Positions 1-64,000 of a DNA stretch of 64,000 nt are shown in pieces; positions within the stretch are counted from its first letter, which is position 1; every line of letters starts with the position of its first letter. The notes beneath the pieces are model-generated. The model did not search any database, was not told the origin of the DNA, and saw nothing but the letters and a program-made list of their open reading frames with translations. This DNA is from Stramenopiles sp. TOSAG23-2 (lineage: Eukaryota), in the NCBI GenBank assembly GCA_900128395.1, contig LT649244.1:1-64000 (forward strand), given 5' to 3'. A program made the translations under genes and the position numbers.

Positions 1-183
1 TCTTTTTTCGTCCCATACACCTCGCTTTGCTCGGTCCGTTGTGTCCCGTTTATTCCATTTACCTATCCAGGTGCTCAGAAATATCAATGATACTAAGGTA
101 CTAAGATATATTGTATATCCGACTATATGATGTACAGTATACTATTTATTGTATTTTATTTACAAAAATTATAATCCGGGTAT

Positions 184-1221
184 ATGTACATGATAGTGCA
201 TATATACTTAGTAGATATGTTGAAATATCAGCCAGTCAAATCCATCCGCCCATTCCATCCACACATATTCAAACGTTTAAATACAAGTAAAGCAAATAAA
301 ATGGCATCCTTCATACCGAATCATCCAAATCAAACCATGCTTGTATCCAACGAGACAACGCAAGGTAATACAACACATTATGATATTGATGATCATGTTG
401 CAGTAGATTTGAACAAAATTAATTTATATGAAATGAACTCTTCATATTACAATAGTAATACTACTACTACTACTACTAATAATAATAATAATAATGAAAA
501 AGATATAATGGCGCAAGGAAAATTAATTAAGGATCGGTTGATAACGAATGGATTTGTTAAATTAGAAAATTTTTTGGACAAAGAAACAGTAAATAATGCT
601 AGGTTAACATTATTACAATATTTAAAGGAAAAGAACATGGTGCAAAATCAGCATGGTATACTATTAACTGGATATAAAGATTTATGCGAAGCTAATGCTT
701 TTAAGAAGTTATTTTGTAATGAAAAAATCCACAATTTATTTGCAAACAGTATATTTAATAATAATAATAATCATAATAGTAACAAGGAGGGGAAGGAGAA
801 AACAATGGTTCAAAATATTGGCGAAAAAGGCATTCGTGTTATTGGAAAAAATGAACAAACATCATTACATACTGATGGATATCGATATAATATTTTATCA
901 CCACATATAATGTATAATGTATGGATACCATTAAATGATATTGATACTATAAAACATGCCCCATTGATATTATGTAATAAATCTCATTTATTAACAACAA
1001 TAAATAATAATAAATACAATGATGGAGGAGGTGGTGATAAGAACTCTGTTGAAGAAAAATGGTATACATCATCAAAATTGAATATGGGAGATATTATAAT
1101 TTTTGATGGATTAATGATTCATGGCTCTTGTATAAATGTTACTGATCAATATCGTCTAAGTTGTGATTATCGATATATTTCAAAATCGTATTACGATAGT
1201 AAGATACGTAATGATATGTGA
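184..1221 (+). CDS. PhyH-like Fe(II)/2-oxoglutarate dioxygenase (true start may be ATG 301 or later)
   Basis: GFVKLENFL motif, HxD (SLHTDG), NVWIPL, GDIIIFDGLMIHGS with distal His, and RLSCDYRY; poly-Asn inserts. Confidence 0.8.
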   Translation: MYMIVHIYLVDMLKYQPVKSIRPFHPHIFKRLNTSKANKMASFIPNHPNQTMLVSNETTQGNTTHYDIDDHVAVDLNKINLYEMNSSYYNSNTTTTTTNNNNNNEKDIMAQGKLIKDRLITNGFVKLENFLDKETVNNARLTLLQYLKEKNMVQNQHGILLTGYKDLCEANAFKKLFCNEKIHNLFANSIFNNNNNHNSNKEGKEKTMVQNIGEKGIRVIGKNEQTSLHTDGYRYNILSPHIMYNVWIPLNDIDTIKHAPLILCNKSHLLTTINNNKYNDGGGGDKNSVEEKWYTSSKLNMGDIIIFDGLMIHGSCINVTDQYRLSCDYRYISKSYYDSKIRNDM

Positions 1222-1353
1222 TTAAGTACGTACAAAGCGTATATGACATACGGAGTATAATATTTTATAAAAATGATATATATATATAAAAGATTCTCGC
1301 ATGGAAGGATAGAAACCTACTTGTGCTTGTGAAGTATTAGTTTGCAGAGGTGT

Positions 1354-1462
1354 ATTAGAGCTTTACTATCTATAGTAGGATAGCATATTATTCTTGCGAT
1401 TGAGTATTGAGCATAATATGATATCATATTACTTAACACGAGAAGTGTAAAATTTTTATAAC
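1354..1462. repeat. Dispersed repeat copy, same family as 42388-42721
   Basis: Identical ATATTATTCTTGCGATTGAGTATTGAGCATA at 1385 and 42643; ATTAGAGCTTTACTAT and TTACTTAACACGAGAAGTGTAAAATT also shared. Confidence 0.85.
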
Positions 1463-1813
1463 ACTACGATAAAATACCAAATTATTTTATTAATATATAT
1501 AATACATATGAGTAAGAGAAAAACACATATATACGATAGCTCACGAATTGAGAACTCTCGTGATGAGATATATATAAATAATTTCCTATGTTTATACGTA
1601 TGATACCAGTATAATAAATAAGTATTTAAAAATCATTTTTGATTTGAGATGTTAATGAACGGGAGTAAAAGAAATTTAAATATAATATAATGAGTAAGAG
1701 AACATTTTATATATAATATATCTCTCATAAAAATTCTCTCTTACGAACGTATATATATTATAATATTTTTAAAAAATAAAAAAGGATACACACACACACA
1801 CACACACTCATCT

Positions 1814-3151
1814 TTATCCATCAATATCAGATTCATCACTTTCAAAATCATCATGACTTGGTGGTAATGGTGGCATGTTTGGTTGCGATTGTGGTGCATT
1901 TACTACATTTTTAATATAAGGATCTATTTCGTCTGACTGGTATGGTTCAGTTCTATTTTTTGGAAATTCACCTTTATTACCATCCATATCACATCCATAA
2001 TACCATTCTCCATTATGTATTTCCTCAAACTTGATTAATAAATCTCCAGATTTAAATGCCAAGTCCCTTTCAGGCCTGAAACCTGCTGCTGAATTTGCAC
2101 CTGGAAAATCATGAATTGCACGTAAATTAGCTTTTGATGCAGCATCTGATTTTTTGCTTCTACGACTTTTTTTATTACTTTTCTTGCTGGCAGTGTTAGG
2201 TAATGGTGTACTTTGTTGTTTAATAATACCGCGTTCTTTTTGTACTTGGCTAATTGTTTTCTTCTTTTTTTTGCCAGAGTTAGATTTTTTCGAAGCAGTT
2301 ATATCCTCTCCTTTCTCCTCTTCTATCTCATCATCCACACGTTTCTTCTTGGATTTTTTGCCTGATGGTACCTGTACATCGTTAATGATATTTTTACCAA
2401 TTAATATTTCTTTAGTGTACAAATTGACACCAAACATTAAACTTAAAATTTCCGTAAAAACAATAATAACCATTACACCAACTGCCCATCTCCAATTTGC
2501 ATCCCCACTGGTGCCTCCAACGCATAATGATATAATAGTCGCAAATAGCCAACATAAATCCGTAACAATTTGAGTTTTAAGAAATGTTTCATCACGCAGA
2601 ATGATTAATTTCTTACTAGTTACAAGTGGGCATCTATCGTATATTGAACAATACATAATTAATTGTATTGCGACTAGAATGCCTAAATATATCCAATAAA
2701 GAATACCAACAGCTAATAAAAAGTTACTTGCTACAATCATGCGATAACAGCTCCCGACCATATCATCGCCATCTGTTGAACACAGCCCTTGTAAAGTAAA
2801 TTCTTCAGATTTAACCGTTGCATTTTCACCAACATCGAGAGTCGTATAACATGTCGTTGTTGTTTTAGTAGTATTTTTAACGTCTTTCCAAGTTTCTGAA
2901 CTTCCCATAAATGAAAATGATGCGCAAGCTAAAAAACATTGTACACATCGTATGATAATGAAATGAAACAATTTAATTCCATCGAAACCAGCCGTATCTA
3001 CTGGGGGCTTTCTCGCAGGTGTTTTTTTCGCTTTCTCTTGTTCTTTTTTACTTGGCGTTTTTGTATTAAATTGCCTATCTCCACTTTCTATATCTGACTC
3101 ACTACCAGAAGAGTCCATATCAACATCTTCATATTCTGATGATGATGACAT
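1814..3151 (-). CDS. Four-TM MARVEL/CASP-like membrane protein with C-terminal SH3 domain
   Basis: Four hydrophobic segments (IIIRCVQCFLACASF, FLLAVGILYWIY, DLCWLFATIISL, WAVGVMVIIVF); SH3 motifs RAIHDF, DLAFKSGDLL, EWYYG, KGEFPKN; Pro-rich tail. Confidence 0.75.
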   Translation of the reverse strand: MSSSSEYEDVDMDSSGSESDIESGDRQFNTKTPSKKEQEKAKKTPARKPPVDTAGFDGIKLFHFIIIRCVQCFLACASFSFMGSSETWKDVKNTTKTTTTCYTTLDVGENATVKSEEFTLQGLCSTDGDDMVGSCYRMIVASNFLLAVGILYWIYLGILVAIQLIMYCSIYDRCPLVTSKKLIILRDETFLKTQIVTDLCWLFATIISLCVGGTSGDANWRWAVGVMVIIVFTEILSLMFGVNLYTKEILIGKNIINDVQVPSGKKSKKKRVDDEIEEEKGEDITASKKSNSGKKKKKTISQVQKERGIIKQQSTPLPNTASKKSNKKSRRSKKSDAASKANLRAIHDFPGANSAAGFRPERDLAFKSGDLLIKFEEIHNGEWYYGCDMDGNKGEFPKNRTEPYQSDEIDPYIKNVVNAPQSQPNMPPLPPSHDDFESDESDIDG

Positions 3152-3181
3152 TATTATTATGTATTCTTATTAGTATATGTA

Positions 3182-3213
<32 letters not shown>

Positions 3214-3861
3214 GTGTGTAAGTAATTTCTTCGCTTATCTATTTTAATTATTAAGATACTTCTTTGAATAAGCAATCACTTTAGTATGGTCTCGTTCGTT
3301 AATATATGATGTTTGTAAAAAGATATCAACGTCGTCGTTGTAAAGTGTGTGTGTGGTTCGTAATAACAACAATAGTACTAATATAATAACTGTTGTTTTT
3401 TTTTGCATTGGCTCTCTTCGGCTAATATTACCACAATTTACCAGGTAGCTATAATACAATTACACAATTCTAGAAAACCTTGGAAATGTGGAATTCAACA
3501 CAAAATAACGACATGCGTGCTGGCTGGCTGGTAGGTTAGAGTTAGGGTTAAATATTTTATTCGAAATTATTTTACAATAAATTGAGCGTCGTGTGTTCCG
3601 ACTAATTTTACAAGTTGTTGATTTAGTCGGAACACGGAAGAGTACACACCAGAACACACGAATCTAAATCGACGAATTCTTACATATTAGACTATAATAT
3701 TAATACTGTAATTTTGGAATTATCGCGATACGCGATACGCAACGTGCCAACTGAAAATACCGGTATAGTCTAAGTACTGTACAATCATCAGTGTACAGTA
3801 GAGGCTGTAGCACAGTACATATTAATACTACCACCAGTGGTATACCATCAGGACTATTCTT

Positions 3862-4060
3862 CTAGAACTATACCAGGTGGGATACAAGTAATTATTTATA
3901 GGATAATAATGAATTGCCGTGTGCCAGTGTGCACTACTTGTGACTCGTACAGTATAGATAGAATAGAGGCTGTTCTTCTAGACTAGAACTATACCAGGTA
4001 CCAGGTGGGATACAAGTAATTATTTATAGGATAATAATTTCATAATGAATTGCCGTGTGC
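3862..4060. repeat. Imperfect direct repeat in divergent intergenic region
   Basis: CTAGAACTATACCAGGT..GGGATACAAGTAATTATTTATAGGATAATAAT..GAATTGCCGTGTGC at about 3862 and 3983, with small insertions in copy 2. Confidence 0.85.
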
Positions 4061-4391
4061 ACACTTGTGTCCCAGAGTGTGTGTATATCTACATACATAT
4101 AATACACACTGGAAATGAATAAAGTACATGTACATATTGAACAAGATAGAGAACAAGATATTGTCAGAAATAAGAGACTAAACAAAGTTAGGTAAATACA
4201 CAGCACCACACACACGCTCACACACGAACATACATATATAATATATACATGCTGCCGCTCGTGAATGACTGTGTGTAGATTCTTTAACATTATAAAATTT
4301 TGAGATATTTCCTTTTTTCGTCATTTGTTGTTATTTAAAGAAAAAAAATAATAATAATTTTGAGACTTAAACATATATATATATATATATA

Positions 4392-6191
4392 ATGGATAAC
4401 ACTACTTTGTCCCGTATAGCAAGCGAGAATGAACTTGTTAAAGTAATATACATCAACAAATTTCGAAGTCAATATTTAAGAAATAATCGTGGCCAAGGTA
4501 GGAAAAACTTGCGATGTTTCCCTAAATGTAGTGATAAATCGCACGTAGAGCGTGGATTTTGTGGAAATAGCTTACAAATAGCCGTTGTTGGCCATGGCAT
4601 AACTCCAGAGGACCGCGTATTTACGCAAATTGTTTCAGAATCGTCCACTCACCATTTAGAAAAACCCACCGAGGGTGGCCCGATCACGTTTCCACCACCT
4701 AGCTGCGTCGAAGAGCTTGAAGTCAAAATACGCTTATACGAGCTGTACAAAGGTACTAGTTTAACGCAATATACTGACCATGTATATGCTAACGATTATT
4801 TATGTCCAAGACGTTTATATGAAGGTCACTTGAATACATGTAAAAATGGAAAAGTATCGCTAAATCCAAAAGGTCAAGTGCAATTTACTGTATCTCCTAA
4901 AAGCTGGAGCTATGCATGGACGTCAAATAAGCACACGCACAAGCAAAGACATACAGTACGTGCATATTTTATGAAATTCTTAGGATATGACGATGACAAT
5001 ATTCGTATATTTAAATGTTTAGGTGTTGTTGATTCTGATCCATTTCAAGTTAGCAGCAGCAAAGGTGCACAATTAAGCCGTATATTAAATCGTCGAAACA
5101 AGAAGTTTTTAACAGCCGCGAAAGCCATGCAACAAACGTTTGAAAGATCTCAAGTAAATGCTGGAATGATCAATAATGTAACCGCGAGTGTTAGTGGCAC
5201 AACAGCAGATGCGTCTGCTACGGAATCTTTATTAGCCTTGACAAATGGTTTAGTTAATTTGGATGAGGAGCCATCGTATGCGAATTTACCAAAACGCCAT
5301 ACATTCACTGGAAACGTGAACAATTATAAAGGCATACCAGATATGAAGAATAAAACAATTGTTGCGAATAATCGAAGTCATTTGAAAGCTGCTAAAAGCA
5401 GAAAGAGATCCGTAAAAGGGTATGGTTCATTGAGTCATAAAAGAGCACGGATGGCTAAACCAGGCACGGTGCATCAAGGGGCAGGTGCTAAAAGAAAATC
5501 AAAAAAAGAAATTGCTGAATTTGAAGCGTTGCAATTGCTTACTGATGCAATTAAATCATTTGGCGACGGGGATAAATTAGCAAATGGCTATGGCAGAAAC
5601 AATGTTGCGCGACTTGGTACCCAGCAACAACAAATACAGCAGCAACAGCAACAAATATATCATCAACAACAGCAATTAGCTATGATGAATGGAATGAACC
5701 CGAACCTAGCATTACCTATGCCTAATGTTTGGAATGGAAATGGTTTAAACAATATGACGAACAATTCTGCTATGCAAATGAATCTGGTGCAATCTCAAGC
5801 GGGACTACCAGGTGTAATGCCATATCAGAACTATGTACCACAATATGGATCTGGATTACACCATCCAGGTCTCATTCAGCAGCAGATTCCTGGAAACCTT
5901 ATGCCGGGATATGTCACATTAAATGGCTATAAAGCTATACCAAATATGGTCCGCGGGATGACATCGTTAGAACAACACTCGTTGCAGCAACAACAGCAAC
6001 AGCAACAAGAGCCACAGCAACCTCAAACACAACAACAAATACTAAAAGGATTACAAGCTCAAGGATTTGCTGAAAGCCTTGATCAAAAAAGAAAACGAAA
6101 TGCCGGTGATACTGTAAGTGGTATGAAATTTCCCACAAACAACAATGCTACCGTCATTACTGCCAAAGTTGTTGGCGGTGGACCACAATAA
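4392..6191 (+). CDS. Putative transcription factor with RCFP/Cys-His N-terminal domain, basic NLS-like stretches and Q-rich tail
   Basis: 599-aa ORF; RNNRGQGRKNLRCFPKC..H..GFCG, WSYAWTSNKH..H, VVDSDPFQVSS; KSRKRS and KRKSKK; poly-Gln tracts. Confidence 0.6.
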   Translation: MDNTTLSRIASENELVKVIYINKFRSQYLRNNRGQGRKNLRCFPKCSDKSHVERGFCGNSLQIAVVGHGITPEDRVFTQIVSESSTHHLEKPTEGGPITFPPPSCVEELEVKIRLYELYKGTSLTQYTDHVYANDYLCPRRLYEGHLNTCKNGKVSLNPKGQVQFTVSPKSWSYAWTSNKHTHKQRHTVRAYFMKFLGYDDDNIRIFKCLGVVDSDPFQVSSSKGAQLSRILNRRNKKFLTAAKAMQQTFERSQVNAGMINNVTASVSGTTADASATESLLALTNGLVNLDEEPSYANLPKRHTFTGNVNNYKGIPDMKNKTIVANNRSHLKAAKSRKRSVKGYGSLSHKRARMAKPGTVHQGAGAKRKSKKEIAEFEALQLLTDAIKSFGDGDKLANGYGRNNVARLGTQQQQIQQQQQQIYHQQQQLAMMNGMNPNLALPMPNVWNGNGLNNMTNNSAMQMNLVQSQAGLPGVMPYQNYVPQYGSGLHHPGLIQQQIPGNLMPGYVTLNGYKAIPNMVRGMTSLEQHSLQQQQQQQQEPQQPQTQQQILKGLQAQGFAESLDQKRKRNAGDTVSGMKFPTNNNATVITAKVVGGGPQ

Positions 6192-6606
6192 TAACTTTTC
6201 CTTTCCCACAAAAACATTAAATACCAATTTGTGGAGAATAAATTTAGAAACCATGCATATATGTACATGAAAATAAATTAATAATTCGACTGAATACCTT
6301 AGTATATGAAATTGTTTTGAATAATTTAACTGAATACTTGGTACCATAATACATTAAAAAGAAAAATGCAGACCTAATTTTTCAATTTGAAAACAGAACC
6401 ATACATGTAAAAAATTTTTGAAACCCAGCTTACTTGAAGATGTAAACATAATTTTCGTCGTAACAAGAAAATGAAAAAAAATATTTTAAAATATTATATA
6501 AAAAATATTAATATTACATTTTATAAAATATATTTAAATGATATATAAAATATTTATAAAAAATACATTAAAATATACGCACAATACATATCATCATAAT
6601 TATATG

Positions 6607-6852
6607 TTTGATTGGATGCGTGCAAAGTTTTTATAGATAGATAAGATAAAGAAAAATAATACAACAGAAAGATTAGAGTGTATATATAAATTAAAAAAAC
6701 AAATCTCAAGTGTTCTTCAGTGTATGATATTTGATTGGATGCGTGCAAAGTTTTTATAGATAGATAAGATAAAGAAAAATAATACAACAGAAAGATTAGA
6801 GTGTATATATAAATTAAAAAAACAAATCTCAAGTGTTCTTCAGTGTATGATA
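6607..6852. repeat. Exact 123-bp tandem duplication
   Basis: 6607-6729 equals 6730-6852. Confidence 0.9.
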
Positions 6853-6936
6853 CCAGCATATGTGTTGTGATACTTTAATATAAATTATCATTACAAAAAA
6901 TACCCTATTCCCTTATATATTACAAATGGTCTCTCT

Positions 6937-7521
6937 TTAACATCTACGATCACCTGATTTTTTCAATCGTAAGTCTAATAATTCTTCTCTCGATAACTGT
7001 TTATTACCTTTTGAACTGTAGAATCTGTTTCCAGTCGCCGATTCAATTGTTTTTAAACGCTTTCTTTCTCTTTCAATCGCTTCTTCCTTTTTCGTTTTCT
7101 TAGGTTTCAATTGACTGATGCAAAAATATTTCAAATATTCAGTAATATTATCAGAAAACTCACTTGATATCGATAAATTTGTATCTGATAATATAAAACG
7201 GACAATCTTCACTTCTTCTTTTTTGGTGTTTGGGCTAATGATTCCTATTATATCACCAACTTTAATTTCTGTAGAAAACTTTGTATTAGCTCCTGTAACA
7301 GTAGTACCTGATACAATTATATTCCCACTTCCATTAATTTTTTTCAACTCTATTTGTTTATCATTATTATCATTCATTATTGGCTTCTCATTGTCAATAA
7401 CATCTTTGCGTTTCTTATTAAATTTCTTTTTCTTCTTTTTCTTCTTTTTCTTCTTTTCATTATTATTTAATGTTACTCCATTTTTTAAAGTCAATTTAGT
7501 TTTCTTCACATTTACATTCAT
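6937..7521 (-). CDS. Lys-rich hypothetical protein (first ATG at 7521; ORF track start is TTG)
   Basis: Poly-Lys, beta-rich core GSGNIIVSGTTVTGANTKF..VGDII, C-terminal REELLDLRLKKSGDRRC. Confidence 0.7.
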   Translation of the reverse strand: MNVNVKKTKLTLKNGVTLNNNEKKKKKKKKKKKFNKKRKDVIDNEKPIMNDNNDKQIELKKINGSGNIIVSGTTVTGANTKFSTEIKVGDIIGIISPNTKKEEVKIVRFILSDTNLSISSEFSDNITEYLKYFCISQLKPKKTKKEEAIERERKRLKTIESATGNRFYSSKGNKQLSREELLDLRLKKSGDRRC

Positions 7522-7527
7522 GGCCTT

Positions 7528-7811
7528 TCGTGTTTTATGCAATTGTGTATTGTGTATAGAATATAATATATATAGCTATGCCCAGGCAACCAATTATAAT
7601 ACATCCTTGTGAATTTACTAATTATCAATATTTTGTGATTTTTACTATATATAATTCTAATAATTAGTCGTGTTTTATGCAATTGTGTATTGTGTATAGA
7701 ATATAATATATATAGCTATGCCCAGGTAACCAATAATTATACATCCTTGTGAATTTACTAATTATCAATATTTTGTGATTTTTACTATATATAATTCTAA
7801 TAATTAGTCGT
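7528..7811. repeat. Near-exact 140-bp tandem duplication
   Basis: Copies start at 7528 and 7668 and differ only at CCCAGGCAACCAATTATAAT vs CCCAGGTAACCAATAATTAT. Confidence 0.9.
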
Positions 7812-7878
7812 CTATCAAATATCTTTGGGATGGGAATGAATTTTTTGTGTTTGTTTTTTTGCTGGTTTTGATTCTTAG

Positions 7879-8142
7879 TGCATTTTCAAAGTGGCAAGTT
7901 TATTTAAGTACTACTTGAGTATACTAAATTATGCATATTTGGTTGAGAGGTATTGGGTATTACAAACAAATCGGATATTCTTAATATTTTCATCAAAAAT
8001 CTATTGGTTATGCATTTTCAAAGTGGCAAGTTTATTTAAGTACTACTTGAGTATACTAAATTATGCATATTTGGTTGAGAGGTATTGGGTATTACAAACA
8101 AATCGGATATTCTTAATATTTTCATCAAAAATCTATTGGTTA
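7879..8142. repeat. Exact 132-bp tandem duplication
   Basis: 7879-8010 equals 8011-8142. Confidence 0.9.
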
Positions 8143-8241
8143 TTTTTGGATTTTTTGTAATATCCAATACCTCTCTATCAAATATACATACTCATATATT
8201 ATTATACTAAATCATTACTTAAATTAACTGTCATTTTTGCA
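8017..8241. repeat. Long imperfect inverted repeat (foldback/MITE-like)
   Basis: TATGCATATTTGGTTGAGAGGTATTGGGTATTACAAA pairs with TTTGTAATATCCAATACCTCTCTATCAAATATACATA; arms about 90 bp. Confidence 0.7.
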
Positions 8242-8446
8242 ACGTAGTATTAAGGTTAAAATGATGATGAAACCATTTCTTCCAAAAATAAAAAAATCAA
8301 ACTTTCGAAGAAATAATCGTTTTGAATGAAAGATGTGTGACTAAATACAAAAATAGAAAAGACAAATAACTGTAACAAACACAACAAGAACAAAAGAAGA
8401 CACACAAAAAAGTAATTACAATAAATCACAAAGAGAAAGAAAACAA

Positions 8447-9541
8447 ATGAGTGGGGATGGAGATCAAGCATTATGGCGTGCCGCATTTAAAGGCGATGCA
8501 AAAGCATTGATACATGCATTGGTTGATGGTAAAAAATTACGTTGTGTTGGTGGAAAACAATATTCACCAGCAATGTCGATTGGAGGAACATCGCAGCATG
8601 TACGCGGTTATGGATTTGAAAAGCATCAACATCATCACAGCCATGACAAAGAATCACCTCCTGTTATCCATACAACCACATCAAAATCTGTTTTAAACCA
8701 TGCAGATAGACAACATATAACATTGCGTACGCGTATGCATCCTAATCCTGATGCAGCATTACAATTTCAATATTTAAAAACTTACAATAGTACAATTGCA
8801 AAAAAACATCATGATTTAACAGTAGCTTCAACATTTGGAAAATATGAAAGATGGGATGAATTGGGATATGATATTGTTGATGAGAAATTTCAACATTCAT
8901 ATACAAGAGATTATGTATATCCTGGAAAAAACGGCCGGACAGCACTGCACATAGCTAAAAATCATAAAATTATTGAAATATTATTAGAAGCTGGTTGGTC
9001 CCCGAATATGCCAGATCATGATGGGAATACACCGGGTCATTTACATATATATGCAGACCCAGAAACTTCCGAAATCTTAGTTCCTGCATGTTTAATTGCG
9101 TATGGATGTGATATGAAGTTGAAAAATTACGATGGAGAACGACCCATGCAATATTTCGAAAGCAAAAATGAAAAGAAAGATACAGCGAAACAATCAAAAC
9201 AATGGACTCGAGAATATAAAAAATGGATACATAATAAATCAAAATATCCCAAACCGCAAACAGATGCGGTTTATAAAAGCGCATTGCCAAAAAAAGATTA
9301 TTTAGATAGAAAAAAACCTACTCATCGTCATGTTCATGAAGTTGTGCATGAACACGAAGATGAATATGGCATGGCAGCACTAGTTGAATTTGAAGATTTA
9401 ATGGGTGCAAGGCATCATGGCGAGATTGTTGATGTAGACGAAGATACAAAAGAATATACAATACAATATAAAAATGATGGTTATGACATAGAAACGAAAG
9501 TACATTTTAAAGACGTATTAGGTCATTCAGATGCATACTGA
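8447..9541 (+). CDS. Ankyrin-repeat protein
   Basis: ALWRAAFKGD, GRTALHIA..IIEILLEAG, DHDGNTPGHL, KNYDGERP; possible Tudor-like beta-barrel at C-terminus. Confidence 0.75.
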   Translation: MSGDGDQALWRAAFKGDAKALIHALVDGKKLRCVGGKQYSPAMSIGGTSQHVRGYGFEKHQHHHSHDKESPPVIHTTTSKSVLNHADRQHITLRTRMHPNPDAALQFQYLKTYNSTIAKKHHDLTVASTFGKYERWDELGYDIVDEKFQHSYTRDYVYPGKNGRTALHIAKNHKIIEILLEAGWSPNMPDHDGNTPGHLHIYADPETSEILVPACLIAYGCDMKLKNYDGERPMQYFESKNEKKDTAKQSKQWTREYKKWIHNKSKYPKPQTDAVYKSALPKKDYLDRKKPTHRHVHEVVHEHEDEYGMAALVEFEDLMGARHHGEIVDVDEDTKEYTIQYKNDGYDIETKVHFKDVLGHSDAY

Positions 9542-9624
9542 TTTAACGTACTGATATATACATGTGTACGAACTTCTGGGTGTAGTACTTCGTCGGTGTG
9601 TGGTACGAAGTTCCGTAATATTTT

Positions 9625-12588
9625 TTATATTGTCATATTGCTAAGAGTAGCAGCACGATTTGGTATTTGACTTTCAATCAACCATTTTTTTTTGGATGAT
9701 TCCTCCCTTTCATGTCGCTCTTTGTCCGCTAAAACTTTTGCTTTCATTCCAGCATTTTTTTCAAGTGCTTTCCTCGTTTTGTCAACATCCCGTATTGTGC
9801 CAATTACACTGTTCACCATAATGTTATCAATTTCTTCATCATCACTCTCGGAATCAATATCGACGTTGAGAAACTTTTTGGTTTTTTCTCTTGCAATTTT
9901 AACTGGTACAGAAAATTTGCAACAAGTTTTGCTTATCAAAATTGCAATTCCAGCTGATAAAATTGACAGTAATGCTCCAAACTTAGCTTCTCCTTCCAGA
10001 ACTGGTGAATTCGGATATGCCACACCAGAAACAAAAAGTGCAACTGTCAAACCAATTGATGCAATGAAACCAATCATGAAGCAATCACGAGTTTGAATAC
10101 CGGGAGGCGGAGGATATCCAATTTTAGTACCAATCATGCTCATCAGACCTATTCCAAGTGTTTTACCCAAAATTAAACTCAGAAAAATACTAATAGATAA
10201 TATGCCAGAATTTTTCATTTGCACACCACCATTTACTAATCCAAAACTGAACATGACACCTATATCAACAAATGGCTTCAAGTCATGCTCAAATGCATGC
10301 AGTGGTGCTTTTGATCCGTGGTCTTCTTCTTCTTCATCATCCGTATGCCCATTGTTATTGCCGTTTTCTAAATCCCTCTTCATTCGTTTCTTTTCCTCTC
10401 CAGGCAATTCATTTGGTAAAAATGGAACGACGCCAACCAATGCTAAGGCTGGATGTATTGAACATTCCATCAAACCAAACCATGCCACTGGACCGGCAAT
10501 AAATATATACAATTTCCAATTCATAAATTTAAGTTTCATAAATACGTACGATATCAACATTGATAAAACAATTAATAAAAGATACAAATAATTAGGCGAT
10601 TGACTTTTATTTGGATATGCAATTGCTATTATAATGAGACCCAAACCATCATCAACAATTGCTAATAGTAATAAATATAAAATTGCTGGATGCCCAGAAC
10701 CGAAAACAAAATATGCCGTAACCCACGCCAATGAAATATCAGTAGCAGTTGGTATTCCCCAACCATTGGCAACATCGGCAAATGTTACATCAGATGGATA
10801 TAAACCCATTGAATGAAAGATAAAAGTAAACAGGAAAAAAAAGGCAACAGGACCAAATACACCACCAAATGTACCTAATAACGGATTGATCGCTTTTTCA
10901 CGTGGTGGATACATTGAACCACCTGGCGAAACTGCTTCTGTAATTTCTTTTACTGCTAAACCGAAGAAAAAACACATGAAAATATCATTTACTATGAAAT
11001 GTATTGTAACATCATGTTTATAGTGTAAATTTAAAATTGTTGGCTTAGTAGTAGACGATGAAGACGATGATAATAACATTCTTCGAGATGCAGAGACAGT
11101 GTCATTGGTTGCAACAACACCAAGTCCACTGCCACTAACATCACCATGATGCCCAGGGCCTAACCAATGATCATATGAATTTTGGGATGTATTTGCCCAT
11201 ATCATTGCAAGTAAAATACCAAGCAATAATGGCATTGCATATGTTGTTGCCGTTTCAATTGCATGTGACAAGGTATCACATCTAAGTTCTACGTTTTGCC
11301 TTGCTTCCCATTTTGCCCATTGCTTACTTGTTTTTGCAAGAGCAGATAACTCTCTACCTAATCGTATCTCTCGTTTTTTCATACCTTTTTTGGTTGGACG
11401 ATGAATTTCCGGAACCATTTTGATCTTATGTACACGTTGCTCCAGTTCAAACCGTAATTCACTTGGATTCATCGCCGTATATGCAGCGCAACAGATATGT
11501 TCATCTTGCATCAATGCCGCAAATGACCCACCAATTTCTATATCCAATTTTCTTGCCTCTGCATTATCAACGCCTAATACAATGACTAAAAACCGAGCAT
11601 TTTTAACATCCATCCCAACATTTACAGCAAATTCTAATCGTGCAAATATGATAATTCTATGATCCGTTTTTGTATCATCTAATACACCATCAGATCTATC
11701 CTTATATTTCATAAAATCACTTTCAGCAACTTTGATCAACATTGCTTCTTCTGCATATTCTTGCTCTAATACATCGGTTAAAAAACTTAACCGACGAGAC
11801 AAAGTACTAGAGTTCACAGCGGAATTGTTACTAACTTCTCTTGACATTCTAATTTCATTTTCATTTTCAACCGGATTCCGTTTTTGATGACCACATAACA
11901 TGTCAATAGCCTCTAACCTAGCTTCCATCGGAAAAATCTTTCGTTTAATGGCTTTATCAATAATATTTCTAACGACAGCACCAAACGTAAAACCTGGAAC
12001 ATCTATCATGACATGACTGTTTGAAAGACGTTGCAATATTTGTGTCAATCCATATATGCTTACTTGTGGTATTTGTGGCTTGCCCCATACGGTAGGCTTT
12101 TCACCACCTGGATAGATTTTCTTAGCTTTCTCCTCCAATCCATAATTCCATCTATGCGTATGACACCACTTATCCCCTCGTAGTTCATCCAGTTCCGCAA
12201 ATACATGTTTATCTCTCCAAAATTGATGACTTTGTGCTGGCATTTCTATCTTTTCTTTCTTGTCACTTAACCGCATTGGGGGACGAAAATCCGATGCGCT
12301 GTGGTGTTTTTTCTGTCCTGGTGGTTCAAATGAATCTTTTTGAACTTGCTTCGCGTGACTAGCTAAATAGTGCAGTTTCTCTACTATCGACCTTTGGTTA
12401 CTTCCTGGTGATTTCATATAATGTTCCAGCGCATTTATTGTTGGCAAAGCACTTAAGTTCAAAGCTGAAGGAGCATCTTTTCTCTGAAAATTTTCATTTG
12501 TTTTATCATTATTTATTGCATTCCCACTCTCAACCGTTACTATCTCTGCTTCCACAGGTTTAATATTTGCAGAAGGTCTAAATGACAT
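9625..12588 (-). CDS. nhaA: NhaA-type Na+/H+ antiporter with N-terminal Band-3/SLC4-like cytoplasmic domain
   Basis: FIVNDIFMCFFFGLAVKEI, GWGIPTATDISLA, LLAIVDDGLG, SIHPALA, LGKTLGI, IASIGLTVALFV; N-terminal ELDEL..W..RW..LEE..WGKP and RFLVIVLG..EIG..AALM. Confidence 0.9.
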   Translation of the reverse strand: MSFRPSANIKPVEAEIVTVESGNAINNDKTNENFQRKDAPSALNLSALPTINALEHYMKSPGSNQRSIVEKLHYLASHAKQVQKDSFEPPGQKKHHSASDFRPPMRLSDKKEKIEMPAQSHQFWRDKHVFAELDELRGDKWCHTHRWNYGLEEKAKKIYPGGEKPTVWGKPQIPQVSIYGLTQILQRLSNSHVMIDVPGFTFGAVVRNIIDKAIKRKIFPMEARLEAIDMLCGHQKRNPVENENEIRMSREVSNNSAVNSSTLSRRLSFLTDVLEQEYAEEAMLIKVAESDFMKYKDRSDGVLDDTKTDHRIIIFARLEFAVNVGMDVKNARFLVIVLGVDNAEARKLDIEIGGSFAALMQDEHICCAAYTAMNPSELRFELEQRVHKIKMVPEIHRPTKKGMKKREIRLGRELSALAKTSKQWAKWEARQNVELRCDTLSHAIETATTYAMPLLLGILLAMIWANTSQNSYDHWLGPGHHGDVSGSGLGVVATNDTVSASRRMLLSSSSSSTTKPTILNLHYKHDVTIHFIVNDIFMCFFFGLAVKEITEAVSPGGSMYPPREKAINPLLGTFGGVFGPVAFFFLFTFIFHSMGLYPSDVTFADVANGWGIPTATDISLAWVTAYFVFGSGHPAILYLLLLAIVDDGLGLIIIAIAYPNKSQSPNYLYLLLIVLSMLISYVFMKLKFMNWKLYIFIAGPVAWFGLMECSIHPALALVGVVPFLPNELPGEEKKRMKRDLENGNNNGHTDDEEEEDHGSKAPLHAFEHDLKPFVDIGVMFSFGLVNGGVQMKNSGILSISIFLSLILGKTLGIGLMSMIGTKIGYPPPPGIQTRDCFMIGFIASIGLTVALFVSGVAYPNSPVLEGEAKFGALLSILSAGIAILISKTCCKFSVPVKIAREKTKKFLNVDIDSESDDEEIDNIMVNSVIGTIRDVDKTRKALEKNAGMKAKVLADKERHEREESSKKKWLIESQIPNRAATLSNMTI

Positions 12589-12794
12589 TATTATTATTAT
12601 TACTAAATTGATACGAGAGTATTTACTTCGTTAATAAAAAATAATTAATAATATATTTATAAAAATAATATTATATAGCCTTTGCGCTTTCAATTAGTGG
12701 TATCCAATGAACCAAGTTGCTACTAATACCTATCTGTATATATATGACGGTATTCACAAATTTCAATCTTCTCTCATGTATATGTCTATGTAGA

Positions 12795-13043
12795 ATATAC
12801 AGCAATCAATGTATCTATATATATTCACACACAAATATATTTCTACTATTTATTTATAATACTGATTATTCTTACTGTTTTTTTGTTTGTGGTATAATGG
12901 TATAATAATTAAGAATATATATACAGCAATCAATGTATCTATATATATTCACACACAAATATATTTCTACTATTTATTTATAATACTGATTATTCTTACT
13001 GTTTTTTTGTTTGTGGTATAATGGTATAATAATTAAGAATATA
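12795..13043. repeat. 124-bp tandem duplication
   Basis: AGCAATCAATG at 12801 and 12925, with identical downstream sequence. Confidence 0.9.
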
Positions 13044-13324
13044 TAGAATCTATTATTACATTTTGTATAGGTGCATAGCCGAGTGCTGAGTGCTGAGAAC
13101 TGTTTTGTTACATTTTGTACAGAATATTATAGCACAATACAAATCTAGAACAAAGGCTTCTGACTGATTAGAGCTACGGGCGTTTAATAGTACTACGTGA
13201 TACGTGACATGGTGGTATTAATAATATTATAAGAATACCAATTCTTATACTTAAAAAAAAGAAACTTTCGATTGTATAATATATATTCTAGATGTAAACT
13301 GGTAAACATTGGCCAAATAATTTT

Positions 13325-13528
13325 TTAATCATAATCACCCTTTGCAAAAATATTTCTAAACCCACAATCACCTTTCGTTCCTGCATTTCCTTGACCATCG
13401 CTTGAAGTCATTTGATCAAAACAATTGCATATTCCAGTTTCATAATTGCAAAGACCATGATCCGCGCAGAGCACATCCTCCGTTGAACCTTTTGTTTTCT
13501 CAAAGATTGTTATTGCAGCATTTGTACC
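13325..13528 (-). pseudogene. 3' fragment of an EGF-like domain protein (5' part missing)
   Basis: Own translation: GTNAAITIFEKTKGSTEDVLCADHGLCNYETGICNCFDQMTSSDGQGNAGTKGDCGFRNIFAKGDYD*; no in-frame ATG upstream of this segment. Confidence 0.75.
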
Positions 13529-13530
13529 CT

Positions 13531-13677
13531 GGTTTGCAAAAGCTAATGAAAGGATTAAGACGTGTTGATCCGATTCAAATACGTAACTTTGATGACATTT
13601 TAACTAGATGTGGGGAGATTGGCGAGTTTCGGGGTATAGTGGAAGAGATTAAAAGTGTAATATATGGGAAGAAATGA
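13531..13677 (+). pseudogene. 3' fragment of an unrelated gene
   Basis: GLQKLMKGLRRVDPIQIRNFDDILTRCGEIGEFRGIVEEIKSVIYGKK*, followed by the 3'-type GTTCGTA motif at 13715. Confidence 0.45.
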
Positions 13678-13794
13678 GAGAGAATGGACAAAGGAGAACA
13701 TACAAATACCGCGCGTTCGTACGTGTGATAAATATCATAATCAGTACTATATTATAACCACCACTGACTGTTGAGTCAAATTGAAAGAAGTTAG

Positions 13795-13821
13795 CTTAGA
13801 GAGGATCCGATCCTCTCTAAG
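13795..13821. repeat. Perfect 13-bp hairpin with 1-nt loop
   Basis: CTTAGAGAGGATC-C-GATCCTCTCTAAG. Confidence 0.9.
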
Positions 13822-14220
13822 GCTTTAAAATAGCAGCGGAATATCATCAACAACACGTGCGCACGACTGCGTAGACTCTACCCTATCATACCAGGTACTT
13901 TTTTTTCTTCTTCTTTATCTATTACCTGGTATAGCCTTAGTAACTTAGTAAACTTAGGGCTGGGATAGATAGCCAGGATAGCTACGAGGTACTATTGCAG
14001 TGCTGTTCCTCCAATAATAATACTAATAATAATACCAGGCGGCATTCCAGCATTCTTTTATATATCTATTTCAAAATATATACTGTAGATAGATAATATA
14101 GTACTATTCATTCATATTGTGTTAGTTTAGTTAGATAGTTTGTACATTGATTAATTTTTACTTGATTAGATACTATTACCATCATCACATATATATACAT
14201 TTGTTAAAAATAAAATAAAA

Positions 14221-15168
14221 ATGGATGGAGATAGTAATAATTTAATGAATGAAAATAATAATCATGAGGAACATACAGCAAATGCGTCAATATGGTATTT
14301 ATGTGCTTTCCTTTTTTATATACCTTTATTAATATGGTTTGTATTATTACTATTATTGCAATTGAATTTAATATCGTCAAAGAAAAAAAATAGATTCCCT
14401 ATTATGTTTTTAACATTATCAACCATTTCACTTTCTGCAAGGTTTGTTTGGTGTATACTAAGAGCAAGTGAAGATGCAACATCGTATCGTTCTATTTTCT
14501 CCTCTATAAGTGATTTGTCAAACCTAACAGCGTTAAGTTGCTATTTATTGAGTTTGTGTTTAATTATGGATAATGTACGCAATAAGGAATATCCACAAAC
14601 GATGCTATGCACACTATTTAATATAACAGTTTATGTTATATACGTTTTATTTAGATTAAGATATTTTTCGGAAAAATATGCTGAAATTGGATATGTAATC
14701 ACGATGAGTGTTGCACGTCTACTATTAGGTTTATATTTCATCTACGTTGGACGTGAATTACAAGTACGTTTAGGAAAATTCGGTGTTTTACGCGAAACGG
14801 GAAATCGTGTCTGTTGCTTAGGTGTAGTTGTATGTATATTTTACGTGTTGCAAGTGTCTTTATGGACGCTTGGGACTATTAGTGACAATGGAAAATTGCT
14901 TGGCAAGATCGATTCAATTTTGTATCCATGGTTTTATTATCCATTGCCTGATACTTTTTGTAATTCGTTTTTTTTATTTTTTTTCACAGCTGCTGTAAAT
15001 CGTCAATTACAAAATAGTAGAAAGCTTGGTTCTCCACTTCGATATTCCAGTTATGAACAACATGAAGATGATATGGAGACAGATGAGAATGGTTTTGCGA
15101 AGCAAACTCCATTAGATTTTGGTTATTACAACCAAATTAATAATGCAGATGTAGCTTCTGGCGTGTAA
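14221..15168 (+). CDS. Seven-TM protein, THH1/TOM1/GPR137-like
   Basis: About 7 hydrophobic helices in 315 aa, RFVWCIL, FIYVG..L..RL, FYYPLPD, polar C-tail. Confidence 0.6.
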   Translation: MDGDSNNLMNENNNHEEHTANASIWYLCAFLFYIPLLIWFVLLLLLQLNLISSKKKNRFPIMFLTLSTISLSARFVWCILRASEDATSYRSIFSSISDLSNLTALSCYLLSLCLIMDNVRNKEYPQTMLCTLFNITVYVIYVLFRLRYFSEKYAEIGYVITMSVARLLLGLYFIYVGRELQVRLGKFGVLRETGNRVCCLGVVVCIFYVLQVSLWTLGTISDNGKLLGKIDSILYPWFYYPLPDTFCNSFFLFFFTAAVNRQLQNSRKLGSPLRYSSYEQHEDDMETDENGFAKQTPLDFGYYNQINNADVASGV

Positions 15169-15471
15169 AATTATATATATATATACGCTTCTCGTATTTT
15201 TTTAATATTATATAAAAATTTTTTTATCAAAATCTCTCTTCTCTCGCTATAATTTTCGTCTCGCGCAAAAGATCTTAAATCTTGATAAAACCATTATTTT
15301 TTATTATTGTCTCAGTTAATATTGTATTCTATCTGTGGAGAGTAGGAATTATCATGAGAGTAAATTAAAAAACAAATTATTGCATTAATCATACTATATA
15401 TGCATGCATGTATATATATAATATGATATTTTTACACGAAAAATAATATACTTCGTACGAAGTATTTTTAT

Positions 15472-16371
15472 TTAAAATAAAGAATTGATTGAAAGAAGAA
15501 TCACGAGAGATGCATAATAATATATTTTTCTTCGTAATTGTCGGTTACTATTGATAATAGTGGTACCATCATCGTCATGATCACTCCTTTCATTTTCTAT
15601 ATTTTTTGTACCAAAACAATCTATAAAATTTTTATTCACAATATGAATAATTTCACTTTCACTTTTTTTATAATATTTCGCTAATTCTTTATATGCATTT
15701 TGAATATTGATTGGATCTGTATCATCTGTTTCTGCCAATACTCTATTAATCGGTATGCCTTTCAAGCTTTTTAAACGCAGTGGTACAGAAAAGGAATAGT
15801 AAATGTTGGGAAACGTAAGAGCAAACATTTTGCTCATATCATACGATCCACTCCATCCATGTAATAACATTGGTGGCAAATCATCTTTCAACATACTTTT
15901 TCTTTTTTTCATAGTTTTTTTATTGTCGTAATTTACATACAGATACTTTTTCAATATCTCAAACATTGTACCGTGACAACGAACACAATGAATTGAAGCT
16001 GGACGTTTTAATTCTATAGCTAATTTTAATTGGCTTTCGAAAATTTCTTTTTGTTTTACACCATAATTACGTTTCTTGTCTAATCCTATTTCGCCTACTA
16101 AGGATTGCGGGTGGTTTATTAATCGTGCCTTTAATCGCCCTAACCACCCATCTGTACAATGATCGATATACCAAGGGTGAACACCATAACATGGAATGAT
16201 TCTATTTTTAAATTGGTTTGACAATATTTCAATTTCTTTAAAATCATTTTCAGATGTTGAGTTACATATCATTTGACCAATTAAATTTTTTCTATACATG
16301 TTTTCATAATTCTTTAATTTTTCATCTGAATTATTCCCTAATTGCAAATGTGCATGTGAGTCATGATACAT
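15472..16371 (-). CDS. tatD: TatD family DNase with hydrophobic C-terminal tail (ATG at 16371)
   Basis: DSHAH, YGVHPW, VGEIGLD, SIHCV, LHGWSG, LAETD. Confidence 0.9.
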   Translation of the reverse strand: MYHDSHAHLQLGNNSDEKLKNYENMYRKNLIGQMICNSTSENDFKEIEILSNQFKNRIIPCYGVHPWYIDHCTDGWLGRLKARLINHPQSLVGEIGLDKKRNYGVKQKEIFESQLKLAIELKRPASIHCVRCHGTMFEILKKYLYVNYDNKKTMKKRKSMLKDDLPPMLLHGWSGSYDMSKMFALTFPNIYYSFSVPLRLKSLKGIPINRVLAETDDTDPINIQNAYKELAKYYKKSESEIIHIVNKNFIDCFGTKNIENERSDHDDDGTTIINSNRQLRRKIYYYASLVILLSINSLF

Positions 16372-16704
16372 GATTATGATACATATATATATAATATATA
16401 TATAGAATTTTGATATTTTGACTTTCAATTTTTTCTATATATTGTTCTAGTATTTACAGTAAGCATATTGATAATGACATCAATAATATATAGTTTTTTT
16501 TAGTAGTACCAGGTGGTAGTTTTTTTTTATTAGGCCACATCAGGTAATATTTTTGAGATAGGAAAAGACGAGATGTTAGAATATATACTTTGAAAAACTA
16601 ATAAATAATAACTAAATTTAAATAATATACTAATAATTTTTTACATCTTACACAGCCTTTTTATTTCACTTCTTATAATAAATGAAATAAATAATATCAT
16701 ACCT

Positions 16705-19700
16705 CTACTCAAACCCAGGCTCATCCAATTTTTCGTATGATGATATATTATTTCGTAAAATATAAACATTTCCTAAATCATCGCCAACCATAAGAATACT
16801 CTTATCCTGCGGATGAAAACATATTGATTGAACATCGCCATACGATTCAAAGACCGGAAAAGTTACACCTGTCGAAATATCTTTTATACAGACAGTTGTC
16901 TTTGTCGGTGTAAATACATACGTAGAAGATCGATTACATACATCAATAATATTACCATCCACAAATGATCCAAGTAAACCTTCATCAACAAGCGGGTTCA
17001 TTTTGAATTGTAATTTTTTCAAGCTAGAATTTACATGTTCTAATAAGGTCTCCTTTTCCATCTTGCTGACAGCATCAGTTAACGATTTGAACCGCAAGTA
17101 AATTTCGTTTTTAATGGTAGAGATACCTTTTTGTAATTCCAAATCCTCATGCCATATCTTCATTGTTCCCTTCGATAGGTCTACAAGTTCCTTTATATCC
17201 AAGCTTTTTAACCGGCCATCAATTATACCAATGATTGATGGAATGGATGATGCCTTATATCGAAATACAATACGTTTATAACCTTTTAAATTTTGGAAAT
17301 CCGTATTTACATATAACAATTCAAATGTGTTTACTGAAAAAACTCTTAATTCCCCCGTTCTACTACAACTAATCACACTGGTTTCATCACGAGTCAATAT
17401 CAAAAGTTCGACAGGATGCTTGTGCATATTATTCAGTGCTAGTATTTCAGCACCATTTAGATCATCTTCGTTAATTTCATTGCCATCGCCATTAGATACA
17501 TTTGATGCATATTTGGCAAATTTTCCAGAAATTGTATTCCAACTTTGTAAGACTCCGGTTACAGAACCAGAAACGAAAAATTCGCTGTTTTTGGAAAATG
17601 TTATAGCAGAAATTTTTGAAGTATGCCACTCAAATTCACGGAAAAAGGTGTAATCTGTTCCATTCCATAAACGAATAATCCCTTTATTAAATCCAGCCAA
17701 AATAAATTTATCGGTTGGAGAAAATTGGACTTGTGAAACAGGATCGTTTACCTGAGTCGATAGAATATCTAGTGTTTCACCGCTTTCATACGACCATACA
17801 TTTATAGCTCCCTGGGCGCACCCACTCAATGCACGGGAAGAATCGCAGCTAAATGAAGTACATGTAATTTTCCTTTGATGCAATCGCAACGACAAATTAT
17901 CTAATATCGGTACATTCAAATCATCCTTAGAAGACTGGGAAGAAACACTATTGTTCAATTGTATTGACGAGCTATAGTTACCAATGCTTTTGTTCTTCAA
18001 AGGCATTGACCGATGGTAGTTAATATAATTCTTTTGTTCAAACATTTTTTTTTCTTTTAGTATTTTATTTATCACTTTGACAGAATATTTATCAACCGTT
18101 AAAATTGTTTTCACTTTCGTATCGTCGTTGCTATCTTTGAAGTCTTTCTCTGCATTTGCATCAATGTTATTCATAACAAAGCCACTTGATATGATGGTGT
18201 CATGATGTTGATCAACAATGCCTTTGCATGCATAAGTATTGGCATCCCATACTAAGGTTTTTCCATCGGATCCAGAGGAAACAATGTGCAGCTCATCTTC
18301 TGCCCAAGATAGAGAAGTAATTGATCCAATATGTCCACTGCATCTGAATAACTGTTCGCCACTTATTTTGTATACATCCATGCATCCATATATCTTATCA
18401 CCCACCAAAACTATTTCAGAATTTCGATTGAATGCAATAACCTTTGCGAACGTTTGATTTCTTAAACGAAATTTAGTTTTAAATTTTAGGCCCGATTTTA
18501 AAACTTCCCATATCTGTACAAAACCGTTTTCTAGACCCACACCAACAAACTTTGAGTCTGGAGACATAGACACAGAACTAATGACCGATGATTCACCAAC
18601 GGAGGAAAATTCAACATGTCGCAAAAACTTATTTCCTTCCGATGGGTTAATATCCAAATACCAACATATAATTTCACCCCCCTCAGTACATGTTACTAAT
18701 GCAGGAGAATCTTTGTTATTTGCATTGCCGCAACATGAAACAATAAGATTTTTTTTGAATTTGGTCTTCTCAAGTGTAGTAGCAGTGGAAGTTTCCCATA
18801 ATATCAATGTATTTTGTGCAATAGACGCAACAAACATACCAAAATGCAGCATGAAAACGTTGGTAACTGGACTTCGATGACCATCAAAGACGAACGATTG
18901 TACTTTTTCCCCTGAAGCCTTTTCAAAAAGGAACAAATGCCCATTGAAATGGCCAGTTACAAATAAATTACTCTTTGAATTAGTATGGAAAGAAACAATA
19001 TCACTGGTTTTTATTGTAAATATTGAGCGAGAGACGGCATTGTTTTCCGGTTTATTGATCCATGTATATAGAGATTTACGAGCTTCACTTCCCAATGATT
19101 CAAGATAATCTAACGCTTCCATGTATATTGGAGACTGGCTTGGAAAGTTTAAACCGAAAAGTGTCATATGTTGCTTGTTTTTGCTTCCGTTATGTGCAAT
19201 CCAAGATTGAAAATATGTAAAATATTGCATTATATCTTTCCGCACTTTATTAATTTCTACATTAGTAAATTCTTTAAGTTTACTTGTAGTATATTTGCCA
19301 TTATCCCGACGGGATAAAACAACGAATGCATTATCCCCATATGCATTACCAGACATCTTTTGTATTATATCGCCATATAAGTTTAATGCTAAATCTTGAA
19401 ATTCAATACCTATTTGCTCTTGAACGTCTTCCATCATGCATTGATTTATAAAATCAATCGAACAAACAGCTCTGCGCAAATTTTTAAAATTATACGACAT
19501 CACTTGATAAAATGGCATATCTAATAAATATCTTGTGGTTACAACTGCATCATCTTCTTCTTTTAAAATATGCATTGCCTTACTTAAATTGTTGTAATGA
19601 TTTGCTTGAGATTGAAATGAAGATGCGTACAATTTTTTAATAGTTGCATTTAAAAGCTTCGATTTGATTTGATAACATGATGTGTCTGAGGAGGAATATG

Positions 19701-22700
19701 AACCATTCCAATTTGGAATGAAGTAATCCAACTGCTTCTTCAGCCAACGAATGATGCGTTTGCCACTTACACGTTCTTCATCGGTCACTATATCTTGTAT
19801 AAATAAGATTCTTAATATTTCATTTATTTCTAACCCGTTTCTTGAAACATAAATCGCACCTAAAATACGCTCTACAATGAAACTTGACAATGTCTGTTCA
19901 TCATTATTTTTGCTATGTATTATTGATGCCTTGTCAAACGCATCAATAACTATATTGCGGATGTTACTTTCAAATAAAAACTGTTCCATTTCCAGTATGA
20001 TCATAGATATTATTTCAAATCCAAGCTCTACGCTTCTACGTGGCATTTTAAGAATAACATCTTTGCGTTTTTTATTTTTTCCATCATTTTTTACCAGTCC
20101 ATCAATTAGTCGTATATAGGACAGAATTTTTTTCGGCGATACAGTATCTACCGTTTTCCGTAACAGCGCAATATCTAATGACTTCCACTTTACATCATGC
20201 AATTTCAGAATCTTTTGAAGCATATCTTTTTCGTTCATTGATAGCCAAATATCTTCCGTAAGCAATGTGTACGTATGATCAGCAAACCAACCATAGACCC
20301 AATTGGTAACATCAGAATTTTTATCTGAAGTTAGAACTAAAAGAACATTTGAAGGCATTCGCTGTGGCAACCAGTCGGCAACTGAGATGCTATAGCCCAT
20401 AGCATCTACCAGGGAATCAAGACCATCAATGATCAAAACAAGTTTAAGCCCTCTAGTCAAAAGTTTCTTTGAGTAGCGTTCAAGCACCATGACAAAATAC
20501 AATTTCAAAGTTGAAATATCTCCACGTAATATCTGGCTTGAAATTTCTTCTCCATCTTGAACCAACACTTGAAATATCAAATATCGAAGCATTTGATCAA
20601 CGGATTTAGATAATCGAGTGGCTTGTGAAGAAAAAAAAATAGTAGCATACCCTTCTTTATGCTTGTAATAATCATAGACGGACGTTGCGCTGGAAGATCT
20701 CCCTGATTCCGGATCCCCTAGAATCATAGTTGGTTTATCATCATTTGCAGCTTCTAATTTTTCAATGAAAAAAATATTTCGCTCTGTATTGAAAGAATTC
20801 ATACTCTTTTCTGATATGAATTTACTTTGTTTCTCTTTTTCAACAATATATGGATCTTTTTCTGGCATATTAAACAATTTTTTTAATTTATGATATAAAT
20901 CTTCTATTACTTTCATTTCAAATTGTTTCTGTTCCTTTTCACCATTGCTGTTGCTATCGTATGTTGAAAATCTACAGGATGAATAAGATTTCAAAGCACT
21001 ATCAAGTGCATCATCCTCTATTGTTCTCTTTTCTTTATCATTTTTTTTTTTACAATATGCAAAAATATATTTACCAAGATCCATAGCGTATTTTAATTCG
21101 ATATCAATAGCAGTAGGGGAAGACGAAGATAATGTATTAGATACAAAATGATTCATGTAAGGATCTTTAGAAACAAAATTTTCTATAGGATTTCTAAATT
21201 GTGTATTGTCGTTCTGTCCTCTTAATGCTATAACGATTGTACTTTCTTTTACCTCATTTAAGTACAATATCAAGTTTGCAGCATCTTTATTGATCTGTCC
21301 TTCATTTTCCACTATGAATCGATCGGAATTATTAATATTATTATTAAATCTTAAAGCTATTGGGTGCAAATGTATTTTCATCTCTTTTAATTGGTGATTT
21401 AATGTTGGAAAAACGTTTGTGAATAGAGAATCCAATTCCATGGCATTATTGTCTTGAATAGAGGATGAAATATAAACATAAATGTTCCGGTCTTTAATGC
21501 TGATATTATTATCCAGAGAATTGTTGAATATTTGACTTTCGATATTATTCTCTTCTAAACCGCCTTGAGAGATGGATTCGCTACCTCTTCTTGTAGTGAT
21601 CGAAACACTTAAAGACATATCAGATCTAGGAGCAGATATTGGGGCTGTTGAAGAACGTTTTGGCACTACAATATCTTCTCCATCTATATTTAATATATCA
21701 CTTCCGGATAGGGATGCACGCAAAGCAAGTTTGTTACTTGTCATGAACGTTGTCGAGTTATCTGCATTATCATTTTCTTGACTAAGCTTCTCCATTGGAG
21801 ACAAAAGTTTTTTGTATTCTCCTATGCCAAAGATTCTTCGACTTGAGTATGTCGCAACATTTGCCGTACCACGTCTCTGCTCGTTTCGACTAAATTGATT
21901 TATAGCTTCAACAGCTTTACGTGTTTTGCTGTCAAGTCGCTTGTTTCTATTATTAAGTTGAATTTCTCGATTTTTTAATGCTTGCACCAAGAAAAATGCA
22001 TCATTCGGGACATTAGGCATCTCACCTTTTCCAGGCGCCGCTGGAACAATTGGTAATAATGGACACGATTGACGCCTTTTCCGTTGGAGGAAGATATTTA
22101 ATAACTTTGCCTCGTCAAAATCTGGTTCAAACGGATATTCTGCACGACTTTTTGCATGAATGTGAGCTTCATCATATATTTCTGCAATTGTTTTAAAATA
22201 ATCATTATTGCTTTCTTCATTAGTTTCCATATTATCATATCGCTTTAATTCATCTTCCGTCATTGGCTCATCTATTGGTTTTTGTGCCCTTGGATTATAT
22301 TGCTCTCTTAAGCTTATGTCACTATTACTATGTACAGGTTGTAATTTTTGTTGTTGTCTTCGTCTTTCTTGCCTTTGTTGTAGTAGCTCTGGATCAGTAT
22401 GTGGTCCTACGAGATCCTTTGGTTTTGCGGTATAGGCCAACTTGGTCCATCTATCGCTATATCCACTACTGACATTTTTAATATTCGGCATTGAAGGCGA
22501 TTTAGCTATTTTTTTCCTTCTGTCAACAGAGTTTACTGCTGGGTCTGCATTATTAGATATATTCATGGTTGCCATTTGCTGCCTTCGTCTTGATCTGCTA
22601 TATGGACGTATATGAAAAGTTTTGTTTGGTAAAAAATTTTTGATTGGTATTCCATCTGCTGATATCCCATTTTGCAATTGGTGTTGACTTGTTGTTTCTG

Positions 22701-22911
22701 GATCTAATATTAGTGGCATACCTTCTTTTGTCATATCCTTCGTAAAGACTGCCATAACTTTACGATCCAATGTCCCTTTTGCACCACCAAAGACTCTTCG
22801 TCTTTTTCCTTTCCTACTTTTACCTCGTTGTTCCGTCTTCCATTTCCGTTCATAATCCTCCTTTTTAACGGGCGAATTGTAAGTACCGCTGGAATAAAAC
22901 TGCGATGACAT
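16705..22911 (-). CDS. NACHT/STAND-WD40 protein (TEP1/NWD-like) with DUF4062-like segment
   Basis: VYISSS..ELDSL..VFPTL; P-loop GDPESGRSS; Walker B VLIIDGLD; SRNGLEINEI; many GH..WD-like repeats. Confidence 0.75.
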   Translation of the reverse strand: MSSQFYSSGTYNSPVKKEDYERKWKTEQRGKSRKGKRRRVFGGAKGTLDRKVMAVFTKDMTKEGMPLILDPETTSQHQLQNGISADGIPIKNFLPNKTFHIRPYSRSRRRQQMATMNISNNADPAVNSVDRRKKIAKSPSMPNIKNVSSGYSDRWTKLAYTAKPKDLVGPHTDPELLQQRQERRRQQQKLQPVHSNSDISLREQYNPRAQKPIDEPMTEDELKRYDNMETNEESNNDYFKTIAEIYDEAHIHAKSRAEYPFEPDFDEAKLLNIFLQRKRRQSCPLLPIVPAAPGKGEMPNVPNDAFFLVQALKNREIQLNNRNKRLDSKTRKAVEAINQFSRNEQRRGTANVATYSSRRIFGIGEYKKLLSPMEKLSQENDNADNSTTFMTSNKLALRASLSGSDILNIDGEDIVVPKRSSTAPISAPRSDMSLSVSITTRRGSESISQGGLEENNIESQIFNNSLDNNISIKDRNIYVYISSSIQDNNAMELDSLFTNVFPTLNHQLKEMKIHLHPIALRFNNNINNSDRFIVENEGQINKDAANLILYLNEVKESTIVIALRGQNDNTQFRNPIENFVSKDPYMNHFVSNTLSSSSPTAIDIELKYAMDLGKYIFAYCKKKNDKEKRTIEDDALDSALKSYSSCRFSTYDSNSNGEKEQKQFEMKVIEDLYHKLKKLFNMPEKDPYIVEKEKQSKFISEKSMNSFNTERNIFFIEKLEAANDDKPTMILGDPESGRSSSATSVYDYYKHKEGYATIFFSSQATRLSKSVDQMLRYLIFQVLVQDGEEISSQILRGDISTLKLYFVMVLERYSKKLLTRGLKLVLIIDGLDSLVDAMGYSISVADWLPQRMPSNVLLVLTSDKNSDVTNWVYGWFADHTYTLLTEDIWLSMNEKDMLQKILKLHDVKWKSLDIALLRKTVDTVSPKKILSYIRLIDGLVKNDGKNKKRKDVILKMPRRSVELGFEIISMIILEMEQFLFESNIRNIVIDAFDKASIIHSKNNDEQTLSSFIVERILGAIYVSRNGLEINEILRILFIQDIVTDEERVSGKRIIRWLKKQLDYFIPNWNGSYSSSDTSCYQIKSKLLNATIKKLYASSFQSQANHYNNLSKAMHILKEEDDAVVTTRYLLDMPFYQVMSYNFKNLRRAVCSIDFINQCMMEDVQEQIGIEFQDLALNLYGDIIQKMSGNAYGDNAFVVLSRRDNGKYTTSKLKEFTNVEINKVRKDIMQYFTYFQSWIAHNGSKNKQHMTLFGLNFPSQSPIYMEALDYLESLGSEARKSLYTWINKPENNAVSRSIFTIKTSDIVSFHTNSKSNLFVTGHFNGHLFLFEKASGEKVQSFVFDGHRSPVTNVFMLHFGMFVASIAQNTLILWETSTATTLEKTKFKKNLIVSCCGNANNKDSPALVTCTEGGEIICWYLDINPSEGNKFLRHVEFSSVGESSVISSVSMSPDSKFVGVGLENGFVQIWEVLKSGLKFKTKFRLRNQTFAKVIAFNRNSEIVLVGDKIYGCMDVYKISGEQLFRCSGHIGSITSLSWAEDELHIVSSGSDGKTLVWDANTYACKGIVDQHHDTIISSGFVMNNIDANAEKDFKDSNDDTKVKTILTVDKYSVKVINKILKEKKMFEQKNYINYHRSMPLKNKSIGNYSSSIQLNNSVSSQSSKDDLNVPILDNLSLRLHQRKITCTSFSCDSSRALSGCAQGAINVWSYESGETLDILSTQVNDPVSQVQFSPTDKFILAGFNKGIIRLWNGTDYTFFREFEWHTSKISAITFSKNSEFFVSGSVTGVLQSWNTISGKFAKYASNVSNGDGNEINEDDLNGAEILALNNMHKHPVELLILTRDETSVISCSRTGELRVFSVNTFELLYVNTDFQNLKGYKRIVFRYKASSIPSIIGIIDGRLKSLDIKELVDLSKGTMKIWHEDLELQKGISTIKNEIYLRFKSLTDAVSKMEKETLLEHVNSSLKKLQFKMNPLVDEGLLGSFVDGNIIDVCNRSSTYVFTPTKTTVCIKDISTGVTFPVFESYGDVQSICFHPQDKSILMVGDDLGNVYILRNNISSYEKLDEPGFE

Positions 22912-23379
22912 GATTTATTAATAGTCAGATTAATTTACAAACTCCTTTCTTACTCAAAATCACTTTCTTATAAGTATATATGTGTGTGTATATATATAAA
23001 CGATGCAGGCAGTTGTGTACTACTATTTTAACAAATAATAATAATAGTAGCAACAGTATAATACAGGATGTATAATAATAATAATAAAAAAAAAATAATG
23101 CCAGAATGCACTACCGACCAGATAATAATAATATTAATAACTGTTTTTTTTTGTATAATAATATAAATATAAAAGCTGGAAATCTCAGCTGGGAAGACCA
23201 GAAGACTCTGCGCTTGCCAGAGTAATATCTGCTGGTATGTACAGCTCTATTAGTGCTAGCTCGAGCTACCTCTATACTATTATAGAGGATATATCAGACA
23301 GTGAAATTTCTGAGATAGCCAGATAGCCAGATAGCTGGATATTAATATTATAGCTCTTATAAGGAGATCCGTTTTTGGT

Positions 23380-23490
23380 GGTTGTTAGTTGGTAGTTAGC
23401 CAGTTAGCGTTAGCCAGTTAGCCAGGTTAGCCTGGTTAGCCGCTAGCTAGCTAGAGCTAGCTTGAGCTACCACCAGGTGGTAGCTCTAGC
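23380..23490. promoter_or_regulatory. GTTAGCC/GCTAGC repeat patch and palindrome in divergent intergenic region
   Basis: Repeated GTTAGCC; GAGCTACCACC-A-GGTGGTAGCTC at 23464-23486. Confidence 0.5.
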
Positions 23491-23765
23491 TTGTAAGTTG
23501 GTAAGTCCGGTTATGTATAATAATATGTCTAAAATCTAAAATAAACTTCGACGCCGCGAGATATAATACTACAATACTACTACTAAAACTACTAAATAAT
23601 ATTAGTAGTAAGTAGTAATACTTGCCCACATGCAAGCATCGAAAAAATAATAAATTATAATGTATGTATTAATACTAAAAGGAAAAGCATTCCATTCATG
23701 CTGCTTTAATTCATTATATCCTGTAAAATAAACTTCAAATAAACTATAGTTGTCACAATTTTAAA

Positions 23766-24830
23766 ATGACTAAACGTTTAAGCTATGAAGAAGAGAAAGA
23801 GAGAGGCCAAAAAATATTCGCTTCAACTGTAAGGTTTGGCATTAAAAGTCCTGAATTAAATCGTATGACAATGGACTATAATAGTACTACAGGTTTGAAT
23901 GATACACCGAAAGGAATTATAGATGGGATTAAAGATACGCTTTGCGTATTAGATGATACGCTTGCAGAAACATCCCCCTTTGTATGGATCCCAGCAAAAT
24001 TTTATAGATTGAAGAAAAGTTGCCCAGAACTTTTTGATATTGATCGTGACGTGACAAAACCAATCGATAGATTAAGTCCTCAAAAGAAAACAAGTGTAAA
24101 TCAAAATGATAAAGTCGCTGATGATGAAATACGTGAGCTTGTAAATGATTTATCAAAACAGATTGTAAAGACTCCAGTGAAACAAAGCGTTGATAAAGAA
24201 CCAACTTCGGAAAGGTACGTAGGATCTGTAGCATCAGATCCGGCTGTACTGGCTCTTTTGTATTCAAATGACCAAGAATATAATAAGAGAAAGCGTTCAA
24301 TGAAGAAACAGAAACCAACACCGAAAATGTCAAGTCGTCGACAAACTAGCGTACGAAAATCAACTGCTAGAAAAAGCGCAAGGTTGAGTGCCAGGTTACC
24401 CGGTATCTCTCCATTAAGTGCGAGTAGAAGATCAAGGGGAAGCTCTTCCGCATATGTAGTCAATACACCGTCTAACAAAAATGCACTGGCGGTGACTGGT
24501 ACTACTGCTGCTGCTAACGAAACGAAAAATATTGTTAAAAATGTTACGATAGTCGAAGAGGAAAAAAAAGAAGAAATTCCAGTTAAACCTAAAAAGAAAT
24601 TAAAAGGAATAGCAACCGTTATGGATTTATCAGAATTATCTGCAGGATTAAAACGTAAAGGCAGTCTTTACAAAGATTGCTATAATGAGTATGGATTGGA
24701 AAAAGAGTTGAAAAATATTTATGCGATTAACGCACAGCATTGGATTCCACGTACGGAACAAACAGAAATTAATGAGAGAATGGCATTAGACAGGAAATTG
24801 CGTCGTATGATAGCAGGAAAAGATACTTGA
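23766..24830 (+). CDS. Hypothetical basic, largely disordered protein
   Basis: 354-aa ORF with AAAATG start; no recognised domain. Confidence 0.7.
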   Translation: MTKRLSYEEEKERGQKIFASTVRFGIKSPELNRMTMDYNSTTGLNDTPKGIIDGIKDTLCVLDDTLAETSPFVWIPAKFYRLKKSCPELFDIDRDVTKPIDRLSPQKKTSVNQNDKVADDEIRELVNDLSKQIVKTPVKQSVDKEPTSERYVGSVASDPAVLALLYSNDQEYNKRKRSMKKQKPTPKMSSRRQTSVRKSTARKSARLSARLPGISPLSASRRSRGSSSAYVVNTPSNKNALAVTGTTAAANETKNIVKNVTIVEEEKKEEIPVKPKKKLKGIATVMDLSELSAGLKRKGSLYKDCYNEYGLEKELKNIYAINAQHWIPRTEQTEINERMALDRKLRRMIAGKDT

Positions 24831-25215
24831 AAGCTTCTAAATAATGATAAAGGATACATTCATCTACGAAGTAATATATGTCCTTAAAATACATGTTTCG
24901 TGTGTTTTTTTTTTAATATACAGCTTTGTACGATGTGTGTGTGTGTGTATTGTATGATAAGATTTTCAATCAATCAATATGTCGTTGAATAATGAATTTA
25001 CAACTAGAACCCTCCAGTTTAAGTTTTTTTTTTTGTTGCGGCGGCAGTTGTTGTTGAAATTTTTTTCTAAATACACACATTTACCATGCATAATCTATAG
25101 AATACATATAATAACATACATACGTGAAAATTGTTCGACTTATTAAAGAAAATATCATATCTAAAACAATAAAATCATTAACGATACAAGAATCACGATA
25201 TATGTAATAGGGGGT

Positions 25216-26128
25216 ATGAATTGTCCCCTACCGCCACCTCGACTTCTATCTACAGAGAACAATTTACCAGTATCAGAAAATTTTTCTGCCCATAATTTGA
25301 CTTGTTGGGAGAAAATTCAGTTTAAAAACATTGGTAAGTAAAGAAATTCCCCTAAAACTATAAACGATATAACCTCTCTAACTCCTTGTTCTTTCATACG
25401 CTTCGCCCCACACAGGAGGAAAAGGAAAGAAAATTTATGTAAAAAATTTAAATCCTCCACGATGCTGTATCAAGGAGACTACGGAGAACAATAATCATTT
25501 TGAAATATGTCCTAAAGGCTTAAAATTCATACGTTTTTTGAAATGTTTTTTCAGCCAATGTGGTGTTGTCGCTGATATATTTGTATTTTTTGAAAGTCAA
25601 ACGCACTGTGCTTGTATTGTTGTATATGCTTCATATACTGCTGCCACCCGTTCGTTAAAAGAATTAAATGGCGTACCGTTGAACGGTAGGTCAATTTTAG
25701 TTGCTAAACCAAAACAACATTATTTTTCCAATTTATATGTACATAAACAAGAGAGGCAAATAATAAATTTGGCAAATGTTGTATTTGGTTTCAATCATTG
25801 GAGTTCAGAAATAATTGAAACAAAATTAGAAAAAGTAGAAGTTGTAAAACGAAGGACAACGGAAGGGGGAACTTATGAAAATGAAAATGTATTATATGTT
25901 GCAGCATGTACAACTACTATACAAGTTAATATTGCGTTGTCTCCAACTATATTAAATAATTTATCAGTCCTAGGAACAATAACATATGAGGCTACAAGTG
26001 ATAAAAAATTAGAAGCTGTAAAACAAAGTCGAATTGAATCAAAAACTAGAGCATTAATTATTGCTTTTGAGAAAATCCAAGTTGCTGTATCTTCAAAATT
26101 TATTATCCCAATGATAATCAAAACATAA
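25216..26128 (+). CDS. RRM + Rad52-motif protein (RDM1-like); exons 25216-25333 and 25416-26128
   Basis: Intron GTAAGT (25334) to CACAG (25415) gives a continuous frame; RNP2-like KIYVKNL, FSQCGVV, LKELNG; Rad52 motif IINLANVVFGFNHWSSEI. Confidence 0.8.
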
Positions 26129-26262
26129 AAAGAGAGAGAGATATATACTCGTAAAATATATTTTAAAATAATGCACATTGAATATTTTATTCCCCTACAA
26201 CAATATATTCTTGTTTATGACATAATTTTAGTCTTCGATAATGGTGATCTGAAACAATGGAA

Positions 26263-26860
26263 TCATACAAGATGATATGATAATTCAGTTGCATTACGTT
26301 TAATATTATTTTCAATTTTGTCTATTGTCATTTTTATTGTTTGTATCGTTTTCTCATGTTTTTCAATTTGCTTTAGTATTATTGCAATCTTACGTGCCTC
26401 ATCCTTATCATATACTTTTTTATTTATTTCATTATCTTCCTTTCCATTGATCTTTGTTCCACTTTCTTTGCTTTAGTATTATTGCAATCTTACGTGCCTC
26501 ATCCTTATCATATACTTTTTTATTTATTTCATTATCTTCCTTTCCATTGATCTTTGTTCCACTTTCTAGATCTTTTTCTTCACACTTCTTTACTTCCATC
26601 GAAATATCGTTATTTGCATTTTGACCATCTGATGATGTTGCAACCTCACTATCACTGGTGGTAATAATATTAGGATGATTTGAATCATCTTGCTTTCGTT
26701 TACAAATTGTATTACGACAACAATTTTCAGGAATAGGAACTTCTTGTAATGCAAATGATAATACAACAAGGCCATTGAAAAAATGTGCAAACCACATTGT
26801 AAATGTAACAAAAATTGAAGGTCTTTTATAGAAAAATTCAATAGTACATCTCGTGGACAA
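26263..26860 (-). pseudogene. 3' fragment of a membrane/coiled-coil gene interrupted by a 100-bp duplication
   Basis: Removing one copy gives ..ILKQIEKHEKTIQTIKMTIDKIENNIKRNATELSYHLV*; frame closed upstream near 26884. Confidence 0.55.
26367..26567. repeat. Exact 100-bp tandem duplication inside a CDS
   Basis: CTTTAGTATTATTGC at 26371 and 26471. Confidence 0.9.
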
Positions 26861-27068
26861 TGAGTGGCAATCAATATATCTTCATAAAGATACGCATCAT
26901 CATGATGATGGTGAACAAGCTGGAAGCCATAAGACGGAGTTACCTCCATTAGATGGATATATTTGTGATCCAAAGTATAAAGGCGATTGTGGCACCCCAC
27001 CGATATTTCACAGGAAGTATAATCAAGAACCGTCTGGACTGTTTCGGCAGGAGCATCAAGAGCTGTAG
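26853..27068 (+). pseudogene. 3' fragment of another gene
   Basis: DNEWQSIYLH..LPPLDGYICDPKYKGDCGTPPIF..EHQEL*; no ATG; in-frame stop at 26829. Confidence 0.5.
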
Positions 27069-27510
27069 AAGCCAGGAAATTAATATTTTTTCATATTTAT
27101 TACGAGTGTGTTTGCATTTTTTTTTACGAACAATAATAGTAGAAAAATATGTGTTCTCCCCCGGTAAAATTAAATAAAAGTCGTGTTTTTGTGCTTTTTT
27201 TTTAAATTAAAAAAGATACAGACAACAAATATATCTTGTGTAAATAAGAGAATTATTTACAATATTTACATTTTTATTATTTTTACACACATATTTTTAT
27301 TTATTTTTTTAAATATTTTATTTTTTATAAATTTAAATAAAAAATATATTATTTTCCTTATTTTTTAAAATAATTACACACGAATATTACTATAATTACT
27401 AATTACTGGTAATAATATTCGTTTTTAAAATGTTAAAACACATTATTGTCTCAACATTGAAAGTAGCTCAGCTAGCATATAAAAATTTACGTTCGTACCT
27501 GCTGGTAGTT

Positions 27511-30500
27511 TTACGATCGTCGAATTAAATGCGCAGCATCATTCATTTTTTGTTTTGTACTTTTCATATTCTTATATATTTCTTTCTCAAAATGTTTTGC
27601 TGCATCTTCTGGTGATAAATGTAACATTAACTTTTCACGCATGTACATAATGTCCTTTTTAGATCTCAATTCAGGAATTTCAGCAGATATCATCAATTGC
27701 AGCAACGAAAATAATAAATTAGCGTTTTCGCGCAAGATATTGTATGCTTCACCACACGTTTCAACAAATTGACCAAACATTGGACTGTTTTCCCCATCCA
27801 TAACAGAGGCAAACGCAGGAGTAAAGACGAATGATTCTCTTTCCCTTTTATAACCAAACTTCGATTTAAAATTACCTAAAAAATGACCAAAATCAATGTG
27901 AAAGAGCCTACCGTCTCTCGTTACCATAATATTGTCATTGTGACGATCACCAAGCCCTAAAACATAAGTTGCTACACAATATCCTGCGCATGACCTCATA
28001 AACCGACGTTTGTAGTAAGGCCGTTTCTTTGTAGCCGTGTTACTCCTGCTGGTAACCATTTTGCCTCTATTTCTAGAATTTTCACGACCATATGTTTTCC
28101 TTTTTTTTTGTTTCTTACCAAAAAGCTGTTCAGTTTGCGTATCAAAAGTCTGCACCGATTCAAAATTCCAATTAGTGCCATGCTCATTATTTTGCAAACT
28201 GAGCCAATCACTGATATACGTCGTTTTAAACATCGCATCCCGTGCTATACGTAACTTTTTCAAAAAGAGACCTTCTGTATTTCCAGTTTTAACAATGCCA
28301 GCAACTGTCTTTGAATTTTCAACAATTTCAATGAAACCTTCTTCCTCTCCAGTTGGAACAACAGAATATGCCGATATTAATAAATCCAGTTTGTTTTTCT
28401 TCCACATTTGATCCATAACTTGCAAAATTTGTATTGTCAACTGATCTTGCCGTAAATCATCTCCAGTTTTAAACATCGCTTGCAATGTATAGGTTGGAAA
28501 ATTTGATTGACCTCTTGCTTCTTGGGTGGATAAATTTTTTGGAATAGCAATTGCGTCGAAATTCAACCAAAGCGGAACTTGCTTTGAATCCATGACACGA
28601 CATTTTTGAATGTTAATGTTTTTACATATAAAATCAGGAGATAGGGGCAATTGATATGTTTTGAAAAATTTTTCAGTTGTTAAATGCTGCAGCCCTGTTT
28701 TGATTTCGCGACGTTTACGATCCAATGATTTGAATTCTTTCAATGCCATGCTTAAATCTTTTAATTTTTGTACTAAATATAATTGACGGCCAAACTCAAG
28801 CCTATGAATATCTTCAACATGCATGAGATAAATTTGCAATACTATAGTATTCCTTGTTCGAACCAAATTATCATATAATGAAGATCGCAGGTTCCAATAC
28901 AAAACATGTCCAATTATATCTGGATTACGTAATGCCCTACGAACTAATAAACGTGAAAGTGCAGAATCATGATAAGGTTCATGTCGCAATGAATTTGTCA
29001 GTTGTAACATATATATGCGCATCTCGTCATCTGTCCACGAATCTAAACGTGTGACGGCAAATGATCGAACGGCTGGATCCGCAAACGATGGCCCTAATAA
29101 TGTTAAAGCATCAGTGGCAGAAAAACATTGCCACATGTTCAAAAGACGATGCAGCTCGGTCACTTGCTCTACTTTTGTATAATCTACTGCCAAGACCAAT
29201 TTTGGTAATGCTGCTGGTATTGACATCAACGATTTCCGACTTTCCCATATCAATAATTTCTCTGCTGCGACCATAGGTTCAAGTAAATCAGCTTTCACAA
29301 CTGCAACTGCCGGATGCGTATGGCGCCCATCTCTGCTATCCTTTAAAAAACCTTCAGGATCAAGGAATAGCTGATTTGGCGTTGCAACTTGATTAAAATC
29401 GGAGCTAGCACCAGCGAAAAGATTTTCATCGTCATCAATTGCATCCTCGTCATCATCTCCATCGATTACATTATCTCCATCGTTATTATTCTTTTCCTCA
29501 AGCTGATCCCGTTTTTTTTTTGCCGAATCGGGAGATGAAATGAGATCTATATATGAGCGCCCTCTTTCTTTTTGGTAAGAATGCACCACTGATCTTTGAT
29601 CTGGGGATACTCGTTCAAAAAGTACACGTAAGTCACCGCCAGATGCTGTATTAGCAACAACCATGCTCGATGATTGTGCTGGTTTAAACTCTTTCCCAGC
29701 CCATGTACTTAGTGTAATATTACCAGTTACGAGTTCACCTAAGTAATCGTATAACATAATACCAGCCCAAGAGGAAGGCACTGGATCAGCTTTCGCATTG
29801 TACTTTGCCGGCATAATTTTAAAAACCACACGTGTTGCTTTAGGCAATTCATTAATTTTCAAGCTAAACTCTGTTTTAGCTTGCCATTGCATTGAACTCC
29901 CTGATTCACCATCAAGTTCAATTTCCTTACTTAAAGTTGTTTCTTGTTTTTCTAATAAATGTAAACCGTGCCACAATTCAACAGAAACGATGCTCGGTTC
30001 ATATTCCCCCCCCTTCTTTTCTTCAAGGCTTAATATTGTTACTGAAAATGGCACCTCTATAAATGCGGAGGAAATATCCGTCTTCATATTCAAAGAACGG
30101 ACAAATTGAGAATTATTTTCAAAAACACTTGCCAATTGCTTTGCTACTCCTTGAATAAGAATTTCATCTTTTTCTCCGAAGTAACTCCATTTCTTTGTCC
30201 CAGACAATCTCTTATTTATCACTTGGATCACCGCACATATATCGTTTTCACCATGTTTATTAGAATATACTGGGGCGCACAGAATGGAACGAGTTTGAAA
30301 TCCCGTTTTTTTATCAACATCCCGATTAAATCTATGGTCTTTATACGCCCGGGGTATATTTTCTATCTTTCCTGTTTTTGCAACCTCACCTGCAATTCCT
30401 TTTACTGGTAATCTCAAACCTTTTGCCGTTTTATCAACTAATAAGACCAATGCTGGTGGATCTGCATTTTTATCATATAAAAATAGTCCACATCTTTCTG

Positions 30501-32004
30501 CATCAAAAAATGAGGTCAAACTTTCCATAATTCGTTCTATCACATCTTGCGGACCTAATTCTGGCGAATATACTTTTAACAATTCGAGATACAAGGATGA
30601 CTTTAAGTACAAGCTTTCATCATGATCTACATCGGCTTTTAATTTCATGGATAGAACATCTGCATATTTTTTACTATATAATAATAAAGCATCTCTAGCT
30701 CCAGAGTCATCCTCATCACTGTACAATGCTCCAATTAGATGAGCGTGACCAGACAATACTTTTTGAAAAATGTTTCTTGACAATGACAATAACGTCACAC
30801 TTTCATTTGCATAAACAGATGCAGTGCGGCGTTCTGCCGTTAATAGTGCACGTTCCCCGAAGCATTGACTGGTACCTAATCTACCAACTTCTTCCTCCTC
30901 CATACCAGGCGATTCCTTATTTATTTTAGTAATCTTAACACTTCCTTTAATTATGATATAAAATTTTTCACATTTATCATCTCCCTCGTATATGATTTTT
31001 TCACCAGCTTCGAAAAACTCTTTGACGCACTTATCATTTACTTCTTGTAAGTCTTCTCGACTCAATTGCCTAAGTGCAGATACATTCATTAAATATTTTA
31101 AATAGTTACCATCTTCAATTTGTTCTTCTTCAAAATTTTGCCTGACAATGTCTCTCACTCTAGCCTTTTCTCTAACCATATTTTCATTGGAAGAAGCTTT
31201 ACTTGGTTCGTCATCATCATCGTGAAAGAAGAAATTATTGACGCGAAGAATATCCTTATTTGATGATACGCGTGATAGTGGACCTAACCGTGGTATTATC
31301 GAGCTGCGATCTGCAACAAGTCCATTCTGTGCTCCATTATTTATATCCTCAAAATTTTGCTTACCAACATTTATTTCACTACTTTCGAGTTCATAGTGTG
31401 CCTTGTTAAAATGATCGTGCAACGCCTCTTGCCGTTTACTCCAGAATCTACAATAACTGTTCAAATCGTGTAACTCCGAAGCTATTGAATACATATTTAA
31501 ATATTTTTTTCTATCCTCTTCCTCTATTTGTTCTGACAGCTCACTAGCTAAAGACAGCCCCCCCCATTTGCTGTCTGCACCCCCATAATTATTACTATCA
31601 TTACTATATACCATCTTTCCTTGATTCCGAAAGGTAGACGTTTGAAATGGAATGAGCTCTTCTTTAATATCTGAAAACTCCCCATATTTTTGTAAATAGT
31701 CAACCTGAATAGAATCTGCAATTTCATCATCAGTCAACAATAGGTTTGGTATTTCGCGCCCAATCCATTTCAACTCGTTATTTGTGGGCTTCTTATTTAC
31801 ATCCTTTTTTGCAAATGTTGTAATTTGCTTTTGTTTCATTATTTTTTTACTATACTTGGTATTTCTACTTTCTTTTTCTTCTTTTGTATTTAATTGTCTA
31901 TTACCTTTATGAATATTTGCATTTGCAGTTTGTGGAGAATAAGCAGTCAAAAACGACGCCAAAGATGCACGACGAGCGCGCCTGCTTTTAACGTTGGAGT
32001 TCAT
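27511..32004 (-). CDS. Phosphoinositide 3-kinase (class I-like core) with N-terminal cNMP-binding and GAF domains
   Basis: Kinase MDSKQVPLWL, FKTGDDLRQD, YVLGLGDRHNDN, HIDFGHFLGN; helical and C2 segments; cNMP FGERALL..RTASV; GAF GIAGEVA, TGFQTRSILCAP, INK..F..DE; first ATG at 32004. Confidence 0.9.
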   Translation of the reverse strand: MNSNVKSRRARRASLASFLTAYSPQTANANIHKGNRQLNTKEEKESRNTKYSKKIMKQKQITTFAKKDVNKKPTNNELKWIGREIPNLLLTDDEIADSIQVDYLQKYGEFSDIKEELIPFQTSTFRNQGKMVYSNDSNNYGGADSKWGGLSLASELSEQIEEEDRKKYLNMYSIASELHDLNSYCRFWSKRQEALHDHFNKAHYELESSEINVGKQNFEDINNGAQNGLVADRSSIIPRLGPLSRVSSNKDILRVNNFFFHDDDDEPSKASSNENMVREKARVRDIVRQNFEEEQIEDGNYLKYLMNVSALRQLSREDLQEVNDKCVKEFFEAGEKIIYEGDDKCEKFYIIIKGSVKITKINKESPGMEEEEVGRLGTSQCFGERALLTAERRTASVYANESVTLLSLSRNIFQKVLSGHAHLIGALYSDEDDSGARDALLLYSKKYADVLSMKLKADVDHDESLYLKSSLYLELLKVYSPELGPQDVIERIMESLTSFFDAERCGLFLYDKNADPPALVLLVDKTAKGLRLPVKGIAGEVAKTGKIENIPRAYKDHRFNRDVDKKTGFQTRSILCAPVYSNKHGENDICAVIQVINKRLSGTKKWSYFGEKDEILIQGVAKQLASVFENNSQFVRSLNMKTDISSAFIEVPFSVTILSLEEKKGGEYEPSIVSVELWHGLHLLEKQETTLSKEIELDGESGSSMQWQAKTEFSLKINELPKATRVVFKIMPAKYNAKADPVPSSWAGIMLYDYLGELVTGNITLSTWAGKEFKPAQSSSMVVANTASGGDLRVLFERVSPDQRSVVHSYQKERGRSYIDLISSPDSAKKKRDQLEEKNNNDGDNVIDGDDDEDAIDDDENLFAGASSDFNQVATPNQLFLDPEGFLKDSRDGRHTHPAVAVVKADLLEPMVAAEKLLIWESRKSLMSIPAALPKLVLAVDYTKVEQVTELHRLLNMWQCFSATDALTLLGPSFADPAVRSFAVTRLDSWTDDEMRIYMLQLTNSLRHEPYHDSALSRLLVRRALRNPDIIGHVLYWNLRSSLYDNLVRTRNTIVLQIYLMHVEDIHRLEFGRQLYLVQKLKDLSMALKEFKSLDRKRREIKTGLQHLTTEKFFKTYQLPLSPDFICKNINIQKCRVMDSKQVPLWLNFDAIAIPKNLSTQEARGQSNFPTYTLQAMFKTGDDLRQDQLTIQILQVMDQMWKKNKLDLLISAYSVVPTGEEEGFIEIVENSKTVAGIVKTGNTEGLFLKKLRIARDAMFKTTYISDWLSLQNNEHGTNWNFESVQTFDTQTEQLFGKKQKKRKTYGRENSRNRGKMVTSRSNTATKKRPYYKRRFMRSCAGYCVATYVLGLGDRHNDNIMVTRDGRLFHIDFGHFLGNFKSKFGYKRERESFVFTPAFASVMDGENSPMFGQFVETCGEAYNILRENANLLFSLLQLMISAEIPELRSKKDIMYMREKLMLHLSPEDAAKHFEKEIYKNMKSTKQKMNDAAHLIRRS

Positions 32005-32962
32005 ACTTTTTGTTGTCAATCCAACGACTGTTGTACAATTATCTGCAGTTTATTTGATATAATAAATATGATACCGATGTAATATAACAATTAACAAACT
32101 GTAATGTTTATTACAGTATGTTAAATAAATGGATAGATATAAGTTTAAAATAAGTAGTTGTTGTTTTTTTGCACTTTTTTTTTTTTTAATTAATAAAGTT
32201 GTTATTATTTATAATGTGGCTTTTTGTTGTTTTTTCATGGTAGTCTACTGGGTAAGAAAACACTGTATCAATAAATACTATACAGCCTTTTGCCTTTTAC
32301 TTTTACATTGTGGTTACATTAACAAAAGTTGTAGTTGTATTATAATAAATATTAATACCACACCAGCACACTGGCTGGCTGGCACAGCATTACATCAGGC
32401 ATCAGGATCTTGAACTACAGTATTGATTTAGATACGAGGACTGAGCAAAAATCGCAAAGAAATATACGTTATGGTATTTCCATATTAGTGTATAAGTTGA
32501 GCAATTTCTACCTGGTATAACCCGGTAATAGTATTTTTTCAACTTTTTCGGTGCATAATATTTAATAGTACCAGGGAGGGAGTATACTGTACTCTGATGG
32601 GTACTATATAATAATATCTAATATTAGTATACTTGTAATAAAATGCTTATACAACATGTAAATACTATTAATAATATATATAACTAATAGTCGATTTAAA
32701 GTATATATCTATTTCAATATAATATATAAAGAGAATTCTTTCTAATACATATACAAGAAAAACCAAAAAAATTAACCGGTATCTATATATAGTTATAATA
32801 AAATAGTCATAAAATTTGTGTAATAAAAATTAGAATCATCTAACATAGAAAACAAAATTTGTTTATAGTATGAAATACGCCGTCTAGACTAATAAATCAG
32901 AAAATTAATGTAAAACAATAACTTTAAGTCGATTTAATTGTCGTACACCATATAATATAAAC

Positions 32963-35900
32963 ATGGAAAGAAAATATTATGATTACGCTAATAATCATGA
33001 TGGCTTTGACATATACCAAGACTTCGATTATCACGGAGACGAACGCAAGCAAACTAGGACAAGGAGAAGAAAATGGGAAAAAGTACGTAGAAGAGGTAAA
33101 GTTAAGAGCATCTTGAATTATCCACGAAAAAAATATGATATGGTCGAAAAAGCCAAAGTATTATCGAAATCCAGTAAGTCCATACCAGCTACAGGTGGTC
33201 CAAATCTTATACGGCATCGTTTAAAACTTCGGGCCAGAGGACAATTACAAACAACCAAGGCAGAGGCATCATTTAAAAGCGCTAAATCAAGTCTAAAAAA
33301 TAATAGAAAATCTAAATCCATTCGAAAAAAAGCGCGAAAAAATGCGCATAAAATTAATAAATTACTCACCGATGTAAAACAAGCAGCACCTCAACCAGAT
33401 TGGCTTATAAAAGCACAAGAACCGATTCCATCACGCTCTATTATACGGGATATACGTAATATGCGCGAAGTACGCGATGATAGATTTTCAAAATTTTTGT
33501 TACCACCACGCTCTAGATCAGACTTAGGCACTGCAGCATCATCATCCATCCACACAGAGCATGAATTGTATACACAACGAGATTGGCAACCCAGGACACC
33601 AATACAACATTTAGCTCCAGACGTTATGGATCATGTTCGGAAATCCCTCGGCATGAATACAAGAATAGAAGAATCTTTAGTTGATCTTCATCGTACAACA
33701 TACGGCACGTCAGATACCCAATCAAAAATGGCATCACTAGAATGGTTTACATATCGCTACCCTATACTCCTGCAACGAGATAAATTTGCTGAAGACAACG
33801 CAGTTACGACTATTGGCAAAGCATGGAGAGCATTTCTAGCACGGCGAGCTTATAAAGAAATATTATTCATCGTTAGGGAAAAGGAACGAGCAGCAACAAA
33901 AATCCAACGCATGTACCGCACACGATTGCATAATCGATATACAAAGGAGGCAATATCCATAATGAAAGGTATAATTGTAAATTATTGTATTGATGCTGGC
34001 CTTGAAAATAGAGTTAAAGCTTTACGTGAGGAAGAAAAGTTGGAGAGGATACGACTGAAAAAAATAAAGGAGAAAAGATGGGCTGAAAAGGCAGAGGAGA
34101 GAAGAAAAAAAAGAGAAATTTGGCTTGAGAAAGAAAAAATAAGATTAGCAAAAGAAGCACTTGAAAGAAAAAGACAAAATAGCGCAAATAAAATTCAGCA
34201 ACTACGGAAATCATTTAAATTACGAAAAGAAATTTCAAATAGAATAGAAATTAGGAGAAGAAGGTATTTTGCAGCGATTATGGTGCAAAAACATGTAAGA
34301 GCAAAGCAAATTCAAAAAAGGAATCAAGAAATATATTCTCATTTAAAAAAAATCAGGACTGCTCGTATACAAAAGGAGGCTGCGATTAAAATCCAACGCA
34401 CATTTATGTATTTTAGAGGGAAAAAGTGGAAACAAAGAATGCTGTACGGGTTATACATTTGCAAGATAACAGGTGCAGATTATGAAATTCCGTCACCGAA
34501 TAAATTGCATCGCTGGATTTTCATGGATGATCCTGACTACGTGGATCCAGTGCATAGAGATAGATTGTTTACAGAGATGTTTGCACATAGTCCCAATAAA
34601 AGGACAAATCAGGCTTTACGTGCAAAAAGACACTTAATGAGTTCCATTGAGCTTGCTCATGTATATCACATGACTGGAAGGCTTAAATCAGCTCAAAAGG
34701 CTTGGCATGATATAATATTGAATCGCATAGGAAATGCAAAACCAACACAGCGCTCTGTAGCCTACATATCGCAGCTTATACTTGTAATGCATGCTCGAGG
34801 AACGTATGAAGCTGCAGAGCCTTGGATAATGGCTTGCGATGACGTTGTTAAACTTATTGAGCACCAAAAGAAAATGGCAAGACTATTTTTTGTAAGAATA
34901 GTCGCCGGGCCATGCTGGAGAGCGCTTGAATTGATACACCATAGGGCTAAAAAAAAACGTAGAAAGGCTGCTGAATATTTTGCATCCCTTGCAGGCAAGA
35001 AACGGAAGTTAATCTTTATTAGATGGAAATTTTATACAGAGGCATCTGTTTTTAATCGAATTAGGTTGAAATCTTACTCAATTCGTACATGGAAAAACAA
35101 TGTGGAATTTTTAAAACGATTAAAAGCAACGATGAGATCTATTTTAAATGGAAATATGAAGCGTTTGATGTACGCATGGAGGGAAGCTGCCGATGAGGAG
35201 AAACGATTACGTTGGGTACGAAAACTAGCAAAAGTATTTGCCAGTCGAACTTTAAAACGAAACGCGCTTCGAAAATGGATGACATATTTGTACTACAGAA
35301 AAGTACTTGGTCCAGCAATTAATAATATTAATCAAGCACTTTATCGACTAATGAAGGAAGCAATGCGAATATGGAAATGGTTCCCATCGCCATTTCAAGA
35401 AAAGTGGGCAGCTTTGAGAATTCAGGCAACTTGGAGAATGCATTTAGGGAAACGCCGTTTTAGAATGTTTTGGCGACGAAGAGCGTTGCAACAGCTCCTT
35501 GACGAAGAAAAAGCAGTGGAGTTAGCAAAATTAAACGCTGCAGCGTCTAAAATACAAGGATTATTTAGAATTAAAAAGGCATGGGCACGTAGAATGGACA
35601 GAGTGGTATTTCTGATACAAGAAAAGCACTTTCGAGATGAGAGATTGAAAGAATTGCTATTCGATTTTCAAGAAGTCAAAGAAGAATTGTCATACATTGG
35701 GAGCACCCCTGATACTGTTCAAAAGCTACAAAAAAAAGCGAAACAAAGCTCCGTTAATGCCGAACGTGTAAGGAAAGGCTTGCGTATAGTGGTACGAAAG
35801 GAAAAGGATGAGTTGCGATTAGTCATTAAGAAAACTGCACCAAAAATAGTGAAAGCAGAGTGTGTAAAAATTGCAAAAGAGATTAGATCAGAAGGTAGGT

Positions 35901-38092
35901 TATTAGGAAGAGAAAAAAAGAAGGTAGACGGTCAAGTGAGACGCTCTGTCAAAGAATTTAAAAAGAAGTGTACGGACAAAAGAGAAAAGGCATATGCTAG
36001 ATACAAACGTTTTTTAGAATTGCAAAAGCGGAATAAAGATGATATTGAAAGGTATCGAATTTACGAAGAAAAATGTGATGCGGAAGTGGAAAAGTTCCTG
36101 GAGCTAGATGAAATCGAGCAGGTAGAACGAAAGATTAAAGAAGCTAAACAACAAATTATTGATGATTCAGCAAAAAGAATCACGGCATTATTTAGAGGAA
36201 ACATGGTTTATAAAAGAACAAATAGATTACTTCAATTAAATCGGAACAAGAAAGTCCTAGATATATGGGCGGCAGAAACAGTCCAAACCTGGTGGAGATT
36301 TGTATTTGCGAGAGGCATAGCGAGGCAAAAAAGAGAACGGAAAGCATTTGAAGATAAATCTAGTATTCGATTAAAATATTTAAGAAAACTTCGCGGACAA
36401 AAATCAGCTGGTGATTCAAGGGAAAAATTATATTTGTCGCGATTAGATCGTATAAAACTGACAGACGATAATGTGAAGAAAGTAATTGATAAATTTGAAG
36501 AAAAAGTTATAAAAAAGCTGAGATTGAAAGAAGAAACAATAACCAAAATAGAAAAAATTTTGGAAAAGAAACCACGTTTAGAGAAAAGATGGAATAAGTA
36601 CTTTCCATCAGTTTTCAAACCCCCAAATTGGGGAAAGCAAGATTATACTAAACCATCTGTTTGCCTTGATAGATTTTTCAATGATATGCACGAAGTTGTA
36701 TTAGATTTCGTAGCTGCGCAAATACCTTTCAAAGAGGAAGGACCTTACGCATATATAAAAGTTAAAATTGCAGTGAAACAAGTCAATCGCTTGATGAAAG
36801 TCTTCAAGAATTCTGTTAAATTTGATGTCCACTCAATAACTGATGGAATCTTAGAACGCGGGGGAAAGTTATGCTTGAAACCAGTCACATTTGATGGATT
36901 TAGCGGCAGTGGAGGAGTCCCGTTGAAACCACAAATCCATGGAATTTGGAGAGTTCCAGTTTACCACGCAAATTTTGGCTGGTTAAGACAATCAAGGCAA
37001 CGAGAGGCTAGCTTCAATTTCAAAAATGCTACTTTCGGTGCAGATATGCACATGTCAATGCAAGCGATTATGAAGAAACTAGAACTCCAAGCAAAGAAAC
37101 AAAGGGAAGCTGATCAAGCAAAAGTAAGAATGAGGGAAGAGCAAGAGCAAGCCGCGGAAGAAAATAAGAAAAAATCGCGAGAAATTGCAAAAGTCAATTA
37201 TTTGGAACATTTAGAAGATGATGTAAATGTTGATTATGCATATCAATTACTAGGTGGAGAACGTGTCAAAGAAGATGAAATTAAACTGTTGGATGATGGT
37301 GCAGCGGATGCAGCAGCAAGACGAGCTGCCGAACTGCTGGCTAATGAACTAGCATTAGTGCCAGCAATGGAAGGCGAGTTAGATATTGGAACGGATGAAG
37401 AATTATCTAAGAAAGCACGTGGATATAAACCAGGACAAGAAGAACACTATTCAGAATATGTCATGTGTGCCATATGCGAATTACGCCATGAGAAAAAACG
37501 ACCTGCTGCACGTTTATGTCATAAATGCGCTCAACCATATTGTAATGAATGCTGGAGAATGTATCATGGTAAACATGCATATGGACACAACTGGACTAAA
37601 ATTGATATTTACCACAACGCCTTGCGAGATCCGGTACATGAAAAACATATTGAACGGACAGAACAAGATGCATATCTTTTACATTTACAAATTGTTAATC
37701 CACAACGATATGCAGTATTACAATATAAAAAGAAATGGCTATGGTCTGATCAAAATCTCGCTCGTGTTCGACAGATGTTTGTTGACATTGATAAAGGTCG
37801 TACTGGACGTATTGAAATCAATGATGCTGCCAACGTTTGCCGTGTTATACTTGGCAAACGAAGTGATGAACTGCCAGTTGTTAAAGTTTCATTATTGCGC
37901 GCTTGGAAAGTCAATAAAATTCCTGATCTTGGGATCACTTTTAGTGAACTTCAGCGTTTGTTTGTGCCATTTTATGAATATTTGAAGATAAATATGCGTG
38001 AGCGTTTAAAATTGAAAGTTGCAAGTGAAGGTGCGGAGAAGGGAACAGTAGATTTTAATCAGTGGAGAGTTGCGAAAAATAAAAAAGGGTGA
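32963..38092 (+). CDS. Large IQ-motif/coiled-coil protein with B-box zinc finger and EF-hand
   Basis: Many IQxxxR motifs (KIQRMYR, RIQATWR, KIQGLFR); CAIC..CHKC..YCNECW..H..H; DIDKGRTGRIE. Confidence 0.75.
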   Translation: MERKYYDYANNHDGFDIYQDFDYHGDERKQTRTRRRKWEKVRRRGKVKSILNYPRKKYDMVEKAKVLSKSSKSIPATGGPNLIRHRLKLRARGQLQTTKAEASFKSAKSSLKNNRKSKSIRKKARKNAHKINKLLTDVKQAAPQPDWLIKAQEPIPSRSIIRDIRNMREVRDDRFSKFLLPPRSRSDLGTAASSSIHTEHELYTQRDWQPRTPIQHLAPDVMDHVRKSLGMNTRIEESLVDLHRTTYGTSDTQSKMASLEWFTYRYPILLQRDKFAEDNAVTTIGKAWRAFLARRAYKEILFIVREKERAATKIQRMYRTRLHNRYTKEAISIMKGIIVNYCIDAGLENRVKALREEEKLERIRLKKIKEKRWAEKAEERRKKREIWLEKEKIRLAKEALERKRQNSANKIQQLRKSFKLRKEISNRIEIRRRRYFAAIMVQKHVRAKQIQKRNQEIYSHLKKIRTARIQKEAAIKIQRTFMYFRGKKWKQRMLYGLYICKITGADYEIPSPNKLHRWIFMDDPDYVDPVHRDRLFTEMFAHSPNKRTNQALRAKRHLMSSIELAHVYHMTGRLKSAQKAWHDIILNRIGNAKPTQRSVAYISQLILVMHARGTYEAAEPWIMACDDVVKLIEHQKKMARLFFVRIVAGPCWRALELIHHRAKKKRRKAAEYFASLAGKKRKLIFIRWKFYTEASVFNRIRLKSYSIRTWKNNVEFLKRLKATMRSILNGNMKRLMYAWREAADEEKRLRWVRKLAKVFASRTLKRNALRKWMTYLYYRKVLGPAINNINQALYRLMKEAMRIWKWFPSPFQEKWAALRIQATWRMHLGKRRFRMFWRRRALQQLLDEEKAVELAKLNAAASKIQGLFRIKKAWARRMDRVVFLIQEKHFRDERLKELLFDFQEVKEELSYIGSTPDTVQKLQKKAKQSSVNAERVRKGLRIVVRKEKDELRLVIKKTAPKIVKAECVKIAKEIRSEGRLLGREKKKVDGQVRRSVKEFKKKCTDKREKAYARYKRFLELQKRNKDDIERYRIYEEKCDAEVEKFLELDEIEQVERKIKEAKQQIIDDSAKRITALFRGNMVYKRTNRLLQLNRNKKVLDIWAAETVQTWWRFVFARGIARQKRERKAFEDKSSIRLKYLRKLRGQKSAGDSREKLYLSRLDRIKLTDDNVKKVIDKFEEKVIKKLRLKEETITKIEKILEKKPRLEKRWNKYFPSVFKPPNWGKQDYTKPSVCLDRFFNDMHEVVLDFVAAQIPFKEEGPYAYIKVKIAVKQVNRLMKVFKNSVKFDVHSITDGILERGGKLCLKPVTFDGFSGSGGVPLKPQIHGIWRVPVYHANFGWLRQSRQREASFNFKNATFGADMHMSMQAIMKKLELQAKKQREADQAKVRMREEQEQAAEENKKKSREIAKVNYLEHLEDDVNVDYAYQLLGGERVKEDEIKLLDDGAADAAARRAAELLANELALVPAMEGELDIGTDEELSKKARGYKPGQEEHYSEYVMCAICELRHEKKRPAARLCHKCAQPYCNECWRMYHGKHAYGHNWTKIDIYHNALRDPVHEKHIERTEQDAYLLHLQIVNPQRYAVLQYKKKWLWSDQNLARVRQMFVDIDKGRTGRIEINDAANVCRVILGKRSDELPVVKVSLLRAWKVNKIPDLGITFSELQRLFVPFYEYLKINMRERLKLKVASEGAEKGTVDFNQWRVAKNKKG

Positions 38093-38292
38093 TAGATTAT
38101 ATATTGTGTGTACGTCAGTACCGAAGTCGTATAATATATCATTCGTAGAGGAGATTTTAAAAAATATTTTTTTAAAAATCTCTGCGGTGTAAAAAGATGA
38201 AATTTGAAAAAATTTTAACCAAAACATGAAAAATTAAAAAAATGTTGTTTTAGAGCTTTTAAATATTATTTTTTTGTGGTTCTGGGGGTGTT

Positions 38293-39114
38293 TTATCTTT
38301 TTGTCCTTCCCAATGTCTTTATAGTTTTTTTCGTTATCGTACTTTTATCAAATGTCATCATAGCCCAGGTGCCTTTATTCTTCATTGGGTTAGTAGATCT
38401 ATTATTGATATTTCCATCATCATTTTTATTTATCATACTTTCGACACCTCCTGATATTCTCATTTTTCTACTTCTACTCATTGGTCGAATAGGCAATGCT
38501 GAGGGTTGATATTTTATTTTATTTGCATTTTGATGTAACAATTTTTTCAATAATTTCTCTTGTTGTTCCAATAAATCATCAACACCACGTGGCAAATTTT
38601 TAAATATCGAATCTGCATCTGTATCTGGATAATTTAAGCCCCTCAATTTCTTAGCAGTTTCATCCTCAGCCACTTCATCGTGATCATCACCTTCAATTTC
38701 ACTGTCTGTGAATAAGCTTTTGATTTTATTTTTGTGCGAGAGTAATAATTTATTTTCTTGTATTACTTTTTTACCAATTAAATGCTCTTTTTTATATGCA
38801 GCATAAATATGCTTTAACCCTTTTGATTGGAATCGTTTATTTTTACGTTTCATTTTTTTGATATTTCGTGTATTTTGTTTTATTTTAATTCGTAATTCCG
38901 TATTGTATTTTTTCCTGTCCTTTATGTTTCTTCGAAGTTGCAAAACACGTTTCTCCGGTATAAAATTCATATTCTCATTAAGTGGTAAGGCCGGTCGTCT
39001 TTTTTCAAATGCAGGAGCTGGTGAAAGTAATGCTGTACGTTGTAGCATATTTTCTATCATACCCTGTTTTATAGTTTTCTCGTTCAATGTAGACTTTGAA
39101 GTTCTCGGGGACAT
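38293..39114 (-). CDS. Hypothetical basic coiled-coil protein, probably extending to ATG 39263 across a 1-nt frameshift
   Basis: Frame stays open upstream (IASPLNPVPKSTEEIKKELKK); adjacent frame gives MASSSTSKINNSQSTFDDV. Confidence 0.6.
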   Translation of the reverse strand: MSPRTSKSTLNEKTIKQGMIENMLQRTALLSPAPAFEKRRPALPLNENMNFIPEKRVLQLRRNIKDRKKYNTELRIKIKQNTRNIKKMKRKNKRFQSKGLKHIYAAYKKEHLIGKKVIQENKLLLSHKNKIKSLFTDSEIEGDDHDEVAEDETAKKLRGLNYPDTDADSIFKNLPRGVDDLLEQQEKLLKKLLHQNANKIKYQPSALPIRPMSRSRKMRISGGVESMINKNDDGNINNRSTNPMKNKGTWAMMTFDKSTITKKTIKTLGRTKR

Positions 39115-39554
39115 GCGTTTTATTTTTCTTTCTGTAGATATTGCTTTCTTTAATTCTTTCTTTATTTCTTCTGTAGACTTCGGTACTGGATTTAATGGTG
39201 ACGCAATACATCATCAAATGTTGATTGGCTATTATTTATTTTAGAAGTTGATGATGATGCCATATACGTTTCCTGCATTTTGTACGTAAAATTTATTAAA
39301 ATTCTAAATATATATATATATATATATATATTACTAAATGTGAAATGAATCATGTATAAACACAAGTCTAAATATACTTTAGTAATGTACAAACATGTGT
39401 GTCAAAAATGTTATGTATTAAACGACAAAACGGATTGTTTGAAAAAACCTTTTTCCCGTAAATCTAATTAAGGATAACGAAGGGGTAAATTGATGATTAG
39501 TAGTTTTTAAGAATATTTAAGTATACTAAAAATATCATATAATAGGGTGGAAAT

Positions 39555-40385
39555 TTAATAATTATTTTGCGTTCTTTTTCGCATGCTTGTAAATAAAACA
39601 GGCCCATACATTTCTTCATCATTTTCAAGTTCAACAAAATCTTCTAATGTTCTACCACCCCATGGAATTTTTACTGTATCTATGATTTCATAATTATATT
39701 TTACATTTGTAGTAGCTAATTCAAAAAAAGATGGGGCATGTTCATTATGATGTTGATATGTTAGATAAATAATACCACTTTCTTCATTGATTATATCATT
39801 AATCATATCTAATAATGCTACATGTTGATCACCCAACCACAACGTATCAGCAAGAAGAATGCAATCAAAACGTTCATTTTCAGAAAGCTCAAATATTTTT
39901 TCTGCTGGTGTAACACCCCATGTGACCCCTAATGACCGAATGTTACTATATTCTTTAATGTTTTTTTCAATATTTTTGATCATATTATCTACTATTGGTT
40001 TTGAATCATAATCAGTTGCTAATACAAGTTTTGCACTAGCCAATGCAGAAATAATAGCTGGTAAAGCAGCACCTGCACCTAATTCAATCACGTATTTCCC
40101 CTTTACATCGATTTTACCATTGACAATTAAATTGGACAATTGTATAGCAGCTTCCCATACATGATGCGCCATTAAATCTGGCTCACTATTTGCCAATGTT
40201 AGTTCAATATCTTTACTTAATGGGTTATTTAAATAGATTTCCTTCTTTTTATCATCATCTTCATTTCCTGTTTCCTGTTGCTGTTGCTCTGGCCATACAT
40301 ACAAAAATGGATTCTCACAATCACCATGTGCATTTTGTGGATCGTCAAAGAGGCCACCTAAACTATCATATACTAAGTCGCTCAT
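39555..40385 (-). CDS. Class-16 SAM-dependent protein methyltransferase (EFM7/NNT1/METTL21-like)
   Basis: AHHVWEAA, VIELGAGAALP, LATDY, GVTWG, FDCILLADTLW. Confidence 0.85.
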   Translation of the reverse strand: MSDLVYDSLGGLFDDPQNAHGDCENPFLYVWPEQQQQETGNEDDDKKKEIYLNNPLSKDIELTLANSEPDLMAHHVWEAAIQLSNLIVNGKIDVKGKYVIELGAGAALPAIISALASAKLVLATDYDSKPIVDNMIKNIEKNIKEYSNIRSLGVTWGVTPAEKIFELSENERFDCILLADTLWLGDQHVALLDMINDIINEESGIIYLTYQHHNEHAPSFFELATTNVKYNYEIIDTVKIPWGGRTLEDFVELENDEEMYGPVLFTSMRKRTQNNY

Positions 40386-40892
40386 TTTTTCTTTATTATC
40401 TGTGTATTATGTGATAATATATATCTCTGGTTGTTCTTTGTTTGTAAATATATATGAATTTATCTAAAAATTATTTTATATCATGCCTATGATGTGCACA
40501 TGTGGTGGTAAACCGAGGATGATTATTAATATTGAAATAGCATTACAGAGTCTGCAGAATAAATAGGCGTGTGCTTCAGAGATCCTATTATCTCTATACT
40601 CTATAGTCTATAGTAATGGCTTTCCTATATACTATACTACGCGTCTATAAGCTATAGCTATAAGCTCTACGCGTGCATATATATACCATAGACTAGATAG
40701 AAATATATATATATGTCACTGATGAGAGTGAGAAAGAGTGAAGAAAGATTATTAGGTTATGTGCATATATGTTATGTCATTGTATTGAAACAATTACATT
40801 GGATTTTATAAATACTAGTACTACAAGGCAGATATAGGAATTTATATATATATTACTCTGGAGAAAAGAAAGAAAAAAAAATTGAAATAAAT

Positions 40893-42155
40893 ATGTTATT
40901 GAGATCAATCTATAAAACAACAAATAATGTGATTATTAGACCAAATATTCAACATTTACAGAAATGTAATAAATCAACTTTACAAACTATTTTATCTGAT
41001 CAATTACAAGAAATGCGTGATGCGGGAACATATAAAGTGGAAAGAGTCATTACATCGCCACAATCATCTATGATATCGGTTCAAAATATGGATAATGATG
41101 TTATTAATTTCTGTGCAAATAATTATCTAGGTTTATCTAATGATCCAGAACTAGTTGAAGCAGCAAAAGCTACGTTGGATTCACACGGATTTGGATTAAG
41201 TAGTGTTCGTTTTATATGTGGTACACAAGATATTCATAAAGAATTAGAAGAAAAAATTAGTAAATTTCATGGCATGGAGGATACCATATTGTATCCTAGC
41301 TGTTTTGACGCAAATGCAGGGTTGTTTGAAGGTATTTTAACAGATGAAGATGCTGTTATTAGCGATGAGTTAAATCATGCTTCTATTATTGATGGGATAC
41401 GGCTTTGTAAAGCACAACGTCATCGTTATAAACATATGAATATGGAAAGTTTGGAGGAAGAGTTAATAAAAGCTAAAGATGCTCGCGTTCGTTTAATTGT
41501 TACGGATGGTGCATTTAGTATGGATGGTGATATTGCACCTTTGGCTGAAATTGATACATTGGCGAAAAAATATGATGCAAGAGTTTTTATTGATGAATGT
41601 CATGCAACTGGTTTCTTAGGTGCAACTGGTCGTGGCACGGATGAACATTTCGACGTGAAAGTTGATATAATCAATTCCACATTAGGCAAAGCATTAGGTG
41701 GTGGTACTGGAGGGTACACATCTGGGCCAAAAGAAGTAATCGATACGTTGCGACAAAAAGGACGCCCATATTTATTTTCAAACACGCTAGCACCAGCAGT
41801 TGTTGGGGCATCTTTAAAAGTTTTTGATAAATTAATGACATCTTCAGATTTAGTTGAAAAAATACGTTTTAACACCCATCGATTTCGTGATCGTATGACA
41901 GAAGCAGGATTTACAATAAGTGGTGCAAGGGATCATCCAATCTGCCCTGTCATGTTAGGTGATGCAAGGCTTGCTAGTGAAATGGCAGATGCTATGTTAA
42001 CTCATAATGTATTTGTTATTGGATTTAGTTATCCAGTAGTACCAAAAGGTAAAGCACGTATTCGTTGTCAAGTTAGTGCAGCACATACAACAGAACAAAT
42101 TGATCATAGTGTTGATGCATTTATAAAAGTTGGAAAACAATTTGGTGTTATTTAA
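40893..42155 (+). CDS. GCAT: 2-amino-3-ketobutyrate CoA ligase (glycine C-acetyltransferase), mitochondrial
   Basis: NFCANNYLGL, SSVRFICGTQ, SDELNHASIIDG, DECHATG, STLGKALGG (PLP Lys), RPYLFSN; presequence-like N-terminus. Confidence 0.95.
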   Translation: MLLRSIYKTTNNVIIRPNIQHLQKCNKSTLQTILSDQLQEMRDAGTYKVERVITSPQSSMISVQNMDNDVINFCANNYLGLSNDPELVEAAKATLDSHGFGLSSVRFICGTQDIHKELEEKISKFHGMEDTILYPSCFDANAGLFEGILTDEDAVISDELNHASIIDGIRLCKAQRHRYKHMNMESLEEELIKAKDARVRLIVTDGAFSMDGDIAPLAEIDTLAKKYDARVFIDECHATGFLGATGRGTDEHFDVKVDIINSTLGKALGGGTGGYTSGPKEVIDTLRQKGRPYLFSNTLAPAVVGASLKVFDKLMTSSDLVEKIRFNTHRFRDRMTEAGFTISGARDHPICPVMLGDARLASEMADAMLTHNVFVIGFSYPVVPKGKARIRCQVSAAHTTEQIDHSVDAFIKVGKQFGVI

Positions 42156-42387
42156 AAAAATACGTTCGTAAGGTTCGTGTACGAAATGCGAGCGCGTGAA
42201 AGATCCTGTGTTGTAAACAACAACCACCGGTAACTAATCGGAAAAAGATTTCTAATATATATATATAAAAAATTCTCTTATTTATAAGTTAAAGATATAT
42301 ATATGTACATTATATTTTATTTTTTTTTAAATATGCGAGGGAGAAGTAATATCTTTTTAATGTTACATCTCATATCAATTTATGATG

Positions 42388-42721
42388 TGGTTGAAATCTA
42401 AGTTATAATAATTTTAGTTCCCGTATTAAATACTACCAGGACTACGCTCAATACTCAATCTCAGGAATAACATTGTTTAATCCTCGCAATCTAAGAAGGA
42501 TTTTACTCACCTTACTTACTAATAATAAAAGCTCTCATGCGCCGCCGCAAGCGGATACTCTAGCAAGCTATACTCTATATATATATATACGACGTATGCA
42601 TCATTAGAGCTTTACTATATACGTAGTATAGGATCTAGAATAATATTATTCTTGCGATTGAGTATTGAGCATATTACTTAACACGAGAAGTGTAAAATTA
42701 TTATAACTTAGATTTTAACCA
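42388..42721. mobile_element. Palindromic foldback/MITE-like dispersed element
   Basis: TGGTTGAAATCTAAGTTATAATAATTTTA and GCTCAATACTCAATC on the left are inverted relative to TAAAATTATTATAACTTAGATTTTAACCA and GATTGAGTATTGAGC on the right; second copy near 1354. Confidence 0.6.
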
Positions 42722-42820
42722 TCAATATATATTTTTTATGAACTGATATTACTTAACACGAGAAGTGTAAAATTATTATAACTTAGATTTTAACCATCAA
42801 TATATATTTTTTATGAACTG
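42671..42820. repeat. Exact 75-bp tandem duplication
   Basis: ATATTACTTAACACGAG at 42671 and 42746. Confidence 0.9.
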
Positions 42821-43754
42821 ACTAACGCTGCAAATAAGGCAAAAAAAATAGCAAAAACTCCAAAAAGGGCAATTAATATACAACCAGCACATTTTGCCAT
42901 AGTTGGTTTATTGACAAATTGTAATTGACAACAGTCTGGAAACAATAGAAGCGTTTTACCGTTGAATAATCGACACCGTGGTTTACATGTGGCAATTTCA
43001 TCAATATTGTCTGTTTCTTCAGCTATTTCTTGATCCTTGGTCCAATACCATAAAACCCGGCTCTCACTTTCTTCAGATACCTTTGTGACTTTTACTTTCA
43101 TATAAATAGATATTCCAACCCAATGACAAAGATCTTGCTAATAATATATTCGGACAGACCAATTTTAGATCTAATATAATTTTGTTTAAAAGTTCATCAT
43201 TTTTCAGAAGAGGATATTTTATGCTACTGTCATCCATATCTTCGCCATCATCAACATCATCATAATTGTCTTTCATTAAATTGCTATCATCATTGATAAT
43301 GTAATCAAATGCGTTATTATCATTACTACTATCAATTATATTGCCCAAATCATTGAATAATTTACTTCGTGATAAATAATAATCTGCAAACTCGTTTGAG
43401 AATTGTTTTCCAAATTTCGCGGTTAACTTTTTCAAATATTTAGAGAAAGAATCCGTTTGCATCGCACTAAAATTTTCATCTACAACATGGACCGAAATTA
43501 TTTGCGATAAAGGTTTTTTTCAATTTTCGTAATTGTTTTGTTCGTTTAAAACGCAATTTACCAACTGGCGGCGATGCATATGGTATACCAAGAAATTCCA
43601 CGATTTCATTGTTATCATCATCATCCGCCTTTGTTACATAATGACCTTGGATTTTTCCAATTGTTGTTGTAACAACAATTTTATTATTCTTACTTGTCGC
43701 AACGATTGCATTAATTGTCAAAAAAAGTACTATTAACAATAATAATGTTTGCAT
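42811..43754 (-). pseudogene. Secreted type-B carboxylesterase in three frame-shifted pieces lacking the catalytic core
   Basis: Signal peptide + TTIGKIQG..FLGIPYASPPVGKLRF..FGPCC; middle piece DLKLVCP..ARSL..IYLYE; last piece has a C-terminal TM helix; no GxSxG. Confidence 0.7.
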
Positions 43755-44165
43755 TTTTTAAAAAAATGATTGGAAGAAAAAATAAAAAAGAAAACAAAAA
43801 GTAGTGTAAAGGGGTATCCAAGAATATTATGATTAATTAGAGTTTTATTGTTGATAACATATATATATATACATATACTCATTTTTACACAATGTTTTAA
43901 TGTGTGAGTGGCACGTGATGACCAGATGACACATGTGCACCGACTTGCACCACCCTTCCTCACATTTATTCAAAAAATCAAATTTTTGATGTGTGTTTGT
44001 GTGTTTCTTTTTAGACTAATAATTATTGTACTTAAATATGATATTTCCCTAGCACAATGTACCGATTAGGATATATAAAGTATAATCATAATCATAAAAA
44101 TCATAAAATTTTGACACAGAACAAAAAATATACACAGCAGTTTAAAAATTTTATAGCCATTCTTT

Positions 44166-46187
44166 TTACAAACCACTACTACCCTCACCATCTTTACTTG
44201 TGCTTGCATTAATTAATCTACTACCATCACTTTGTGTACCACGTTGACTGTCGGTCCCTGTTGTATACGTTGAATCTGTATGTCTACCACGTTTTGGTGG
44301 AGATTTTGCAAAGTCTTTCATCCTTTCCATTTGCTTACTACCAGGTCGGGGCAATATTGTAGCTCCAGTATCCCGAGTTTGTCTTCCAGTAGTAAATTTA
44401 CTTTCCGTTCTTTGCCACATACCATCAGCAATTGGTTTTTCATAACGATGTACAGGATGGTCCGGTGGTAAATAATATCGTGGACATGGTTGCGTACATG
44501 CGTTTTGAAATTCAACTACAGGGCATGAACATTCAGCATTTTCGCTACCGAAATTTCTTTTATGTAATGCATTGCCAAATACTGGGACCGTGAAACTACC
44601 AGCATCTACATCGGCACTTGCACGACGCGGCTGTTTCCTAGCAACAACTTCTACTCTATATAAACGCCATTTAATTTTCAAATAACCAGCATATTCACCA
44701 GGATTCTCAATGTAAGAATCGACAATGACATTAACAGTTAAACCAGTTGGTATTGGAGATCGTGCATATTCCAACGTCAAAAAGTCACATCCATAACGTT
44801 CAACTTCTATTGTTATGGCATCTCTCATCGGATTACGAACTACAATGCGATAACGATGTTTTTTCTTTGTCAACACACGACCAAGGTATAATAAAGGGGC
44901 ATGATATCCTTTCCAAACATCCGCACTTCCTTTTAATTGTCGCAACGGATGAAATGGTTTGGTTAACCCTTCTCGCCATTCCCGTCTACATTTATTTCTT
45001 CTATTCATGATTTTTGGTGCTGTATAATCACACATCGCTCCATCTCGTTTGCGCAATAAACGATTCATTTGCGATTCACCATCATTGTCGCGAGGGGAGT
45101 TTAATTTAATCGTCCCATTTAATCTACCAGCTGTTGTTTTACCTTTGTTTTCAATAATATTTTTTACATATTCAGTATTTGATAAACCTAATTCTCTTAT
45201 CAACTTTTTAACCTTTTTCGTAGGACTCAACACTTCAACTTTTACATTTAATGCCTTTTCCTCTGATTTTGAACGCCAGCTTGTATCTATATGAAATCTA
45301 GGCCTTGGAAGTTTCTTTTCGTCATCACCCCCATCCTCTCCACGTCTACGTGTAAATATAGGATTCCCTTCACTATCTAATACTATGGAATCTTTCTCTC
45401 TAACTTCACCAGGTAATACTGGTAACTCAATTGTTTTTTCATATGCTACTAAAGATACACGTGCAAGAAATTCTTCAAATTGCTCGTATGTCAATTCATT
45501 GATATAATCTTCCGAATCTCGCTGAACATATGCAAATACATATCGTAAATCCCCACGAGATAACAAATGTGGAACAATATCAAAGTCCCAAGCAAACGCT
45601 AAACATTCCGTAAAAGTACACGTACGTGCAGCACGTTCTATTGCCTCAAATGTTGGATAATATGAACCTGTAGCAATTTTAGGGTCTAATAACTTTGCAT
45701 AAAAATTGAATGCACTAGCAACAGGTCCAATTTGTATAGTATGTGGCCGAGGAACATTCCATGATGTCGTATCGTATGCAGTATGAACCTGGACGTTATT
45801 ATAATCTTGTACTCCATCCACTGTATCACGAAAACCTAAAGGTTCCGCCTGTCTTATAAATCGCTTAAATAACCGAGAACGTGCTTGCCTCGATGGCAAA
45901 CGCGCTGTATCGCCTTTCACACTTTTTTGTTTTGATTCACTATCTCTTAATTTGCTCAAATATCTTGAGTGGCGTACCAATGCTTGGACTGTTCGTAACG
46001 GTTTATAAACTTCTGGTCTTTTTGGCAGTAACTTACTATCATTTTTATCACCGCTTAGACCGCTTAAATTAGTATCCGTCGTTTCTTGGCCTCTAACACT
46101 TTCAACAGTATCTAACGGAAGCTTTAAGCTGATCAACTCCTCTTGCACCGCATTGATTTCTTCTGGGTTATTTATCGTTGCATCCAT
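44166..46187 (-). CDS. Hypothetical protein with EF-hand-like helices and possible ASH/PapD-like Ig domain
   Basis: ELTYEQFEEFLARVSL; YRIVVRNP..PIPTGLTVNVIVD..PGEYAGYLKI. Confidence 0.55.
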   Translation of the reverse strand: MDATINNPEEINAVQEELISLKLPLDTVESVRGQETTDTNLSGLSGDKNDSKLLPKRPEVYKPLRTVQALVRHSRYLSKLRDSESKQKSVKGDTARLPSRQARSRLFKRFIRQAEPLGFRDTVDGVQDYNNVQVHTAYDTTSWNVPRPHTIQIGPVASAFNFYAKLLDPKIATGSYYPTFEAIERAARTCTFTECLAFAWDFDIVPHLLSRGDLRYVFAYVQRDSEDYINELTYEQFEEFLARVSLVAYEKTIELPVLPGEVREKDSIVLDSEGNPIFTRRRGEDGGDDEKKLPRPRFHIDTSWRSKSEEKALNVKVEVLSPTKKVKKLIRELGLSNTEYVKNIIENKGKTTAGRLNGTIKLNSPRDNDGESQMNRLLRKRDGAMCDYTAPKIMNRRNKCRREWREGLTKPFHPLRQLKGSADVWKGYHAPLLYLGRVLTKKKHRYRIVVRNPMRDAITIEVERYGCDFLTLEYARSPIPTGLTVNVIVDSYIENPGEYAGYLKIKWRLYRVEVVARKQPRRASADVDAGSFTVPVFGNALHKRNFGSENAECSCPVVEFQNACTQPCPRYYLPPDHPVHRYEKPIADGMWQRTESKFTTGRQTRDTGATILPRPGSKQMERMKDFAKSPPKRGRHTDSTYTTGTDSQRGTQSDGSRLINASTSKDGEGSSGL

Positions 46188-46768
46188 TCTTATGGCTTTG
46201 AATCTATTCTATGAATGTCTATTGTTATTCTATGTATATACATATATGTGTGTGTGTATACAATCCAATATATAAAAAAATATATAATAATAAATACGGC
46301 CAGCTGGTATTTATTTGTAACTTCTTGCAACTGACAAATGCAATGCAAATGTTAACAAAGACAAAGACCCAATGCCAGGAATGCTAGAGCTCCCAGCCCA
46401 GAGCTCTAGCTGGATATAGCATTGCTATTTTGCTTGAAGCCGGCCGGGCAGCAACCCAGCAACCCACAGACAGCAGCCTTTTACCTTTTACTACCAGGAC
46501 CAGCTGGCCTCCTATTATTAATAATAGACTAGTAAGTATTAGTAAGTATTTTAATAACTTCTTTAATAACAACTCTATAAATATTAATTATAATACATAC
46601 TTATACATATATATACATATACAATAATTCAATATTTAAGTAAAATTACATTTCTTTCTTTCTTTCTTTCTTTCATTTACTACTTGAAAAACCATTCTTT
46701 TAAGCTCGTTATATATAGAGCAAATAATAAATTAAATTGTATATATATTAGTATATCTGTAAACAATA

Positions 46769-49174
46769 ATGAAAATTAAATTAAAATGTAACTTGTATCC
46801 ACCTGGTCAAAAGCGAAGGTTATTGTCAACACTAATGTCCCTGGAAATACCATTTAATGTACCGCCTAATTGGGCTATTAAAAAAGTGTTATCTTTAAAG
46901 TTGTTTCTTGTAAAAACATGGAATATAAAACATGGTCATATACGTAAATTGGATTTAGAATCGACATATTTTGTAGATCTACATGGTATTGTCATTCATG
47001 ATGCAGATAGAATTGGTGCAGTGATAAGCGAAGGCGACATATTAAATTTGTTTCAAGGCGATAAAACAAACACTACAGTACCACAATCAAAGTTAAGTGG
47101 GACATTAGCAGCCAGTGGAAAGGAAACTTTAAGACGTGAATATGAAAGAAAACAAGAAGAATATATGAGGGAATTAATGCGGCCGAAGCCAAAAATAAAT
47201 TGGGAATTGAAGAAGCGTGTATATAAAGAGCATAAATCAACCCCGTTTGAGCTAGCTGGTATTGGCGCGACTGACCGTATGTTTGAGTCTTTCAAACATA
47301 ATGGCTTAGGGTTAAACGACGTGGACTCTCAAGGAAGAACAGCACTCTTAATTGCTGCAACATTTGATCATTATGACACATGTCATGAATTGTTAGAGGC
47401 TGGTGCAAATCCAGATATATTAGATTATGAAGGTTGGACTGCATTGGCAGCCGTATGCCGCTACGGGCATGTGAGTATATTGATTTTACTTTTAGACAAT
47501 GGTGCAGATCGGTCGTTACGTGCTACTGGTGGACCATGGCATATGGAACATCTGGTCGTACATGGAAAAGCATGTCAAGACAATGTGAAAAGGGATCAAG
47601 TATTATCAATTTTACGCGGTCATCGTATAGCTGGTTCATGGTTGGAAATTATCGACTCACACTGGTTATCGATTGGAGGTAGACCAGATTACGATGAAAT
47701 GATAAATAATACATCAGAGTTTTTAAGAAAATATGGCGAAAAATTAGAGAAAGAGGAAAAAGAGGAATTCGAAGCAATGGAAGAAGCAAAGAGAAATGGC
47801 ATGGAATATAAAAAAGAAAGCACAGAAAAAAATTCATCCTTAGATTTAATAGGGCCATGGAATTTACCATTAAAATCAAAGGATAGAAAAAACAACGAAG
47901 CCGTGATATTCCATATATTTCAACAAATGCTACAATCGACGAACAAAAATAAATCAAGACATTTTATACAACAAATTCCAATGGATTCAGATTTATTATT
48001 ATCACCAGAGGAACTTAAGAAAAAAAAGAAGAAAGAAAGAAAGAGAAAACAAAGAAATAAAGAAAAAGAAGAGGAGGAAGAAACGCCGATGGAAGAAATA
48101 GCTGAACATGTAATTACGAAAAATCAATTATTTGAATCATTGCGATCGGACAAAGAAGTCATTATGAACATGGCTAGATTTTCAACGTTTAAACCAATTT
48201 TACGGAATGAACTATTTAGCGATTTATATGATAGATTGATCACACGAACATCAGGTTTGTTAAATTTTTCAGAATTTTTACAATTTCTTGAATATGGTGA
48301 AAATGAAGGTGAAAACAGATTAATGTTAAGGAGATTATTCGATGCTATAGATTTTGATAACAGTGGAACCATCGAGAAAAAAGAACTTTTAACTGCTTTC
48401 AATTACAACAAAGATGTCGTGAGTCTTTTGAAGCGTAAGCCTAGTCTAGCAATCTTGCTAAGGCCGGAGTTGTTTAAGGAAAGCTTCTTTAAATTTGACA
48501 CAGATGAAAATGGAATGGTAAATTACGAAGAATTCGTTCATTTTGTAACTGTTAGCCAAGCTACAGCGAATCACAGAGCAAAACTTCGCGAAATTTTTGA
48601 TATTATTGATCATGACGGTAAAGAAATCATTACAAAAAGGGGTGTCCTAAAGGCATTTACAGTAAACAAAAAAATCATCAAGTTAGTCAATTCAGAGCCC
48701 TTGTTACGAATTTTATTAGTACCTAGATTATGGGAAAAGGCTTTCATGTCTATTGAGTCCAAATCAAGGAAGACAGACAAAGTCACCATAACATTTGAAG
48801 AATTTGCATCATTCGTTTTAAATCAGAAACATTCAAAAATTAATCCAGTCCTATTGGAATATTTATATCAATCCATCACATCTATGTCTGATGATTATTG
48901 TACAAGGCGTCAAATGTTTCGCAGTTTAACCAGAAATAAAAATATATACACAATCTTGAGTCAAACAGGACCTTTAAAACGTTTAGTGCAAGGCCCGGCA
49001 ATGTTAAAAGCATTTAAACGGTTGTCAAAAAAACGTGGATATTTCAGTCTTAAAGATTTTTTAATATTTGCTGCTAAATCAAAGAAAGAATTTCGAGAAG
49101 AAAAGAAACGAACAAGCATATTTAAAGAAGAGACTATAAATAGTTTAGAGACTGATAGTGATAAGGAATCATAA
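46769..49174 (+). CDS. Ankyrin-repeat and EF-hand protein
   Basis: DSQGRTALLIAA, EGWTALAAVCRYGH; DFDNSGTIEKKE, DTDENGMVNYEEF, DHDGKEIITK. Confidence 0.85.
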   Translation: MKIKLKCNLYPPGQKRRLLSTLMSLEIPFNVPPNWAIKKVLSLKLFLVKTWNIKHGHIRKLDLESTYFVDLHGIVIHDADRIGAVISEGDILNLFQGDKTNTTVPQSKLSGTLAASGKETLRREYERKQEEYMRELMRPKPKINWELKKRVYKEHKSTPFELAGIGATDRMFESFKHNGLGLNDVDSQGRTALLIAATFDHYDTCHELLEAGANPDILDYEGWTALAAVCRYGHVSILILLLDNGADRSLRATGGPWHMEHLVVHGKACQDNVKRDQVLSILRGHRIAGSWLEIIDSHWLSIGGRPDYDEMINNTSEFLRKYGEKLEKEEKEEFEAMEEAKRNGMEYKKESTEKNSSLDLIGPWNLPLKSKDRKNNEAVIFHIFQQMLQSTNKNKSRHFIQQIPMDSDLLLSPEELKKKKKKERKRKQRNKEKEEEEETPMEEIAEHVITKNQLFESLRSDKEVIMNMARFSTFKPILRNELFSDLYDRLITRTSGLLNFSEFLQFLEYGENEGENRLMLRRLFDAIDFDNSGTIEKKELLTAFNYNKDVVSLLKRKPSLAILLRPELFKESFFKFDTDENGMVNYEEFVHFVTVSQATANHRAKLREIFDIIDHDGKEIITKRGVLKAFTVNKKIIKLVNSEPLLRILLVPRLWEKAFMSIESKSRKTDKVTITFEEFASFVLNQKHSKINPVLLEYLYQSITSMSDDYCTRRQMFRSLTRNKNIYTILSQTGPLKRLVQGPAMLKAFKRLSKKRGYFSLKDFLIFAAKSKKEFREEKKRTSIFKEETINSLETDSDKES

Positions 49175-49717
49175 GAAAGTAGATGAATGTCTCGATAATC
49201 TCACCAAAAATATGTATGATAGCGTGTTTTTATAGAAAAATACACGTGTGTACGTATCATACGAAGCGTAAAATATCATATGATATCTCTCTACCCAACT
49301 TTTTTTAAAATGGTATGCATATCATATCATATATATATTATATATATATCATACATGCATGTACATGTATGTATCACATTATACATAAAATATGTGATAT
49401 ATAATATCATATATGTACGCGTATATATATATACACACACACACACACACGTATATTTGTTTTCTTTCAGTTTCTCTCTTTTTACTATTTTTTTTTCTTT
49501 TATCTATATTTTATTTATATTTGTTGGCTTGTTACAAAGAACGCACTGTTAATGAATTATTAACATTAGTTTTCAGAAAAAATCAATCATTGCCACGTGC
49601 TACCGGTACATATCATATAATATATATATATACTTCGTATTATATATATATATAATACGTATATCACCAACTTTACTTTATTTCCTGTATATTTATTTAA
49701 CGTTAATACAAGTACAT

Positions 49718-52039
49718 TTACATTTTGGCGCCTAAGGTTGCAAAAATACTAGGAGATGCAGGCTCGCCAAATTTCTTTGCAAGTTTTTTTAATTCCCAGT
49801 CAGTTGTTAATTTATGATGGTTTGGTTCTGCACCTTCCCAATGTGCATCCCATGCAACAGGCGCATCATCAACACTTGCAGTTTTCATTGCTTCCCACAT
49901 ACCAGGACCCCATCCGGCAGCATTAATCATATTTGTTCCTACTAATGCATGCGGTTCGCCAGTTTCCCCCCGTGGATAGAAGCGTCGAGATCCAGCTCTT
50001 TCTAGCAATTCATCAATCATGCGTGGTACGTTCATGTAGGTATCATAATATGTCTCATCACCATTACCGTAAACAGCATGTTGAAGACCTTTTAAAGGTT
50101 TATTTGGATTTTCTGATGCAGCTTTTAAATGATAATAAAATTCCCAGAAGTTTTTTGGTGGGTTACCATACATGCTTGATGTACATACAACTAAAAATTT
50201 CGTATTTTTCAATGAATTGAAATTAAAATCATTACCAGTAACAATTGAAGCAGGTTTTTCCAAATCGCCTCCCTCTGGGAACATTCCTAAAATATCTGTA
50301 GCATCACGCTCGGAATCACCCATGAAAAAGGATCCGAATACAAGTGCGACATCTTGACCACCAATATCTCCACTATCCATGGCTGGGGCACTATTATCAC
50401 TTCCTTCTGTGCCATCAGCTGCTGCTGTTAATTTACCAACTTCCGTTGTTACAGCTTCATCCCATTCGATGATATCAACTTCGTCACCAACAACTTCACC
50501 AACTTCTTGTGATGGTGCAGAGCTATAGGTGATAGTAATAGGATCAGCCCCATTATTCTGTGGAATGGTAATAGTAGTGGTACTACCTGGAACAGTTCCA
50601 GTTACAATAGGCGGTGGAGGTTGTTTTACATATTCAGAAGCAGATGCACCTGCAACACGTCCAAATACAACACATTCAAGCAAAGCTGAGCCACCAAGAC
50701 GATTACGTCCATGGATACCACCAGCTAACTCACCAGCAGCAAATAATCCTGGGATTACACGATTTGAACCATCGTATACACATTCTGATTTTGGACTAAT
50801 TGCAAGACCACCCATTGTGTAATGTACAACTGGGGTAACTTGTGCGACGTAAAAACTGTCATTAATATCAAATGGTGCATTTGTGAAATAAATTTTACCA
50901 AATGGATCCGTACCTTTCTTTGCATAATCATTATATTGATCAAATGATTCTTTTAATTGTGAGGTAGGGATGCCCATTTCTGCAGCAAGGTCAGCACCAC
51001 TGTCGAAATGCTTCATAACACGACGGGAGACGTAATGTTTACAATGCCAATCTAAATTTGATGCTGCAGCACTGTTCAATACAAGACGGTATGGTGCTTT
51101 GCCGTGTTCCCACATATTACCGGTTACATAATCACGTTTGCCGATATCATTGCAAAATCGAAAGCCATCGTTACCAAGTAAAATACCACCTTCACCACGC
51201 AATGCTTCTGCTGCTAAAAATTTAGTTTTATTGTCTGGATCATCTGGATTAACAAGACCAGTTGGATGCACTTGTACATGTTTCAACGCAATAGCTTTTG
51301 CACCAATATCCATGGCAATATCAATACCTTCGCCTTGGGAATGGTCACCGTTCGTTGTTGGCAAATGTACTAAATCTGGACGGATTTTTTCCAACAATGA
51401 ACCTTTATGGTTGCCGCCAGCACCATAACCACCAGTTGCTAATACAACAGCATCTGCTACAACGGTTTCCATTGCACCATCACCATTTTCAAATTCCACA
51501 CCAACAACACGACCATGTGGATCTTTAATAAGCTTTTTCGCAGAGGCATTGATTACTAAGTCACACGTACCATCTTCGGCATCAGCTAACTGTTCATATT
51601 TTTGCATAAGTGCAGAAGTAATCTCCATGCCTGGAAATTTACCACCAGATTTTGAACGATGCGTACGTTGATTTGTATGCCCACCTAAACGGGATACAGT
51701 ATCAAGAGCAAGACCAAAATTATCTTGGATCCAATGTACAGCACCTGCACTATTTCCTGCAATAACTTTTGCAAGTGGATATGGTGTAGGCATTGGACCA
51801 GTTTTCACACCAGTAGCGGAACGTACGGTATCCTCAAGAAACTGATCAACACTATCTTTCAAACCCATTTTAGCTTGTGTACGACTACCAGCACCATTAA
51901 TACCAGAAGTTGCTTTAGTACTATTACCACCAAGGAAAGGATTTTTTTCCAATAATGTTACTTGTACACCATTTTGTATGAGTGTATGTGCGGCTGATAA
52001 ACCTGATAAACCACCTCCAACAACAATTGCGCTTGGCAT
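49718..52039 (-). CDS. Soluble FAD-dependent fumarate reductase (Osm1/Frd1/flavocytochrome c type) fused to C-terminal flavodoxin domain
   Basis: GGGLSG, GGNSTKATSGIN, QVHPTG, AEALRGEG, HYTMGG, GRNRLGGSAL; flavodoxin VVCTSSMYGNPPKN, LKGLQHAVYGNGDETY. Confidence 0.9.
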   Translation of the reverse strand: MPSAIVVGGGLSGLSAAHTLIQNGVQVTLLEKNPFLGGNSTKATSGINGAGSRTQAKMGLKDSVDQFLEDTVRSATGVKTGPMPTPYPLAKVIAGNSAGAVHWIQDNFGLALDTVSRLGGHTNQRTHRSKSGGKFPGMEITSALMQKYEQLADAEDGTCDLVINASAKKLIKDPHGRVVGVEFENGDGAMETVVADAVVLATGGYGAGGNHKGSLLEKIRPDLVHLPTTNGDHSQGEGIDIAMDIGAKAIALKHVQVHPTGLVNPDDPDNKTKFLAAEALRGEGGILLGNDGFRFCNDIGKRDYVTGNMWEHGKAPYRLVLNSAAASNLDWHCKHYVSRRVMKHFDSGADLAAEMGIPTSQLKESFDQYNDYAKKGTDPFGKIYFTNAPFDINDSFYVAQVTPVVHYTMGGLAISPKSECVYDGSNRVIPGLFAAGELAGGIHGRNRLGGSALLECVVFGRVAGASASEYVKQPPPPIVTGTVPGSTTTITIPQNNGADPITITYSSAPSQEVGEVVGDEVDIIEWDEAVTTEVGKLTAAADGTEGSDNSAPAMDSGDIGGQDVALVFGSFFMGDSERDATDILGMFPEGGDLEKPASIVTGNDFNFNSLKNTKFLVVCTSSMYGNPPKNFWEFYYHLKAASENPNKPLKGLQHAVYGNGDETYYDTYMNVPRMIDELLERAGSRRFYPRGETGEPHALVGTNMINAAGWGPGMWEAMKTASVDDAPVAWDAHWEGAEPNHHKLTTDWELKKLAKKFGEPASPSIFATLGAKM

Positions 52040-52656
52040 AATTGATATCTTTTTTGTTTTAAATATTATTTCCTTTCGTATTGATTTAATGATATATCAC
52101 GTATATATATATAATTATATATATGTATATATGTGTAAATATATATGTTTGTATATGTCTATATCTTTATATATATATGTATATTTGGATATTTTCATTC
52201 ATTCTGTGTCTGACGATTCATGTGCAAATAATCGAATTTTATCATATAATGATATTTGCATGTTAATTTGCATGTTAATTGGCACACGATTAAGGCACGT
52301 GCTATTTCGATCCTCCAGGAAAAAGTGATGGAGTAAAATACGAAAAAAGATAAAATATCGGATTTTGCACCACCAGGACCACCTTAATTTAATATAACTT
52401 GTGTCACCAATCACCAATCTAAATCAATCACCAAAAAAAAAATGCATTAATCATCACCAAAAAGAGAATCACCACCACCAATACCACACATAAATAATAT
52501 CTTAATCTTTATTAAAATGTATTCACACATTATCAATGTACATACACCACACTACATATACATCAGTATATATACTATACAAACATACATACAAAAATAT
52601 AATAATTATATCATTATTATTAACTCGATTGTTTTAATACCACAAATAGCATTTGC

Positions 52657-53649
52657 ATGATCAACATAACAAAACGATTATTTAGTTCGATAAAAGTAAT
52701 ACAACAAATTGAAACAAAAGTTTATATTATGTCAAAAACAATTAAATTAAATAATAATTTAGCAATACCACAACTTGGATATGGAACATATATGCGGAAA
52801 GATACGTATGAGGATGTTGGTGGTGTGAAGCAAGCTGTATTGAAAGCGTTGGAGATCGGATATCGACATATAGATTGTGCATCGTTTTACAAAAATGAAA
52901 AGGAGGTTGGCCAAGCTATCAAAGAAAGTGGTATTCCAAGAAATGAATTATTTATTACTGGTAAAGTCTGGAATGATTTTCAAGGTCTTGAACGTGCAAA
53001 AGTTAGTTTCTTAAAATCAATGGAAGATTTAGATATTGACTATTTTGATTTATTTTTAGTTCATTGGCCTTTACCAGGGTACCATTGCGAGACATACAAA
53101 TGTTTAGAGCAATTGCAAAAAGATGGAAAAGTGAAAAGTATCGGCTTAAGTAATTATACAATTGATGATTATGAAGAGTTGGAAAAAAGTGGAATATCTG
53201 TGAAACCTGTATGTAATCAAGTTGAAGTGAATCCTGGTTTATATAGGAAGAAAACAATTGATTATTTCATGGAGAAAGATATTATTATTGCTGCTTACAA
53301 GCCTTTACGTGCTGGTAAAATATTAAAAAATCAAACTGTAATTGATATGGCAAGTAAATATAACATATCACCTGCTAGATTATCGATATTATGGGGGTTA
53401 CAACATGATATGATTGTTATACCGAAATCATCGAATCCAAAAAATATGCTAGATAATTTTGTATCAAGTAGTAGTAGTAACGATGATGATAATAACAGTG
53501 GTGATGTGACAATATCAAAAGAAGATATGGCAACATTAGATGCTTTGACGACGGACGACGACAAAAAAGCTTGGTATGAACATTATCTTAGTCGTCGTGG
53601 GCAAGATCCACCACCAAAAGGTGAAAAACGGAAATCGATGGAGGAATGA
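52657..53649 (+). CDS. Aldo-keto reductase (alternative ATG at 52729)
   Basis: LGYGTY, GYRHIDCASFYKNE, FITGKVW, LVHWP, SIGLSNY, NQVE, VIPKSSN. Confidence 0.92.
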   Translation: MINITKRLFSSIKVIQQIETKVYIMSKTIKLNNNLAIPQLGYGTYMRKDTYEDVGGVKQAVLKALEIGYRHIDCASFYKNEKEVGQAIKESGIPRNELFITGKVWNDFQGLERAKVSFLKSMEDLDIDYFDLFLVHWPLPGYHCETYKCLEQLQKDGKVKSIGLSNYTIDDYEELEKSGISVKPVCNQVEVNPGLYRKKTIDYFMEKDIIIAAYKPLRAGKILKNQTVIDMASKYNISPARLSILWGLQHDMIVIPKSSNPKNMLDNFVSSSSSNDDDNNSGDVTISKEDMATLDALTTDDDKKAWYEHYLSRRGQDPPPKGEKRKSMEE

Positions 53650-53655
53650 CTCTCC

Positions 53656-54360
53656 ATGCAAGATAAAATGAAGTTATTAGATTCCATAAATCGTTTGAAA
53701 TTGTTTCCAAAAATTTATATTAATAAAAAAATAAATAAATACAGTTTAACAAATGATTGGGATGGAATTGGCAATAACAACGTTGTGGAGGATGATAATA
53801 ATAATAACTGTATGAAAACAAATGCATCTGATAATGATATTAAATGTATTCCACCACCAATTTTACCAAGCCAACCAATGTCCATTTGTATTCGAATGGG
53901 TATAGGAAGTTTTAGTAGTTATACACGTCAATCAATTTTACATTGTGGTATAAGTGATTCCAATGGAAAAGTATATCATTTTGATGAAAATGGATATAAT
54001 AATGAATCTAATTGGTATGAGAGTTTATCCATGCAATTAATAGCAATGTCACCGATTAATAATAATAATAATAATAGCAAAGGTAAGAACTATAACGACA
54101 TAGATGAACAAATCATCAACAAAGAACAATGGGATGAAAATTTGAAACGATATCATATATATCATCAAAATAATTTACAAAAATGCATTTATCATGCAAA
54201 GGAGAATAATTGTTATGATTATGTAACTGATTTTTTAAATATGGTACAATGGAATAATTTCACAAACCATACCAAAAATGTCATCGTGAAAACATATTTA
54301 GAACCACTGGTTTTAAATATGGAAAATTATTTGTATATGTGGAAGGAGTTAGTTAATTAA
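53656..54360 (+). CDS. MKRN2OS/DUF4796-like protein (permuted papain-like His..NC arrangement)
   Basis: ILHCGISDSNGKVYHFDENG, WYESLS, NNCYDYVTDFLN. Confidence 0.65.
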   Translation: MQDKMKLLDSINRLKLFPKIYINKKINKYSLTNDWDGIGNNNVVEDDNNNNCMKTNASDNDIKCIPPPILPSQPMSICIRMGIGSFSSYTRQSILHCGISDSNGKVYHFDENGYNNESNWYESLSMQLIAMSPINNNNNNSKGKNYNDIDEQIINKEQWDENLKRYHIYHQNNLQKCIYHAKENNCYDYVTDFLNMVQWNNFTNHTKNVIVKTYLEPLVLNMENYLYMWKELVN

Positions 54361-54734
54361 CGACAAAATCAAGAGTGCATTTAGATATCATTTTAAAAGA
54401 TAAATATGTGTGTGGGTATTAAATTATTATTTAAATGATATCATATTCGTATATACGAGTAATATAATCAATATATGATATCTAATATAATAATTTGAAA
54501 TAATTTACAAAAATGTACGCGTAATTTTATATGATGCCATACTATTTTTCAAAAAACATTTTTTATTTTTATATACGAGGAGAGTGTATTCATATATATA
54601 TTATATTTTATAAAAAATAAAATATTTTTTTAAAAAATATACTCGTATTTTTCTCATATCATATTACTTTTATTTTCATTAAAATGTGTGTTCATCATCA
54701 TGTCATGCTCTCTCTCTCTCTCTCTCTCTCTCCC

Positions 54735-56207
54735 TTATGTCATCTCTACAAATGATGGCGATCTACTACCAACTAATCTTGCCATATTTAAATCATCATC
54801 ATCGTCTTCATCAATTTCCATATCATTTTCATCGTTCAATTGTGTATAATACCCTGCCTCATTTTGTTTATGAGATAGTGTTGTATTATTTATATCAACA
54901 GAATTAATGAAATTTGCTACATAAATAGCACCAATGAAACCAAATATAGAAAATACTAGAAATGGAAAACCTTGAAAGTAAACATCGTTTACATCTTCTT
55001 TTTCCCTATATACCTTGCTAAGTTTATCGGAATATGAAAATAGTAATCCACATGGTATAGTCAATACAAATGATGCAATTGCACGACATTGACTCATAGC
55101 ACCCATTATAGCTCCTTGTTCCTCGGAAGATACAAAACTACTTGTAACACTATCCAGCATAGTATTTGCAGTAAAACATAGAAATGCAAAACTTGCAGGT
55201 ACAAAAAATGCAATGTAAAAAGATTCTTGTATAATCCCATAACCAATATCTTTAAAAGCATAAAATAAAAATCCAATTACAATGACTTGTTTCCGGCCAA
55301 ATTGTTTTGCAATAAACTTAATATTTAAATTTGCAATGATACCCATAATGCCAGATACCATTACAAAACTTATATAATTTGGACTTTTATCCTTAAAGCG
55401 TAATTGCATGTATGGTCCGAAGCCTGTTGTAACTGGCTGAAATGCAGCAACTCTTAAAATATTCAACATTGCCATATGTTTTATATTCGGTTTAGCATTC
55501 ATAATGTATGTTATGCTATCAAATAAATTGATACTTCGATCATTTTCATCTTTCATCTTTTCAATTTCAGTTCTATTAACTGTACCTTTTGGCAAAAAAA
55601 CGGATACTAAAACACCAAATCCTATTAAGAATATACCAACATATCTCAAAAGCAATGTATGAGCATCTAATACTGGTTGAAAATCAGCTACTTCTTCTTC
55701 AATAGCCCATTTCTCAAATGTCATACCACGGAGTGGGTATTTACCTTCAATCACCGCGCCCAAACCACCACCTAGCAAGAATCCGAATGCTATTGTTGCG
55801 TACATGATCCCTAAATTTTTCATTTTTTCATCTGGAAGTGAATTGTCGATAATGTATGATTGTAAAATGCAAACAACAGCTTGGCCTATGCCGCTACAAA
55901 TTACCATGGCAATTAAAACTGACATAATTGATAGCTCGTTATGAAATGATAGACTTATCAAAGGAGCTGGCATCATCGCTGTTGTAATGGCAAGTGGAAT
56001 ATTTCTTCCAATTTTATCTGATAATTTCCCACCTAATGGAGAAACAAAGAACGTTATGAAATTGATGCATGTAGCAACAATTGCAGTTACGGTTTGTGTG
56101 TCTGTTCCATAATTTTTATTCAATATGGAAATCCATGCAAAGATAGGCAATAATGTAGATAGACCTATTAGCAATGGCAGGGTGTAAACTAATTGCCATG
56201 CAACCAT
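54735..56207 (-). CDS. Major facilitator superfamily transporter (TetA/DHA1-like); first ATG at 56207
   Basis: Motif A GKLSDKIGR, GFLLGGGLG, EQGAIMG; about 12 hydrophobic helices. Confidence 0.85.
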   Translation of the reverse strand: MVAWQLVYTLPLLIGLSTLLPIFAWISILNKNYGTDTQTVTAIVATCINFITFFVSPLGGKLSDKIGRNIPLAITTAMMPAPLISLSFHNELSIMSVLIAMVICSGIGQAVVCILQSYIIDNSLPDEKMKNLGIMYATIAFGFLLGGGLGAVIEGKYPLRGMTFEKWAIEEEVADFQPVLDAHTLLLRYVGIFLIGFGVLVSVFLPKGTVNRTEIEKMKDENDRSINLFDSITYIMNAKPNIKHMAMLNILRVAAFQPVTTGFGPYMQLRFKDKSPNYISFVMVSGIMGIIANLNIKFIAKQFGRKQVIVIGFLFYAFKDIGYGIIQESFYIAFFVPASFAFLCFTANTMLDSVTSSFVSSEEQGAIMGAMSQCRAIASFVLTIPCGLLFSYSDKLSKVYREKEDVNDVYFQGFPFLVFSIFGFIGAIYVANFINSVDINNTTLSHKQNEAGYYTQLNDENDMEIDEDDDDDLNMARLVGSRSPSFVEMT

Positions 56208-56805
56208 GATAATCAATCTATATTGTTACGTATGTGTGAGTACTCTATATATATTGTTTGAATGTTTGGATATCTATATATTATAGACATTTTCCCACGA
56301 GAGGATAGTTCAATGTATCTATATATATATCTTTTTGATTATTATTCGATCTGGCTAATTTTGTGCCATGTGTGACGTGTGGTACCATCATTCACGCGCT
56401 GAATGTGCTGCGTAGATCTATACCATGTATACCTCCTGTGCTGAACTTTACTACACCCCAAAAACCTTTGTGTGAATTTAATGAATTTAAGGGAATTAGC
56501 ATGTTGAAATAGATTTGAAATACTGAACAAGCTCTAACACATGTTTACGACAGTACTAGTACTGTAGCATTAGCATCATTTTGATATTGATGTGTGGCCA
56601 TACTGTATGTGGTGAGAAGATGCTGCAGTTGTTAATAATAATAATGTTATTATTTTTTTTTTGTTGTAAATTAATTTCTATAATTTTGAATTTAAACATA
56701 GATTTGGAAATAGAGTCCTCTACAACGCCAGCACGTCAATAATAGTAAGTTAATAATAATAATAGTTATTATTATTGCTGTTACTTATTTTAAAACAAAA
56801 ATAAA

Positions 56806-59800
56806 ATGAATAAATTATGGATACCATATCATACATCCATGAAACAAATGTTGAGACGAAGACGATATGGAAATACATTAAATTATTATAATAATCATAA
56901 TATTAGACTATTACAAAAATATTCATCTACTTTAGAAAAAGAAGAATATACTAGGGTAGATCCAGTGGAACACGTTTTATTACGTCCTGGGATGTATGTC
57001 GGCGCAACACAACGATCTAGTAGAGTAATGTGGCTTGTGAATCAAAATAATAGTGAAATGGAAAATGTAAATAAAGACGATGAAATTATAGATGCCACTT
57101 CTGCAATAAGTATTGGACAAGAAAAAATATCATTTACACCTGCATTATATAAAATTTTTGATGAAATACTTGCGAATGCAGCAGATAATGTTCAGCGAGA
57201 TAGTAAAATGACAAAGATCCACGTTGACATAGATGAAAATACTGGCGAAATATCCATATTTAACGATGGGGCTAGCATCCCAGTACGTATGCATGAAAAA
57301 GAAAAAATGTACATACCAGAACTTGTTTTAGGTAATTTAATGACAGGGTCCAATTTTGATGATAATGTAGGTCGGTTAACAGGTGGCAGGCATGGGTTTG
57401 GTGCAAAATTAACAAATATATTTTCCAAACGTTTTGAAATTGAATGTGCCGATCCAAAAGAAGGTTTGCTATATAATCAAGTATGGGAAAATAATATGCA
57501 ACAAAAATCCGTTCCACATATTGAGCCGTATAATAGCAAAAATGGTTATGTGCGAATAACATTTCAACCAGATTTTCATCGATTTAATATGGATACATTA
57601 TCCGATGATGATACATCTCGTGTTATGGAAAGAAGAGTCATCGATGTTGCTGGCGTGAACCCCCAGTTAGACGTGCAATTGAATGGAAAGAAAGTGCCGA
57701 TATCCGATACATTTGGCTCGTATGCATCGTTGTATCAATCAAAAATAAATAAAGAACCAATAATATGTAAACCAAATAATCGTTGGGAGGTATGTGTTAT
57801 GCCTTCACCTGATGGTATTTTTGAACAATTTAGTTTTGTTAATAGTTTAACTACTTTCCGTGGAGGTACACATGTTAATGTCATTGCAGATCAAATTGCA
57901 CGTAATTTAGCACAACAAATCAATTCTAAACATGGTAAAATATTAGATCATCCCGTAACACCAATGCAAGTGAAATCACACATGTGGTTATTTGTAAAAT
58001 GTTTAATTGAAAATCCATCTTTTGATTCGCAAACTAAAGAGTTTTTAGAAACGCCACCAAATGCATTTGGTAGCGTATGCTCTTTAAGTCCATCGTTCTT
58101 AAAAGATGTTTATCAAAACAGCGGCATTGTTGAGCGCGTAGTGGATTGGGCAAGGGCTAAGCAACAAGTTGAATTTATATCAAAAATGAAATCTCAGCCT
58201 AAATCGAAATTGTTAAATATACCGAAATTAGAAGATGCGAATGATGCTGGTTCTGCAAAATCATTGGAGTGCTCGTTGATATTGACTGAAGGTGATTCAG
58301 CAAAGGCATTAGCAGTTGCTGGACTTTCAGTTGTCGGGCGTGATAAATACGGTGTATTTCCATTAAAAGGTAAAATGTTAAATGTGCGTGATGCACCTGC
58401 TAAACAAATTGTAAACAATGAAGAAATAAAAAATATTATATCGATATTGAATTTAGATATGAGAAAGAAATACAAAGGTGATGATTTAGCTGGTCAAGGT
58501 TTGCGTTATGGGCGTATTATTATCATGGCTGATCAGGATCATGATGGGTCGCATATCAAAGGTTTATTGTTGAATATGATAGCCTGTTTTTGGCCGGAAT
58601 TGATTAAGAAAAAAGATTTTCTGTGTACTTTCAATACACCCATTGTGAAAGCATTTAAAAAAGGTCGTACAAAAAATAAAAAAGGGACCAAAACATTTTT
58701 CACATTGGCAAATTATAATAAATGGAAAACTTCCTTAACAGATGAGGAATTGAGAACATTTAATGTAAAATATTATAAAGGTCTGGGAACGAGCACAGCT
58801 GATGAAGCTCGATCATATTTTAGTCATTTAGATAAACATTTAGTTCCATTTTCACACGTAGGAGATGGTGATCGTGATTTTGAACGGTTGGATATGGCAT
58901 TTCGCGGACATCGCGCAGCAGATCGTCGGGAATGGCTATTGGGGCATTTGGAAAACGAAAAAACAAAGGAAGATGGAGATGGCCGGTTGCGTTTACAATC
59001 AAAAGTACCAATATCAAAGTTTGTTGACGATGAATTGGTTTTATTTTCGTGTGCGGATAATATACGCAGCATTGGCAATGCTATTGATGGGTTAAAACCA
59101 TCACAGCGTAAAGTCTTATATGCATGTTTCAAACGTAAATTAAAATCAGAAATTAAAGTTGCACAGCTGGCAGGTTATGTTAGCGAACATTCTGCGTACC
59201 ACCATGGTGAAATGTCATTGCAAAGTACGATTATGGGTATGGCACAAGATTATGTTGGCTCCAATAACATTCCATTGCTATTTCCATCTGGACAATTTGG
59301 AACTCGTTTGCAAGGTGGAAAAGATAGTGCTAGTGCACGTTATATATTTACTAGGCTGCAAGCTGTTACACGTATGATATATCCAGTGGCTGATGATCCA
59401 TTATTGACATACAATGATGATGATGGGTATTTAGTTGAACCAGAAATGTACGTGCCGATTATACCAATGGCTCTTGTTAATGGTATTGAAGGGATTGGCA
59501 CAGGTTGGTCAACATCTGTTCCAATGTACAATCCATTGCATTTGATTCAATGGCTAATTGCGGATATGGAAGGTAAAAGTAAAAATAAGTTAATTCCATG
59601 GGTCCGTGGATTTACTGGGGATATACGGCCAAAACGTGCCGTCAAAGGCTCTACCTCTGTTGCCACCTTTGAAAGCGCTGGTAAAGTCCACGTGAAAAAC
59701 ACTACTACTGTTGAAATAACTGAATTGCCAGTAAATCGATGGACGGAGGATCAAAAGCTTTTATTGACAAAATTATTAGCAAGTAAAACGATTACAAATT

Positions 59801-60471
59801 TTCGTGAACATCATACAGAGGAGAAAGTTTCGTTTCGAATTACTTTGAAACGTAACCAATTGAAGGTACTAAATGATGAAGAAAAGTTGCTCCGATTGTT
59901 TAAATTAATATCACCAATACATACATCAAATATGCATTTATTTGATGCTACTGGTACTATTAAGAAATTTCATACGCCGGAAGATGTAATTGAGGAATAT
60001 TATCCAGTACGATTGAATTTGTATGAAGATAGGAAAAACTATGAATTATCAAAATTGAGTGTGAAGAAAAAAATGCTTGATAATCGTTCTAGATTTATCG
60101 AAATGGTTAGTGATGGTAACATTGAAATTCAAAATCGTAACCGTGATGAAATTGCTGCATCATTATCAAGCAATGGATTCTTAACTAAATCTGCCATAAA
60201 TGATTCAAATATGGAAATGGAAATGATTGATGGTGAAAACATTGAAGAAAATTCACATCTTGATTCAGCCGAATGGAAAGAGTATGATTATTTACTAAAT
60301 ATACCATTGTGGCAACTCAGTGCTGAAAGTGTTGAAACACTTCGAAAAGAAAATATAGAAATTAATGAGAAAGTTCATTTAGTGGAAAATACTTCAGCAG
60401 AAGCTATGTGGAAAAATGAATTGGGTACCTTGTCGAATTATTTGAGTACTAAAAATAAAGGTTATCAATAA
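56806..60471 (+). CDS. TOP2: Eukaryotic-type DNA topoisomerase II, probably organellar (no C-terminal domain)
   Basis: EHVLLRPGMYVG, DEILANAAD, GGRHGFGAKL, TEGDSA, PLKGK, DQDHDGSH, YYKGLGT, YHHGE, ASARYI (catalytic Tyr). Confidence 0.95.
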   Translation: MNKLWIPYHTSMKQMLRRRRYGNTLNYYNNHNIRLLQKYSSTLEKEEYTRVDPVEHVLLRPGMYVGATQRSSRVMWLVNQNNSEMENVNKDDEIIDATSAISIGQEKISFTPALYKIFDEILANAADNVQRDSKMTKIHVDIDENTGEISIFNDGASIPVRMHEKEKMYIPELVLGNLMTGSNFDDNVGRLTGGRHGFGAKLTNIFSKRFEIECADPKEGLLYNQVWENNMQQKSVPHIEPYNSKNGYVRITFQPDFHRFNMDTLSDDDTSRVMERRVIDVAGVNPQLDVQLNGKKVPISDTFGSYASLYQSKINKEPIICKPNNRWEVCVMPSPDGIFEQFSFVNSLTTFRGGTHVNVIADQIARNLAQQINSKHGKILDHPVTPMQVKSHMWLFVKCLIENPSFDSQTKEFLETPPNAFGSVCSLSPSFLKDVYQNSGIVERVVDWARAKQQVEFISKMKSQPKSKLLNIPKLEDANDAGSAKSLECSLILTEGDSAKALAVAGLSVVGRDKYGVFPLKGKMLNVRDAPAKQIVNNEEIKNIISILNLDMRKKYKGDDLAGQGLRYGRIIIMADQDHDGSHIKGLLLNMIACFWPELIKKKDFLCTFNTPIVKAFKKGRTKNKKGTKTFFTLANYNKWKTSLTDEELRTFNVKYYKGLGTSTADEARSYFSHLDKHLVPFSHVGDGDRDFERLDMAFRGHRAADRREWLLGHLENEKTKEDGDGRLRLQSKVPISKFVDDELVLFSCADNIRSIGNAIDGLKPSQRKVLYACFKRKLKSEIKVAQLAGYVSEHSAYHHGEMSLQSTIMGMAQDYVGSNNIPLLFPSGQFGTRLQGGKDSASARYIFTRLQAVTRMIYPVADDPLLTYNDDDGYLVEPEMYVPIIPMALVNGIEGIGTGWSTSVPMYNPLHLIQWLIADMEGKSKNKLIPWVRGFTGDIRPKRAVKGSTSVATFESAGKVHVKNTTTVEITELPVNRWTEDQKLLLTKLLASKTITNFREHHTEEKVSFRITLKRNQLKVLNDEEKLLRLFKLISPIHTSNMHLFDATGTIKKFHTPEDVIEEYYPVRLNLYEDRKNYELSKLSVKKKMLDNRSRFIEMVSDGNIEIQNRNRDEIAASLSSNGFLTKSAINDSNMEMEMIDGENIEENSHLDSAEWKEYDYLLNIPLWQLSAESVETLRKENIEINEKVHLVENTSAEAMWKNELGTLSNYLSTKNKGYQ

Positions 60472-60584
60472 AAATTATATGCATCATATATATATATATT
60501 TTTATTTTACACACGCATAATTTATTTTTAATTTTTACTCATTATACGAAGTCGTATATTATATACATATCGTAACACATGTTT

Positions 60585-63254
60585 TCATACCTTTTCTTGA
60601 AAACCCGTTAATGCTTCTTCCACTTTATCATTTAATTCATTGATAAATACATCTATTTCAACTAATCTATTCTTACCATTTTCCATTTTAATCCATTTTT
60701 CAAATTTCTTTTTTAAAGATTCAAGTGTCATTGGTCTATTGATTAAATCATCACGGAAAATTATATACATGCATTGATTTGTCGCTGAGATTAAATCAAA
60801 CGTGAAATCTTCTAACATTTTGGAATCTGTAAAGAAATTCTTGTCATCATCATTATCATCATTGGGGTCATCCTTTTTTAATGATGATACAGGTGGATCT
60901 GGAAATTTTCGCAATATATCCATATAACCATTGTTAAATTTTTCTAGTGTGGCTAAAATAATTTCCTTTTCATCATTGAAAATGTTGCTGTGATTTAAAG
61001 CCATTTTACGATTAATATTGTTGATAATCGTTCTATCACCACCACCAGTACCACTTCCATCACCTTCATCTTCGTCATCATCTCCATCAAGTTCCATATT
61101 ATCCTCCAACATATCTTCATCGTATATTAAACCTCCCTTATCTAACACTTCTTCTAAATTCGCAATCATTGCATCGCGTTCTGTTACATATTCTTTTAAA
61201 TTTGCCTCTTCCAATTGCGTCAATAACATACAATTGACTAATAGTTTTCTAATTTTAGCCGACAGTTCATATACATCTGAACGATGTATTGGTGTTTCCA
61301 ATTCACAGTCATTAACTTCCTTGCAATACGAATGCGTTAAACCAAACATACCAGGTGCATATACAGGTTTTCCATGCAAATAACATCTACCTGTTACTTT
61401 TGTTTTTATTTTATAATCACCATTTAAATCTGTATATTCATAAATTCGATGTATCATACATAAATCTTCATCTGCAAAATGCATTACAAATTCTTTATTG
61501 TTTGCTATACAATATGCAACTAAAAATCGATTGCGAGGCTCAAAACAAAGAAATTCTTGCTTCATTCCAGGAAAATACAATTGTCCTGCGCCCCATTTAA
61601 ATACAGGCAAGGCTTCCATGTCATCTTTATCCTTCAATGGTGCAAATATACTTCCATTTTCCTCATTTGAAAACTTCTGTGCACTATATACTGTCTTACC
61701 ATATAATTTATTAAATTCCATCACTCCATTTGTTGTTAGATTACAAAATGAATATTGTGAAGGAAGATCGTTATTATCATTTAATTCACGAAAAATGGTA
61801 TATGTTGTCGCTTCATCAAAGACGTTCGTATCACCATCCTCGTTAGATGGGCCAATGCCTTGTTTGCAATAAGTACCAATCGATGGCAATGGAATTTTAG
61901 TATTGTTGTCATTATTATTTACATTTACAATATGATTATTTACCAATTCGTTCCATGAATTCATTTCAAAATCATCATTGCCATAATAATGATTACCATG
62001 ATAAGATGAAAACATCATCATTCCAGCAATATTATTCGTATAACCATTCTCATCGACATGGTCACCACCATCACTACCATGATCCTCCTGATCATTGTTG
62101 GATACCGATGATAATAGATTTTTATCTACATATTCTTGCAAGGTGACGCATATATTACGTGCCATGAACATTGGATCCTCTTGTAACAATACTACTGATT
62201 CATCCTCTGCATCGTCTACTATATCACCACTAAATTCAAACTTTGCAAAATTTGGTGCAATTTCACCTTTTTCTTCATCGTATTCCGTTACCCATTGATA
62301 CTCCCTTCCTGGGCCATTGATACCATCAACTTCTGGAAACAATATACGATCATAATCTGGTATATACGAAAGCCATTGTCGTAACTCTGGATTAGTACTT
62401 AACGAGAAAAAATTACCATCGTGTATACTAGCATTTTCTAATCGAAATGAATTTGCATATGGTTGTGTCGTGATAATATCCATTGCAACATTGCCTTCAA
62501 TGGATAACCCGGCAAACCCATTATAATGTATGTCATTGCCTAAAAATATACGATTGTAACTAATATTACCAACTTTAGATGCTTCTGGCATCAACCCATT
62601 GATTGGTCCAAGTACAGTATTCATATCATATGATGGTGTGGAAAAAAATAGCATATTTAAACTATTTTCATACTGTTCCTTATCTATTTTTAACCTATCA
62701 GAAAATAATTGCAAGCATTCCGGTGGCATTCCATCTTCTTCTGATGAAAATGTTAAAAGAGAACACTTATCATCGAAGGAACCTATCATTAATGAAGCTT
62801 CCACACCACTATCTTTCGTATTTGTTACGTTCAAATCATCTTGTTTGATATTTCTTGAGTTACATAAGTTTATATTATCATTCCCAATAACAATATTGAA
62901 ATTATCATTTAATAGAGCTAATATTTTTTTAATATCTTCATCTGTTTGATCTGTTGCGAAGAAAAAAGCAACTAAATGTTTATTTTTATTGTCAAAAATT
63001 AATGTATCGTTTGACTTTATCTTAGTAATTTCATTCGATATTTTGTCAACCAATGGTATGGTTACATCATCAATTAAAAATTCTTTTGATACAAAATGTA
63101 AATATCTTTTATTATTGTAAAGGTGACTATTATTATTATTATTAAAATGCAGTGATTGTAGATTGGCATTACATAAAAATAAACATTGTCGTCTTGGGCG
63201 ATATTTATTACCAACGCTTCTGAAAAATGGTTTCGTATATTTAGTTAACATCAT
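60585..63254 (-). CDS. FIST-domain protein with Lon N-terminal-like domain and presequence-like N-terminus
   Basis: IFLGNDIHYNGFAGLSIEG..ITTQ, GMMMFS..G..YG, GTYCKQGIGP; LPVF..YFPG..FEPRNRFLVAYC. Confidence 0.6.
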   Translation of the reverse strand: MMLTKYTKPFFRSVGNKYRPRRQCLFLCNANLQSLHFNNNNNSHLYNNKRYLHFVSKEFLIDDVTIPLVDKISNEITKIKSNDTLIFDNKNKHLVAFFFATDQTDEDIKKILALLNDNFNIVIGNDNINLCNSRNIKQDDLNVTNTKDSGVEASLMIGSFDDKCSLLTFSSEEDGMPPECLQLFSDRLKIDKEQYENSLNMLFFSTPSYDMNTVLGPINGLMPEASKVGNISYNRIFLGNDIHYNGFAGLSIEGNVAMDIITTQPYANSFRLENASIHDGNFFSLSTNPELRQWLSYIPDYDRILFPEVDGINGPGREYQWVTEYDEEKGEIAPNFAKFEFSGDIVDDAEDESVVLLQEDPMFMARNICVTLQEYVDKNLLSSVSNNDQEDHGSDGGDHVDENGYTNNIAGMMMFSSYHGNHYYGNDDFEMNSWNELVNNHIVNVNNNDNNTKIPLPSIGTYCKQGIGPSNEDGDTNVFDEATTYTIFRELNDNNDLPSQYSFCNLTTNGVMEFNKLYGKTVYSAQKFSNEENGSIFAPLKDKDDMEALPVFKWGAGQLYFPGMKQEFLCFEPRNRFLVAYCIANNKEFVMHFADEDLCMIHRIYEYTDLNGDYKIKTKVTGRCYLHGKPVYAPGMFGLTHSYCKEVNDCELETPIHRSDVYELSAKIRKLLVNCMLLTQLEEANLKEYVTERDAMIANLEEVLDKGGLIYDEDMLEDNMELDGDDDEDEGDGSGTGGGDRTIINNINRKMALNHSNIFNDEKEIILATLEKFNNGYMDILRKFPDPPVSSLKKDDPNDDNDDDKNFFTDSKMLEDFTFDLISATNQCMYIIFRDDLINRPMTLESLKKKFEKWIKMENGKNRLVEIDVFINELNDKVEEALTGFQEKV

Positions 63255-63486
63255 CTTTCATGTGCAAGCAAAAGGTTTTATAATATATTCGTGGAATATG
63301 TTGTTTGATATAATGATATATAATCGTATATGTTACGTATATGTATCGATATATTCACATACTAATAATAAAATGTAAATTCAGTGTACCTAGGTAGTGT
63401 TAATGCAAATGCACAAATCGAAAATCGAAGAAGATGGTCGGTAATTGGTAATGGAAAAGGACGAAGTACATTTGCACATTTCTAAT

Positions 63487-63660
63487 TCTGGCATTCCATT
63501 CCAGCATTCCAGGCATTCCAGCATTCCTGGCCTTGCTGGCCGCTGGCCTTAGGGCTGGCCCAGCTGGCCCAGCTGGCCCAGGGCTGGCCCGGCTGGCATT
63601 CCACCCATTCCTGGCATTCTGGCTGGCTGGGCTGGCCTTAGCTGGCATTCCAGCATTACC
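63487..63660. repeat. GC-rich GCATTCC/GCTGGCC low-complexity array upstream of the FIST gene
   Basis: Repeated GCATTCC and GCTGGCCC units in otherwise AT-rich DNA. Confidence 0.8.
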
Positions 63661-64000
63661 AAGTACATTTATTCCTAGACTAGCTACTATGGCCATACCA
63701 GAATCTACATTTGGCATACTTCACTAGATGGATGATGAGATGGATATATTCGTTATACTTGGTACGATATCAATACAGTCTTATTATGATGGTATTTCTA
63801 TATAAAAATACGATGTGAAACACACATCAGAGGGGTGTCCATAATACACGCCGTATACAAATATATATATATCATACAATATAAACTATTTATCCAATGA
63901 GATATAAAGAGAAATATATTTCATCAAAGTATATACATCATATCTAAACAACATTGAATTTGTATTTATTTATATAAATTACCCATCTTGAAATGTATTT

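What the first reader, a model, noticed from the sequence alone, without database searches (positions are those of the whole stretch)
27511..32004. Candidate cyclic-nucleotide-gated PI3K (cNMP-GAF-C2-helical-kinase)
Seen: where class I PI3Ks carry adaptor- and Ras-binding domains, this ORF has a cNMP-binding domain (~31100-30760, FGERALLTAERRTASV) and a GAF domain (~30560-30120) with an NK..F..DE motif. The catalytic DRHNDN and DFG motifs are intact. Known: R-T in the phosphate-binding cassette is the PKG-type cGMP-favouring signature, and NKFDE marks phosphodiesterase-type cyclic-nucleotide GAFs. Inference: direct cGMP/cAMP-to-phosphoinositide signalling in one polypeptide.
Basis: partly seen in the sequence, partly recalled or inferred. 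Interest (0 to 1): 0.8.

Follow-up and report, generated by a model that had tools for sequence, protein, structure and literature searches.

The report
Cyclic-nucleotide-sensing PI3 kinase of stramenopiles
A marine protist gene encodes a lipid kinase of the kind that makes the signalling lipid PIP3, but with two cyclic-nucleotide sensor domains in place of its usual control domains, a design shared by many related protists that may let cAMP or cGMP switch lipid signalling on directly.

Summary
An intronless 1497-codon ORF encodes CNB–GAF–C2–helical–kinase, with intact catalytic residues and a class I-type activation loop. It is no chimera: four other 1497-aa copies exist, RNA-library contigs of four studies match it, and 62 of the 67 best relatives carry both sensor domains (named ones: MAST-4, labyrinthulids, Cafeteria, chrysophytes, Triparma). 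The CNB and GAF sit where class I enzymes have the ABD and RBD. The ABD–RBD linker probably survives between them (structure supports this; sequence only weakly). Oomycete PI3Ks are cryptic members that keep the module but have lost both pockets. The cGMP claim is weaker: R-A, not R-T, is the family norm (32 versus 8 of 49 intact cassettes), the PKG β5 arginine is absent, and NKFDE does not touch the ligand. Better evidence of binding is pocket conservation (51 of 58 GAFs). Most likely cNMP binding releases the N-terminal module and activates PIP3 synthesis; binding, direction and substrate are untested. Six literature searches found no description. The scan earlier reported a separate cNMP–PI3K paralogue (3×CNB, SH3, RBD) in this genome; my tree places it apart.

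The parts
27511..32004 (-). Whole ORF, 1497 aa (P0001), intronless CNB-GAF-C2-helical-kinase PI3K
   Evidence: no joints in RNA-library contigs of 4 runs
31951..31989 (-). N-terminal basic stretch with an R-R-x-S-L site (S14), shared with the MAST-4 orthologue; possible PKA/PKG phospho-site (motif meaning recalled)
31114..31950 (-). Poorly conserved N-terminal region (residues 19-297); some relatives carry a WW or C2 domain here
30745..31113 (-). Cyclic-nucleotide-binding domain (residues 298-420), in the ABD slot
   Evidence: Pfam; RI-alpha CNB-B 51.1 bits; AF2 model
30814..30861 (-). Phosphate-binding cassette, residues 382-397 (G383, E384, R393, T394); beta5 G374 lies just upstream
30625..30744 (-). 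LIG motif plus helix (421-460), probable remnant of the class I ABD-RBD linker, continuing straight from the CNB hinge helix
   Evidence: structural alignment to p110gamma often starts at model residue 127; motif in RBD-type relatives and p110alpha; sequence-level signal weak
30127..30552 (-). Single PDE/CyaB-type GAF domain (core 485-626), in the RBD slot; pocket residues G536-G539, F559, D564, T567, T571, Q594; D524 is specific to the MAST clade
30163..30216 (-). NK(x10)F(x3)DE motif, N597-E614
29674..30000 (-). PI3K-type C2 domain (Pfam core 669-777)
29365..29481 (-). Acidic low-confidence insertion (about 842-880), not conserved
28816..29304 (-). Helical (PIK) domain 901-1063
27664..28482 (-). 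Kinase catalytic domain, Pfam core 1175-1447, with ATP-site K1179
28027..28164 (-). Lys/Arg-rich low-confidence insertion in the kinase domain (about 1281-1326)
27838..27948 (-). Catalytic loop DRHNDN (1353-1358), DFGH (1371-1374) and class I-type activation loop with K1380, K1382 and KRER 1386-1389

Best explanation
A single-chain, class I-like PI3K of a stramenopile family in which the two N-terminal control domains were swapped one for one: a CNB in the ABD slot and a cNMP-type GAF in the RBD slot. Shown: architecture, family conservation, intact catalytic and activation-loop residues, conserved pockets in both sensors. Inferred step 1 (about 0.85): the CNB binds cAMP and/or cGMP, and the GAF probably does too (about 0.65). 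Inferred step 2 (about 0.65): binding changes kinase output, because the CNB hinge helix runs straight into the linker whose counterpart in p110alpha moves on activation. Inferred step 3 (about 0.45): the unliganded module clamps the core and cNMP releases it for membrane binding and PI(4,5)P2 to PIP3 conversion, so cNMP replaces Ras and adaptor input. Nucleotide: cAMP for the family as a whole; this MAST clade (T394, D524) is probably dual or cGMP-leaning (strictly cGMP-selective about 0.3).
For: Both domains in 62 of the 67 best relatives and in 51 of 53 further clusters from a chrysophyte-seeded search. Cassette G-E..R intact in 49 of 59 CNBs. All 9 chosen GAF pocket positions kept in 51 of 58; both sensors intact in 43 of 53. 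K1179, DRH, N1358, D1371, H1374, K1380, K1382 and R1387 invariant in all covered rows of a 75-row alignment, matching the p110alpha basic boxes. AF2 of residues 298-1497: pLDDT 83.8, pTM 0.86, which suggests one compact body; Z 37.2, 691 residues at 3.0 A to p110gamma. In p110alpha, ABD disengagement and exposure of the ABD-RBD linker accompany activation (PMC3712563, PMC9837058). The genome has 22 cyclase matches, 8 PDE matches and 2 PTENs with the intact active-site motif. One cyclase has Glu where adenylate cyclase 8 has its base-reading Lys, so it may make cGMP (inference).
Against: No binding or activity data. Oomycete orthologues keep the whole module (HHalign probability 99%, 319 columns) but have lost the cassette and most pocket residues (1-4 of 9 in 14 of 14), and 10 of 59 other CNBs are degenerate: the module can persist without cNMP sensing. 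Linker homology is not significant by sequence (HHalign E 0.27; no positive HMM score in 27 RBD-type proteins) and model residues 126-130 have pLDDT under 50. A GAF of an HD-type hydrolase (4mcw) shares the same pocket motifs; its ligand is, from recall, not established. I had no atomic coordinates to inspect contacts. No PDK1/Akt effector was established. A 2013 survey noted that PIP3 production had not been shown in protists such as Phytophthora (PMC3823935).
Confidence: 0.6

Rival explanations
1. The CNB-GAF module is mainly structural: a built-in stabiliser or constitutive clamp standing in for ABD/p85, with nucleotide binding absent or uncoupled from catalysis.
For: Oomycetes keep the module with both pockets lost; the Triparma-type paralogues lack the cassette Arg.
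Against: Ligand-contact residues are kept across sequences only about 30% identical overall (49 of 59 CNBs, 51 of 58 GAFs), which a purely structural role would not require.
Confidence: 0.15
2. cNMP is bound but inhibits the kinase, or controls dimerisation, localisation or partner binding rather than switching catalysis on.
For: Solved GAF relatives come from tandem-GAF PDEs and cyclases, which dimerise (recalled); sequence does not give the direction of regulation; WW or C2 targeting domains occur upstream in some relatives.
Against: Only one GAF is present; by analogy, ABD-slot movement in class IA activates; cNMP binding to the CyaB2 GAFs activates its enzyme.
Confidence: 0.17
3. It is cNMP-regulated but makes PI3P or PI(3,4)P2 (class II-like output), not PIP3.
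For: Bikont class I/II enzymes are placed before the class I/II split (PMC4617754); the first basic box has two lysines where p110alpha has four; my trees held no metazoan class I or II sequences.
Against: The activation loop differs from p110beta at 2 of 19 positions and keeps the K942 equivalent said to be conserved in all class I isoforms; all 60 listed PDB sequence hits are class I; two PTENs are present.
Confidence: 0.07
4. Assembly chimera or pseudogene.
For: The genome is fragmented (9146 contigs); no single RNA contig spans the ORF.
Against: Four other 1497-aa database proteins match at 1467-1489 positions; over 110 clusters share the layout; RNA-library contigs cross the CNB-linker and GAF-C2 borders with no joints.
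Confidence: 0.01

Closest known systems
Class I PI3K catalytic subunits p110alpha/beta/gamma/delta (PDB 4bfr, 4dk5, 4a55)
   Same: C2-helical-kinase core (Z 37), catalytic residues, activation-loop basic boxes, probably the pre-RBD linker.
   Different: No RBD and no ABD; a CNB and a GAF occupy those slots; single chain with no known regulatory subunit.
Protist RBD-type class I/II PI3Ks (Philippon et al. 2015, PMC4617754)
   Same: Same core; nearest non-family hits.
   Different: They keep the RBD; 0 of 25 hit the family GAF profile; a 98/95 branch separates 13 of them from the CNB-GAF and oomycete kinases (unrooted).
Oomycete class I-like PI3K (Phytophthora, Pythium, Albugo, Plasmopara)
   Same: Homologous over the whole CNB-linker-GAF module and on the same side of the kinase tree; one record is labelled 'GAF domain-like'.
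   Different: Cassette deleted, GAF pocket eroded; Pfam sees neither domain.
PKA RI-alpha CNB-B and PKG CNB domains
   Same: F-G-E..R cassette; beta5 segment like RI-alpha; Thr at the PKG position.
   Different: Single CNB fused to a lipid kinase; lacks the PKG beta5 Arg; its C-terminal helix leads into the PI3K linker, so the capping residue is unknown.
cNMP-binding GAFs of CyaB2, PDE5 (GAF-A), PDE10, PDE2
   Same: NKFDE and pocket motifs.
   Different: Single, not tandem; 17 family GAFs form their own branch (99) against 16 cyclase GAFs.
Bacterial-type CNB-GAF-GAF-(cyclase, HD or SpoIIE) proteins
   Same: CNB-helix-GAF tandem ahead of an enzyme.
   Different: Two GAFs, other output domains, no PEL motif; common origin of the tandem not shown (unresolved).
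SH3-3xCNB-RBD PI3K of the same genome (P0162) and CNB-RBD PI3Ks (P0111, P0112)
   Same: CNB domains fused to a class I-like PI3K.
   Different: They keep an RBD, have no GAF, and group with RBD-type kinases: probably a separate recruitment of cNMP sensing.

Membership tests
Class I PI3K | C2-helical-kinase core | tested here: met
   Pfam; structural match to p110gamma, Z 37.2, 691 residues, 3.0 A
Class I PI3K | Catalytic Lys, DRH..N, DFG and following His | tested here: met
   K1179, D1353-R-H, N1358, D1371, H1374
Class I PI3K | Activation-loop basic boxes (p110alpha K942 and KRER) | tested here: met
   K1380, K1382, K1386-R1389 (PMC6430085)
Class I PI3K | Ras-binding domain | tested here: not met
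   No PF00794; the genome search found it only on two other contigs; a GAF fills the slot
Class IA PI3K | ABD / p85-binding domain | tested here: not met
   Not among the 5 Pfam families; a CNB fold occupies the region
Class I PI3K | Groups with metazoan class I rather than class II in a tree | tested here: inconclusive
   Trees held no metazoan sequences; PDB best hits are class I
Class I PI3K | Makes PIP3 from PI(4,5)P2 | not testable with these tools
   needs a lipid-kinase assay
Class II PI3K | C-terminal PX and C2 domains | tested here: not met
   The protein ends with the kinase domain; definition from PMC4617754
Class III (Vps34) | Core only, with a short non-class-I activation loop | tested here: not met
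   Extra domains present; loop differs from the genome's own Vps34-like kinase L008 (the Vps34 label is my reading of its motif)
Canonical CNB domain | Cassette Gly-Glu and Arg | tested here: met
   G383, E384, R393
PKG-type cGMP-selective CNB | Thr after the cassette Arg | tested here: met
   T394 = RI-alpha A336T position
PKG-type cGMP-selective CNB | Arg on beta5 (RI-alpha G316R position) | tested here: not met
   G374; Arg in 0 of 62 aligned family CNBs
cNMP-binding PDE/CyaB GAF | NKFDE motif | tested here: met
   N597 K598 F609 D613 E614; structural, not ligand-contacting
cNMP-binding PDE/CyaB GAF | Ribose/phosphate pocket residues as in PDE5 GAF-A | tested here: met
   Alignment; 9 positions chosen from that alignment and from recall, scored
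cNMP-binding PDE/CyaB GAF | Tandem GAF pair | tested here: not met
   One GAF only
cNMP-binding PDE/CyaB GAF | Measured cAMP or cGMP binding | not testable with these tools
   needs a binding assay

The most novel reading that the evidence does not exclude
An ancient stramenopile family of PI3Ks switched on directly by cyclic nucleotides. Two sensors of unrelated fold replaced the ABD and RBD and drive the native class I activation linker, so cNMP is turned into PIP3 with no Ras, G protein, adaptor or protein kinase between. The MAST lineage retuned both sensors toward cGMP, oomycetes lost both pockets, and a second PI3K lineage in the same cell recruited CNBs independently.
Probability: 0.45. 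Interest if true: 0.87.

Novelty: new variant of a known kind. Interest (0 to 1): 0.7.

Why it matters
Known class I PI3Ks answer to Ras, G proteins and phosphotyrosine adaptors. From my own knowledge and six literature searches, I know of no lipid kinase gated directly by a cyclic nucleotide. If confirmed, this adds a new class of cNMP effector and a direct cNMP-to-PIP3 link in abundant marine grazers, where such a link could drive prey capture or motility (inference). It shows that the ABD/RBD slots of the PI3K core can be exchanged while the activation linker is kept. It re-annotates the N-terminus of the oomycete class I-like PI3K. It also offers a compact single-chain PI3K that could serve as a cNMP-controlled PIP3 tool. 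Culturable members (Cafeteria, thraustochytrids, Paraphysomonas) make it testable.

Tried and rejected
Complex prediction of the CNB (298-420) against the C2-helical-kinase core with cAMP gave 'no answer', score 0.00 in two runs, alignment not used; it counts neither way. A single-sequence AF2 model of an oomycete orthologue was unusable (pLDDT 36). The ESM Atlas gave one generic PI3K cluster at 0.84 and no structure search. The search of 50%-identity representatives with the CNB-GAF module was dominated by multi-GAF and multi-CNB proteins; 15 of the 148 new rows had both domains or a kinase part. A CNB-only tree was too short to resolve origin. The FastTree with partial Vps34-like outgroups gave no usable root. 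A linker HMM scored no RBD-type protein above zero. Pairwise BLAST alone did not detect the oomycete N-terminal homology (E 0.12). A search seeded on the Pythium N-terminus returned 23 proteins, with no Saprolegniales among the named ones, so where the pockets were lost is undated. One homologue search timed out. A repeat scan of 26500-33500 showed only short AT-rich matches. No PDK1/Akt was established. One cluster member is labelled Symbiodinium sp. KB8; I did not treat it as evidence of an alveolate member, as contamination is possible and unchecked. No AU test of monophyly was run. RNA contigs left parts of the ORF without cover (for example 31308-31641), which shows nothing; no silent control stretch was laid. 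PMC4019043 was not held; Meijer and Govers 2006 was seen only as a reference; no supplements were read, and the domain figure of PMC4617754 could not be seen.
Full report
Observation. The minus strand carries one open frame from ATG 32004 to the stop at 27511, 1497 residues. Pfam gives, in order, cNMP_binding 329-418, GAF 485-626, PI3K_C2 669-777, PI3Ka 901-1063 and the kinase domain 1175-1447, all over the curated cut-offs and with no Ras- or p85-binding family. The window is eukaryotic, about one third G+C, from a 32.8 Mb assembly in 9146 contigs. The nearest named relative is a MAST-4 protein at 50% identity, so I infer a marine MAST-type stramenopile.

Not a chimera. The cluster of this protein has 36 members; of the 15 listed, four are 1497 aa long and match at 1467-1489 positions. 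Of 23 listed runs, 22 hold the stretch or part of it, 14 of them on record as RNA. Four poly(A) or oligo-dT runs of four studies each gave 8-9 contigs with no joints; one crosses the CNB-linker border (30611-30905) and one the GAF-C2 border (29928-30172). These are contigs: none spans the ORF, and DNA carry-over is not excluded.

A family. A search with residues 290-1497 listed the best 120 of 2003 hits. With profiles built from these hits, 62 of the best 67 carry both CNB and GAF, some only in part; of the 5 others, 4 lack the CNB and 1 lacks both, and all 5 are short (825-1139 aa). Named members are MAST-4, Triparma, Hondaea, Mucochytrium, Thraustochytrium, Cafeteria, Paraphysomonas, Epipyxis and Spumella; most rows are unnamed. 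A second search seeded on a chrysophyte added 53 clusters: 51 with CNB and GAF, 43 also with part of the helical/kinase region. One cluster member is labelled Symbiodinium, unverified. The range outside stramenopiles was not surveyed.

Kinase. All 60 listed PDB sequence hits are class I subunits; the activation loop differs from p110beta at 2 of 19 positions. K1179, D1353-R-H, N1358, D1371, H1374, K1380, K1382 and R1387 are invariant in all covered rows of a 75-row alignment. K1380 and the KRER box correspond to the p110alpha basic boxes that recognise the lipid (PMC6430085, passages). The genome's Vps34-like kinase has a different loop. It fails class I membership on the RBD and class II membership on PX-C2, so I call it class I-like. 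In an unrooted IQ-TREE of 38 selected helical-kinase sequences, a 98/95 branch separates 13 RBD-type kinases, P0162 and P0115 from 19 CNB-GAF kinases, 3 oomycete kinases and the N-terminally incomplete P0163 (a 52-row quick tree gave a similar split at 95 but left P0162 outside the RBD group). No metazoan sequences were in the trees.

Domain-for-domain swap. AF2 of residues 298-1497 with 75 sequences gives pLDDT 83.8 and pTM 0.86, which suggests the sensors are placed on the core, though I could not inspect contacts. The model matches p110gamma at Z 37.2 over 691 residues, 3.0 A, and many alignments begin at model residue 127 (I424) against p110gamma 151-152, ahead of its RBD (the RBD limits are recalled). 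A LIG..E..F-R/K motif marks this linker in 23 of 27 RBD-type proteins and aligns with p110alpha; the family has LIG..E..SL.RH directly after the CNB. The sequence signal alone is not significant (HHalign E 0.27; no HMM hit). So the CNB probably fills the ABD slot and the GAF the RBD slot, with the linker kept. In p110alpha, movement of the ABD and exposure of this linker accompany activation (PMC3712563, whole text; PMC9837058, passages).

CNB and nucleotide preference. The cassette Gly, Glu and Arg are intact here and in 49 of 59 family CNBs that cover it (62 aligned, 3 truncated, the near-identical P0002 dropped). The residue after the Arg is Ala in 32, Thr in 8, Ser in 4, Asn in 3, Met in 1 and Lys in 1; in the chrysophyte-biased second set it is Ala in 45 of 53. 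Among the alignments shown, the best single domain is PKA RI-alpha CNB-B, 51.1 bits. PKG-type selectivity needs both a Thr and a beta5 Arg, and even the G316R/A336T double change in one domain gave equal binding of both nucleotides (PMC4565163, whole text; PMC6440977, passages). T394 is the A336 position, but G374 is the G316 position and is never Arg in the family.

GAF. Its best solved relatives are CyaB2, PDE5, an HD-type hydrolase, PDE10 and PDE2. NKFDE is exact in 13 of 66 relatives and does not contact the ligand, though it is needed for binding (PMC11977230, passages). More telling, nine pocket positions, which I chose from the PDE5 GAF-A alignment and from recall, are all kept in 51 of 58 covered GAFs, and both sensors are intact in 43 of 53. 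By register with CyaB2, V523-D524 fall at I308-T309, which stack on and read the base (PMC4411481, passages). The family has Ser there in 52 of 66; Asp occurs only in this protein, its near-copy and two close relatives, which also carry T394. An Asp discriminates cGMP in PDE5 GAF-A, but that it is the same position is my inference. This gives modest support to a cGMP lean in this clade only.

Oomycetes. Profiles built without oomycetes hit the GAF region in 17 of 21 oomycete-type kinases (the 4 misses are short) and in 0 of 25 RBD-type controls. Profile-profile alignment covers 319 columns at 99% probability, with no match for the RBD control; one record is independently labelled 'GAF domain-like'. 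In 14 of 14 the cassette is deleted and 1-4 of 9 pocket residues remain. This extends the family, and it is also the best argument for a structural role.

Context. The genome has 22 cyclase matches, 8 PDE matches, 64 CNB matches and two PTENs with an intact active site. One two-domain cyclase has Glu where adenylate cyclase 8 has its base-reading Lys, a hint of cGMP synthesis. No PDK1 or Akt was established. A second PI3K, P0162, has SH3 domains, three CNBs and a weak RBD; the scan had noted it before (e1-7157540). It groups with RBD-type kinases in the careful tree, so cNMP sensing was probably added to PI3K more than once. CNB-GAF-GAF tandems also precede cyclase, HD and SpoIIE domains, two of them in clusters named as bacterial; a common origin is not shown.

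Mechanism. Most likely the unliganded CNB-GAF module holds the core in a low-activity state; cNMP moves the CNB hinge helix, which pulls on the linker and frees the membrane-binding face, and PIP3 is made; the GAF adds a second site. Architecture, conservation and catalytic integrity are shown; binding, coupling, direction and substrate are inferred (overall 0.6 for cNMP-regulated kinase output, 0.45 for direct activation to PIP3).

Novelty. Six full-text searches listed no paper on this architecture. The eukaryote-wide PI3K survey never uses 'GAF', 'cNMP' or 'cyclic nucleotide' and gives bikont class I/II enzymes four domains including the RBD (PMC4617754, passages); a ciliate survey has no 'GAF' or 'cNMP' either (PMC3823935, passages). 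Subscription papers, including Meijer and Govers 2006, and supplements were not seen, and the domain layout is present in automatic annotations. Verdict: a real, conserved, apparently undescribed variant of class I-like PI3K; interest 0.7.

Noticed in passing
L015:349-6969 (G000:C2900), protein P0162: Second cNMP-PI3K of this genome, 2207 aa: SH3 domains, three CNBs all with R-T, a weak RBD, C2, helical, kinase; groups with RBD-type kinases. Already noted by the scan (e1-7157540).
   Followed up: partly
P0080, P0085, P0104, P0108 and other oomycete hits: Oomycete class I-like PI3Ks carry a hidden, ligand-dead CNB-GAF module that Pfam does not detect.
   Followed up: yes
P0010, P0016, P0023/P0371 versus P0024: Ochrophytes seem to have two paralogue lines: one with a degenerate CNB but intact GAF pocket (Triparma type), one with both intact; Paraphysomonas has both.
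   Followed up: partly
P0111, P0112: Unnamed PI3Ks with two CNBs ahead of a retained RBD: a third cNMP-PI3K layout.
   Followed up: partly
L040:315-4337 (G000:C1380, minus): 1341-aa frame with WW, two PH, PI3K RBD and weak PI3K C2 domains but no helical or kinase domain in the frame; may be the front of a split PI3K gene or a kinase-less partner.
   Followed up: partly
L018:2825-6673 (G000:C775): FYVE domain fused to a PIK-helical and PI3/PI4-kinase domain, 1283 aa.
   Followed up: no
L042:2387-6376 (G000:C1536, minus): Two-domain membrane cyclase resembling mammalian adenylate cyclases but with Glu at the base-reading position: possible guanylate cyclase.
   Followed up: partly
window 9625-12588 (minus): NhaA-type Na+/H+ antiporter fused behind a Band 3 cytoplasmic domain.
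   Followed up: no
window 49718-52039 (minus): FAD_binding_2 (fumarate-reductase-like) flavoprotein fused to a C-terminal flavodoxin.
   Followed up: no
window 32963-38092 (plus): 1709-aa IQ-motif protein with a weak B-box, transcribed head to head with the PI3K gene across about 960 bases.
   Followed up: no
window 25538-26128 (plus): RRM plus Rad52/RDM1-like domain gene downstream of the PI3K.
   Followed up: no
L031:28-4551, L032:963-5714, L030:4033-9660: Other GAF proteins of the genome: a permease with three GAFs (noted earlier by the scan), a GAF-GAF-EF-hand protein and a long multi-GAF protein.
   Followed up: no
P0182, P0203, P0219, P0429-P0436: CNB-GAF-GAF tandems ahead of cyclase, SpoIIE or HD domains, some in clusters named as bacterial: the same sensor pairing on other enzymes.
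   Followed up: partly
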